Of a stretch of DNA of 64,000 nt, positions 1 to 64,000 are shown one piece after another (within the stretch, counting starts at the first letter, position 1; every line of letters begins with the position of its first letter). Under the pieces are notes generated by a model. It was not told where the DNA came from. It did not search any database and worked only from the letters and a program-made list of their open reading frames with translations. The DNA is from Lingula anatina (lineage: Eukaryota; Animalia; Brachiopoda). The stretch spans positions 8,618,001 to 8,682,000 of the forward strand of contig CM120647.1 in assembly GCA_051362555.1 (NCBI GenBank). Direction: 5' to 3'. Both the position numbers and the translations under genes were made by a program.

Positions 1-141
1 TGTCCCGCCTACTAAAAGCTGTAAGAGGGTAATTAACTTTTGTGCAAGCTCGGCTCCTGGAAGCTGACAGCAATTTAGCGTGAACCCCCAGGGAGTTAGA
101 TCGGACCAGATGGATCAATCAAAATCTGTGGGAACCCAGTC
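1..141. mobile_element. PIF/Harbinger-like MITE family A (partial copy)
   Basis: Near-identical to 47345-47476; ends GGGAACCCAGTC-TAA. Confidence 0.7.
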
Positions 142-250
142 TAAACTGGCCAGGACCAGATTTACAGTATGGGAATAATTAAAGAAGAATATGGCAGCCA
201 TTTTATGAAGCTCAAAGAAGAGTTTATATACCTGACTCAGCAATTGGAAA

Positions 251-597
251 TTAAAGCAATAATAACTCTTCGTTTCGGTCAAAAAATGAATTTTCCTGGA
301 GTAAACAACAATTTTCCCATACTTACCAATTGTTAATGAATCCATTTTTACATTCAAAGTTAGTCCCTGGTTTTTTTCTAAAAAGTTTGGTTTTTTGTTA
401 AAATCTCTTAAGAGATTTTAACAGAGTATAGACATCAATGGAGGTCACATGGTCTAAAGACAAGTTCAGATATCAGAATAAAAGCTATAACTGATGTTTT
501 TGTGGTAAAACAGAATATATTATATTTCTATGAGTTATTCACAAGGTTTTTATTGTGAAATATAGATCTCATATGAAGAGTTATTATCCCTTTAACA
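251..597. mobile_element. Kolobok-like MITE family B (~340 bp, TTAA target)
   Basis: TTAA-AGCAATAATAACTCTTC...GAAGAGTTATTATCCCT-TTAA; copies at 11403, 11832, 17133. Confidence 0.75.
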
Positions 598-802
598 TAA
601 ACACACCACTGTAACATTTACAAATAAAGCAACTTTTATTTTCAACAATGGTAAGCGTTATTGTAATATATTACTATTTTACAATACAATTCAAAAACTG
701 ATTTTCATGTGCACAGGAGGGGGGGGCGTTAACAGGTGCCAACCATTCAGAAAAAAGTAAAGGGGGAGATGGTTGGGTCGTCAGTGGAGGAATTCCCCTT
801 AA

Positions 803-978
803 GGCCCCATTCAGAATAGGGGACTAACTAGTCCAAGGATCAAATATGGCTGACCCATTGAATATTTCCCCACAGGATATCTATTCAGTGTCTATTAGCA
901 GATAAGATGGCAGTTTTTATTGTGGGTCACCATATTTGACCCTCGGACTAGTTAGTTCACTCTTCTGAATGGGACCTA
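803..978. mobile_element. Fold-back MITE
   Basis: CCCATTCAGAA...ACTAACTAGTCC...TCAAATATGG.TGACCCA / TGGGTCACCATATTTGA...GGACTAGTTAGT...TTCTGAATGGG. Confidence 0.65.
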
Positions 979-2520
979 AGAACTCCTACCCCCTTTGCAT
1001 TCTGTGCTTAAAATTGGTGTGGTAGGAAAAGGTTTTGCTCCCCCCCCCCAACCATGCAGCACCTATATCTATGAATTTGAACATGCTTCTGTCATACTTT
1101 TAACAAGGTATATGTTTATTTACATAAGAAATGCCCATAGGCAGGTTTTTAAAAGTAAACAAATTAAGCTACCCCTACTTTGGAGTGGAGGGGGGTGGAT
1201 ACATAGTTTTTTCTCTGTATAAATCTAATTTTTTATTGTCAGTCGGATGCCTGACATTTCAAAAGAAAATGCAATACTTATTGGGTTAAAAAATGCCCCA
1301 GTTACAGTTAAGAAGTTTCTCACCTGAGAAAAAGTCTTTTCTAGCAAAGGTGGTGATAAATGCATTATTGAAGTTACAATACTGTGGCAGGCATTTGGAA
1401 TTTTTTTTCTCCATCCAAAGTACATGGGTCATTAAAAAAAAAGAAGGAAAATAAAAAAGAAAGGAAAAGCTAGCGTTTTGAGTCAAGTCACTGATACATA
1501 AATATTGTCTTATGTTTCCATAATTCTGACTTGTGCCATAATTATTGCTTTAAACTGCTGTAGCATCTAATATGGAAAGAATTCAGCAGTAATCAGAAAG
1601 AGATGTAAAATAGGTCTGGAAATATTACACAAAAAGTCTGCATCTGACATGACTCAAATATTCACTTTCATTTTTAATGGCTCACTTGTCCTCAAATGCA
1701 TACTGTTGACTAGTGTGCATTTTTATATGGTACTGTATAAATAATGAGTACTTACCTCTTAAACAAAAATATAAAAGGAGTAACAACAACAAAGCAAAAA
1801 TACTGGAAACAATTATAACTAGAAACAATTTTCACTTTTTCTTTGCACTTTGCTGAGTCATAAAATAATAATAAATAAAAAGGCTCAACTAACTGGATGT
1901 GCAACCTTCCCGTTTACAAGGGCTAACAAGTGGGTAACTTTTCACAAAAAATAATAACAACTCGTCACTAAATAGATAAATGACGCATTCTAAAAATACA
2001 CGGACTACCTTTTCTATACAATCCTTGCAACAAAAGGGAACTATATGCTGGGAATATAATCCAACACACATTGCAGTAAGGCCAGACAAAATTGATAAGT
2101 TGGTGAATGAGTGCAACCGATTAAAATTTTCAATTTCTTTTTTGTCAGCTTTTTCAAATTTTAATTTTTGTTTTTTCTGCTCTCGCAGACACTATGGATC
2201 CGACATTTTTTCCTCCTAAAATAAAACTGGGGGGGGGGGGCATCTCACTTCTCGTTAAGCAGTGTACGTATGTTTGAAAAATATCGTCAACCGACCCTGT
2301 TTGCATAGAGTCGCCGCTTGTTCACGAACTTTAATATCAATTTTGCCTGGCTGATAGATCTGTTGGGGCTAAAACATTTGATATGGACGGAGTGTCACGA
2401 ACGAGTCGCGATAAAACGTTAGAAATCTAAACACATCGGATAAGGAATACCACACGTTCATTGTTGACAAGGGTAAACAATTAAGTGGATAACTTTTTTA
2501 CAGAAATAATAACAGTAATC

Positions 2521-2526
2521 TTTATT
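2521..2526 (-). terminator. Candidate polyadenylation signal of the IL-1-like gene
   Basis: AATAAA on the minus strand ~215 nt after the stop; a second one at 2590-2595. Confidence 0.4.
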
Positions 2527-2740
2527 AAGCACTAAAATATGTACAAGTTACATTTTACAGGCTCTCTACTCTAATCATAACAACTTAGTTTTATTACAAC
2601 TATTCAAATCTATACAAATACATACAGAATGATTTGGCCTACTGGGAAGTAGCACAGAATAAAACGACTATTACTATTGATGGGTGTACCGTATAGCGTA
2701 TATATAACAAGTGATCACTAAAATCCCCTCCCTTTAGTCC

Positions 2741-3144
2741 TCAGAGGCTGGTCTCCATCCAAAGTAAACTTCTCGCATAAGGACAGTTGTTTGCGCGCCA
2801 TTTCTTCACTTTGGCGGTAACGCTTTCTCGGGGCAGCCCCATTTCGGTCGTCTGCGCGGCAGCTGCTGATTCATTTCTGCGCCCGACTTCGTTGGAACTC
2901 TCTGTCACGTTCAAGTCGTCCGTCGCTTGGGTGCTGGAAAATGGCGCTTGACTCGCAGACGACTCGGAGGAACCGGATGATGACGACAACGAAGCAGACG
3001 ATCTCCCCGAATCTGATTTTACGTCTAGTTGACAAATATCAGTGCCGAACTGTTGGAATTCTATGTTAGGTTGATTTTCTGCGTTTTTTTCAACAAGGAG
3101 GATGTCAAACACACCGTTTGCCTTCACGCAAGCGACATACCTGC
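2741..3144 (-). CDS. IL-1-like gene exon 8 (last trefoil strands, Ser-rich tail, C-terminal ETSL)
   Basis: Acceptor TTTTAG|GC; GRYVACVKANGVFDILLVEKNAENQPNIEF...LLWMETSL-stop. Confidence 0.8.
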
Positions 3145-3316
3145 CTAAAAGTACCAAACATACAAGAATTTTAGAAAGTGGTGAAAGAGCAACGTAAAAT
3201 AACGAAACAGTATACTGAACAAAACGAGACCCCAAACCAGGCAATTTCCTTTCCTGTGCCTTACATATTACTGAAAATTGTCCTCATCTACTGTTCATAT
3301 TTCCCTATCATCATCA

Positions 3317-3368
<52 letters not shown>

Positions 3369-3501
3369 CCTGGGTATTTCAAGGACTCAAATGTACGAAT
3401 GCGATCACGAACCCTCCTGGTCAGAAACAGCCATGGTTTTGCTTCACGAAGATCCAGGTTCTCCAGGTCGCACTTGGATTTGTCCTCCTACAATAAAGTA
3501 T

Positions 3502-3540
<39 letters not shown>

Positions 3541-4107
3541 TTTGTTTGTTTGTTTGTTTATTTTTTTTTTTTTTTGTTTGAAAATCAAATATGACTTTTG
3601 GTGACATGTGACCAAAAATGTACATGGCTAGGTGACAATGGAATTAAGACGGTACAGCAGTGACAGAGCGAAATGACCTTCTGCTGAGCTGGCCACTTTT
3701 ACATTTCTCTTTTACTTCTTTTCGTTTTGTTTGCTTCATCTTTTTAAATTGACTTACGTTTTTCTTGGTTTCTTAATTCTTTTTTTTTTTTTTAATTATT
3801 TTATCGAAGCCATGATGAACGCTTCTCATCTTCCCAAAACTTCTGTTTGGGATTTAAACTTACAAAATCCTTAAAACCGACGGTCTGTTCATTTTCGTCC
3901 ACCGTGACTATTTGGTCTTTTTGAAACATATAGCAAAGGGACACGGTCCTTTCTTTGGTAATTCCGGAGTACTGGTGGACGTCGAAGTCGTCTGAAAGAA
4001 TTAAATGTTATATTTAATATCATCATAAAAGTAATGGGAGTTTATCAAGAGCAATCTTTATTCAAATGCATGGGCATTGTTAATTCATCAACAAACTTGG
4101 ACTGTCC

Positions 4108-4154
<47 letters not shown>

Positions 4155-7039
4155 GTAAGAAGTGTGAGAGAGAGAGAATCACTCACACGACTCATCTCCG
4201 CATTTTAACGGACTGACACGAATATCTTCCTCGAATTTCTCCATGTAGTCGTCAGTTGAAGTACACTGGAATTTGGCCTTTCTCTTCCCCTGTTGACGGA
4301 TATCGTCGATACATATACCGTCAGGAGTCCAGATGCTCCCATGTACTATACTGATCTTTACCTTGGGGAGCAACGTGCTCCTCGGCGTCTTACTACGTCT
4401 TTCTTGCTCGTTTTCACCTGAAGATTAAAGGCACAATAAATAAATAAATAAATAAATAAATAAATGTAAAACCCTAGATTCCCCTGGACAATTAGAATCA
4501 AGCAAATGCTACACAATGTGCGTGTTAAATCTAAAAATAACCGCTCTTACAAAATAAATATACGAAATAAATAAACTCTTTCAAATTGAATAAAAATAAT
4601 GATTTATTAAAGTGTATAAAAAAACAAATTGGACAACGAACAAATCATCAAACCGCTCGACTGCAACTTGTTTTTAGGGACCATTCCCATAACCCTATCG
4701 TACTAGCAGGATCGCTCTATCTCCGAGGGGATTCTAGCTAAATTGCATTTAGTGTTAACGTGCGCGGCAGTTGATAAACCCCATAGCAGCTTTAGTGGAC
4801 ATGACAGACATTTCAGCAGCTTTAACTGAATGCAGTTTAGCGAGAATCCCCTCGGAGTTAGATCGATCCTTCCAGTAGGATGGGTTTATGAGAACCCAGT
4901 CTTATTCATCAACAATGCATGCTTACGCGCAGTTCCAGATTCTGTCATTTCCACTGTGATTTTTCTGTATCTCTGCCCTTTTCTGTAGTTAAGCATACGG
5001 CGGGTGTACTGAAAGTTTGAACAAAAAACAACAATTGATCTTTGAGCATCTCTGGTTGGTATATCCAAGGGCTCATTCCCATTGAAAATTTCGGTCTATG
5101 TAGATCGGCCCAACTCCGCGGGGACTCTCTCTGAGTGCAATTCTACTAGACTCATAGTTTCAATGGGAATGAACTCTTATGAGTGAACTGTGTACCTATC
5201 TGCTACAAAAATAGCTGATATTTCTGAAAGAAAATCTGCACCTTATCTTTTTTAAAAAGGGGTAAAGGACTACTTGCCAGTATAACTTGTTCTTTTTTCA
5301 TCAGGTCCCGCAAGCGGGCGATGACTTCTTCATGAGTCATAGTCGATGTGAAGTCGTTATCAATTGCCAAAATTTGATCGTATTTTCTGAAATAAAAACA
5401 CAACAAATTAAACAAACTATGGGTGAAACTATGGGGGGGGGGGGGGGACTAGAAGTTAAATGGTTTGAGAAAAATGGAACTTAAATGGTGAAGAACACGA
5501 AATGAAAAAGGTAGCCTACTTTCTAATTATTGCGTTTACTTTTATTTTCGAGAAAACATATCCCTTTGAGCGCGTGTTATCACATACTACAGTTCAAATA
5601 GTTCAGAGCAAGATTGCAGAACACACAGAAAGTGTTTAACATTATCTCTTTCGTCTCTTAATAAACCTTGCTTGATAAAAAAGACCTACTTCAATTTCAG
5701 TTTCTTTGCCAAGGTGCCCTTCGTTCCCAAGGAGCGCCGTACGAAATGATTCCAGATGGCCTCACCCGCCTTTCTGTAGCTCTTGATGAGGAGAGCGCCG
5801 TGATTAGTGTCCGCGGCGTCCACCAGGTGGACTCTAGCTTCTTGGTGAAAGTCCAACTGGAAAGATAATTTATGGGAACTTACGTACATTGTTTTAACAG
5901 AGCAAGTCTGTGCGTGGCTGATGTAAATGAGATATACGCGCAATAATTACTACAAAATTCTGAGGTGAGGGGATGGAAGGGGGGGGCGAAAACAAAATGG
6001 CCCCATTATATTACCACGTACCATTTTTAAAAGCACCTGTTACACAGTGGCAGTGACCCTCTTGCGAAGAGTTTTAAGAGTTCCATGAAAACTCATCCTA
6101 TACTATATGTATATACTCATGTGCACCCTCTATAATAGGCACAATTGACATAGAACCAAATGACCGTCTATGTAGGGCCTATGTATCTAAGGACATTTCT
6201 GTGAATATCTTGTGAAAAATCAATCTGTGGCCCTGGTAGAGGGTGGCTTTATGTGTACCGTGTCCAGTAGCAGCAGGGCTACTATGTAGTACTTAGTAGG
6301 AAGTTCGGGGCCATCCATTTTTATCAACGTCATTTTTTTTATCAACAAGTCTACAAAGAGAAGCGTTTTCTCGCACCCTCTCCCCCATTCAGAAATGCAT
6401 TTACCCCCCCCCCCCCCCCACCACCTCCCAGCGCACGGGTTGTAGACTTGTGACAATGGTGATAAAAATGGATGACCCCTTACAAGCACCCGCCACCAGG
6501 GTCGCAGTTATTATTATGCGAACATTTTCGCTGAGGCAGTACAGAGAATAACCGTGAATTTATACGTGAATATCTAATGAAAAATCAACCTGTGAGGGTC
6601 GACTGTGATCCTTACAGTGAACGGCAGAGGCTTGCTGATAATAGATAGATATAAGAGTTTTTAGAGACCTCTGATACTCAGGGGAACTTGACAAGGCCAA
6701 TCCCCTTTTTCTTCCGATCAATTTTCCCCTCTTTACCTTATCACCACCAGCTGGCTGTCTCCCCCTCCCTCCGCAACATAAACCTCCAAACAATCTCGCC
6801 AAACAAGAGGCAGGGAGCGCTGCGTCCGTCTCCTCCACGTGCGCATTCCGGCTGGCAAGCCCTAACTCACGGCGCGTCGGTTCGGACAGCGCTCGCTCCA
6901 ACTGTGGCGGTTGAGGCTGACGCCGCAGATGTCGCTTGATTTGCCGGTTGTTTGTGCCTCGCGCCTGACCCTGTCGTTGACTAAGTGGGGCTACTCCTCT
7001 CCCTGGACGATTTTGATTGCGAGACGCAGATTGGGACAT
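2741..7039 (-). CDS. PDZ + IL-1 beta-trefoil protein (IL-1anc/nIL-1Fm-like cytokine candidate), 8 coding exons, ~513 aa; complement(join(2741-3144,3370-3487,3864-3991,4187-4417,4927-5008,5278-5386,5690-5856,6737-7039))
   Basis: Exons join in one open frame (1542 nt) with consistent intron phases 0,2,0,1,1,0,1; splice sites are GT-AG except one GC-AG. PDZ motif KLKKYDQILAIDNDFTSTMTHEEVIARLR...VILYTRR; IL-1 motif KPWLF...RTFESLKYPGRYVAC...NIEF; no signal peptide. Confidence 0.8.
3307..3364. repeat. (ATC)n(ATT)n microsatellite in the last intron of the IL-1-like gene
   Basis: Direct reading. Confidence 0.9.
3370..3487 (-). CDS. IL-1-like gene exon 7 (beta-trefoil, FES motif)
   Basis: Acceptor TTGTAG|GAG, donor CAG|GTATAT; EDKSKCDLENLDLREAKPWLFLTRRVRDRIRTFESLKYP. 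Confidence 0.8.
3864..3991 (-). CDS. IL-1-like gene exon 6 (beta-trefoil)
   Basis: Acceptor TTTCAG|AC, donor TTT|GTAAGT; YDFDVHQYSGITKERTVSLCYMFQKDQIVTVDENEQTVGFKDF; 128 nt, phase 1-0. Confidence 0.75.
4187..4417 (-). CDS. IL-1-like gene exon 5 (linker and first trefoil strands)
   Basis: Acceptor CTTCAG|GT, donor T|GTGAGT; 231 nt, phase 1-1, open. Confidence 0.75.
4677..4901. mobile_element. MITE family A (fold-back subtype)
   Basis: TTA-GGGACCATTCCC...GAGAACCCAGTC-TTA; internally palindromic; similar to 9794-10030 and 43994-44205. Confidence 0.7.
4927..5008 (-). CDS. IL-1-like gene exon 4 (end of PDZ and linker)
   Basis: Acceptor CTTTCAG|TAC, donor C|GTAAGC; YTRRMLNYRKGQRYRKITVEMTESGTA. 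Confidence 0.7.
5069..5176. mobile_element. Short MITE family A derivative
   Basis: TIR GCTCATTCCCATTGAAA / TTTCAATGGGAATGAAC. Confidence 0.55.
5278..5386 (-). CDS. IL-1-like gene exon 3 (C-terminal half of PDZ), followed by a GC-AG intron
   Basis: KYDQILAIDNDFTSTMTHEEVIARLRDLMKKEQVIL; donor CTG|GCAAGT gives the phase 0 needed by exon 4. Confidence 0.75.
5690..5856 (-). CDS. IL-1-like gene exon 2 (N-terminal half of PDZ)
   Basis: Acceptor TTTCCAG|TTG, donor AA|GTAGGT; LDFHQEARVHLV...GTKGTLAKKLKL. Confidence 0.75.
6737..7039 (-). CDS. IL-1-like gene exon 1A (MSQSASRNQN...SCLARLFGGLCCGGRGRQPAGGDK)
   Basis: ATG at 7039 with A-rich context; phase-0 donor AAG|GTAAAG; paralogous to exon 1B. Confidence 0.75.
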
Positions 7040-7964
7040 TTTATTTTATCCCCGATGCCCTTTTCCTTTAGAAAAATACACTGCCTTCGGTGGTACAAAC
7101 GTACTAAGAAATAATAACAAAAGAAACTCTATCCAAAATGAAACCACGGGAAAATAGTCACGCACACCGCGTACAAGCTGGCACGACTGGTATGTTACCC
7201 CACCAGGTTTACAATGAGAGCAGCGTGGCAATGTCGACTGTCTTAAATGAACCCTTGGAAATTCAGGAAGAGATGCGATTGAACTTCCTTATTAACCATG
7301 CAGTTTCACAGTGCACACACACACAGTCTTATCAGTTTATGAAGAAAGCGTCGATGGACTCTCCTATATCGGTTCTATTGTCAATGAAAAGGTGTGAGTC
7401 ACCGACGTCCCATTTACTATATAACCATCAAAGGTGAGCGTGGCGCACATTAATATGCTGGGTAGGCTATGTCATTCTGGTTTTCCCAGTCACATGAGTC
7501 CTAGGTATTTCCAGCTTCGAGTACACCGCACCTTTTTTTTTTTTTTTTTTTCAAAATTAAATGTCACTACTGTGCTCGTGCACGCTTGTTAATCCAGAAA
7601 ACATAAACAAGAGTGCTGCAGACAAACAACTCAAGCTAGAGTCCAAGGTCACAAGGACGAATAAAATCTGGAATTTTTCAGATTTAAACAATGTTGACGT
7701 GGAAGAAAACTACTTTTACCAACTGAGGAGTGATTTGACTAGGACCCGAAGGACGTTACCGAACCAGGTTTATAATCGCTGAATACTGTTGGCAGGGATG
7801 TCCTCCCTCCCCCCTCCCCCTCCCACGAAGTGGCGAAGTAAACTTCCTTGTTAGCCAACGTCGCTTGGTGAGCGGGGGTGTCACTTCTTCCGCTCGCTAC
7901 TGCCCTTGGTCAAGCCATGGAAATTACATAGATACACTTCCTTGGTCAAGCTTATCTTAGGAAA

Positions 7965-8672
7965 TATTCCCATAGACCTCATTTCCAATGACACAATCGG
8001 TCTACGTGGATCGACCCAACTCCATCTGCAGGGACTCTCGATGACTGCAATCAGCTTACCTGAGTAACACCCCTCCTCTTGTTTCCAACGCACCTGCATC
8101 ACCAGCTTTTCTGCATTTTACTTAACGTCGGAAGGAGGCGTGTCATTCAGTTAAGCTGGGTCGGAATTGGATCGATCCACGTAGACCGATGGTGTCTATG
8201 GGTGCATTCCCATAGATTTTAGATCGATCCATCCCCGTGGAGAGTCTCACTAGATTATTGTCAGATAATCCGGCTTAAATGTCCGTTCCGCCTACTTCAA
8301 GCTGTATGGAGGTAATTAACTTTCGTACCCGCTCGGCTTACAGCCATTTAGCGTGCACCGTCAAGGAGTTAGGTCGATCTAGTTGGATCGATCTAAACTC
8401 TGGGAATGGGTCTGTGGGAACGGGGTCATACATATAAACACCGGACTACGTGGGGTGGTCTTCGGGGGGTGCAATCAGCTTAACTGGATGACGCGCCTCC
8501 TTGAGTAGCTATAGAGAGTAATTAACAACAATTAACACGAAAGATAATTAACCCTAGCTGCTAAAGGAGGCGTGTCAGACAATTAAGCTAATTCCACTGA
8601 TTGCACTTAGCGAGAATCCCCGCAGAGTTGGGTTGATATATGTAATCCGATGGTGATGTGGGAATGGGGTCT
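7965..8672. mobile_element. Cluster of adjacent family A MITE copies
   Basis: Three related units (~7965-8200, ~8200-8427, ~8441-8672) with GATCGATC, CCCG.GG.GAGTCTC and GGGAATGGGGTC ends. Confidence 0.6.
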
Positions 8673-8919
8673 TAGAATCTTTATTTTGACAGCTTAGGAA
8701 GCGACACGCCTCCCTTGTATTTTCGTTAATATGCTTCAACCGTTCTAAAATTCTGAAACTGGGAATTTTTTCCAATATGGGGAAAACACTTGTAATTAGA
8801 TATCTCGTGACATGTAAGCACTGAATTTCCCAGGCGCTCTGGCTCGATTGCCAATTATAGCAAACGACAACACCCTGTTTATTATTGTAATCGACCTCCC
8901 AAAGCACGTGCGTGGTTCT

Positions 8920-8943
8920 ATTTATAGCACAGCGGAATTCCCC
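8920..8943 (-). promoter_or_regulatory. NF-kB site (GGGGAATTCC) immediately upstream of a TATA box (TATAAATA)
   Basis: Minus strand reads GGGGAATTCCGCTGTGCTATAAATAG; matches GGGRNNYYCC. Confidence 0.45.
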
Positions 8944-9025
8944 TTTACACCTGCATAAAAGGTACGTACCTGATTCATCTCTCACGCGACAAAGTTTCCA
9001 AATAATTTTTTCACACGCTCTCTAA

Positions 9026-9230
9026 GCTCCCATTTCCATTGACTAGATCGATCTACTTTAGATCGACCTAACTCCCTGGGGGTTCACGCTAAATAGCTGT
9101 CAGCCGAGCGTTAATTACCCCCTTACAGCTTGTAGTAGGTGGGACGGACATTTAAGCCGGATTATCTGACAGTAATCTAGTGAGACTCCCCGCGGGGATA
9201 GATCGATCTAAAAGCTCTGGGAATACAGCC
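9026..9230. mobile_element. MITE family A
   Basis: Near-identical to 12600-12814; reverse complement of 54049-54264. Confidence 0.75.
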
Positions 9231-9551
9231 TTAAGTGTCAATCCTCACATAGCACTCAGGATACTTCCGTCACACCACTCCAACCCTTTTCTTTCTTTGT
9301 TGAGCATACACTTTTTAGATATCGCGTATCCTCTTTTGCTCTTCGAGTTTTTTTTTAATTGCACTCACAGACCTTATCTAGATTGAACAATACAAGCTCG
9401 TGACGCGTCCCGTAAGTTAAAGACATGCGTGTACCCAGGTTTCAGTGAAATACGCATGAACAGATCCTATAAAACGCACCTGTAAAACGCTTTAATGATG
9501 AATAAAGTTATATTAGTGTAATTAATAAAGACGTGGACTTCCATGACGAAA

Positions 9552-9561
9552 GGGAATTTCC
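9552..9561 (+). promoter_or_regulatory. NF-kB site GGGAATTTCC
   Basis: Perfect consensus; a related GGGAATTCT lies ~35 nt downstream. Confidence 0.5.
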
Positions 9562-9669
9562 AACCAAGACTATATCGAGAAACACGGGAATTCTTATGGA
9601 AACACCAGGTGACTTTTTTGTTACTTATGACACAGCCAATTAGGTTGAAAAGCTAACACCTGTATACCA

Positions 9670-9716
<47 letters not shown>

Positions 9717-9793
9717 TAATAAGAATACGAGAAAAACTGGACAAACGAAGCAATTTTCCACCCCTGTGCCCTATAAATAATAAAATCGTCTTT

Positions 9794-10030
9794 GGGACTG
9801 TTCCCAGACCCTACCGCACTAACTGCGGATCGATCTATCTCCGAGGGGATTCTCGCTTAATTGCAATCATCTTAAGCGGCTTAGATGTCAGTCACGCCTG
9901 CTGAAGCTGCTAGGGGGGAATTAATTATCGTGTAGCACGTAAGCCGCTTAAACTGAATGCAATATAGCCAGAAATCCCTCGGAGATGGATCGATCCTGTT
10001 AGATCGTTCAAGGTATGGGAACCCAGTCCT
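9794..10030. mobile_element. MITE family A (fold-back subtype)
   Basis: GGGACTGTTCCCAGACC...GGTATGGGAACCCAGTCC. Confidence 0.7.
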
Positions 10031-10162
10031 AGTCTCTTAATTGTTTTCCATCTGTCGACCAATGGGAGACATTTTTCCTACCCCCGCCCTTTAAAAAAAA
10101 AACAAATTCCTGGATCTGCTAGAAGATATAAAGGTGACAAAAAAAAAACCTTTAGGTCTCAC

Positions 10163-10453
10163 CTGATAATTACGCTTGAAACCCCAAATTTTGCGCGAAG
10201 TGAAGAAATCATAAACCCAATCAAGACAACTTGGAGACGTAACGAAATCCACCTCATCATCCTGCTGACAAAATCCCAACTCTATTCCCGTTCTTCTGGA
10301 AACCACGCGTTCCAGTTGCGGTTGTTTTTGTCTTCTAAGGTGTCGATGGACTTGGAGTTCTCTTTTTGAGCGATGCAGTCTCGTGGATCCCGTGGGTGGG
10401 CGGTTTTCTTGCTGTTGCCCGACAGTTATTTCTGAAATCTTACTCATGTTCAT
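10163..10453 (-). CDS. IL-1-like gene alternative first exon 1B (MNMSKISE...RHLRRQKQPQLER...GFKRNYQ)
   Basis: Shares RHLRRQ.Q(P)PQLER..S..T..ELG and SCL with exon 1A; 97 codons ending in phase-0 donor CAG|GTGAGA, compatible with exon 2. Confidence 0.7.
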
Positions 10454-10876
10454 TCCTAATCACCGAAACGAAACTCGATTTACGTCTACTGCATGTATCT
10501 GCAGCTATGCTGATTCAACTAGAAAGCTAACTCCCGTTCCTCAGTCTTCTCTGTGACCTTGAAAAGTTCCTTGTGAATAAACAAAACGCACGATAACAAT
10601 TTCAAGTAGCTTCCACAATCAGAAAATACGCTTGTGCACACATAGATTACCGCAGCGTTATCTAATATGTCTACTCGTAGCCTCACTACTGCGATTTAAG
10701 CTCATGGTGGATGCAGGGACACAAAACAAGGTTGTCTGTATAATGTATTTGTGTGTTTCGTCAGAAAATTTTGATTGTATTCAACTTACGTATACGCCAT
10801 AGGCCTTAAATATAGCAACCTAGATTTTTCTCAGTGTCAAGAAATAACTCCATTCACGTATTCGTTACGTGATTCT

Positions 10877-10886
10877 GGGATTTTCC
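10877..10886 (+). promoter_or_regulatory. NF-kB site GGGATTTTCC upstream of exon 1B
   Basis: Perfect consensus ~420 nt upstream of the exon 1B ATG; degenerate sites nearby at ~10938-10963. Confidence 0.45.
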
Positions 10887-11402
10887 CGCACAAATTATGG
10901 ACTGCGTTATTTCGAAATTGCCGTAAATTGAACTCTAAAATTTCCCTTTGATGGGGGAAAATTACCTTTTTAACGCGACGTAAATGGAAAAATTCACTTT
11001 TTTTTTTATCGACGTGAAAGATGCATATAAAGCCGGTGCTTGGGTCAAATTATTGTTTTATTCATATAAAGTTTTATGCGTCCGAAGTTCAACCAAATGT
11101 CAGTACAGTATTTCAAATGCCCATTTCAATAATTTCTACGTAAAGACACTGCAAAATGTAGTTATATCGTTAGCGAAAAAATGGTATTTGTACAGATGTT
11201 TTTTTTTCTGTGTACTTAATGTGTTTTACTGATTGGAGGCAAATTAAGCAGGTAAAATTTTAGACCAGTTATACACACACACACACACACAAGGCTTAGT
11301 TGACTAGGATTTCCATGGGAGTGCTGTTACAGGGCCCTCTGACACCCCCTAAACCCGCCACTGTTCCTGATAGGGTAAGATGTACTCATGTAAAGTTGGT
11401 AA

Positions 11403-11747
11403 TTAAAGCAATAATAACTCTTCGTTTCGGCCAAAATATGAATTTTCCTGGAGTAAACAACAATTTTCCCATGCTTACCAATAGTTAATGAATCCATTTT
11501 TATATTCAAAGTTAGTCCCTGGTTTTTTTCTAAAAAGTTGGGTTTTTTGTTAAAATCTCTTAAGAGATTTTAACAGAGTATAGACATCAATGGAGGTCAC
11601 GTGGTCTAAAGACAAGTTCAAATATCAGAATAAAAGCTATAACTGCTGTTTTTGTGGTAAAACAGAATATATTATATTTCTATGAGTTATTCACAAGGTT
11701 TTTATTGTGAAATATAGGTCTCATACAAAGAGTTATTATGCCTTTAA
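11403..11747. mobile_element. MITE family B
   Basis: Near-identical to 251-597. Confidence 0.8.
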
Positions 11748-11831
11748 ATTGTCAGCCAGGGAACGTCTTTTTTTTTTTTTTTTTTTTTGTACGTGTGTGT
11801 GTGTGTAGCCAGGAGTTTGAAAGAGCAGATC

Positions 11832-12153
11832 TTAAAAGGATAATAACAATGCATGTTGGCCAAAAAATGAAATTTCCCTTATCAACCAATGGTTAAATAA
11901 TCCATTTCTACATTCAGAGTTAGTCCCTGTTTTTTTCTAAAAAGTTTGTTTTTTGTAATAATATCTTAAGAGATTATTACAGAGTATAGCCATCTATGGA
12001 GGTCACGTGGTCCAATGACAACCACAGATTTTAGATCAATTGCTATAACGGCCGTTTTTTGTGGTAAAATAGAATATACTCTGTTTCTATGGGTTGTTTA
12101 CAATGTATTCAATGTGAAAAATAGATCTCATACCATGAGTTGTTATCCATTTA
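11832..12153. mobile_element. MITE family B, diverged copy
   Basis: TTAAAAGGATAATAAC...GAGTTGTTATCCATTTAA, colinear with 251-597. Confidence 0.65.
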
Positions 12154-12599
12154 AGCCTTTTTTTCTGCCAGGTAGATTTCTGCGGTTGGTTTATTGGCCT
12201 TTGGATTTTGTATTGTGTAAGAGATGGGTGCTTGTAATTCGTAGAAGTTACAGGATATTTACTTGCTTTTTATATACATCTTAAATAATCATAAATAAAT
12301 TTGATCGAGTCACAATTATGGAAAAGATGCCGAGATGAGCAAAAACTTTCTTTACGCGAGCGCTTCATATGTCAAACACTTGTATATTTGAATACATAAA
12401 TATACCTTAAACTTATAAAAGCAGTTTCATTTAAATTATTGCTTTCAGTTTTAGCTTTGTAAGATGACATATAAAACTGGAATCACATAAAGTCATACTT
12501 TCAATTTTATTAAGCGAAAAAAACTAAAGTATTGTGTCGAAGTCTGTACTTAAATTTTGAAATCGTTTTTGGCTCCTAACCCTTTGGGACATCAATCTA

Positions 12600-12814
12600 G
12601 GACCCCCATTTCCAGAGATTAGATCGATCTACTTTAGATTGACTTAACTCCCTGGGGGTTCACGCTAAATAGCTATCAGCCGGGCGGACACGAAAGTTAA
12701 TTACCCCCTTACAGCTTGTAGCAGGCGGGACGGACATTTAAGCCGGATTATCTGACAGTATTAGCGAGACTCCCCGTGGGGATAGATCGATCTAAAAGCT
12801 CTGGGAATACAGCC
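12600..12814. mobile_element. MITE family A
   Basis: Near-identical to 9026-9230. Confidence 0.75.
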
Positions 12815-13097
12815 TAAGGAAATACTGGTCCAAATTATTAGAATAAAAATAACAAACAATGGCTTGTAACTGAACAAATAAATTAGAGAATTTTCTTGGC
12901 ATATGGCATGGATCAGTATTAACATTCCAGACTTCTGGAAAAAATGCATAACATATGACAACAAAATGTAATATTTTCTACTGTCTAATAGCGTGGAAAC
13001 CATCAGAAATCATTAGATCTCATTCCCAATTAAACTTATGTCTTACATATATCAATCCAACTCAAAGGAGACTCTTGCTGAATGCAATCAGTTTAAC

Positions 13098-16000
13098 AAA
13101 CTAGAGGATCAGAGAGGCGATACCGCCTCCGAATATTGTACCACCAGCTGGAGCAAGCGCATTCGTATAGACCCCCACATACACAAAATAAGGGACACAG
13201 CCACCAGTTTTGTGCTTGACAAGCTGTAAAAATGCAATCAACAAGAATTTTTAAACTATTGCAAAAAACATATATGGTACAATCAAATTTAAGTTCTTCG
13301 TAAGGTAGGTCAAGGGTCAATTTCAAGGTCACAGTAAATTGCCAGTATATGACTTCATATTCAAGTTCAAGAATAACTATGAACCTATCTCTGTCAAGTT
13401 TGAAGTTAAAAGAGAAAAAAAGTTCAGTTCATGATAAAAAGTAGGTCAAAGGTCAATTTCAAGGTCACACTTATATTGCCAGTATAGGACTTCCTATTCA
13501 AGTTTAATAATAACTATGGACCTATCTCTGTCAGTTTTGGAGATAAAACAAAAGCAAAATTTGCAAAATTCAGTTCATGGTGAAAAGTAGGTCAAAGGTC
13601 AATTTCAAGGTCACATTTAGATTGCCAGTATATGACTTTCTATTCAAGTTCAATAGTAACGATGGACCTATCTCTGCCAGTTTTGGAGATAAAAGGAAAG
13701 CAAAATTTGCAAAGTTCAGTTCATGGTGAAAAGTAGGTCAAAGGTCAATATTAAGGTCACACTTATATTGCCAGTATATGACTTCCTATTCAAGTTCAAT
13801 AGTAACTATGGACCCATCTCTGCTATTTTGGAGATATAAGGGACTAAATGTTATTATTTTGGAGTTACCATAATGTGCCTTAAATTTCGTACAGAAAAAA
13901 TTAATTAAAATAAAGAAAATGTCATTTTGGTCAAAATTCTTGAAATAGGAGGTGCTCTGAAGGTTCAGAAGTTCAAGTTTGATGAAATAATGTCATTTTT
14001 GAACACAAGTTGTCTGCTTTGCCAAGCCTTATGTTTTATTTTTCCAGAGTTCAAAATTTATTATCCATTACCGTACTGCACATTTTGCTTTTACCACCAA
14101 TATGTACTTTTTGATACAGCGTAACTCGAAAACCGTATGGAATACAAAAAAACCGAGACCACCTCCAGTATTGGGCTTTACATGCAAAGCTCAGTTCATG
14201 GTGAAAAGTAGGTCAAAGGTCAATTTTAAGGTCACATTTATATTGCCAGTATATGACTTCCTATTCAAGTTCAATAGTAACTATGGACCTATCTCTGCCA
14301 GTTTTGGAGATAAAAGGGAAGCAAAATTTGCAAAGTTCAGTTCATGGTGAAAAGTAGGTCAAAGGTCAATTTTAAGGTCACATTTAGATTGCCAGTATAT
14401 GACTTCCTATTCAAGTTCAATAGTAACGATGGACCTATCTCTGCCAGTTTTGGAGATAAAAGGAAAGCAAAATTTGCAAAGTTCAGTTCATGGTGAAAAG
14501 TAGGTCAAAGGTCAATATTAAGGTCACATTTATATTGCCAGTATATGACTTCCTATTCAAGTTCAATAGTAACTATGGACCCATCTCTGCTATTTTGGAG
14601 ATATAAGGGACTAAATGTTATTATTTTGGAGTTACCATAATGTGCCTTAAATTTCGTACAGAAAAAATTAATTAAAATAAAGAAAATGTCATTTTGGTCA
14701 AAATTCTTGAAATAGGAGGTGCTCTGAAGTTTCAGAAGTTCAAGTTTGATGAAATAATGTCATTTTTGAACACAAGTTGTCTGCTTTGCCAAGCCTTATG
14801 TTTTATTTTTCCAGAGTTCAAAATTTATTATCCATTACCGTACTGCACATTTTGCTTTTACCACCAATATGTACTTTTTGATACAGCGTAACTCGAAAAC
14901 CGTATGGAATACAAAAAAACTGAGACCACCTCCAGTATTGGGCTTTACATGCAAAGTTCAGTTCATGGTGAAAAGTAGGTCAAAGGTCAATTTTAAGGTC
15001 ACATTTATATTGCCAGTATATGACTTCCTATTCAAGTTCAATAGTAACTATGGACCTATCTCTGCCAGTTTTGGAGATAAAAGGGAAGCAAAATTTGCAA
15101 AGTTCAGTTCATGGTGAAAAGTAGGTCAAAGGTCAATTTTAAGGTCACATTTAGATTGCCAGTATATGACTTCCTATTCAAGTTCAATAGTAACTATGGA
15201 CCTATCTCTGCCAGTTTTGGAGATAAAACGGAAGCAAATTTTGCAAAGTTCAGTTTATGGTGAAAAGTAGGTCAAAGGTCAATTTTAAGGTCACATTTAG
15301 ATTGCCAGTATATGACTTCCTATTCAAGTTCAATAGTAACTACGGACCTATCTCAGCCAGTTTTGGAGATAAAAGGAAAGCAAAATTTGCAAAGTTCAGT
15401 TTATGGTGAAAAGTAGGTCAAAGGTCAATTTTAAGGTCACATATAGATTGCCAGTATATGACTTCCTATTCAAGTTCAATAGTAACTATGGGCCTATCTC
15501 TGCCAGTTTTGGAGATAAAAGGGAAGAAAAATTTGCAAAGTTCAGTTCATGGTGAAAAGTAGGTCAAAGGTCAATTTTAAGGTCACATATAGATTGCCAG
15601 TATATGACTTCCTATCCAACTTCAATAGTAACTATAGACCTATCTCTGCCAGTTTTGGAGATATAAGGGACTAAATGCTATAATTTTGGAGTTACCATAA
15701 TGTGCCTTAAATTTCGTACAGAAAAAATTAATTAAAATAAAGAAAATGTCTTTTTGGTCAAAATTCTTGAAATAGGAGGTGCTCTGAAGTTTCAGAAGTT
15801 CAAATTTGATGAAATTATGTCATTTTTGAACACAAGTTTTCTGCTTTGCCAAGCCTAATGTTTTATTTTTCCAGAGTTCAAAATTTATTATCCATTACCG
15901 TACTGCACATTTTGCTTTTACCACCAATATGTACTTTTTGATACAGCGTAACTCGAAAACCGTATGGAATACAAAAAAACCGAGACCACCTCCAGTGTTG

Positions 16001-16661
16001 GGCTTTACATGCTCTACAAAATGCAAAAAAGAATGGGTCTCTAGCATTAACGGTTCCCGAATTAGAGACAGTTTTCAGTTTCGGTATCTTATGGCCGCTA
16101 CTCCCGTGAAAATGCACCGATTGACCCCAAATTCATGGAGATGAAAGATGACCTGAAGGGTAACACTTTCCAATAATATTATTGGTTAAGTCTGTGTGGT
16201 GTCTGAATAACAGGGCAAAAAAATTTTTTTTCGTAAAAAATTTCATTTTTTTGAAAATTTTGGCCCATTTGACCTTGAAGTAAAGGTCAAAGGTCAAATC
16301 CAAGGGTATATTTGAAATCTACACATATGACTTTTGGAAAGCCGTCTATAGAAATTTTTCCCATAACTCCTTCCGTAGGGTAGATAATTAGCATTTAATT
16401 TTGCCATTTTTAGACAAGGGTGCATTGCAATGAGTGCCACACCCAGACCCCAATACCGACAAAGCCCAAATTTTACGTGGAACGAGTTGAGATTATAGGT
16501 GACCTAAATCCATGAGATGGGTATGGGGGGCCTTACCGTCTAGGAGGAGAAGCGGTAACGGTAGCCGTCCGGCGGAACCGGCGGAGCCGGCGGAGCCGGC
16601 GGAACGATCCGGACGAGACCGAAACCATGTGTACCGCCAGCGCTAACGCTGGTGGTACAAT
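13098..16661 (-). mobile_element. Helentron/DINE-1-type non-autonomous element with internal 146-bp tandem arrays
   Basis: Subterminal inverted repeat TGTACCACCAGC (13137) / GCTGGTGGTACA (16648); palindrome at 16631-16658 next to a (CCGGCGGAG)n microsatellite; hairpin GAGGCG-ATAC-CGCCTC and CTAG at the other end; no TSD. Confidence 0.7.
13305..15680. repeat. 146-bp tandem repeat, 12 units in blocks of 4+3+5, each block followed by a ~350-bp spacer (767-bp higher-order repeat)
   Basis: GTAGGTCAA(A/G)GGTCA recurs at 13305, 13441, 13587, 13733, 14208, 14354, 14500, 14975, 15121, 15267, 15413, 15559. Confidence 0.95.
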
Positions 16662-16788
16662 TATCACCAACTGAGTTTTTTTGTGAAACTGGGGCCTGAA
16701 ATCTTAATTGATTTTATGCTAAGTCACGGGCTGATTTCTGTCAATCACGTCTTAAAGAGAATTGAAGTCCATCAGTGACTTTACACCA

Positions 16789-17545
16789 TCATCGTTTCTT
16801 TTTCTTGGACTTGCTTTTGGGTGCCTCTTCCTTTGGAGCAGCTTCATCTTTATCTGTTTCTATTATTCTCTCTCTACACATGTTATCAAATGTCCTCAGT
16901 AATTCCAGTGTGGTCAAATTATTCGTCTTGAATAGCACCTTTAGTCCATCATCTGAAACAACAGCATATCTGTCATGTACCATTTCATTAAACCAATGAT
17001 TTATATTGTGCCAAAGTAGGCTTCAAGTCTTGTCTTAAAATTCAAATTTCAGTTTTCAGAATTTTTCTCTTCATTTTCATAAAACTGTTGCCTGATATAC
17101 TTGTGAAATTTATACTTTAAAGTTCAAATAATTTAAAGGGATAATAACTCTTCGTATGAGATCTATATTTCCCAATAAAAACATTGTGAATAACTCATAG
17201 AAATATAATATATTCTCTTTTACCACAAAAACGGCAGTTATAACTATTATTCTGATATCTGAGCTTGTCTTTAGACCACGTGACGTCCATTGATAGCTAT
17301 ACTCTTCTAAAATCTCTTAAGAGATTTTAACAAAAACCAAACTTTTTAGAAAAAAAAACAGGGACTAACTTTGAATGTAAAAATGGATTCATTAACCATT
17401 GGTAAGTATGGGAAAATTGTTGTTTACTCCAGGAAAATTCATTTTTTGGCCAAAACGAAGAGTTATTATCACTTTAAGTATACATAAGTGAGTATTAAGT
17501 AAAGCTTCAGCCTTTCAGTTATAACACTGAATGAATTATTATCGA

Positions 17546-17585
<40 letters not shown>

Positions 17586-17974
17586 CTTACTAAATATGAC
17601 ATTCATATTGGGATCGGACCTGTCCGATTTCACATTCACTTTTAGGATGCAGTTAACATTGGTAACTCTCACGTTGTTGCTGTACAGATGGAACAGTGCA
17701 TCTCTAAAAACAAAAGAAAAGAGACATAAGAATATTAAATAAATTTGGATATAAGTATCCAATAAGACGCGATCAAAACGGCACATTGACTCTGTTGGCA
17801 AGTGGAAGCCGTGGACCGTGGGGGGGGGGGTAAAGGTAACTGCAAACATACCAATTAATTAGCTCACCTGCATGACCTAACATTCGTGCCAAATGGATCA
17901 AAAGAAAATTCTATTCGTTTCACCGGCGATATATTTAACTTTGTGACCAAACTAGCGAGTTGATAGCTAGACAT
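16789..17974 (-). CDS. MRPL53: Mitochondrial large-subunit ribosomal protein mL53, 127 aa; complement(join(16789-16952,17591-17703,17868-17974))
   Basis: Spliced frame MSSYQLASLVTKLNISPVKRIEFSFDPFGTNVRSCRDALFHLYSNNVRVTNVNCILKVNVKSDRSDPNMNVIFNDGLKVLFKTNNLTTLELLRTF...; family motifs PVK.I...F.PF, TN..C, DG......LT.LE.L; canonical GT-AG sites, phases 2 and 1. Confidence 0.9.
17133..17477. mobile_element. MITE family B (inverted) in MRPL53 intron 2
   Basis: Reverse complement of 251-597; TTAA flanks. Confidence 0.8.
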
Positions 17975-18300
17975 TCGCGACCCTACGCTCCATGCTCGGG
18001 ATCCCGACAGCGCCATTTTGTTATATGATTTGTCTCGCAGTCTCTGATTGGTTTAGTTTTCAAGGGGATGCTGATATAAGTGTATTAAAGTTGCATCATC
18101 TATAAAATTTATTGCATTTTTTAACTTTCTAATTTATTTTTTGCTTTAAATAATATTTTAATGTTGATTATTATGACATTTCCTTTAAGAAAAACGGCAA
18201 AAAGTCTTTATAATATTGGGATGTGTGTTATCTTGGCTGCCCTCGTTGTAAATTATCCAATAGTAACCAAACTCTCATTCTCGATTGGAATAAAAAATTG
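17975..18300. promoter_or_regulatory. Bidirectional promoter shared by MRPL53 and CLK
   Basis: Head-to-head arrangement; YY1 core CGCCATTTT at 18011-18019; CCAAT/ATTGG boxes at ~18047, ~18257 and ~18284. Confidence 0.55.
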
Positions 18301-18366
18301 AGAGCGCATCAACTAGTCAATCTGGACTTTTTGTGGAAAAAACTCGGGTTTTTCCGATCAGAAGAG
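18300..18366 (+). other. CLK2: Probable non-coding first exon of CLK (start approximate)
   Basis: Strong donor GAG|GTGAGT at 18367; the CLK ATG at 19915 directly follows an acceptor (TTTTCAG|ATG), so an upstream UTR exon is expected. Confidence 0.55.
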
Positions 18367-19293
18367 GTGAGTTACTAAAGGTCATTAAAGGCTGCCGTTT
18401 TCGACACTATTGTTATTCATTTCTTCTTTACTTTGATAAAGAAAACAGTCTTGTTTACGGTGACCCACTTTCAATAAACCGTCGCAGAAAACCATGTCAC
18501 ACAGTCAGTCCCGGATAAAACCCAACACGATGTGCTGATTGAAAGCGTTTATTTGTAGTGTGTTTGTTAAAAATTATATTTTTGTCGAGTAATTTTATAA
18601 AGACTTTATCCAAGACTTTATCCTTATATAGAAGTTGTCTAAAATACTGTTGAAAGTTAATGTGTAGTCAATCATGTTGAGTAAATTTTAATCAAGCTTT
18701 CACAGGTATGCTTTCATTAGTTGGATTAGATTTAGAAAATGAAAAGTTGAAAATTTACTCAACACAAACTAAATATGCACATATTTTTAAAAAAACATTT
18801 TAATAAATACAGTCAAATATGCTTAACTTACAATGGCGTTGTACAGTTTGGGAGGGTAAAATACCGATACCAGACTCGACTAGGGATCAAACAAGGGACG
18901 CTTGCTTACCAGTCCACACTATCAAACCAAGGTCTACCTAGGACAATCACTACAGTGTTATGATGTCACATATACAAAATACTTAACTTTTAAGCAAATC
19001 AAAGACTCATATAAAAAATCCTTATTGGTCCATATAGATTTATTGGCACAGAATCACCTGTTCGTCAAGGTAACAGATGTGTTTGTCTTCAACCGGAAGT
19101 CAAGATATACACTCTCCAGTATAGGCTATATTCATAGTTTTAGAGGAAAAACTGTGTATTAGTACCAAAATAGTCCTATGAAACTTAATCTTTATCAGTG
19201 GTGTCATTATTCACATTTTAATCAAATGATTACTAGTAAGTGTTGTCAGTTCACGTTGAGATGCAAGTGTGCCTGTCTATCCAGTAAATTCTC

Positions 19294-19422
<129 letters not shown>

Positions 19423-19532
19423 CTCCCTCTTTACCACCCACATTCTCCCTCTTTATTTACAGAGGATTAACCTCCCCCCCCCCCTCTGTCTCTGCCTACA
19501 ACCCATCTTTGTACTAGCAGCAGAACTGCCAT

Positions 19533-19571
<39 letters not shown>

Positions 19572-19914
19572 TGAAGGTTTTTATACACTGTAGATAGTAT
19601 ACATTTCTCACTGCCTTGACCGTAAATATTTTATCCTTAACCCTGAGGACTAGTCATAACAAGCAGTGAGTGGCGTTGATACACACTAAAGAAATAGTAC
19701 ACAATAAAGACACCCCAGGACTGGAAAATTAGTTTTGGCAATATAAAGATTCTAGTTAGGCTAATGTTCATATGAATTGTTCCTTATACAAAAAATGGGT
19801 TCCACAAGATATGTTCAAGATGCATGACAGTGTCACAGGCTATGGGCAGATTAACATTGTATAAATATAATGTAGATTTGGCAATATTTCAGAAATTTTT
19901 GTGGATGTTTTCAG

Positions 19915-20021
19915 ATGCCACGATCGCGGAGGTGGCGTACCAGGTCTCCTAGCCCTGATGGCTATGGATATAAGAGACGAAGAATGTCACCGGATCACAG
20001 AGACAGACGACACTCCAGAAG
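19915..20021 (+). CDS. CLK2: CLK exon 2 (first coding; [14 protein letters not shown]...)
   Basis: CAG|ATG, donor AG|GTAGAT, phase 2. Confidence 0.85.
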
Positions 20022-23000
20022 GTAGATTTTTTTTCCACAAGCTGAAAGTGACGTAAAAAGGAAATGATTTAGAATTTATTGCCAATTAGTTGCAGTGATT
20101 ACTCATGAAATTCAACTTAAATGAATTAATGAATGTTTTGTTAGTAATACATATGAAGGTCAATTCAAATGTTTTGAAAAAAAAGTTGTCTTTGTGTCGG
20201 GAAGTTAAATTTTATGAGTACTAATAATGAAATTAAATGAAATACAATATAAAAAAAATGGGTAACTTTACAATTTCTTTTAATCCTCCTCATCCTGTCC
20301 TCAGTGAGGACCGATACAACAGAAGAAATCATTACGACAGAACCAGGTCAAGGTCAAGGACTCGCTCCAGAGATCGCTCACGTTCAAGGGACCGTAGGGA
20401 CAGAAGAGATCGGGACAGAGACAGGCATCGGTACGACTACGATGATACAGATTACGTCAGTAGGCATTCACACCACAGTCGCAGACACAGGCGGAAGAGG
20501 AATCAGAGACACAGACGAAGGTCAAGGTCATATTCCGAAACTTCCTCTGCCACCTCTAACACGACGCGGGTGAGTACCTGTTCATGGGATGGGTTTAATG
20601 TAGAAGAGATTCTTAAAGGGGAAAATTTAAAAGAAATATTATGGCTGGCAGTGGAGAAAATTCTTATCATTTAATTGGAATGGGCCTGTATTTGGACCAA
20701 CATGATCATGTCTTATTTGAGATTTGAAAATGTTACTTGCATGGGTCTGTTTAAGTTTTTTTAAAAAGGGAAAATAATGTACAGATATTCGTACGCCCAC
20801 TTAAAGTGCCTGTCCACTTTTAACTGAAACTATAAAAAAGAAAATAAAGCAGGTTTGTTGAAAGATTATTTATAAGAGATGGTCCTTCTGATATTTGATG
20901 AGAATTTCTTCAGTTCTGCCTGACGTGTGGTATATTAGCCCTCAAAGTGAAGGCTTACTTGACTGGATATTAAAGACTGGATTCACACCTAAGACCACTT
21001 TTTATTTATTGACTTATTTACTTGTCTTATTTATCAAGTTTGGATAAACTGTTTAAAGGGGAAAAGTCTAAAATTAAAAAAAAAGAAATTTAGGGTAGTA
21101 ATTTTAGAATAAATAAAGATTTGATCACAATGCAGATTCATCGTCTGTAGAAAATATCTTGAATGTACTTGCTGTTTCATATGCATGATGTGAAGTCCAT
21201 AGTTTGGCATGCAATTCTACCACAAGCTTTCTTCAAATTAAATACATTCTCTTTTCATGTAGTCAATGAAAAACTGGCAATCATTTGTCACTAAATTCTT
21301 ACAATCTCTATTAGATTTAACATCTGAAAAATCAGACTCTTTTTAATGTATTCTTTTTTAAGTAGAAATATTATTATTCTCAGATGAATCTTGTGGAGTA
21401 AATTTTTATGTGGTATTTGCTGAACATGATATGAACATGAACAAAATACCCCTTGTAAAAGAGTTATGAAATATCTACTGTATTTCTTTTAAAATGGAAG
21501 TGTGAGCATGGACATTTGATAGTCAGATTAATAAGACAAAATTAAATAAATTTATTTTAGGCCAGATATTAAAAAACTCTCAGATCAATGCCAAACAGCT
21601 GACTTTGCATTTTTTGCTATTTGGTTTTAGCCATCTAAGCTTATTAGCTTAAATGCTTGTAAAAGACTTTTTGTAAAATAGGCACTTGTTGCTAGTGCAG
21701 TATCTTGCTACTTGTACAATACAATATTTATCTCCACAGCTGAGACCAGCGACTGTGTGGTAGGTACATCCCCTAAAGGGAGAAATGAAATTGATTTTAT
21801 TCCTAAGGGATATACATATGTAGGTTGATTCATGTAGGATTTGGTTATCATTTTAGATTTAAAAAAATAAGGTAGGCATATTTAGATTTTAGGGATTTTC
21901 TGATAGTTTTTTCCCCAGTTGTTTAGTTAATATTTGCTTACTTACAAAAAAGGAAAAAAAAAGAGAGAGAGAGAGAGAGAAGTGAGGGGGTGGATCACAT
22001 CTGATTAGCTGTAACTCTCATATATGCCACTAGAAGGCAGCATGGTATATTTCATGAGTATTCCTTTGTACCACCAGATGTCACTGTGTTCTCCAGCTTT
22101 ATACTAACAAGGTGATTTTGTGCCCCAGCTGAGTTCAGGAGAATAATTCATGTAGCAATATATGCGATGATTGTATCAGATGGAAAGCAGAGCAGTTATA
22201 AAGCAGATATTAAGTCATAATGTGTATGACCTTTTTTTCACATTTGAGTTTACAGATTGAAAAAGAAATGTAACTAGATGAATTGAAGAAAAGATAATGA
22301 TTAGTGGCAATGCTGTAATTACTCACTTTATGGAGCAATAATTATCCATTATATTATTTGGGGCAAATATAAAGCCATCCAGTTTATTTTTAGTTATTAG
22401 CAAATTAAGTTTTTTCAAGAGTTTCCATTTGAAGAGAAATTATCGTAAAAGTACATTTGCAAAGGTCCACATGTTGAAGATAATTGAATTTCCTCCAAGG
22501 CTGATTTCTCCAGATTTATTGAGAATCAAAAGTGAAATTATTGCTGTTTCCAACAGGGAATTCTAACAGACTGGAGTTTCCCCAAGGTTGAAATTGAATT
22601 CATCAAGAAGTGTACTTTTAAATCCCCGGGGATAAGTTTTACAAGATAAATCAATCCCGAAAATAGGTCTGGTCCCAGTTTCACAAAAAAAAAAAAAAAA
22701 AAAAAAAAAAGGTGAAGTCAGTTCCCTGGCTTAGTTGACTAGGATTTCCTTGAGAGTGCTGTTACACTGTTCTTGATAGGGTAAGGTATGCTTATGTGAC
22801 CATGTTCCCTTGCTAATTAAGTTCTTAGCCAGGGAACTTGAACTTTTACACCAACTATCAAGACTTCTTCACTTCTAAGATAAATCCAAAGTTACTGTAG
22901 TCCACTGAAATAAAGTAAATATTAGAGTGAGACATAAATCGTGATTGATTTTCTGGTTATGAAATGGACACAATACTCAAAATAGACTCAAATTGGGTCT

Positions 23001-23383
23001 AAATTAGAGGCTTTACCCCCTACCAAGGTGGCAGATATTGTGGACACATTTTCCTTCAGCCATCACAGTTAGAAGATTGACCATATTTAACCAGAGACAT
23101 TATCAGTGAATATCTAGTGAAAAATCAATCTGTGGACCTGGAAGAGGGTTGAGAGGTTTTAGGTTAAAATTCTTTAACAATACAAGCACTTTTTTCTCTT
23201 TTTTTTTTTTTAACATGAGAAGGAGCTTGTTCGTCACATTTCCTGTCCTCTCTGCTTGGATTAGCGTGGAGGTTTGCTAATTAAGTGCCCTGACAAAATA
23301 AATGAGATTTTACTGAAGTAATTGGGCGGATGAGCTCTGTGGACATGGCAGTAATGTGGTTTTCATCGATTTGAATCTATTTT

Positions 23384-23429
<46 letters not shown>

Positions 23430-24198
23430 GCTGCAGACAAACCTGCTGAAATAAATGTTAATCTGATCTGCAGACTTTATTAGAGATCATTCACAACAGA
23501 GTTGATCTGCACGGATCTGTTAGGGATGTGAAAATAGACAAAAAAGGGAATGAAACCACTTAGAATTAACCAGTGCCAGAAACGTGTGGGGGGGGGGGGG
23601 GATTGAATTGAATTGAAATTGCAATGAGATCAAGGTATTGTATGGTCAGAAATGACTAGGTTGCACAGTGACATTCATTGTGTGTTTACATTCATTATAA
23701 ATCGTCTCTTCTTACTCTGAATTGTCCATTGAAGCCCAACTCACTGCAGTTCGTAAATGTCTTCTCTGTTAGGGTGTTTTTTTATGTTATTTGATTTTAT
23801 ATATTTATGATTATTATTATTTATCTATTTATTTTTTTTTTTTTTTGGGGGGGGGGGGAGACATCAAACAGAAGCATGGACTTATTTTCAATGTGAATGC
23901 TCCTTAATGACGGTCATATTTAAATATGACAAGTACAAATTGCATTAAGAATAGTCTCTCCAGGTGAAGTTGGCCTTTGGTTTCTCGTTGATTGTTAAAA
24001 TGAACATCTGTGCTCTTGGTGTCTTTGTGTTAAGACCTTGGGAGACGACAGAAGGCCTTGGAAAGGGAAAGAAAAAGTAATTATTGTGTGAAGTGAAATA
24101 TGAGATTAACATAACACTTTAATAGTAATTGGGTATTTCATCAGGTAGAGGGTTGTGAAATGGGGCGTAGTTAGTTTTGAGGTCATCATTTTATTTTT

Positions 24199-24249
<51 letters not shown>

Positions 24250-24253
24250 AAAT

Positions 24254-24341
<88 letters not shown>

Positions 24342-25991
24342 AAATCAGGTGGAGAATATGACATCAATACGAAGACCGCTTGGTAAGCTCATTAGTCTAA
24401 TCAGGCTGCTTCCCATGGTGAGGCGATAGAAAATACTCACTTCAGAATGTTAATCAAATTGCTGATGGTGTGTTTGTCATTAGTGGGTATCTTGATTTCC
24501 ATTATGATTTTATATGTATGGACTCTTTTTTTGTTGTTTAAAGGGGAAACAGACCATGCACAGTTGCCATGGAAGCTTTATTGGAAATGATTACACCACT
24601 GAAGTCAGTTATAAGGAACATTAATGGATATTGACATTTTTAGATATAATCTTAAATGCAGGGCTACATGCTCGATTTTTTTTTTTTTTATATTGAGGTC
24701 GAGAATTGTCTCTTTGCACTTAATAATGCCATGTGATTTATAGAAACAACAAATATTTATGTGGAGTTGTTTTCTGGAGTGTCTACGAGGTTAAATTGAC
24801 ATAACTAGGCCCATACTTCTGATTGTGCTGTGGTATGACTAATCCAATCTGCTTGCAATGCATTGATAATCCAATACTGGGAAACAAAGAGCATGTGGGG
24901 AAATGGTTGTCATGGAAACACAGGTCAAGGGAGCCAATGGGATTGCCCCAGAGGCGGAGTCTTGTGCCCTTGATTGACAGCTTGGAGGATTTATTATGTT
25001 GATAAGTGTGAAAGTAGCTAATGACTTGTGTCCTGTGAAATTAACCCTGCCTCAGTTTGGGGTTAGAGGATTTTTTTCTCTCCTCAATTTATTTATGGAT
25101 GCGAACTTCGTACATACACTAAGGAGGCTCGTCAGCTGAGAGGGCAATTTTGACAACGACGAAATGTAACTGCTCTGCAACATTCTAGTGGCATAGATCA
25201 AGCTTGGCGGATTTTATTATTATTATTTTTTGAGGAATATTTTTTTATAAAACAAAAGGCAGCATTGCGAGAGGAATGTATGATAATGTGCAACGTAAGC
25301 ATTTATTTGTGCATGTGCATGGTTGTTTTTAATTTCCTGCAGTCTAGATTCTCTTTCTATGGGGAATAGATGATATGTTCTGGTTATTTATGGAGTTTAC
25401 ATGTGACATGAGATGTGTGTGCGTGCGTGTGTGTGTGTGTGGCAGAGAAAGAGAGAATGAGTGAGTGAGAGAATCTTGTTACGACCACTAGCTATGTAAT
25501 TCGCATACATACCAGACAGCACAAATTATATGAGCCAGATGGAAGAAAATAGCTGCCGCTGATGCTAGTAAGTTATTGTACATATTGATTGTAGGATACA
25601 TGTAAAGGCAAGGACAATTAGGGCCCCGACCTGCAGTGCGTCTTCCATGCCGGGCAGTGATGACAATGTAGGACACGTTTTTGTATGGTGTCTTTGTGGA
25701 AATTTTTTTTAGTTTTTGGGGTTTGTGGTTATAATTGTATGGGGTTGATTGCGTAGTCCATGTGTTAACTTATGGGATTGCTTTCTGTGGTGGTGGTGTA
25801 CGTTATGATGCTAATGGATTGTGTAGATGTTTTTTATGTGAATTGGGGCATGCAGTTATGTTGTTGTTGTTATGGTTGTTTTATTTATGTATTCATCAAT
25901 TAGTTTATTTATTCTCTAGTATATATATTATATATTCATGTGGTTTAGTATGTAAACAATAAGATGGTGTATTTTGTATTTTTATTACACA

Positions 25992-26036
<45 letters not shown>

Positions 26037-29000
26037 CTATGACTCATATAAATATGCACATCTGGTTTCTTTTCCAATGTATTTTGAACAGCTGTAGCAG
26101 AAAAAAAAGAAGTAGAAAGCAGGAAATTAACCAAAAGTGATAGATTTTAATGAGATATGAGTGTAATTTAATAAGCCTTTTTTGTGTCCATTAAGGTGAG
26201 TTTTATTGAGCAAAAGGTTATTTAAAATGATCTTTTGATAATTTTAAAGGCCTTACTATTGCAAAGAAGTGAAAAAAAAAAAAACAAACCCTGATTTTTT
26301 AGCATTTTATCAGTAAGGTATATACCCTATCCAGAACACTAAGAAAATTATGGTTCGTAAATTTTCTAAATTTTTTATACCATATTTATTCTCATGCAAA
26401 TATTACATTACAAAAGATAAAGACTTTAATATATATTTTTTTCATAATATCAGGTAGGAAGTATCTAGAAAACCATACATATAATTCCTATGAATTTTGG
26501 TCTTTTAAAGGCACTGATTGTTTCATATTCAACGAGCGAGAGAGACAATAGGAATGCATGGTCATCATATTATTGGATTTTAACAGCTACTGTATAACGC
26601 ACAGAAGGCCGTCTTTGTCCTGCTTGTTTGCATTCACATTTACATTAGACAGATCAATGGAAGCTATATTGATTAGATTTAGGGAAGAAGTTGCTTTGTC
26701 TATCTGAAGGGGTTTCCATGTATTGGTTTTTGTTCAGCAGTGCAGGTTGGATGAAATTTCAGTTTTCTTACTTTTTATTTTTGTTATTCATTTTGTTCAC
26801 CAGGATGCAAATGTGAATGTATTTCACCATTTATTTATTTATTTTTTTTTCACGAGAAAAAAAAGGCAAGTTTGACTGTATTGACATATTTGTACCCTTG
26901 TATGATTTTTTGTAATTTATTATTATCATTTTTTAAAAATTTTATTTAGTTTGTTATGAAGCTGAGTAGCTATATCTATATATGTCAGTGGGAGAAACCC
27001 TAAATCATATCTTGTATCAGATAATTTATTATTATTTCAATTTTGTTTTTAAATTTATTGAGTTGATTAGTTATTTATTTCTTGAAGTGGAGCAGTAGCT
27101 CCTGCTTTTTGGGAGAAGCCCTAAATCGTGTTATATCAGATAATTCATTTTTACCTTTTTTTTTTATTTAGCTAGTTAATTATTTAGTTCTTGAAACCGA
27201 GTTATTTCTCCTGTTTTGGGAGAAGCCCTAAACCACATGTTAAATCAGATTCAGTGGTACTCATTGAAAAAATCTCATGGGGTTCAGTATTAATTTATAT
27301 GACAACTCAGAGGGAGAAGACTCAGTGAACTGAGATTGATTTTTTTTTTCTTTCTCTGTCCTGGGTTAAGGTTTTAAGACTTTAGGAAGAGATTGATCTT
27401 GCTTTGATGCCAGTTCTTGTGCTAATGGGTTTAGGACTTGAGGAAGAGATTGATTTTGTGATTCATGTCCTAGTTTAGGGTTTAAGGACCTTAAAAAAAT
27501 CATTTCTGGGAAGTGACGGTTTTATTCAATCCCACTTGTCAGTCTTTGATCCTAAATCTCAATTTCATACAAATTGTAGTACAGTTCACAGGCTTGAATG
27601 AAGAGATTGTCAACTGTGAGAGTTTTGTTATAGGCCAATTGAGAGAAGATTATTATCATTATTCTGTTCAGATAGCATATTATTTTTGGAGTGAAGGAGC
27701 ACGTGGAAAAATAATATGCAATGATAGGGTGAACTTTGTTTATGCATGAGCAAACCTAAGAAAACAATTAATCGTAGAAGTACAGCTTAGGTTAAACACT
27801 GCCATTTATATGGAAAGGTGCATCAACACTTTTTATGTACAGACACAGATGTGTCTGTACATATTGCCATCACCTGCGTCTGTCGTCGCCGATGGCGATG
27901 CCGTCGCCGTGCACTTTCCTTGTAAACACGATAAGTGGAAGGCAGTTTTACTTTTTTTATGTACAGACACAGATGTGTCTGTACATATTGCCATCACCTG
28001 CGTCTGTCGTCGCCGATGGCGATGCCGTCGCCGTGCACTTTCCTTGTAAACACGATAAGTGGAAGGCAGTTTTACTTTTTGGCTTTATATTTACAGAGCT
28101 GATGAATATTCATAAAACGCAGGTCAAGTTCGAAAATCAGCATGATCGGGCCATTATTTTAGTAGTTATGCGGTTTTTTCATTGTTCAGCATATATACAA
28201 CACTGTAAACACAATATAAGAAAAACAGAAAGCCCAATTGTCATTAAACTCACAGGAATGGTCAGTCTTACTAAAACGCAGGTTGAGTTCGAAAATCAGC
28301 ATAACCGGGGCATTATTTTAGAAGTTATGCTGTTTTTTCACATTTCCTCAGATTTCCTCAGATTTAATTCTTAGGCATGTTAATAGCCTTATTATTTAAG
28401 TAATAAGATACGTAAAAGTGTTTGTTTGACATTTCCTGCATCTTTACAACATTGTTAGTTGATTTTGTAAAAATGATGGTAAACTTGTTATCGTGTATTG
28501 TGTAATAAAGTGTCAAAAATGGAAATAAACTCATATCATTGCAGTTTGTCAGATTCAATCATTCACTATGTTCAGAATCTCAGAATGGAAGAAATTGGAC
28601 ATTTAACACTGTTCTATTGATATTTTTCACATCTCATCAATTTTCTTAGTTGATCTTATAAAAATGGCAGTAACCTATTAATTTTGTTTTATGTTAAAAA
28701 AGTGTTAAAAATGGAAATAAACCCATTTCAGAACAGTGCAGTCTTGTTTACATTTTGGCAATTTTAAGGCGTGACTTTGAAGTTCCATGGGCCTAAAAAC
28801 CTTTGTTAGTCACGTTTACTATTTGTCCATGATACTAATATTTTATTATTAAAAATTGATGATCATTATGCTGTTAAACATTATGTAATATTGCATCAAA
28901 ATTTGAAAAAAACCTATTTTGGGCACTGCTCCCATGATGACCATTTAAGAAAAACCATGTCACTTACTGTTCTCAAACAGTACAGTTAATATGTACAGAT

Positions 29001-30827
29001 GTGTCTGTACATATTGCCATCACCTGCGTCTGTCGTCGCCGTCGTTGCCGTCACTGTCGCTGTCGCCCGCGCCATGCACTTTCATTGTTAACACGATAAG
29101 TGGAAGGCAGTTTTACTTTTTGGCTGTATATTTACAGAGCTGATGAATATTCATAAAACACAGGTCAAGTTCGAAAAATCAGCATGATCGGGCCATTAAT
29201 GTAGAAGTTATGCTGTTTTTTCACTTTTCAGCATATATGCAACACTGTAAACACATTTCAAGGAAAACCGATAAGCTTTTTGTCATGAAACTCACAGGCG
29301 TAATCGATCTTACTATAACGCAGGTCAAGTTCGAAAATCGGCATGATCGGGCCACTATTTTAGTAGTTATGCTTTTTTTTTTCACTTTTCAGCATATATG
29401 CAACACTGTAAACACAATATAAGAAAAACAGATAGGCCAATTGTCATTAAACTGACAGGAGTGGTCATTCCTGCTAAGACGCAGGTTGAGTTCAAAAATC
29501 AGCATAATCGGGCCATTATTTTAAAGAAATGCAGTTTTTTCACATTTCCTCAGATTTAATTCTTAGGCATGTAAACAGTCTCATTATTAAACTAATAAGA
29601 TACGTAAAAGTTTTTGTTTGGCATTTCCTGCAATTTTACAACATTGTTAGTTGATTATGTAAAAATGATGGTAAACTTGTTATCGTGTATTGTGTAATAA
29701 AGTTTCAAAAATGGAAATAAACTCATATCATTGCAGTTTGTCAGATTCAATCATTCACTATGTTCAGAATCTCAGAATGGAAGAAATTGGACATTTAACA
29801 CTGCTCTATTGATATTTTTCCCATCTCATCAATTTTCTTAGTTGATCATATAAAAATGGCAGTAAACTGTTAATTTTGTTTTATGTTAAAAATTGTTAAA
29901 AATGGAAAAAAAATATTTCAGAACTGTGCTGTCTTGTTTACATTTTGGCATTTTCAAGTTGTGACTTTGAAGTTCCATGAGCCTGAAGACCTTTGCTAGT
30001 CACATTTTCTGAATATCCATAATACTAATATTTTATTATTAAAGTTGATGGTCATTATGCTGTTAAACATTATGTAATATTGCATCAAAATTTGAAAAAA
30101 AAACTATTTTGGGCACTGCTCCCATGATGACCATTTAAGAAAAACCATGTCACTTACTGTTCTCAAACTTACAGGAAAGAAACATGGGACTAAAATATAG
30201 CTTCAGTAGGCAATGCAATCTGCCAGTTAAACAGTTTTTTTGTGAAATTTTAATTTTTCACATATTGGCATTTTCAAGGTGTGACTTTGAAGTTCCACAG
30301 GCTTGAAGACCAATGCTTGTCACATTTTCTGAAAATCCATGATACGTATATTTTATTATTAAAAATTGATTGTCATTATGCTGGTAACCATTATGTAATA
30401 TTACATCAGAATAGAAGAAAACACAATTTTGGGTGCTGCTGCCATGATGACCATTATGGGAAAACCATGTTACTTATGATTGCCAAACTTTCAAAAAAGA
30501 AATACAGGACTAAAATGCAGCCTGAGTTGGAAAAGCAGTCTAATTGACTTCTTTTTCTGGAAGTTTTACATTTTCAAAGGGTGAACTTGAACTCCCATGG
30601 GCCTGAAGCCTTATGTTTGTTACACATTTTACTTACATGGGTATTACCTGTTGAGCATAATTTTGCATCAGAATTGACAGTAGCCTATTTTGTTATTTCC
30701 TGCTTTTTGTCTGTACATTTGACAGCTTTGCTGCCTTGTTTCACTGTGTTTTGGATCATTCATTATCAGTGAACTTCAAAATGGTTCATATTTATAGTGG
30801 AATGCTTGCTTGTATAGAGGAATTAAA

Positions 30828-30878
<51 letters not shown>

Positions 30879-32721
30879 ACACATTAATTACTGCAAATGC
30901 TTTGATTTCTGTTTATCTTTTAAAGCAAACTTAGTGATCATTTCAACCCCACCCAGTGTTCTAAGTAAGCTATAGATGGCTCCACTGCTGTTCAACTCAG
31001 GTTCCAGGTGATTGCAGTTCCTATGGTGACCATTGCTATGGTAGCAGTTGCTATGGCAGCAGTTGCTATGGTGCCACCCTTTGCTGGCAGGTGGTCTTGT
31101 GTTTATGTAGTTAAGCCTGTTCCTGGCCCTCAATCACTCCCAGAACCTCTTGAGCTGTAGGAGCAGTTCCAATTCAGAGTCTGGTGCTGTCAGTATTTCA
31201 GGCCCCTGTTTAAACAAAGAGCTTGGAACTGGGAAAGTTGGTCTGAATTTATTATAGACTGATATTTTTGTTGAAAAGATGACTATATTTGTTTTTATCA
31301 AACTGGCTGTTACTTTCACTTTGCCAACTGGTCCAATGAAATGTAATATTTTGTCCTTTTTTTAACAGGAAAAAGATGTTTAATATCTTTGAAGTTAATT
31401 AGTTTTTTCTTTGTTAAAATTGACTATTTTAATTCATTTATTTGTACTTATTTTTATTTTAGATGATTTATTTCCTTCTCAAAATAGCCATTCCTTCCTG
31501 TTCCACCAACTGTTCAATAACCCTAACGAGTTTCAGCCAATATTTCATCATATTACGCCATTTCTTGTCAACTGCTTTACATTGGCTTTCCCCGTAGAAC
31601 AGGAAGTTGCATTCAAATTATAGCTGGTGGTAAAGGTAATGAAGAACATGCCTCGCTCTAATTAATCCCAAGTGTATGGTGGTTGTTCAGTGTAGTAGAA
31701 GGGATAGTAGATGGTGGCCATGGATGTTGTCAAAAGGCTGCCTGTTTATATGAATTGAATGGCATTTGGCCAGAACATCAGAAAATCGAAAATATTACCA
31801 AAAAATTTGTAGAGTACCAAAGTAGAGTACCAGAGATACAAGTAATCCTGAGTTACTGCAGAAATATGCTGAAATTAAAAATCAAAAACAATTTGATATC
31901 TTTTCATGCTAAGAAGATGTGACTGAACAGTGGCATGTAGTATGAAGCTTTGCATTTACAATTTAGAATACTTGGATTTTGTGGATATTTATATTTCTCT
32001 TTTCAGTCTGATTCATTCCTGAGCTACAAATTTTATTTTTTCTCAAATAAAAAGGAAAGACATTTTAATTGCTTATAGTACATTTTCCTGTAACCTTTTT
32101 TTCCTGAGATTATTGGCAGATAAGATAAGCCAACAATATAAAAAGGTACTGGATGGAACAGCCTGTATGTAGGAAATATAGCGAAGCCAAAACACATTTA
32201 ACCAGACAGGTTAGAGCTCTACTTACTGAAATCTACTCCCACGTTTGAGTCTACTGTCACAATGGATATGCCAACGCTAGTCCTACTTATTATTATTGAT
32301 GAATGTCTTTTGGGTATATCCTGACATTTCGTTATTGTATTTATGCCCCCCCCCAACCTCTGCCCTCAGATCCACTTTATAAAGCTGTGTTTTGTGGCCT
32401 CCATTTTCAGAATTTTTTAAAAGGTCCATCTTCATCCCTGTATTATGTATATTCTATGACCGTCTACCATGTGTAATAAGGTATATAATTGGCCTTTTCA
32501 GGAGTCACCCTGGTGAGGTAGATAGAGATAATATAGGGAGATGAAGATTAACATTGCTCCTACTTATGAGGGGTTTATCTCAGTGTATTTATACATATTT
32601 GTGCACCTGCACTTACTTTGTGCTTTGCAAAGTCATCTGTCTAATTGGTCAAGGCCAATGTAAACTATTTGGTAGTGCCAAGTAAAGATTAAATCTCTTT
32701 CTCACATGCACGCACACTCTC

Positions 32722-32765
<44 letters not shown>

Positions 32766-32768
32766 GCA

Positions 32769-32833
<65 letters not shown>

Positions 32834-32870
32834 GCACTCTCTCTCTCTTTCTCACACACACACACACGCA

Positions 32871-32901
<31 letters not shown>

Positions 32902-32910
32902 GCGCACGCG

Positions 32911-32961
<51 letters not shown>

Positions 32962-32998
32962 GCACTCTCTCTCTCTTTCTCACACACACACACACGCA

Positions 32999-33035
<37 letters not shown>

Positions 33036-33044
33036 GCGCACTCC

Positions 33045-33080
<36 letters not shown>

Positions 33081-36000
33081 TGCCCTTCTTCCTGAGTTAA
33101 TTCTTTCCACACAGCTGTTGGTGTATATCAAGACATTTCTATTACCCTGACCAATTTATTACAGTTTACACCCTGTGTTTAGGAGCTGAATTTTGGGTGA
33201 TTTTTGGCAATGATGATTCATAATGTTACCATGACCAATTAGTCCCTTTCGGTTACCATGACCAATTTATCATACAAATTCTGTCTTTGGCAACCGAATT
33301 TTGGTCTGATTTTTGCATTGAGCATTCAAAACATGCCATTTTTGTATCAATTACACTTTTCTTTTGGCAGCTGGAATTTGCTGTTTTGACCATGATCATT
33401 AAAAGCATCTGGTTTTTGTAAGCTTTGACACACAGGGTGCCTTTGCTCCATTGCCATTTACTTGATACAACCTACACACACATGCAAAGCTGGAACTGTG
33501 TGTAACTTGATCTCTCCCAGCTATTTATATCTTTTTCAACCCCATAGCTTCAGCACAGCTCTGTTTTCTAGTTCAGGCCTGGCGTCATTTTTGTGGTGAA
33601 ATATGTAGAGAGTTCCTTCTGTTTTCTCGAAGGATAGAGAGAGAAGAGAAGGGGTTCTGTGTACTGGGAAAAATTACAGGAAGTTTCAGATTGTTCAGTG
33701 ACCTAGTCATATGCTTGATATATGTGAGTCAAGTGCCATGGATTTGTTGGTGTAGTACACCTGGATTCTACTCAGCTGATGTGCCATGCTGGGTTTAATA
33801 TAAAGAGAGAGCTGTCAAGAATAAGGGTTCTGTTTTCTATTTTTATGGTACAAGCAGTTTCAGATTCTCAACATCTAACTGTTGAATAACATTGTGCCTG
33901 GTAGTCTGAATAAGGCTGATGAGTCTACCTGGATGTACCTGTTAAAAGCATAGACTTGATTTCGGTGTTTTGGGGAAATAAGAGGGGAGGATAGGTTTAA
34001 TGGGTTACAGACAAGTCCAGATGTTTTCAGTTGGTCATGGACTTTCCATTAACTTCACCAGTTTGGGGCCAGGCACCATGGATTTGGCCACAAAGTCTAC
34101 CTGAGAGTAACTTCAGCAGGCTTTTCGTAAAGAAAGATCAAGACAGGCAGACATTATAATTAAAGGCTACAGGCAGTTCCAGATGAACACTGTTTGTTTT
34201 TGCACTGAACACAGGGGGCCTGGTACTGTGTATAAAGCATTGGGGTCTACCTGAGTTTATATAAACAGAGGAGGTGCATAGGTGGAAAGGCACATAGCTG
34301 CCTGCCTGGCATAGTTTGTGAGTGGAACAGGAGCCGTTTTATCACCTACATACATTGAGGCCCACATTGGCTGGGAGAGCATAGATAACACTGACAGATC
34401 TGCAGTGTTCCTGCTGAGCTGGAGGAGCCAATGAGGAGGGAAGATCCAGCCAGACGTCAGTCGGGGAGGTTCTGTAATTGGCAGCCGAGGATTGGGTGGC
34501 GGCTGGAGCGGTGAGATTGTAATGTCAGACGCGAAGAAGAACCTGGGAGAAGTCACCTCAGAGGCAAGCAATCTAGCGGACATCTTCTCCTTCTCTGTCT
34601 TCTTCTTCTGGGTCTTCTAAGTGCTGTATTTGTCTAACTAGTAGAAGTAGTCAGAGAGTAGGCCTTTACTACTGAAAGCTGCTGTTATAGTCTTGCTGCT
34701 CTGCTAACCCATATATAGGGTGGTTCATAGATTCTCACTCGATTGGTGCGTTACAACCTTGGTGTTGATCTGGCCCACAATGCCATTGGGTGCCACAGGG
34801 GGGTACGGAGCCTCCACCCTGGGGTCATCGTACAGCCGATTGCTCCTCGATCTGGAACCGTACCGACCATACTCTAGTGTGAGTGGCAGCCTCAGTACAG
34901 CCAACACAGGCCCAGGGGTTCCACCCAGTCTGCCGTATCAGCCCGTTAGTGCCATCACAGCAGCGACCTCGGGAGGGGGAAGTTCCACCAGCTCTGCCAT
35001 CGCGATCCCAAGTACGGGAACGCGCAGCGGCAACTACATCCCTCTCAGTTCAAGCGCTATAGGTGGCACTAGCGGTGCCTCTAGTTATCGTTCAAAGAGG
35101 GCTAACCGTCCTAGAATGGCGGCTTCAAATTCAGAGCCCCGGGTTGTTCGGCCAAAACAGTACGCTAAAAATTATACCACGGCTGTCCCTTCCACTAGAG
35201 TAGAGGAGAAAGAGAAGCGCAAGGTAAGCTTGCAGTGTTCTTCCTCTTTTCTGCTCGGAAGGACTCTGTATTGTGGTGTGAAACCAATATATGTAGTTTA
35301 CCAACATAACAGTCCTTGCCAAACAGATGAGTCAATTTTGAGGTTAAATCCATATCCCAATTTAAGCTAGGTTTTGACAACAAATATGAGATTCATTGCC
35401 TATTTTATACATTTAAGTTTTTGGGATGTTTTCCAGATTTTGTACACAAATTTTACTCATTTTTACGCTAATTCCATGCAGTTTCTCTTCAATTTTTTAG
35501 CCTGAATTCTATGCAGTTTCTACTTTTTCCACAGTTTTCAACAGGTTTGACAAATGACTCCTAATTTTACTCTGATGGCCTGTTGTTTATATTATACAAA
35601 ATAGATCTATTCATAGGGAGAACGATACTTCAAGCAACAGCAGATAATGCTGCTTTGTTCACTTAACATGCTTTCAAGCTTAAAACACAAAACTGGCACA
35701 TCTGCTTGGAAAGTATACTGTATGTGAAAAAAAAAAAAGATGGATAAGTAGTAGTAGGACATACGGTATGCCTGTCATACTGACCCAAGCAAGAAGCCTG
35801 ATATTTTGCTGTATTCTGATACCAACAATATAAAATGCCCTTTATATGAAAGATACAGCAATCTCTCCACAACTGTGGCTAAAGATAGCACTTAGCTGGA
35901 CATTGGTGCTGAAACCCAACTGCCCAGTAGGGGCCCAGAGGGTCAGTTTCTTTAAAATGTCTTAAGTCAGTTTTTGGAGCTGAAGTCTTAGCCAACTTAG

Positions 36001-39000
36001 CCATAGCCTACTAAGTCACATTTAAGAAATGATCTATAAGGTTGCTTACCTATTTTTTTTCGGTCTTTTAACTAAGTCCCTTGTGATTGCAAATTATGAT
36101 TGCAAATTTTGATTGTCTTTTGCTCTCACTGGTGAAAGTAGCCCATTTAAGAAAGTAATATACATTCATTGTGAGCTAACATTTTGAAAAACATCTTTTG
36201 ACTATCTGGTTTTAGCTTATTCCAAAGACTCTGAAACAGGCCCCAGATCCCGATTCATAACAGAATTTAAAACCATGGTTTTAATCTACTTTGACCTTCA
36301 ACAAATTGAAATCAGGTGTTTAATAAACAAAATTCTGTCCCTGTTTTTTTACAACAAGAAAGAAATGGCCACTGTTTTAGACAAATAGTCTGTTTCAATG
36401 GACTGCTGCAGATTTAGTCTGTGTTAAAGTAAACCAAACTTTTTGATTTAAAAGTTCAGACCAACTTTTGAGCCCAAGTTCTATTACTAGTACAAAAACT
36501 GGCCCCAAACCAGACATCATTTGGTCTTGGCTTTATGGAGAAATACGGCCTCTAAGATATAATGACCATAAAGATAGTACAACTAAAAACACTTTACTTG
36601 CCACTTATGATTTGCTTTTCCCTCAAACATAATGATAAAACATGGCAGCATCTGGGGAAATGATTATGTACGCTATTTTCGGTTTTATTAAGCTCACAAA
36701 AAAAGAAAGTAAGATTGATTGAAAACACGTCGACTGAAACTGTTTGTAACTCAAAATCTGTTAGATGAGATTTTAAAGCTATTTCATTAAGGCTAAATTG
36801 TGAGTTTAAATTGCTTTTCTTTATGAAGGTATGAAGTTGAGAATCAAAGTATCAGGCCTCTTGCCATTTACATTCACACACCACACCAAAAGTCAACATT
36901 TCATTAAAAAACACATTTTCCATCTATAAACAACATAAACCCAATAAGCAAAGGTGTATTTATGTTTTGGAACTGCCTGTAGCCTCCTTGTAGGTCATGA
37001 CCTTTAGGTACATGCAGTTTCTAGAAATGGAAGCCTTGTCTTAGATTTGAAGCCTAGGTAAGAGGTTGAATGAGAGATGATACTGACTGGGCTCATAAAG
37101 AGGCTAGAATACAGAGGGAAATTAGCATCTGAAACTCGATAAGATGGGGGCTGGCTGAGATTAAAAGGAGGCTAGGATATGGATAGGTATATGCATATGA
37201 AAAATGCAGTTAACAAGTGCACTTTTGGCTAAAATTGTTCATTGTAAATACAGTAGTAAATACAGCCCTTTACCAGAGTAGATACATTTTTTACCAGTTC
37301 ATGTAAAAATAGTTAAGACCTTTAAAGCTTGAGCCAACTTTGGTCTGTAGTCCTTTCTGAAACCAGTACCCACTGACTATATGCATAATGTACCCTGTAC
37401 TTCATGCTTTCACTGGGGATTTATAGATTCCTTGTTTTAATGCACTTTTACGATCTGGTTGAGTCATATGATGTATCACGGCCATTATCACAGGAGTATT
37501 AGTACTGTGGAATGGTGGGAATTGGAATAGGTGTTAAGCACTGTGTTTTGGTATAATCATTGAAAGGGATATTAAACAGAATGGAGGAGCTTAGCGTATG
37601 TGTTTTGTTTGTGTGTGTGAGAGAGAAAGAGAGAAGGGAAGAGAATAAGATTGAGATCTAAAGTAAGAATAAAAATAATCAGAGAACCATATAGGTGAAG
37701 AGAAGGGGATAAAAATGGAAGGGAAAAAATTAAAATATGGCCACACTGCTATACATGTTTCTCAAAACTAAATGATTATAATGCAATTATATTGATTTTG
37801 AGATATTTATACATAAAGAGATAATGCCTTTGCCATTTCAGTGCCCATCATTTAGGCATGCTTTCTGATATTATCCTTGAAAATCACCTCAATGCATATT
37901 GATATGGTAAAGTGTTAGGCTTGTGTGTAATTTATCATCATTAGCTTTAATATGGATGTTAGATAGTGACTAGCCATTGGGGAAAATTGATCACTAATTT
38001 GAGCATATAAATCCCATTTCCTTTTAGTGATTCATTTCAACTGCAGAAAAAATATGGTGGTCAATGGATTATGGATAGCCAACTTAGTGTATTCAAGGCA
38101 TTTGAAAGAATTTTTTCTGGAAAATTCAAGGATGTTATCTGAAAATGATAAATCTTGAAAAAGTATAATGCCAGAAAAACTGGGGCAATTGACCATTTAA
38201 AGTAGTGACTGTATAGTCAATAAAAAAGCAGATTACTGAAGCCTGTAGGACACAGCTGAACTTTCACTGAAATAAAGTGTGGTTTCTTTATCTATAGAGA
38301 GAAGTTAAACCATGGTTTAAAGACAGTCTGGATTTCTGAGGAAAGATCAGTCCATGCCTGGCGGCCATCTTTGCATGAAAATATGACCTCAAGATGAAGA
38401 AGAGTCAGAGCAAAGATCATTTCTGGATCGTTACTTTGATTTACTGTCTTGGGGTTCTAGGCAAAATGTAAATTTTGTCTTAATGATATTGATTGAGTTG
38501 TAAATGAGGTCTATATTGGAATGCATGTTAATTAAGTAGTATAGTAAGGGGTGAAAAAGATGCCGGGGGGGGGGGGGTGTCTTAGAAATTAGCTTTAGCC
38601 CAAATATTGGTCTTTACTTTAGACAAAAATGTTAGTTTTCTTTATCCCAGGATAAATCGGTCTTAATCCACTCATTTCAAATATTGTGTCTGTTTTACAA
38701 GAAAATTTATTTGCATTTGTTACAGACCAATACAACCAGTACTCACTTTATTTTTGTGGACTGCTATAGATTAATCTCAAACTGTAGGAAACTAAATTTT
38801 TGGAGTCTACAACTTATGACCAATTTTAGGGCTGGAATTATTTCATGAAACAAGCCTCAAGAATCCCATCAACTCTGAGGGCTCAAGCTTGGCTCCTGGT
38901 AATTTGCTCTCAGTAATCAGCAATCTTCTGTAATATTGTGATCTATGTGGTGCCAGCAGCTGTTCTCACTGTTCAAATTCCTGGAGTTGGTGCACCCTGT

Positions 39001-39654
39001 AAATCCAAGCTTAGGTCTGCTGATTCATCATAATACTCAGCCCCTGCGAAAATTTGTCTCTTTAATGTTCACTTACGGTTCTCAATCTTTTCTAGAACAT
39101 TAGGTGTATTTTTTTACAGTTCTAATGTTGTTCTGTAATGAATGAATGTAACAGTTTGTGAACTGTTTTTGGGAAGCCTTTCAGAATGTCCTAGAACAGA
39201 TTAAGAACATTTTCATTAAAAGAGAAAAACAAAATGTTCTAGGACAGATTGAGAACAGTAGGTGAGCATTAAATGAGACAAATTTTCGCAGGGGATGGTA
39301 CCCTGTGGATGAAGGTTTAATTTTGTGATCACTGATATGTTAGCGTGTGAGGTAAAGATTTTGAGAAGGTGTGAGTCTAGGTTTGATTTTGTGTTTTCTA
39401 AAGGATGTACCCTGGATTTACAGGGTTAATTTTGTGTAATATGGGGACAGGTTTCTAGAAGGTGTGCCCTACAAACCAAGGTTTGATCTTATGATTCACC
39501 ATGGATCAATTTCCCCTGTGAAATGATACGTAATTGATTTTATCTGTATGCAAGCATTAACTGGACAGAGGCTTCAGGTTCTGTATAATGCATTGTGCAA
39601 ATCGGTTATCTGGTGCATAGGTTTTGTGTGTGTGCATTTGTATGTGTGTGAGAG

Positions 39655-39698
<44 letters not shown>

Positions 39699-39738
39699 CA
39701 AGAAAGAGAGTGAGTAAATGTGTGTGTGTGTAAGTGAA

Positions 39739-39806
<68 letters not shown>

Positions 39807-40216
39807 AAAGAGCGAGAATGTGTGTGAGAGAGAGAGAAAGAGTTGATGAGAGAGCATCAGAGAAAAGGAGTGAATATAAGTACAAAGAACATGATGACCT
39901 ATTGAGGCTGACTTGATTTATTTTCCATCAGGACTGAGAGCCAGAAGAAAAAGTTCAGAGACAGACACACAAACAGATAATGTGTTGATTAGAGACTGCT
40001 GCAATGCCCCATCTCCCTGGGGTCACCATTATCATTGTATTCTACTTGCTAAAAACAGTGGGCAGACAGGGAAAGGAATGAGAGGTGGATTCATATATGC
40101 TGTGGCTGACTCAGAATGGGCTTGCTGATTGATGTATGGAGATTGGTTTTATCTCTCTTTCTCTCTCTCACTTCTCTCTCTCTCTCTCCTGTCGTCTCTC
40201 TCTTTCTTTCCTTTAC

Positions 40217-40250
<34 letters not shown>

Positions 40251-43200
40251 TTCACTTCTCTCTTTTTCTCTCTTTTTCTCTCTGTCCTGTGGAAATTCTA
40301 TTTATCACAGGAATTGGCTTCACTCCAGGTATAAACTTATGTTTTCAATAATGCTGACCAGCTAATAAGGTAAAAAATAATTATCGGTAAGCTGTTTTCC
40401 AGGCATATAATCTGATTTATGAAGCAGCTTTCAAAATAAACAAAATGTTTTTGAAATGAGCCTTGTGTCCTCAGTTACTTGCTAAAAATCGATAATAAAT
40501 CTGAAAAACGATAAAAAAGAGAGAGGTGAGCTGCGGGAGTTGATATTAGATATATGAACATTATTTATGGCTTATAAAGCAGTAGCTGAAGGATTCCCCC
40601 CCCCCCCCCCCCAATGTTACGATAATGCAGCCATCTTTTCAATGGGCATAATTTAGTTTCAACATTCCCATTGAATAGTAGCAACAAATTCAAAAAGCTG
40701 GCTACCCTGTATTTACTCTGTACAGTAAAAACACCACAAATGCTATATAGAAATACAATTTTAATGATTCCAAAATTATGTATTTGAAAGATTGATTATT
40801 TTTGAAAAGATCAAGATATAACCATATTATATATGAATGTCGAACAACTATGAGTGTTTATAAGCTGAAACAGTACTAGTCTTAGTAAGGTAGATAGAAT
40901 TTTGGTAGAGTAATTGTAGGACGTTTATACCAATGTACTAGTGGCTGTATTCTATTGCCTTTCATTACCTCAAAGTGACTTTAGTTTGGCTGAAGAAAAT
41001 CAGATTCAGGGAAAAGCGGAAGGTGAAAGCTGAGAGGAGAGAGGTTTTTGGAGAACATAATTTTCCTTGAAATTTTCAGGGCATACCTTCTGGAATCTGG
41101 AATCCATTCACCTAGGTCACCTTGGAACTGTAACTCAGTCTGTCTGACTCATCCTTTTAGAGGCCTGAAGAAGGATTTTTGTAAACAAAATGAAGAGCAC
41201 CAAATATTTATACTTTTTGTTGTTATCATTTTCCCAGTTTCCAAAAATTGAAAAAAAAAAGTTCTAGTTAGGAGAGATTAAAGTGATCTTTAGCTTTAAG
41301 CAAAGGGTTTTTTAAAAAAAGAACAATAGAATAGACATTCGAAATAAGTGTATGCATATTGAACTCTGAATTAGCATGTTGTATAGTAAGCAATGTTATG
41401 AAAGTTTTAGTAGGAAAAAATTGAAATCAAACTGCATCGACTTCTATAGAACTGTTAACAAGAACAAGAGAAGTGATTTAGAGTTTGTTTAAGACCGTAA
41501 ACCTCATTCCTTTGTATGATTTAATAAAAATCCTTCCTCTGAGATTTCCAGGTAGAGGTTGAGGTAGATACTGTCTGATGGGTGTGAATGGTTAGTGTTA
41601 CTGTGGAGAAGTACCTCACCAGATACAGGTGTAGACTTTTGTGTTAAGTACCTTGGAAACTCGCTGTTGGGTGTGTCGTTAGTCAGAGGGTTGAGGTGTA
41701 GGGCTTAGTAGCTTTTAATTCCACTCTTTCTCTCTCTCCTTCTCTCTGTGTCTCTCTTACACAAACACACACAAACATGCTCGCACACATGCACAAGCAC
41801 ATACACACGGAATCACCATAAGAACACAAACTTATTCAAATCACCATGAAAATGAGCATGGAGGTAGTTATTATAGTGCATGCAGTATAATTTATTATTG
41901 CTTGCTGGTAGAACTGTACTGCAATTTTCTTGCATTGCCTTTCTGTCGCTCTATTTGCAAATAAGATTTTTAAAAGAACAAAAATTTTGATATATATATA
42001 TATATATAAAGTGGTCTTGAATCCAGTTATAATTTCACAGTCAAGTGTAAATGCCTCTCAGCTGTCACGAAAAAAAAATCAGTTATTTTCAAAAAAAGAA
42101 AACCAAAATTAACCTTTTATCTCCCAGACATTGCTGGGCTATTCTCAAGTTCATATCAGTGAACCTTGGAATATTTCAGCTCTGGTCTGTGGAGGGTTAA
42201 TATTTCAATTTGGTAACCACTGACATTGATCGTGATGATGATGATGATGATGATTATGATGTAATGATGATGTCATTGATGATATGATGATGATATCGTT
42301 GAACTCCTCCTCATTTGGAGATGTCCTTCTATAATTATTTCAAAAACCTGTGAACCTCTCGTCCACCTGGGGTGTGTCGTGCTGTGAAAATAATGACGCT
42401 GTCGCCCTCATCGTCATGACAACTCATCGTGCTCTGCTGCTGCTGCCATGACAACTGCTACACATGGTGCTGCTTCATCTCCATGACAACTGAACGCCCT
42501 GCTGCTGCTACGACAACGGTGCCCACGACAACAATAACAACAACTGGTGTGGTCCATGGTGCCGCCAAAACAACAACTACGACAACAACGACAACTTCTA
42601 CTGCATGTCGTCTGGTGGGGTGTGGCTGGTGTTGTGGCTACGTTTCGTGTGAACAGAGTCGACGCGAACACAGCGAACGTGCACCAAGTGTGGAGGACGA
42701 TTCCGAAGGCCACCTGATCTACAAGGAAGGGGACGTACTACAAGCACGATGTACTCAGCACTTTCGTAATGTTATACCATAATCCCATATTTTTTATAAA
42801 ATACATATCATCAAATATCATACCCTCCCTTAACTCTCTATTTCAGTATTATTTTTGGCCGTATCATCTTATGTTTTTAATGATGGTCAAAGTAACATAT
42901 TATATACACATTCTGATCCATTTTATATATGGCCTCAGCTCAAACTTTCTATTGAAGTTTTAAAGTATTCCATTTTACTCTACGCCATTTTCTTTGAGGC
43001 ACACCTTAAGTGAATGGTGTCCATATGAAAATTTTTATCCAGTTTTCAGTCTTTTTTTCCCTCTTAATTGAACTTGAAGGTAGTTTATGTTAAAGGTAAA
43101 AGCTGCTGTTTACTTTGGCAGCTGCAGATTTCTTTGAGAAATTGAAAAGGCCCCAAGTGATATATTTTTGCCTTTGAGCCATGTGCTGCTTAATGGTAAT

Positions 43201-46200
43201 GAAATACAGAAGAATATGTCACCATGGTAACTAGTTGTCATGGAAACGCTGATTGATTCAAAATGGTAGATAAGCCAGAGAGGCAGAGTAACCATAGCAA
43301 CAACACATGTTCATGCATATTTGACCTTTCTAAAAATGGAACAGGTGCTGTTTATTTTTGGTGATAAGAAAATCTAGACTTGTGCGGGATTTGAGGAAAA
43401 CATTCATTACTCAATTTACAACTTCAAAGAAATAGGATAATTTATAGCTGAAAAAGAGGTTGTAGTATTTTGAAAAAAAAAAAAAACAGTGAAGTGACTA
43501 CACAGTTGTTAAGAAATTACGCTTTTGGAAGTCTGTTATAAAGCAGTAACAAAAAAAAAAAACACTTCAAGCTGCCTCTCTGGCTTATAGCTTATCCTCC
43601 CATCCCTGGGGTGTGGCCTGTTTCTCTGGCAACCCAAGTGTCAATCAACTTGATTGACAAGAGTTGCTGGGAGAGGAGGGTGCACGCCCTGGGAGTCAAA
43701 GGCCATTCCTGTGCAGATCTAACTGTGTGAAAATATTCTTCATTGCAGATGAAATCGTACGCACCCTGGGGGAGGGGACCTTTGGGAAAGTGGTGGAGGT
43801 GAAAGATTTACAAAAGTAAGTAGTGATTCTATTCTGTGTGTTGTTCATGATGACTTAGGGACCATTCTCAGGAAAAAAAAAACAACTTAGTCACATTCCC
43901 TGGCTAAGAACTTAATAACAAGGGTTATATGGTCCTAGCTTATCTTATCAGAAGCAGTGTAACAGCACTCTCATGGAAATCCTAGTCAACTAAGGGACCA
44001 TTCCCAGACCCTATCATACTAACTGTGGATCGATCTATCTCTGAGGGGATTCTTGCTAAATTGCAATCAACTAAAGCGGCTTAGGTGTCTGTCACACCTA
44101 CTGAAGCTGCTAGGGGGTAATTATCGTTTAGCAGCTTTAGTAGGCGTGACAGATATCTAAGCTGCTTAGCTGAAAGCAATTTAGCAAGAAACCCCTCGGA
44201 GATTTCCCATTATCTCCAGGGTATATCTTAACAAAATCTGGCAAAAATGAAATATATATATAAACATGTTTTCATGATTCAGATATTTGATTTTGTAGGA
44301 TTTACCTGTATAACTCAATATTTAGAAGGTTACATGTTGTGATTTGGGCAACAGCATCATGTATCTTGGTGATTAAGGGAAAAGAGTTGGATATACCAGA
44401 AAAAATAAAAATTTTGTTACATTTAAGTATAATGCTCATTTCTACAGTGCAAAGGGCTAAGGATATCACAGATGCCTAAAATGAGCTTGGCCTTTGTTGT
44501 ATTTTCTGAATTTTGAGCACAAACTTTCATGGAAACAGTCACCATAGTTACCTGAATATTCATGGATATGGATTCTGGTTGCTACTAGGGAAATGTCGTA
44601 GGTGAAGCCAAAAAATTACGCAATTGTTTGTAAGGTGAAGCCATGCAATAATTATTCAGTAAATTTGTCCAACATGAGTGAAAAATTTCCCCAGAACTAT
44701 TTTGTTAGTAATACTTACAAGTGTTGATTTAAATATTCTAAGATTTTAGTAATGTTTCAGAAAAGTATATCGTCCTTTGTGTCTGAACATGGTAAAACTG
44801 TAAAAGGCAAAATATTCAAAAAAGTGAATTGTTTGAAAAATAATTTCCATATCCAACCCTATCCAGCAAGACATCTGTTTTTCACGTGAAGTTAAAACAT
44901 CAATTCACCCGTTTTCCTCAACCCTTGACATTTAACTCTGATGGACTTTAAACAGCACAAAGCACATAATTAATATTTGAACAAGATAAAACGTGTAAAT
45001 ATTTTTATTCTTTTTAGGGAATGACTGATCTGAGAAAATTCTCCTTGATTTTTATTATTATTATTATCAATGATCCTGAAAGCAAAAATAAAAATACAAT
45101 TATCATAATTTGGGTTTTAATTTAAAAAAAAAATAGAATTTTGATGCCAAATGTGCCATCTGTCTTTTCAAATGGTTTGGTATTTATGAAGGGGTAAAAA
45201 ACTGAACTTAAGTACATGAATGGCAGCATGAAGGGCTGAGTCATTATTGTAGACATGAAAAACTGCATTTGATTTTGTCACCAGAATAGATTTCAAATAT
45301 CAGATATCAAAGAACCAGGAATGAATCAGTGTTTTAGACAAGAAAAACTGCATTTGATTTTGTCACCAAAATAGATACCAAAGAAATGGATTAAAAATTG
45401 AGTGTAATTAGTACAGGCGGGGAAACTGTTTTGATTACAGATCTTAAATACATTTTTTTAATCAGGAAAAAGTTAATGTTTTTTACAATAAAAAGCATAG
45501 AATAAACACAAAAGACCAAAATAACTTTCATGATTCTATTTCCAACAGATTTACAACCAGGGAAGAAAAAAAAAATCCCCCTAGCAGAAAGCCTAGAAGA
45601 AGCTAAGAAAATCAATACAGCCTCAGTACGACTTCCTTATTTCCATTTCCAATCAATTGCCAATCAATGAAAAAAAAAAGCATCCCGCTCTGAGTATTGG
45701 ATCTACTTTGTGCTCATCAGTGCAGAGTCCTATAAATTAAACTCCAACGCCGTATTGTGAAACTTTTCACAATCAAGATGAAGATGTTTGACAGGTGCAC
45801 TCTGCATGAATGGCGCATAAATCCTGGCTGTATTTTTATCCGTTTCTTTTATCACCTCGAGTCGTGGGTGGGGGAGGAAAATCAGGTGACCTGTCAAACC
45901 CAAACATCTGATACTCCTACCTGTAACACACAATCTGTATAAATCTCAGATATGAGTCTCAGTGACAGGTGTGGTGTATTTATATATTATATTTATATAC
46001 ATGAAAGCAGCAAACCGCTATAAAAACGGAACCCGAGCATGTTCAATATGTTAGACGCTGGAGGTACATACTATCGTCCCAGTGGGGGGGGGGGGGGAAG
46101 GGGGGGGGCTCGAAAGAGTAAAATATGAATAAAAACAGAGGTTGTTTCACAAAAGTTTTAAACCAAAAGATGTAACGTGGATTAAAAACGCTCCCTTTTC

Positions 46201-48705
46201 TGTTCCTTCCAAGACAATTATTTTCATTCCCCACTCAATTTTAGAAATAATGAGGATAATTTTTGTTTTCCCTCATTTTCCAAAGACACTTAGCACATTT
46301 CTCCCTCTTCTTTTTCAGTTACAGTAAGGCTTAATTTCATCTTTTTTCTTGTCTTTTAAAAACAAGTAGTATTATTCTAATTTTCTCAGGTTTTAAAAAG
46401 ACAGGAAGGATAATTTTCACCATCCCATTTCAGAAGTTGTAAGGATAATTTTCATCTATTTGATCTTCTTTTAGAGTCAATTAAGATAATTTTCCTTCTC
46501 CCTTTTTTCAGAGACAATGAGGTTGCTGCCCTAAAAATTATTAAAAATGTAGAGAAGTACCGAGAAGCGGCCAAACTTGAGATTAATGTCCTAGAATTCA
46601 TGCACAGTAAAGACCCTGAGGGGACATTGTAAGTAGATTTATCATTCCGAGTGTGATATTGTGTTAGATGTGATACTGAGTTAGGTGTGATATTGTGTCG
46701 GATGTGACATTGTGTTGGTTATAATATTGTGTTGGTTGTGACATTGTAGTGGGTGTGACATTGTGTTAGATGTGACATCGTGTTGGTTGTGACATTGTGT
46801 TGGATGTGACATTGTAGTGGGTGTGACATTGTGTTAGATGTGACATCGTGTTGGTTGTGATATTGTGTTGGATGTGACATTGTGTTGGATGTGACATAGT
46901 GAAGTGCTTAATAAGACATGTTAGATTGGATATTTTTTGGTAAATTGGATATTTAGGAAATTGTGTAAGATTTGCAAGGCGTGGCAAGGTTTAACATTGT
47001 GTGAAACATGACTGTATATTAGCTGTGACATAGCTGAATTATGTTTTTTTGGCTCTGAAAGTGCATCAGGTGTGACAGTGTTATCGGAGTGACCTTTTTT
47101 TTTCTTTACACACAAAAAATGAGAATTCTTAAATCTGATCTTCCTGTTTATTTCAGCTTATGTGTGAAATTCTTTGACTACTTCGACTACCATGGACACA
47201 TGTGTCTGAGCTTCCAGATGCTGGGCATCAGTATATTTGACTTTATGGTAAGTCTCTATGAGACCATTCCCACATATATTTAGATCGATCTATCCCCCTG
47301 GAGAGTCTCACTAGATTGCTGTCAGCTTAATCGGCTTAAATGTCTGTCCCGCCTACTAAAAGCTGTAAGGAGGTAATTAACTTTAGTGGGCGCTCGGCTC
47401 CCTGAAGCTGTCAGCAATTTAGTGTGAACCCCCAGGGAGTTAAGTTGGATCAATCTAAATTTGTGGGAACCCAGTCTATGTTTCTGTTAATGGATTACCA
47501 GGCTTGACATACCCATAGACCTAACTTGCCTGGTGCAAGTGATTTCTGCACTTAGGCAACCAGTTTTTTTAGTCGTACTTGGCCATGAACACAAGGGACT
47601 TGCTAGTAGATCACTTGTATTTCAGAGAAAATCTGATCAAAAATTACCTCACTGACCTTTTTTGCGGATATTATCTATTGGTATTTTAGTGTTCTCCACA
47701 TCCCTGTCTCTCCACATTCACTGTCACCCCTTCTTCCCCCCTGAAATGAATTGCCCACAGGGTAATTATATAAGTGCCTGAAAATGGGGTTATGTTAAGC
47801 CCTAGATAAAACCATCAATATATTTGACTTTTTGGTAAGTCTCCATTCCTTTGTTAGTGTGATAGCTCCTATGTTACGTTTAGAAAAAAAAAACATTTTT
47901 GAAGAAACTAAACATACGGTAAAGTCTTGAAAATTTCGTCGCTTAAAAATTAATTAATATTTTTAATTGTGTAAATCCGACTAATTTTTCAGAATTACCT
48001 CTCCCCGACTCCTGGGTATGACGAAATTTTCAAAAATCCGGCCTTTGTGCTTTTATCCTTAGCGACTGTTATCTTTGACCCTCCTATATTGTGGGATATT
48101 TATTACTACTTCCTAAGTCATTTTCTGTTGGTAAATAATCTATTTATAAGTGCATCTCGATTAAGTTAAACTTGACTTACTGTACCCGAAAACATGTTGA
48201 GAATTATCTTCTCGGTAAGAAACATACCTCCTGATAGAGGAGAAGGATCAAGATAAGCCTAATTTCAACCTTGCATCATAACGTGGACGCGACATGTTAA
48301 AAAAAATTACGCACTTGGCAACGTTTGTTGCATACAGGGCTTTCCCAGGATTGAGTGTCAGGCCTTCTAAAATTACCATCTGTAACTTCCTAAAAATTTA
48401 CAGGGAGTTAAAATAATGAACTCCCGTTGACGATCTTCCGCAATTTAAGTCCCTTGAACTAATATGAAAACTGCATTTTATTATTGCTTACATCGCGAAC
48501 AATCTCCCGATGAAGATGTGAAAATTGCCTTTTCGTCTAGCAAGGATCGTGAACGATCTCCCTCTGATAAGTGATGTGAACTTACGCGAACAAAGTCCTG
48601 AGAATATTACGCGAACGATTCTCCGCCGAAAATATACCGTGAGCGGGGCAGGGGGCGGATTAAAGATAAAATGAAAATGAATATTTTAAAAAAAATCCAA
48701 TGTTT

Positions 48706-48736
<31 letters not shown>

Positions 48737-51700
48737 GGTTAAATAATGATCTCCCGCTGACGATCTTCCGCGAACGAAGTTCTCTAAATCCCTTGAACTA
48801 ATATGAAAATTGCATTTCATTCTTGCTTACATCGCGAACGATCTCCCAATGATGATATGAAAATTGCCTTTTCGTCTCGCTCGGATCGCGAATGATCTCC
48901 CTCTGACGATCTTACGCGAACAAAGTCCTGACGATAGTACGCAAACGATTCTCCGTCGAAGATATGCCGTGAGGGGGGGGGGAAGGGGGGGTTAAAGATA
49001 AAATGAAAAATATATATTATTTATAATATTCAAAGGGGGAGGCGGGGTTAAAATAATGATCTCCCGCTGACGATCGTTCGCAAACTAAGTCTCTTGAACT
49101 AATATGAAAAGTGCATTTTATTATTGCTTACATCGCGAACAATCTCCCGGTGAAGATATGAAACGATCTCCCTCTGACGATTTAAAGCGAACAAAGTCCT
49201 GACGATAGTACGCAAACGATTCTCCGCCGAAGATATGCCGTGAGAGAGGGAAGGGGGGGGGGGGTTAAAGATAAAATGAAAAATATATATTATTTATAAA
49301 ATTCAAAAGGGGAGGGGGGTTAATATAATGATCTCCTGCTGACGATCTTCCGCGAACGAAGTTCCCTACATCCCTTGAACTATTTCATTCTTGCTTACAT
49401 CGCAAACGATCTCCCGATGATGATATGAAAATTGCCTTTTCGTCTCGCTCGGATCGCGAACGATCTCCTTCTGACGATCTTACGCGAACAAAGTCTTGAC
49501 GATATTACGCGAACGATTCTCCGCTGAAGATATGCCGTGAGCGGGGGAAGGGGGAGTTAAAGATAAAATTAAAAATATATATTATTTATAAAATTCAAAG
49601 GGGGAGAGGGGGTTAAAATAATGATCTCCTGCTGACGATCTTCCACGAACGAAGTTCCCTTGAACTAATATGAAAAGTGCATTTTTTCTCGCTTACATCG
49701 CGAACGATCTCCCGCTGAAGATATGAAGATTGCCTTTTCGTCTCTCTCGAATCGCAAACGATCTCCCGCTGAAGATATGAAGATTGCCTTTTCGTCTCTC
49801 TCGAATCGCAAACGATCTCCCGCTGATGATCTTATGCGAACGTAGTCCGCTACAAATATGAAAATTATCTTCTCGTCTCGTTTGGATCGCGAACAATTCT
49901 CCGCTGAAGATAAGAATATTGCCATCTCGTCCCATTCGCATTGCGAACGATCTCCATGTACGAGCCAGGTAATCGTCAAATGGTCCTAAGTTGAACATGG
50001 ACATGAATAGAAGTGACGGGTACATTTCACTTCGAGATAATATCTTGATGTTTTCATTGTGTCTTCCTCGTTTAGGACAGCCGCCGATAACAATAACGGC
50101 GTTACAAATGACAAAGCCGCGGCCTGTGACTTCTATTTACCGGCTTGATAACGCACCTTAAGCCAGGTAATAGTAATGAAACTAAAGACAAAAGGCCGAC
50201 GTTCCTGCAATTGAGAACGGGAATTCACATCTAAACCATCTATATTGTGAGTAACCGCTCGCAGGGGCGCACTATTGTTCCTATCTCCCATTGAGAGTGT
50301 TATCGGCAATGATATCCTGATCGTATCATTGTCTTGAATCAACTGACGCATTACCTTCATGTTTGAGCTGGACAACGCGGCCATATTTGGTGACGAACTT
50401 TTCAAAAATTATCGAGTACCTCATTTTCAAGGTTGACGAAGTTTTCAAAGGGAAAAAAATTACGTCGGCGGAAAATCGTCTGCCGACGAAATTTTTAAGA
50501 ACGACGAAATTTTCAAGACTTTACCGTACTTAGTATCAGTTTTTTTAGTTAATGGTATGTACAGCATTACTGTTAGCGAAATAGGATTTGCAGTCCTCTC
50601 ATGTGAAGCCAGTATAATTCATTCCAAGAGAAAATAGGCATGTTTTGCCTTTAAGGCATTTTGTTTCAACCTTCACCAGATGGCGTTGATCTCGATTTAT
50701 TATTATTATTTTTTTTTTATCAAAGGCAAGAAACCAGGAATATAAACAAAGCAATAACCTATTGTTCCCAAGATTGTTCCCTGGGGCATATTGTGTGTAT
50801 GACAGAGCCCTTAATGGCTGTTTTATTTAGTATTGAATGGTGTTGCACGATGAAAGCACATGATACTTAGGCAGTATCATAGCACTTAATGAGCAGTACA
50901 GAAAATGTGGGGGGAAAAAAGGGCATTGCTGTGAAAATTAGAACAAAGCGCACATTGACTGCCACATTATTTTTGAATATTTGAGAAAAATTATTTGTTT
51001 ATATTCACAAAAACTAATAAGTATCACCAGAAAAAGATAACAAGTCAGATTTACAATTGAACAGTAAGTACTTCATCTGTGAAGGTAAGCGTAAGATTAT
51101 CTGTGAAAGAGATAAATTTCTGGCATAAAAAAAGAAAACAGTACTCTCTAAGGCTGGAGAAAACTTGTAGTTCTTGCTCCTGAAGAGCTGATGTTGATAT
51201 CTATTAATAGTACAAGAACCTGGCAGCAAATGGGATCTTGGTGTATCTGTGTATGCTCTTTACTGATTAAAGGGTCGAGAAATACGTCAAATAGTCATTT
51301 CCGGAATTGAAGCTTTTCTTGTCATGTTTTGGGAAAATTTAACATCTATTAATCAAGTTTTGCAGATTCATCTTTCACAAATGATTTTTGTGTCTATGTT
51401 GTTCTTCAATTATATACTACAGAATAAATTGCCCAAACAGACACCTTGGCATTTTACATTTTAGACATGATTTTTCAATTGTCCATGACATTTCATGTAT
51501 CAGAATTTACATTTCTTGGAAAAAAGAAGCTACATTTAATGAAACAAGTAAAATAAGGTATGTGCACAACTTGGATGAATCTTTCTTTTGATTTAGAACA
51601 GCATTTTATCCATTGTAATTATGGAAAAAGATATGCGGCTTTTTATTAGTGAACGGAAGAATTCATTCTCCTTCTAAATTGAAAATCAGACTGCATTGCC

Positions 51701-54700
51701 TCCAATGAAAATTACGAGGAAGGGTTTGAATAGATTTATGTGAAGCCTTCTATTTGTCTGAAGCATTTCCATATTTCACATTTTGTATTAATTGAGGAAG
51801 CCTATCTGGGCAGATTAGTTTTAAATGGTTGGCAGTTGCTTTTAAGGGATGCTGACTAGCTGCCTAGAAAAGTAAGGTTTAAATATGCATTTGTACTGAA
51901 ATTTTCAGATCTAATCACTCATGTTGGCTAATTCTATGACTGTACAGTAGTCAATTGTGTTGAGTAATGTAGTCCCCTCTATTTGGCTAAAAGTAATGAC
52001 ATCTAGTTATTCAAGTTGACTAAAGTAGTAGCATTTATAGACTGCTCAAGTTGGCTAAAGTAGGAACATCTAGTCACTCAGGTTGGCTAATGCTATGACT
52101 ATAGTCAGTGCAGGGGCGGATCCAGAGATATTTTCTGACAGTCTTCCATATTATATTTATTGATCCATCCTCCATTTTTTTACCGTCTTCCGACAGAAAA
52201 AAATAGATAACTGTCAATGTAAACTTGAAAATCTGACCGTCTTCTGGAAGACCCAGAAGACGGCCTAAATCCGCCCCTGCAGTGGTGACTAACGTAGGAA
52301 CATATTTAGTCCCCTCAAGTTGGCCAGGTTGGAACTTATACTCATTCGGGTTGGCTAAAATAGGAACATTTAGGGTCTATTCCCACAACTTTAGATCGAT
52401 CTATCACCGCGGGGAGTCTCACCAGACTACCGTCAGATAATCCCCCTTAAGTGTCCGTCCCCGCCCACTACAAGCTGTAAGGGGGTAATTAACTTTCGTG
52501 TCCGCCCGGCTGACAGCTATTCAGCGGGAACCCCCAGGGTGTTAGGTCGATCCAAAGTAGGTCGATCTAATCTATGGAAATGGGGTGTTAGCCTTCAGGC
52601 TAGCAAAATGATAGCTAATTTGTTAAAAAAAATTAACCACACGAGCTGGTTCAAGTAGTAAAATCTTGCAATTCAGATTGGGTAACCCCCTTCCCTCTCT
52701 CTCTTCCTTTCTCTCTCTCTCTCCCTCTCTGTTCACAGTGGTGATGACTATATTACACATATGAGTTGGATCAATGGAAAAGAGACAGCTCAACAGAAGA
52801 TAATGGGTATCTTTTTTTCCCCAGTGTGCGAGTATGCGGCATATAAAAGGTTTCAAGGTTTATCTTATATGGCTTCTTGCTTTGTGACCTTTAGGGAACT
52901 AGAGAAGTAGGGTAATGTGATAAGAAAGATGGCTAAAGACCCGTACATTTTGAAATCTCTCCTCATAACACACATGTTCCTGTCTACCTATTTATTATTG
53001 CTCAATAATTCTAGTGTATTTTAGGTAGTTTGTTTAAAAATTAAAAGTTATAATAATAGTTTCTTCAAACTGCAGCTAAATTTAGAGGTAGAAAACATCT
53101 TGGGAAAAATGAAAATATTGGAATCCAAGTAACTCTGAATTTAGCCTTTGTTTGAATAATCTATTATTCTAACTTTAAGTGCATTGCACAGCTGATGAAA
53201 ATCTCTCTTGGTTTTCTTCCAGAATTGCCTGACTAAGGCTGTTGAGACCTTTTCATTTTGTCTGTTTTCTAACAGCACTTAGCGCTATTTTGAGTTGATC
53301 TGGATTATTTGCAGCCTTTTCAGAAGCGTGTGGGTTCTGGCTTTGTGGTGGTTAGTGAAAAGCCTATCCTTAGTCTAATTTTGGGTATAACTGCGTTGGT
53401 GATGACCCTGTAGAAAAGAGTACAGTTATTCTGGGTCTATGTCTTTGTCAGAAACCCAAAATGTGAATTCTATGACCCAATCCTTGTTCTGATGAGCGCA
53501 TTCGTTCTCAATGTTGGAATACAGGTGTGAAGGCATGAATTATTAGCTCTTCCTTATCTCAGATGTCTGTGAGTGTAGGTTTTTCATCTCGGTAGCATGG
53601 TGTTAAATCTAGACGTCAAACAAAAGATTGGATTACATTGAACTGCACATAAGCACACTCAGTCTTAATGATCCGCAGACTAAATATGGCTGATCCCACT
53701 TAGAAGCGGTGCTGCTTAATCCCCTGATGGTCTCCCAGCCTCCACATGCGCCATTTCATGGATTAAATCTGGGTTCCAGGCTTTTACTGCAGGGCTCCTG
53801 CAGAGACGGCATATGTGGAGACAGGCAGTCCATCAGGGGATTAGTCTGCAGTGCTTTTAAGTGAGTCGGCCATATTAAGTCTGCGGATCTGTTTGTCTGA
53901 GGATCACCTTGTTCTGAATGCGCTCTTATATCCACAATAGCTTTATTTACTAGTTAGAAGTGATTTTAAATATATTATCAATAAATACATATTTTATATG
54001 GGATAAAACAAGGTAAATATCATTTGGACCAAAATGATGATACTCTTAGGCTCTATTCCCATAGATTTTAGATCGAGCTATCCCCGCGGGGAGTCTCACT
54101 AGATTACTTTCAGATAATCCGACTTAAATGTCCGTCCCGCCTACTACAAGCTGTAAGGGGGTAATTAACTTTCGTGTCCGCCCGGCTGACAGCTATTTAG
54201 CGTGAATCCCCCAGGGAGTTAGGTCGATCTAAGATAGATCGATCTAATCTCTGGAAATGGGGTGTTAGGGATAAATAGTGATATTTCCTTTGTGTTCATA
54301 CTTAAAAGACACCCTGTTTATCTGGTGTAGCTATTTCTACCAACATTAGAGATGCCCTGTACTTTCTTGTTACCTTCCATTGCTAGTCACACCACAGAAT
54401 GTGTCTGCTGATAATTGTAGTGTCAGCCAACTCTGCATTTCATTAACTCGTACAAAGCTTGACATTTAAAGGTAGCAGTGATGTTTAGATAGGTTAACAG
54501 ATAGACCCAATCGGGAAAAGGTTTTTTTTTTTTTTCTTCACTCTTTGATTAGTTCCATTAAAGAAGCATTGCCAGTTTGTTTACATTATGGTGTGTTATA
54601 GAGGACATTTTTGCACAGTTTGAGTTGGAATATCTTCCAGGTGCACTGAAATCTTCTCAAGATAGATGTTGATGAGGTTGAGGTTGGAAAGTAAATAGCG

Positions 54701-56684
54701 GAAGATGAAGGTGATAGGTTATACTTGGTGTAGACTGAATGTTTTACCAATTCTCTTCCTGAAGAAAAAAAAAATTAAAGTACTGTTGCAGGCCTCAAAA
54801 AGCATAGAGAGATAGATATGTTATGATATTAATGCAGATCAAAATGCTTATAATATGATATAAATGCAGATCAAAATGATTATAGAATAATTTATCATCT
54901 TTTTTTTTTTTTTTTATTGTTAATTTATTTTGAAATTGCTGATTGACTTACAATAATTTCACGCTTTAAGGCTGCACAAACGGTGCTAGAAAGTAAGGAG
55001 GAAGGCAAGATTTTCAGTTTTTAATGAATCGATGCTAAGTCAGCTCAGTCTGTCAGGTTCAGTTTTAAGATATTACTCCTGCGTAATAATGCATTTAACA
55101 GCTTCCCCAAAAATTTGAACAGGAAATTGAGAGGTGCACATGGTAAAGGTTGAGCATCTTTTAAATGTTACTGGATAATGTGGTCTCATAGATCTCAATG
55201 GATTGTAAAACACATTCATTAAATCATTTGAGCTGTGACTTGGATACACAGGAGGTATCATCATCTGGAATAGTGGTAAAAGATGCCCTCCTCCCTCAAA
55301 ATAATAATAATTATAATAATAATTAAGAAAGGAAAAAAAAATATGCTGTTTTTGGAATCAGAATAAAAACCATGATTCTTCTTACAAGAAGTACAGTTTG
55401 AAATATATACATAAAAGTAATCAAAATGCTTTGCCATTGATTAAAGTAGCCCTTTGAACACAATAATTGTATACTAAACAGTTCTGCATGATGTGAAAAG
55501 TGACTATGTTACCTGTGTGAATATGAAAAATGATAATCTCTTGGCTGGAGTTAGGACACTCGTATGGAAACACACAAGATATGTGTAAAAAAGACATTTT
55601 TTTCAGAGCTTTGATGAAACATAAGTTTTTATATGTGGATTTCATTTGTGTATTTAAAATAAATAAATCCTTTGTTGATATTAGATATTTGTTATTCTGT
55701 AATTTAACTATTTTCTTGTTTTGTTTTCCAGAAAGAGAACTGTTACTTGCCTTATACACTCAGCCAGGTGCGGCACATAGGTTACCAACTCTGTTACGCT
55801 GTCAAGTGTAAGTAGAACAAGCCAAGAGAATTCTTAAATTCTCTTCCAAAGAAAAGACATCAATTATTATGATTTGTAAATGTATGTGTGTGTGTTTAAT
55901 ATTTAGCAGCTCGGGATTTAGTTGAAATTGTAATCACTTCTTTCCTTCCGTATAACTGTTTATCCTGACAATGCTATCTAAATTTATATTAAAAAAAAAA
56001 AACTATTGAAGATAACTTGTTCACAAACCAAAAATATCATGTTTATTTATACGTTGTATTTGCAGTTATGCATGACAATAATATGACACATACAGACTTG
56101 AAGCCTGAAAATGTCCTGTTTGTCAACTCTGAATATGATATCAAATACAATGCCAAAAAGGTAAAGATTAAGCGTCTTTCTTTAATAATTCTCTTTATGT
56201 ACTAATAATTAAGAACAAAGTGGCATATAAATGAAAAAGTTTAAAAAGTTCTAATGATGTTGATGTGCATGTTTTAACTTAAAATGTGCTAATTTTGTCT
56301 TATAATTGTGCTACTGAGACTATTGATTGTGCTACTAGAGAATAACGCTTGTTAAACGTACTATTTCCCCACATCTTCTTGCAGAAGAGGGACGAGAGGA
56401 CAATCAAATGTAGCGATATCCGTCTGATAGATTTTGGCTCAACGACATTTGACCACGAGCACCACAGCACGATAGTCTCCACGCGACATTACAGAGCCCC
56501 TGAGGTCATACTAGGTAATATGAGGCATAAAATTATTGTGTTGAATTTAGGTTATTGATGATTGAGATATCAAAAAAGGTCATCCCACAGAATTTAATTT
56601 AACTGGCGAAGAATTATTACAGCAATTTATTTTTGAACTAGAAAATAAATAATATTATTTTTAATTGTACTTTACAATCCTCAA

Positions 56685-56737
<53 letters not shown>

Positions 56738-57343
56738 TATTTGTTCTGTTATTATCATTTAAATAAAGGGCAGAGGATCAATTTCCTTAAGTGATAACTT
56801 GATTTTTAACATTTAGAATATATTCCTTAATGTGTTTATAATTTTAAACTAACAAATTTTTTCTAATGAAGTATACAAGATAAAGATCTTCATGTAATAT
56901 ATCTGACTTAACAAAAGCCTTTCTGTGCATTATTACTTTCTGCTTTTTGTCTGTGCATTTGACAGCTTTGCTGCCTTGTCATGTCATATATTTGTATATA
57001 TAAATATAATCCACTTCCCCTTCCAGAACTTGGCTGGTCTCAACCTTGTGATGTGTGGAGTATAGGCTGCATTCTCTTTGAGCTGTACACAGGGTTTACA
57101 CTATTCCAGGTGAGATTGTGCTAGTGGTGCTTGTTGATTGTGTAAGTTGTGTCTTATGATTGTGTTAGTTGTGCCTTGTGGTTAATTTATTCTGTGTGAA
57201 GTGCATTTGGTACATTTATTTTTTTGGGCCAGTCTGTTTTAGTAATATTGGATAATGGATGTGTATTTTTACGAAATATTTCGAAATCTGCAGCTCTGTT
57301 TGATAAAAAAGATCAAACTTTCGGATCACAACAAAATCTTAAT

Positions 57344-57390
<47 letters not shown>

Positions 57391-60300
57391 CAATTCCAGA
57401 CACATGACAACAGAGAGCATTTAGCAATGATGGAGAGGATACTGGGTTCCTTGCCCTACAGAATGACCAAGAAGACAAAGTAAGTGTTGGCAGCTCTTGG
57501 GACAAAGGCACTAGGTTGAAAAAACAGGACTTTTTTTACACTCAAACAGAGACAGCTTTGTTTTGTTGGTTACAGTGATAGTTTTTTTTTCTAACTTCGG
57601 AATTTTTTAGCACTGTTATTACATTGTTTTGCCAGATGCCATCTTTCGGGGCGAACTGAACATTTAATTGACTAGCCAACTAACTAACAGACAGGCTGGC
57701 TAACTTTTAGACTGGCACCAATAGACAGAGGTGTTAACTGATGGACTGACAAACAGGCTAGCTAACTTTTGGACTGATTGCTTATGGGTTAAATGAACAA
57801 CTGACAAAAATACAGACAAATTATTGAAAAAAAAAAACTGGCAAAAATTGTTTTTCGTCTTATATTTCTGATGCTTCCTTTAACACATATTTCATATTTC
57901 AAATGATATTTTGTTGCTACATTTACCTCTGCTTTTGTTTTGCTTTGAACTTTGTGAGCTTTTGGACAGCCAGTGTTCATTGACTGTTTGTAATGGTTAC
58001 GTTTGAATGTGACCTCTGATATTTTTTGTCCGACTAATACTGCATTTGTTCTCCAGTCACATTGTTTAAAGATGTTCTATTAATTCTTCAGCCGTTAACA
58101 ATGTTTGGGATCATAACAAGCTTAACGAGAAAAGGAACTTTGTGTGGCAAATGTTTGTTTTGCTGTGTTGGGCTTATTGGTTTAAATTAGGAGATTTTAA
58201 AGAAATATTCTCTCAGACACCTATTTCAGATTCATTTGCCATGTCTTAATAGTAGATTTTTAAAATTCTGTATGAGATTCTGTGCATAAACATTTTCTTG
58301 ACTCTTTATCTGGATTTACAATGCTATGACTTAAGAGCAAATTGATGAAAAAGGAATTATTTCTCTACATATTTTTCCTATCTATGAGGCATGCCATGTT
58401 ATCAAGATCTGTTAAAATTTGTACCTGGTGTGAAAAACAGATTTAGACTTTGAAACAGTTATATTTTTATTGTCATCGCTCAAAAAAAAATGATGAAAAA
58501 TGACCAAATTCCACCATCCACTTTAAGTTAATTCTGGAGAAGTGTCATTTTAGTTATAACATTGTAAATCCTGTAATAAAAGTAAATTTCATATAATCTT
58601 TTATATAATAATAAATTGGTTAAGTTTTGAATTTGAAAGGACCTGCATGCTTGTTGGACAGGGATTTCCCGTGAGTGGGACTGGGGGGGGGGGACTTTCT
58701 GTGGGAAATAATAGAAGATTTTTTTTCTCTTGGGGGTAGGGAGGGGGTATGATAAAACCTGTGCACAGGGAGTAATATAAATGGGCATTGCCAAATAACT
58801 TGCATTAGAGCACACTTATATAATAAGCTGCATCAATGAAGATTTGGTTGTGCTTTTTACTATGTCAGTTATGCTTTAATGACTTACAGCAGATTGAAAA
58901 AAAAAAAAAGATTGTCAATTAGTTGATGTTTAAACGGGCTTCTCTTGTGCTTTTTGCAGCTCTGAACTTTTTTTTTTTTTTTTTTTTTTAGCGGCTAATC
59001 TGTTACATTGAATGACCTTTGGTGGTTTTGTTAACTTGATAGAAGCATTCGATATTTAACAGCATAAATACATATATATATATGTGGAAGGTTGAAAAGG
59101 AAAATACTTAATTTTTCCGTTGTTTGTCATTTTGCACCCATAGTATGTTTCATTTGAAAAGGTTTAAGTTTCATTTATTTAATACTTCGATTACTAGCTT
59201 TTTTCCAATTCAGTGCAAGTTTTAGCCAAATTGAAAAGGCAAAGGCATGTTATAGATAGAAAGCTCTTAACATTAGGTACCTTGATACATAACCACCCAA
59301 GTAGTTTTGTACTTTAAGCTGTTGCTAAGGCTATAGTGCTGCCACCCTGAGGCTGTTGCTGAGGCTATAGTGCTGCCACCTTTAGTTGGGATCCAACAGT
59401 TTTAAGCATCTTGATTCAAGATTATTCCAGGGATTTTGGAATGAAAGTCTTTCAAGGTGTCTTCTGTACATTTATTCTATTTGTAGTACAAATATGTTCT
59501 GTTCATGTCGCAGATAAATCTGTAAAACTTAGCAGACTATAATCTGAGTGGACTATTTCTTCAATCAGTTTGTATGCTCTATGTTCAATTCAGACTGGAC
59601 TATTTCTGGCACGGACGGTTAGAATGGGATCATAATTCTCCCGGGGGCCGTTACGTTCGACAAACATGCAGGGCCTTATATGTAAGTAAGCTGCCTCCCT
59701 CACACCCATCGTGTGTGTGTGCGTGCATGCATGCACATTCAGAGGCACGTGCAGTGTGAGGTATGCATGCTCCAGTTGGATGGGAAAGATATATATCCCA
59801 GAACCCTTAGCTAGGTCAAGCTGGGACCTGTAAGGGTCAGAGTTCTGTTTTTACATTGACAGGCCTTCTATATCAATCTTTGCTCATGCTAACATATTGT
59901 AACTTTGGTATTGAATTAATAAAATTATTGAAATTTTTATGAAGAAAAGAAGAGAGGAAATTTTGTTTAAGGTGCTTGATTTTGACATAGAAAATTATTT
60001 TTGAAAAAAAAAATCCTTTTTTGACTTGAGATCTTTGTTACTCCCAAGTTAACAAATATACAAGACCACTTTTGCATTGCTTAAGTTTTATTTTACTCTC
60101 TTCAAAAGTCAATCGTATATCTGAAAAAAAATAAAAAGTGTGGGAGGGAGGTGGGATTAACGGAAACAAAAAAAAAAAAAACAACATGGTATAAAGTGAG
60201 CAATGTAATCACCAGTTAGCCTGATCAGTGGTCCAACAGAACTGCTGCCTACACAGCTCCAGGTATTAATCTTGCATGACTGCTTGCTCACCCCACATTT

Positions 60301-62896
60301 GTTCTGTCTCTTTGAAGAAAACAGAAGTATTTCTATCATGGCCAGTTAGACTGGAATGAGAAAAGTGAGCCAGGAAGATATGTGAAAAACAACTGCAAAC
60401 CTCTCGGGGTAAGTGTATGTGTGTGGAATTTTTTTTGCCCTGATTTTATTTCTGTTATAACTTCTCACAGTGAATATATAATATAGCACTTAAGGCAATT
60501 ACCTTTAACTTGAGTTAATTTTTCATTCCAAATACACCAGAGGTTTCTTGATTATGCACTGAATATTATGTTGCTTTCAGCACTCTTCTATGGTGGCTTA
60601 CATCGTAGAATTCACACCAAACTGTTACATTATTTTGTCACACCAAACACAATGTCACATTTATTTCTGTCCCTCATGCAGTCCAGTGTCACACTACAGT
60701 ACAACAGATTGTCACATCTAACACACTCATCACTTTCACACTAAGCTTTGTCACAACAAACACAATATGTTATGTCACAGCCAACACATCCAACACTGTC
60801 ACAACTTTATAGTAAGCTTTGTCACACCTAACACAATATGTTATGTCACAGCCAACACATCCAACACTGTCACACCTTTATAGTAAGCTTTGTCACACCT
60901 AACACAATATGTGATGCCACAACCCCTCTGTCTCAAGTTTGGTTTTTATGACACTGGCAAACTGAATTCATTCACTGTCACAGCTAACACATTCACCACT
61001 GCTACACTTTCTATTCCAAACACCCACCACTGTCACACACTGTACACTAAGCTTTGTCACACCTAACACATTCTCATCTATCACATAACCCACCCACCAC
61101 TGTCACACACTGTACACTAAGCTTTGTCACACCTAACACATTCTCATCTATCACATAACCCACCCACCACTGTCACACACTGTACACTAAGCTTTGTCAC
61201 ACCTAACACATTCTCATCTATCACATAACCCACCCACCACTGTCACACACTGTACACTAAGCTTTGTCACACCTAACACATTCTCATCTATCACATAACC
61301 CACCCACCACTGTCACACACTGTACACTAAGCTTTGTCACACCTAACACATTCTCATCTATCACATAACCCACCCACCACTGTCACACACTGTACACTAA
61401 GCTTTGTCACACCTAACACATTCTCATCTATCACATAACCCACCCACCACTGTCACACACTACACTAAGCTTTGTCACACCTAACACATTCTCATCAACA
61501 ACAAGCCATCATACCTAATGCACTGATGTCAAAATATAACCTGTATCTCACATGACACAATTTTTCTTTTCACCTTGAGCAGAATACTTGAACAATACAG
61601 TCTGAAATGGTACACTGAGAGGCTCTAACAAGTAACAAGTTGGATTCTTGCTGTTTAGTTAATGAAAAGGTCATGTGCAGCACAAAGATAGCATTAAGGT
61701 GACTCTCTTATGTAAAAGTCAGGCAATTAAGTTGTCAGTCTCTCAAAGAACCATTACAGACTGTATTGCGTTAGTATGTGCAAACAGCAAAAACCACAAC
61801 ATCCACTTCAGTACAACTGACATGTACAACTAATGCATGCAGCCTTTATTTTTATGATAACTTAAGTCACCAGATAACCATACAATATTATGTGCTGTGA
61901 ATAATAATCTGATGTGTTGGGTTTTGAGTGAGTTTTGGTCAAAGGTATAGGTTGTTTTGAGGTCCTTGAAGTTGTAAAATGTATATTTGTCCACATGGAC
62001 ATGTGTAAAAGGTGAGGTTAAAAACAGAAGTAGAACTATGAAAAAACTCTGTAGTGAATAAAGCACAAATCAAGAAGCTTTTAAGCAGAGTAGAGGAGAT
62101 AATCCTCTCTTCCGTGTTCTGTAAAGCTTAGTCATGAGTGCTTTATCTGATTTAAGCCATGATTTGAACAGAAACAATAGGCCGCATCCTGCTTAATTCC
62201 TGGATTTGTGCATGTCATGACTGCTCAAAATAGATTGCGATGCAGCCTGTTGTTTCTACTCAAATTGTGTTAGAAACACATTTGTATAACATAAATAACA
62301 TAGATAGGTCCTAAAGATTAAGACTGTGCATTACTAATGCAAGTCATACTACTGTGTGTCGTATTATTATCAAAATTAATAACTATACTGGGTTAAATAA
62401 ATATTTTTGTCCTTCCTTGATTTATCCAAATGTATGGATGTAAACCTATCAGCTGCTTACTTTTCAAATTAGAAAGATAAGAGTCAGTGAAACTTTGCAA
62501 TAAAATTAGTAATTGCATTACATTTTAGTAAGATATAATGTGAATTTTTTTTAAGGATGTTTTTGAAATATGTTTGGTTTTGATTAAAAAATATCAAAAT
62601 TGGAGGATAGTAGATTTTACTCTTTTTGAAGCATTTCTCTGCCCCACGCCTAGAAAATGAACTACAGTAACGCCATCTGTTGGTTCTATTTCCAGCGCTA
62701 CATGGTCTGCGACTCTGACGGGGACATGAACCTCTTCAATTTAATTGAACGCATGCTGGAATACGACCCATCGTCCAGAATCACACTCAAGGAGGCGCTG
62801 GAGCACCCGTTCTTTTCGACGCTTCCTGATTCTCAGAAGCTTCCAATGGAGTCAAAAAACGAGGATCGTGAGCGCTCACATAGTCTGAGTAGATAG
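19915..62896 (+). CDS. CLK2: Dual-specificity LAMMER kinase CLK/Doa (CLK2-like), ~497-498 aa; join(19915-20021,20305-20569,42657-42750,43749-43815,46512-46628,47157-47247,55732-55807,56066-56160,56385-56514,57027-57109,57400-57479,[59594-59681 or 60318-60408],62696-62896)
   Basis: RS-rich N-terminus, [68 protein letters not shown]; all phases consistent. Confidence 0.96.
20305..20569 (+). CDS. CLK2: CLK exon 3 (RS/RD-rich domain)
   Basis: [18 protein letters not shown]...[10 protein letters not shown]; donor CGG|GTGAGT, phase 0. Confidence 0.9.
24202..24350. repeat. Duplicated (CT)n-GCCAAATCAGGT microsatellite
   Basis: Direct reading. Confidence 0.9.
27830..30740 (+). mobile_element. Second Helentron/DINE-1-type non-autonomous element with internal duplications
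   Basis: Starts TTTTTATGTACAGACAC-AGAT-GTGTCTGTAC (hairpin) plus (GTCGCC)n; ends TGTCTGTACA...CAGC-TTT-GCTG CCTTGTT; 123-bp head duplication and ~1.1-kb internal duplication (27965-28990 vs 28995-30170); a 3' fragment also at ~56941-56980. Confidence 0.7.
32700..33078. repeat. Compound (CT)n(CA)n microsatellite array
   Basis: Direct reading; source of spurious RE/SL/HT ORFs. Confidence 0.95.
34230..34500 (+). promoter_or_regulatory. Internal CLK promoter candidate
   Basis: TATAAA-like motifs at ~34231 and ~34260, CCAAT at ~34428, ATTGG at ~34476 and ~34491, CRE-like GACGTCA at ~34453, upstream of the 34780 exon. Confidence 0.4.
34780..35223 (+). CDS. CLK2: CLK alternative first coding exon (148-aa Ser/Gly-rich, non-RS N-terminus)
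   Basis: GC-richer open frame from ATG (ACAATGC) to donor AAG|GTAAGC in phase 0, matching exon 4; promoter motifs upstream. Confidence 0.7.
39041..39294. mobile_element. MITE with ~55-bp TIRs
   Basis: CCCCTGCGAAAATTTGTCTC...GTTCTCAATC / GATTGAGAAC...GAGACAAATTTTCGCAGGGG. Confidence 0.7.
39625..39845. repeat. (GT)n/(GA)n microsatellite
   Basis: Direct reading. Confidence 0.95.
42657..42750 (+). CDS. CLK2: CLK exon 4 (94 nt; homolog of the regulated vertebrate exon 4)
   Basis: [31 protein letters not shown]; weak donor GAT|GTACTC, pyrimidine-poor acceptor. Confidence 0.9.
43749..43815 (+). CDS. CLK2: CLK exon 5 (Gly-rich loop)
   Basis: [22 protein letters not shown]; TTGCAG| ... |GTAAGT. 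Confidence 0.95.
43890..44205. mobile_element. Family C fragment followed by a truncated family A MITE
   Basis: 43890-43993 is the reverse complement of 22725-22840 and 11293-11330; 43994 onward matches 9794 onward. Confidence 0.6.
46512..46628 (+). CDS. CLK2: CLK exon 6
   Basis: [38 protein letters not shown]. Confidence 0.95.
46650..46900. repeat. ~19-bp GT-rich minisatellite
   Basis: Units of TGTGACATTGTGTT(G/A)G(A/T). Confidence 0.9.
47157..47247 (+). CDS. CLK2: CLK exon 7 (hinge)
   Basis: [30 protein letters not shown]. Confidence 0.95.
47261..47476. mobile_element. MITE family A, 13 nt downstream of the CLK exon 7 donor
   Basis: GACCATTCCCAC...GTGGGAACCCAGTC; matches 1-141. Confidence 0.75.
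47917..50526. mobile_element. Non-autonomous Tc1/mariner-like DNA transposon (2.6 kb)
   Basis: 25-bp perfect TIR CGGTAAAGTCTTGAAAATTTCGTCG / CGACGAAATTTTCAAGACTTTACCG, extending imperfectly to ~35 bp, flanked by TA; internal ~300-bp tandem units (48400-49960); no transposase ORF. Confidence 0.8.
52111..52279. mobile_element. Small MITE with CAGGGGCGGAT termini
   Basis: CAGGGGCGGAT...ATCCGCCCCTG, flanked by CAGTG on both sides; inserted in a diverged ~36-bp tandem repeat (51910-52370). Confidence 0.65.
52373..52586. mobile_element. MITE family A
   Basis: TTA-GGGTCTATTCCC...GGAAATGGGGTG-TTA (3-bp TTA TSD). Confidence 0.75.
53493..53925. mobile_element. Fold-back MITE related to 803-978
   Basis: Long imperfect palindrome 53670-53889 (GATCCGCAGACT...AGTCTGCGGATC); ends GAGCGCATTC / GAATGCGCTC. 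Confidence 0.6.
54049..54264. mobile_element. MITE family A
   Basis: TTA-GGCTCTATTCCC...GGAAATGGGGTG-TTA. Confidence 0.75.
55732..55807 (+). CDS. CLK2: CLK exon 8
   Basis: [25 protein letters not shown]. Confidence 0.95.
56066..56160 (+). CDS. CLK2: CLK exon 9 (catalytic loop)
   Basis: [31 protein letters not shown]. Confidence 0.95.
56385..56514 (+). CDS. CLK2: CLK exon 10 (DFG and activation loop)
   Basis: [43 protein letters not shown]. Confidence 0.95.
57027..57109 (+). CDS. CLK2: CLK exon 11
   Basis: [28 protein letters not shown]. Confidence 0.95.
57400..57479 (+). CDS. CLK2: CLK exon 12 (LAMMER motif)
   Basis: [26 protein letters not shown]. Confidence 0.95.
59594..59681 (+). CDS. 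CLK2: CLK exon 13a (mutually exclusive candidate, 88 nt)
   Basis: [29 protein letters not shown]; TTCAG| ... |GTAAGT, phase 2-0. Confidence 0.85.
60318..60408 (+). CDS. CLK2: CLK exon 13b (mutually exclusive candidate, 91 nt)
   Basis: [30 protein letters not shown], closest to the vertebrate CLK2 segment; TTTGAAG| ... |GTAAGT, phase 2-0. Confidence 0.85.
61021..61497. repeat. 70-bp minisatellite, ~7 near-perfect copies (diverged units from ~60640)
   Basis: CACCCACCACTGTCACACAC... recurs every 70 nt from 61021 to 61441. Confidence 0.95.
62696..62896 (+). CDS. CLK2: CLK exon 14 (terminal coding exon)
   Basis: [40 protein letters not shown]...RERSHSLSR-stop. Confidence 0.95.
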
Positions 62897-63290
62897 CCGA
62901 CCTTTGACCTCAGAAATTGTGTTAGGTGTGATATTGAGACAATTTGAGGGTCGCAGCAGATCATTGTCTTAGGAGAGAGAGATACAAAAATTGATACTTC
63001 AGATAAAATCTTTTTTTTTTTTTTTTTTTATGCTCAAAGTGGAACTTTTTTTTTCAATCTATAAACATCACAGCCCCTGCCAGTGCCAGTAAAGAATTCT
63101 ACCACCCTCATTGTATACTCGAGTTCACATAAGAAACTTCACACTCATACTGTTGATCCACATATTTTCTGCCTCCTGGCTTTCAATTTCTGACACATGA
63201 TTAATTTCACCCTCTGTCTTTTGGCATGTCTTCCTTGACTGTGTATTAATTATGACTATATCCATATTCCATTTTGTATTAAGTAACCAA

Positions 63291-63306
63291 AATAAAACAA
63301 AATAAA
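63291..63306 (+). terminator. Tandem AATAAA polyadenylation signals for CLK
   Basis: AATAAA at 63291 and 63301, ~400 nt after the stop; U/GU-rich sequence downstream. Confidence 0.45.
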
Positions 63307-64000
63307 TGTATAAAAATGACCTCTTGGATATATTGTCTCACATTTACTGCTGCCCTCTTTTGGTGCACAGTTTGGTGCTATTAGTTTTATGAAAAAACTT
63401 CACATGAAATGCATATATTAACCGTATTAAATGCATAAGGAAGACTAGTCAAACCCATTACTGTGATAGTAATATTTTAAGTATAATTTTAATTCAACAG
63501 TTGAGGGGTGTGGATTTTTCTCCAGTTTGCAGGCACTGGCAGGTAAAGATAGTATTTTAAAAAGAAAATTTGAAACCCAAAATTGGCATCAAAAAGATTG
63601 AACATGTTTTTCAATGTGTTAAAAAATTAATTTGAAAAAAATTTGGTTTCAGAACTCATAAAAACAAATTTATTCTGGCTTCTCCAAAATGTCAGTTTTA
63701 TTTTTAGTTTATACTTTTGTAAAAAAAAATCTCCTTTTTTTGCGACCGAGATGAATAGACGAAAAAGTGACAACTACCAAAGGAAAAATGACAATAGCTA
63801 TGCTACGAAACACCATGTCAGCGCTCACAGAAATCCTCATGTAACCATTGTAAATTAAAGTATTGGTGATAACTCATATAAACTATTATCATAATTATAT
63901 TGAATTTTTGTAACCAGTTGAACGTTGTGTTGCTAGGAGACATGTATTAACAAACCAAGGGACACATTGCAATACGAGACGAGAGGAAACTTAAGAGGAG

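Follow-up and report, generated by a model that had tools for sequence, protein, structure and literature searches.

A predicted PDZ and IL-1-type trefoil protein of Lingula anatina, encoded by LOC106166605 (LanaIL-1.1), and its two paralogous first exons

The gene described here, found in a window of 64,000 nucleotides of Lingula anatina DNA, is, as judged from sequence identity, almost certainly LOC106166605, published as LanaIL-1.1, and its product very probably belongs to IL-1anc, the family described by Fontenla-Iglesias et al. 2026 (PMC13736523). The protein is predicted to combine a PDZ domain and an IL-1-type beta-trefoil, and may be an IL-1alpha-like alarm cytokine, a mechanism to which, taken as a whole, a probability of roughly 0.55 is assigned. 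LOC106166605 is neither a new gene nor a new lineage: the novelty implied by the first-pass annotation falls, the locus being already in the published IL-1anc catalogue (Table S2, PMC13736523).

Eight minus-strand exons (Table 1) join into 1542 nt, coding for 513 aa plus a stop, with no internal stops. Six introns are GT-AG, intron 3 is GC-AG, and all phases are compatible; an in-frame stop lies immediately 5' of the exon 1b ATG. The 513-aa frame is identical at 492/513 residues to RefSeq XP_013400691.1 (L. anatina LOC106166605 isoform X1), with one gap, and is not a chance product, because the two are collinear. The single frame spliced from eight exons, as proposed earlier, is thereby borne out, and the motifs quoted for it (KYDQILAID, VILYTRR, PWLF, TFES...RYVAC and NIEF) are all found. 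The 21 differences from RefSeq X1 all lie within exons 1-5, exon 5 being the most divergent exon, where alleles differ up to 12%. By sequence comparison, the allele or haplotype of LOC106166605 present in the window is a divergent one.

In RefSeq the product is named 'uncharacterized protein LOC106166605', as had been anticipated. Table S2 of PMC13736523 gives isoform X2 (XP_013400692.1) as LanaIL-1.1, a PDZ-bearing IL-1anc, with PDZ scored 'y' and the SP column empty, a listing which supports the earlier assignment to the class of PDZ plus IL-1-like trefoil proteins; an ESMFold trefoil model of LanaIL-1.1 is among the results presented in the same paper. LanaIL-1.1 and the window gene share the same exon join and are 100% identical in exons 6-8, and both RefSeq first exons reside in the window. 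The published form is isoform X2, the form annotated earlier isoform X1, and 'XP_013400691' has no match in the 7 text supplements of PMC13736523. Lingula entries in Table S2 are IL-1anc genes only, the second one being LanaIL-1.2.

LOC106166605 is transcribed from the minus strand at a low level. RNA evidence comes from 4 of 9 same-species raw-read runs, 6-26% of each run being mapped. The exon 8 bin is covered in three of the four, at a depth of 4.5-8.6, the highest among exons; in the fourth (the run labelled X1) no coverage was found in bins across exons 5-8. In run X4, five first mates start at 2532, within the probable 3' UTR, RNA depth over exon 1a is 1.72, and four reads with four starts span the GC-AG intron from exon 3 to exon 4. 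These junction reads link 5006 to 5278 with 2 letters between, accounted for by a variant at 5007. Nearby GT donors were rejected as substitutes for the GC donor, the reads using the latter. Inspection of RNA-seq junctions confirmed this intron, 1/7 of the total, the other six being unlisted at the 3-read threshold; reads joining exon 1a or exon 1b to exon 2 did not appear either, and no read in the four runs (6-26% each) places the PDZ exons and the FES exon on one transcript.

Table 1. Features of LOC106166605 in the window (forward-strand positions; identities are to RefSeq isoform X1)
Feature	Position	Strand	Description
Exon 1a, alternative first coding exon	10163..10447	-	95 aa, phase-0 GT donor; N-terminus of RefSeq isoform X2
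Exon 1b, alternative first coding exon	6737..7039	-	101 aa; isoform X1 N-terminus; 97/101 identical
Exon 2	5690..5856	-	residues 102-156, first half of predicted PDZ; 52/55 identical
Exon 3	5278..5386	-	residues 157-193, predicted PDZ core
Intron 3, GC-AG	5009..5277	-	junction reads in RNA run X4
Exon 4	4927..5008	-	residues 194-220, predicted PDZ end and linker start; 25/27 identical; junction reads
Exon 5	4187..4417	-	residues 221-297, basic Asp-free linker, then first predicted trefoil strands; 68/77 identical
Exon 6	3864..3991	-	residues 298-340, predicted mid-trefoil; 128 nt between phase-1 and phase-0 introns; 43/43 identical
Exon 7	3370..3487	-	residues 341-379, FES motif at 3391-3383; 39/39 identical
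Exon 8, coding part	2741..3144	-	residues 380-513, last predicted trefoil strands to ~414, Ser/Ala-rich tail, stop; 134/134 identical
Probable 3' UTR	2330..2740	-	candidate polyadenylation hexamers at 2595, 2526, 2335 (motif scan)

The locus reaches past 2741..7039 to the alternative first exon at 10447-10163, which is 89.6% identical to residues 1-96 of isoform X2 (tblastn). Exons 1a and 1b are paralogous, their local score of 99 being reached by 0/2000 shuffles. The idea that exon 1a heads a decayed tandem duplicate of the full gene was rejected: the stretch separating the two first exons, and those downstream and upstream, yielded no second copy of exons 2-8, 0/24 region-exon scores exceeding the shuffle maximum. 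A kB-like decamer located 430 nt upstream of exon 1a is not evidence of anything, since seven occur in the window. Table S2 of PMC13736523 lists for LanaIL-1.1 a predicted bipartite nuclear-localisation signal in the exon 1a N-terminus, and the basic core of this N-terminus is also kept in exon 1b. Both N-termini are hydrophilic, the peak 11-residue hydropathy over the first 40 aa being -0.56 for exon 1b and 0.14 for exon 1a, and on hydropathy the earlier statement that a signal peptide is absent stands. It is imaginable, though improbable, that two duplicated promoter/first-exon units swap a localisation-bearing N-terminus on a constant PDZ-trefoil core, acting as a switch between nuclear and cytoplasmic isoforms; that the 5' half, first trefoil strands included, segregates as allelic lineages which diverged deeply under balancing selection by pathogens; and that the long acidic/Ser-rich tail and the Asp-free linker denote a cytokine whose maturation needs no caspase or whose tail keeps it inactive.

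PDZ and trefoil folds are both predictions. At E<=1, Pfam reports only two families on the full protein, PDZ (residues 146-184, 13.9 bits vs. a cut-off of 23.2) followed by IL1 (residues 360-398, E=0.11, 12.7 bits vs. a cut-off of 25), which is the IL-1anc order. Exon 3 alone matches PDZ at E=0.0036 and 18.1 bits, again under 23.2; of the eight exons taken singly, five gave nothing, and matches on exons 2 and 8 were rejected as noise. In the ESM Atlas, 10/10 structure rows for residues 100-225 are PDZ-containing clusters (TM 0.62-0.70), the matches beginning at residue 100-103. The PDZ domain attributed earlier to exons 2-4 is thus upheld by predicted structure, but falls short of the Pfam cut-off. 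In a PDB sequence search, 5/6 matches at E<=10 are ZO-1 PDZ or IL-18: the PDZ core in exon 3 hits ZO-1 PDZ chains (E=0.44-1.6), the exon 7 region IL-18 chains (E=0.54-0.7), with the FES at residues 373-375 aligned to the FES of IL-18.

For residues 235-420, the top four Atlas feature matches are IL-18 clusters (0.88-0.89), scores below 0.9 being leads only by the grading of the tool itself. Structure TM values are 0.69 for IL-18 and 0.73 for IL-1, over about 150 residues, with alignments beginning at residues 241-246. The Atlas model of this stretch is weak (pLDDT 0.51, pTM 0.38), and AbfB/ricin-type trefoils, of bacterial or unassigned origin, make up 6/10 structure rows, with TM 0.62-0.68. 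AlphaFold2 run without alignment gave a pLDDT of 31.6 for the trefoil stretch and 31.4 for the whole isoform X1 protein. The IL-1 fold claimed by the first-pass annotation is accordingly favoured by the Atlas ranking, IL-18 and IL-1 coming first, but other trefoils are close behind and the AlphaFold2 pLDDT is about 31; the IL1 HMM, proposed as a check, missed its gathering cut-off. The central trefoil introns have phases 1 and 0, and lie 76 and 33 codons before FES. Such an arrangement would be in keeping with human IL1B.

The IL-1 signature had been reported as matching in part. The 10-position prefix is exact, and also arises in 110/20,000 shuffles of the 513-aa protein, but the strict pattern is absent, V replacing L/I and C replacing T; the final hydrophobic position is D in the Lingula protein, according to the pattern tail as quoted in PMC7144542. 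No true relative was found outside Lingula in any of the sequence searches. By phmmer over 1.84 billion representatives, the three matches are the protein itself and two proteins which were rejected. P0003 is an MBG-repeat protein of bacterial type, and its score adds up 16 stretches of <=10.4 bits each; P0004 is a repetitive protein aligned on the Ser-rich tail. The other searches gave one match among 3 candidates for exon 5 against longer proteins, one among 1597 for residues 100-420, and none among 6 for residues 240-412 against shorter proteins.

The linker between PDZ and trefoil (residues 197-252) contains no Asp, and the Asp site found just before the trefoil in IL-1beta-type proteins is therefore absent; maturation of the caspase-1 type within the linker is, on this sequence, unlikely. 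FES is 140 residues from the C-terminus, so that a tail of ~95 aa, rich in Ser (22 among the last 93 residues), trails the trefoil.

As an IL-1alpha-like alarm cytokine, the LOC106166605 protein would be kept inside the cell, with a nuclear-localisation signal predicted in its basic N-terminus (the published prediction covers exon 1a), would escape when cells die by lysis, and would go on to signal via an Ig-TIR receptor, acting at full length or after trimming at the basic linker by another protease. Microbial induction, non-classical release and receptor binding would be shared with other IL-1anc proteins. In urchin, lamprey and anemone, exposure to bacteria, flagellin or cGAMP induces IL-1anc genes, and two urchin IL-1anc proteins enter the nucleus via the N-terminal region; direct proof of pro-inflammatory function is, by the account of the same paper, still to come for every IL-1anc, and its results include no ligand-receptor binding (PMC13736523).

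A route of the IL-1beta kind, in which a caspase frees the trefoil from an inactive precursor and exit occurs via gasdermin pores, is unlikely. SpurIL-1.3 is cleaved at Asp184 by human caspase-1 and urchin CaspX, the long fragment retaining the trefoil, and Asp is present in the Lingula protein within the PDZ region and at 253; yet the only IL-1anc with a caspase product is this urchin protein, which lacks PDZ (PMC13736523), and D253, the linker being Asp-free, falls inside the region aligned to IL-1/IL-18 structures. Doubtful as well is a receptor antagonist or dampener of the sort reported for fish nIL-1F, a protein of the same PDZ plus IL-1 layout, described in PMC7144542 as an inhibitor of responses to IL-1beta and a ligand of the type 1 receptor in grass carp. 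LanaIL-1.2 could then be the agonist, but antagonism in fish targets classical IL-1beta, and Lingula has IL-1anc genes only in Table S2 of PMC13736523.

A protein that stays inside the cell as a PDZ scaffold or nuclear regulator, its trefoil either derived from IL-1 or convergent, and that has no cytokine role outside, is quite unlikely. The lack of a signal peptide, the pair of basic N-termini and the long low-complexity tail would suit such a protein, non-IL-1 trefoils are near in structure score, and a non-immune signalling role is raised as an alternative in PMC13736523; against it, features, Pfam and the PDB sequence search all put IL-18/IL-1 at the top, FES is kept, and members of the IL-1anc family are immune-induced (PMC13736523). 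A wrong join, in which PDZ and trefoil exons come from separate transcripts or each first exon marks a gene of its own within one merged locus, is hardly credible: read support covers just 1/7 junctions, loci with two IL-1 genes under one LOC are noted in PMC13736523, and the 5' and 3' halves are unequal in divergence from RefSeq, but both RefSeq isoforms show the same join, all phases fit, and exons 2-8 have no second copy in the regions compared.

For work on LanaIL-1.1, what is gained are two N-terminal isoforms, PMC13736523 listing one, a linker without a caspase site, and a GC-AG intron backed by reads. IL-1 cytokines were long considered vertebrate-only, and IL-1anc moves their origin to the cnidarian-bilaterian ancestor, as already published; the recovery of LOC106166605 shows that such a gene can be read from raw sequence. 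The 5' neighbours are an MRPL53-like gene and a CLK-like kinase gene. GCC2, ESD, EIF2A, TRAF3 and IL-1R are not among the annotated neighbours within the window, where the 3' flank spans 2.7 kb; microsynteny of IL-1anc with one or other of them is described for cnidarians and ambulacrarians, and is not required (PMC13736523).

Among known systems, vertebrate IL-18, IL-1beta and IL-33 (Pfam PF00340, PF15095) match best in structure and features (TM 0.65-0.73), but they lack PDZ, their sequence similarity to the Lingula protein is below significance, and the latter has no Asp in the linker for processing of the caspase-1 type. The PDZ plus IL-1 architecture mentioned in the first-pass annotation does occur both in teleost nIL-1F/nIL-1Fm (lumpfish, PMC7144542) and in IL-1anc (PMC13736523). 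As portrayed in PMC7144542, nIL-1F has a full IL-1 signature, predicted caspase-1 and thrombin sites and a reported antagonist activity, whereas the strict pattern does not match the Lingula protein. In the IL-1anc rows compared in Table S2 of PMC13736523, (F/L)ES is, by eye, much nearer the C-terminus than the 140 residues of the Lingula protein. SpurIL-1.1/1.2, PmaxIL-1 and NvecIL-1 otherwise resemble it in having a disordered basic N-terminus, a PDZ, a trefoil with (F/L)ES, and no signal peptide.

The eight exons, whose ends were taken from the sequence and which were then spliced by script, join into one 513-aa frame of 1542 nt with its sole stop at the end, as the first-pass annotation had it, and every motif that it quoted is present in the translation. 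Introns 1-7 have phases 0, 2, 0, 1, 1, 0 and 1; six are bounded by GT-AG, intron 3 (5009-5277) by GC-AG. Exon 5 matched one of three candidate longer proteins with 88% identity, isoform X2 of Lingula anatina LOC106166605, found in a cluster of two members, XP_013400692.1 (X2, 507 aa) and XP_013400691.1 (X1, 512 aa). On this match the DNA would come from L. anatina, a brachiopod, or from a very near relative. The model shares 492 of 513 residues with isoform X1, to which, judged by sequence, it corresponds. The guess that the protein would be annotated as uncharacterised was right, its database name being 'uncharacterized protein LOC106166605 isoform X2'. Fontenla-Iglesias et al. (PMC13736523) enter LOC106166605 (XP_013400692.1) in their Table S2 as LanaIL-1.1 and give it a PDZ domain and a bipartite NLS, predicted from residue 23 on, but no signal peptide; it has therefore already been named as a member of IL-1anc, the ancestral IL-1 class of that paper; the gene is known, not new. 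Table S2 holds a second Lingula gene, LanaIL-1.2; in Extended Data Fig. 6 there is an ESMFold trefoil model of LanaIL-1.1; a term search of the main text of the bioRxiv version found no mention of Lingula.

RNA evidence comes from four of the nine same-species runs listed. Depth in the exon 8 bin is 8.6, 4.9 and 4.5 in runs X4, X7 and X8; the bins over exons 5-8 have zero depth in run X1 (a read run, distinct from isoform X1). In the usual stranded library plus-strand first mates denote minus-strand RNA; nearly all first mates of run X4 lie on the plus strand and thus, given such a library, report minus-strand RNA. Four run X4 reads skip intron 3, confirming the GC donor, and a variant at 5007 in the junction reads of this run gives Cys194, the same as RefSeq. 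The intron 3 join is thus read-supported; none of the other six junctions is listed in the four runs at the 3-read threshold, and the link of the PDZ exons (2-4) to exon 7, which carries the FES motif, is therefore supported by the pair of RefSeq models and by the fit of the phases, not by reads of these runs.

Both domains claimed at first pass are listed by Pfam for isoform X1, and both fall under the cut-off: the two families found at E<=1 are PDZ (residues 146-184, E 0.074) and IL1 (residues 360-398, E 0.11). Exon 3 by itself gives PDZ at E 0.0036. Six PDB sequences were retrieved at E<=10, none significant, three being ZO-1 PDZ and two IL-18, the latter aligned across the FES region. In ESM Atlas, where the model is weak (pLDDT 0.51), all ten structure rows for residues 100-225 are PDZ-containing clusters, the best three feature matches being unnamed. 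For residues 235-420 the best four feature matches are IL-18 clusters (0.88-0.89, the bar of 0.9 not being reached); structure matches include IL-1 (TM 0.73), IL-18 (TM 0.69) and IL-33 (TM 0.65), and AbfB and ricin-type trefoils fill six of the ten rows (TM 0.62-0.68). Taken together, Pfam, PDB and ESM Atlas results make the predicted trefoil fold well supported. The IL-1 type of the trefoil is indicated by several signals, each weak and all concordant, and by the published assignment. No true relatives outside Lingula were found in protein sequence searches. The first ten positions of the IL-1 signature are present as claimed, and the strict pattern fails. Across all six frames of the unspliced window, ~128,000 codons, this ten-position stretch turns up once, at another place; it arises in 110 of 20,000 shuffles of the 513-aa protein, and is no more than suggestive of IL-1 kinship.

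Isoform X2 starts at another exon, 1a, located at 10447-10163 on the minus strand, with its own ATG, a stop upstream and a phase-0 GT donor. The proteins of exons 1a and 1b align with a local score of 99 (shuffle mean 25.8, reached in 0 of 2000 shuffles), their nucleotides with a score of 137 (maximum over 300 shuffles, 114), and on this similarity the two are paralogous. Their common core is a basic stretch, in which the predicted NLS falls (PMC13736523). Run X4 reads cover both (best-bin depth 1.72 for 1a, 2.1 for 1b). Remnants of exons 2-8 between, upstream or downstream of the first exons beat the shuffle maximum in none of 24 tests; the two represent one gene's first exon, duplicated. RefSeq already has both isoforms, of which only X2 is listed in the searched text of PMC13736523.

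The 513-aa model and isoform X1 differ at 21 places, every one of them within residues 1-297, and the final 216 residues are free of differences (Fisher p about 1e-5, for a pattern spotted post hoc), so that differing exons 1-5 (4187-7039) are set against identical exons 6-8 (2741-3991). Exon 5 accounts for 9 differences over its 77 positions; for three substitutions a single base change is not enough, two or three being required. Exon 1a is 89.6% identical to RefSeq. The mosaic is most simply read as a product of recombination between divergent haplotypes, or as the result of one assembly switching haplotype; balancing selection or a hidden paralog may lie behind the divergence. Among the best-supported 40 of 125 variants in reads of other animals, 7 of the 10 in exons 7-8 (2868-3412) alter the residue, and R371C lies two residues ahead of FES.

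Upstream of LOC106166605 lie its 5' neighbour, an MRPL53-like gene that shares its strand, and, head-to-head with that gene, a divergent kinase gene. The 11-residue motif of the kinase gene we take to be of CLK/LAMMER type; a Ser/Gly-rich open frame of 220 codons at 34708-35370 (+), which stops at a likely splice donor, is probably another 5' exon. None of the synteny markers of PMC13736523 was found in the annotated parts of the window, which holds 2.7 kb of the 3' flank. By eye, a ~146-bp unit forms a tandem array at 13290-16010, broken by repeated longer segments; the end of a related element lies beyond it, at ~16270-16640. A short, MITE-like repeat, which has inverted ends and GATCGATC cores, is dispersed in many copies, several of which draw many RNA reads from other loci; another AT-rich dispersed repeat flanks the locus at ~230-640, 11390-11750 and 17150-17480 (inverted).

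Coordinates of LOC106166605 exons and of neighbouring features
Feature	Position	Strand	Basis
Exon 1 (1b)	7039-6737	minus	sequence-based join
Exon 2	5856-5690	minus	sequence-based join
Exon 3	5386-5278	minus	sequence-based join
Exon 4	5008-4927	minus	sequence-based join
Exon 5	4417-4187	minus	sequence-based join
Exon 6	3991-3864	minus	sequence-based join
Exon 7	3487-3370	minus	sequence-based join
Exon 8	3144-2741	minus	sequence-based join
MRPL53-like gene, three exons	~16790-17975	minus	two exons hit Pfam MRP_L53 under the cut-off (E 0.0074 and 0.1)
Multi-exon kinase gene	~20200-62900	plus	Pkinase fragments E 1e-5 to 2e-4
RS-rich exon of kinase gene	20237-20674	plus	
11-residue motif of kinase gene	57343-57480	plus	
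MITE-like repeat copies	60-170, 4680-4900, 5080-5190, 7970-8680, 9020-9240, 9820-10030, 12600-12820		by eye

We infer that LOC106166605 would work like an IL-1 family cytokine. With a probability of about 0.55, the protein would be an inducible, leaderless alarmin, set free by lytic cell death and sensed through an Ig-TIR receptor, the acting form being either full length or a product of non-caspase trimming. Maturation by a caspase is unlikely: no Asp is found in the linker region (residues 197-252), and cleavage was seen only for SpurIL-1.3, which is without PDZ (PMC13736523). Antagonism, as reported for fish nIL-1F (PMC7144542), is likewise unlikely. An intracellular role is improbable too, and a wrong exon join is hardly credible. 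The N-termini of both isoforms are hydrophilic and basic (13 K/R within the first 60 residues), a Ser-rich tail of ~95 residues follows the trefoil, and in two urchin IL-1anc proteins the N-terminal region directs nuclear targeting (PMC13736523).

The Lingula protein, which belongs to IL-1anc by publication and by those features testable here, lacks the full classical IL-1 signature and scores under the Pfam IL1 cut-off. According to PMC13736523, which demonstrates neither receptor binding nor pro-inflammatory action for IL-1anc, transcripts of this class go up in urchin, lamprey and anemone upon infection or exposure to PAMPs.
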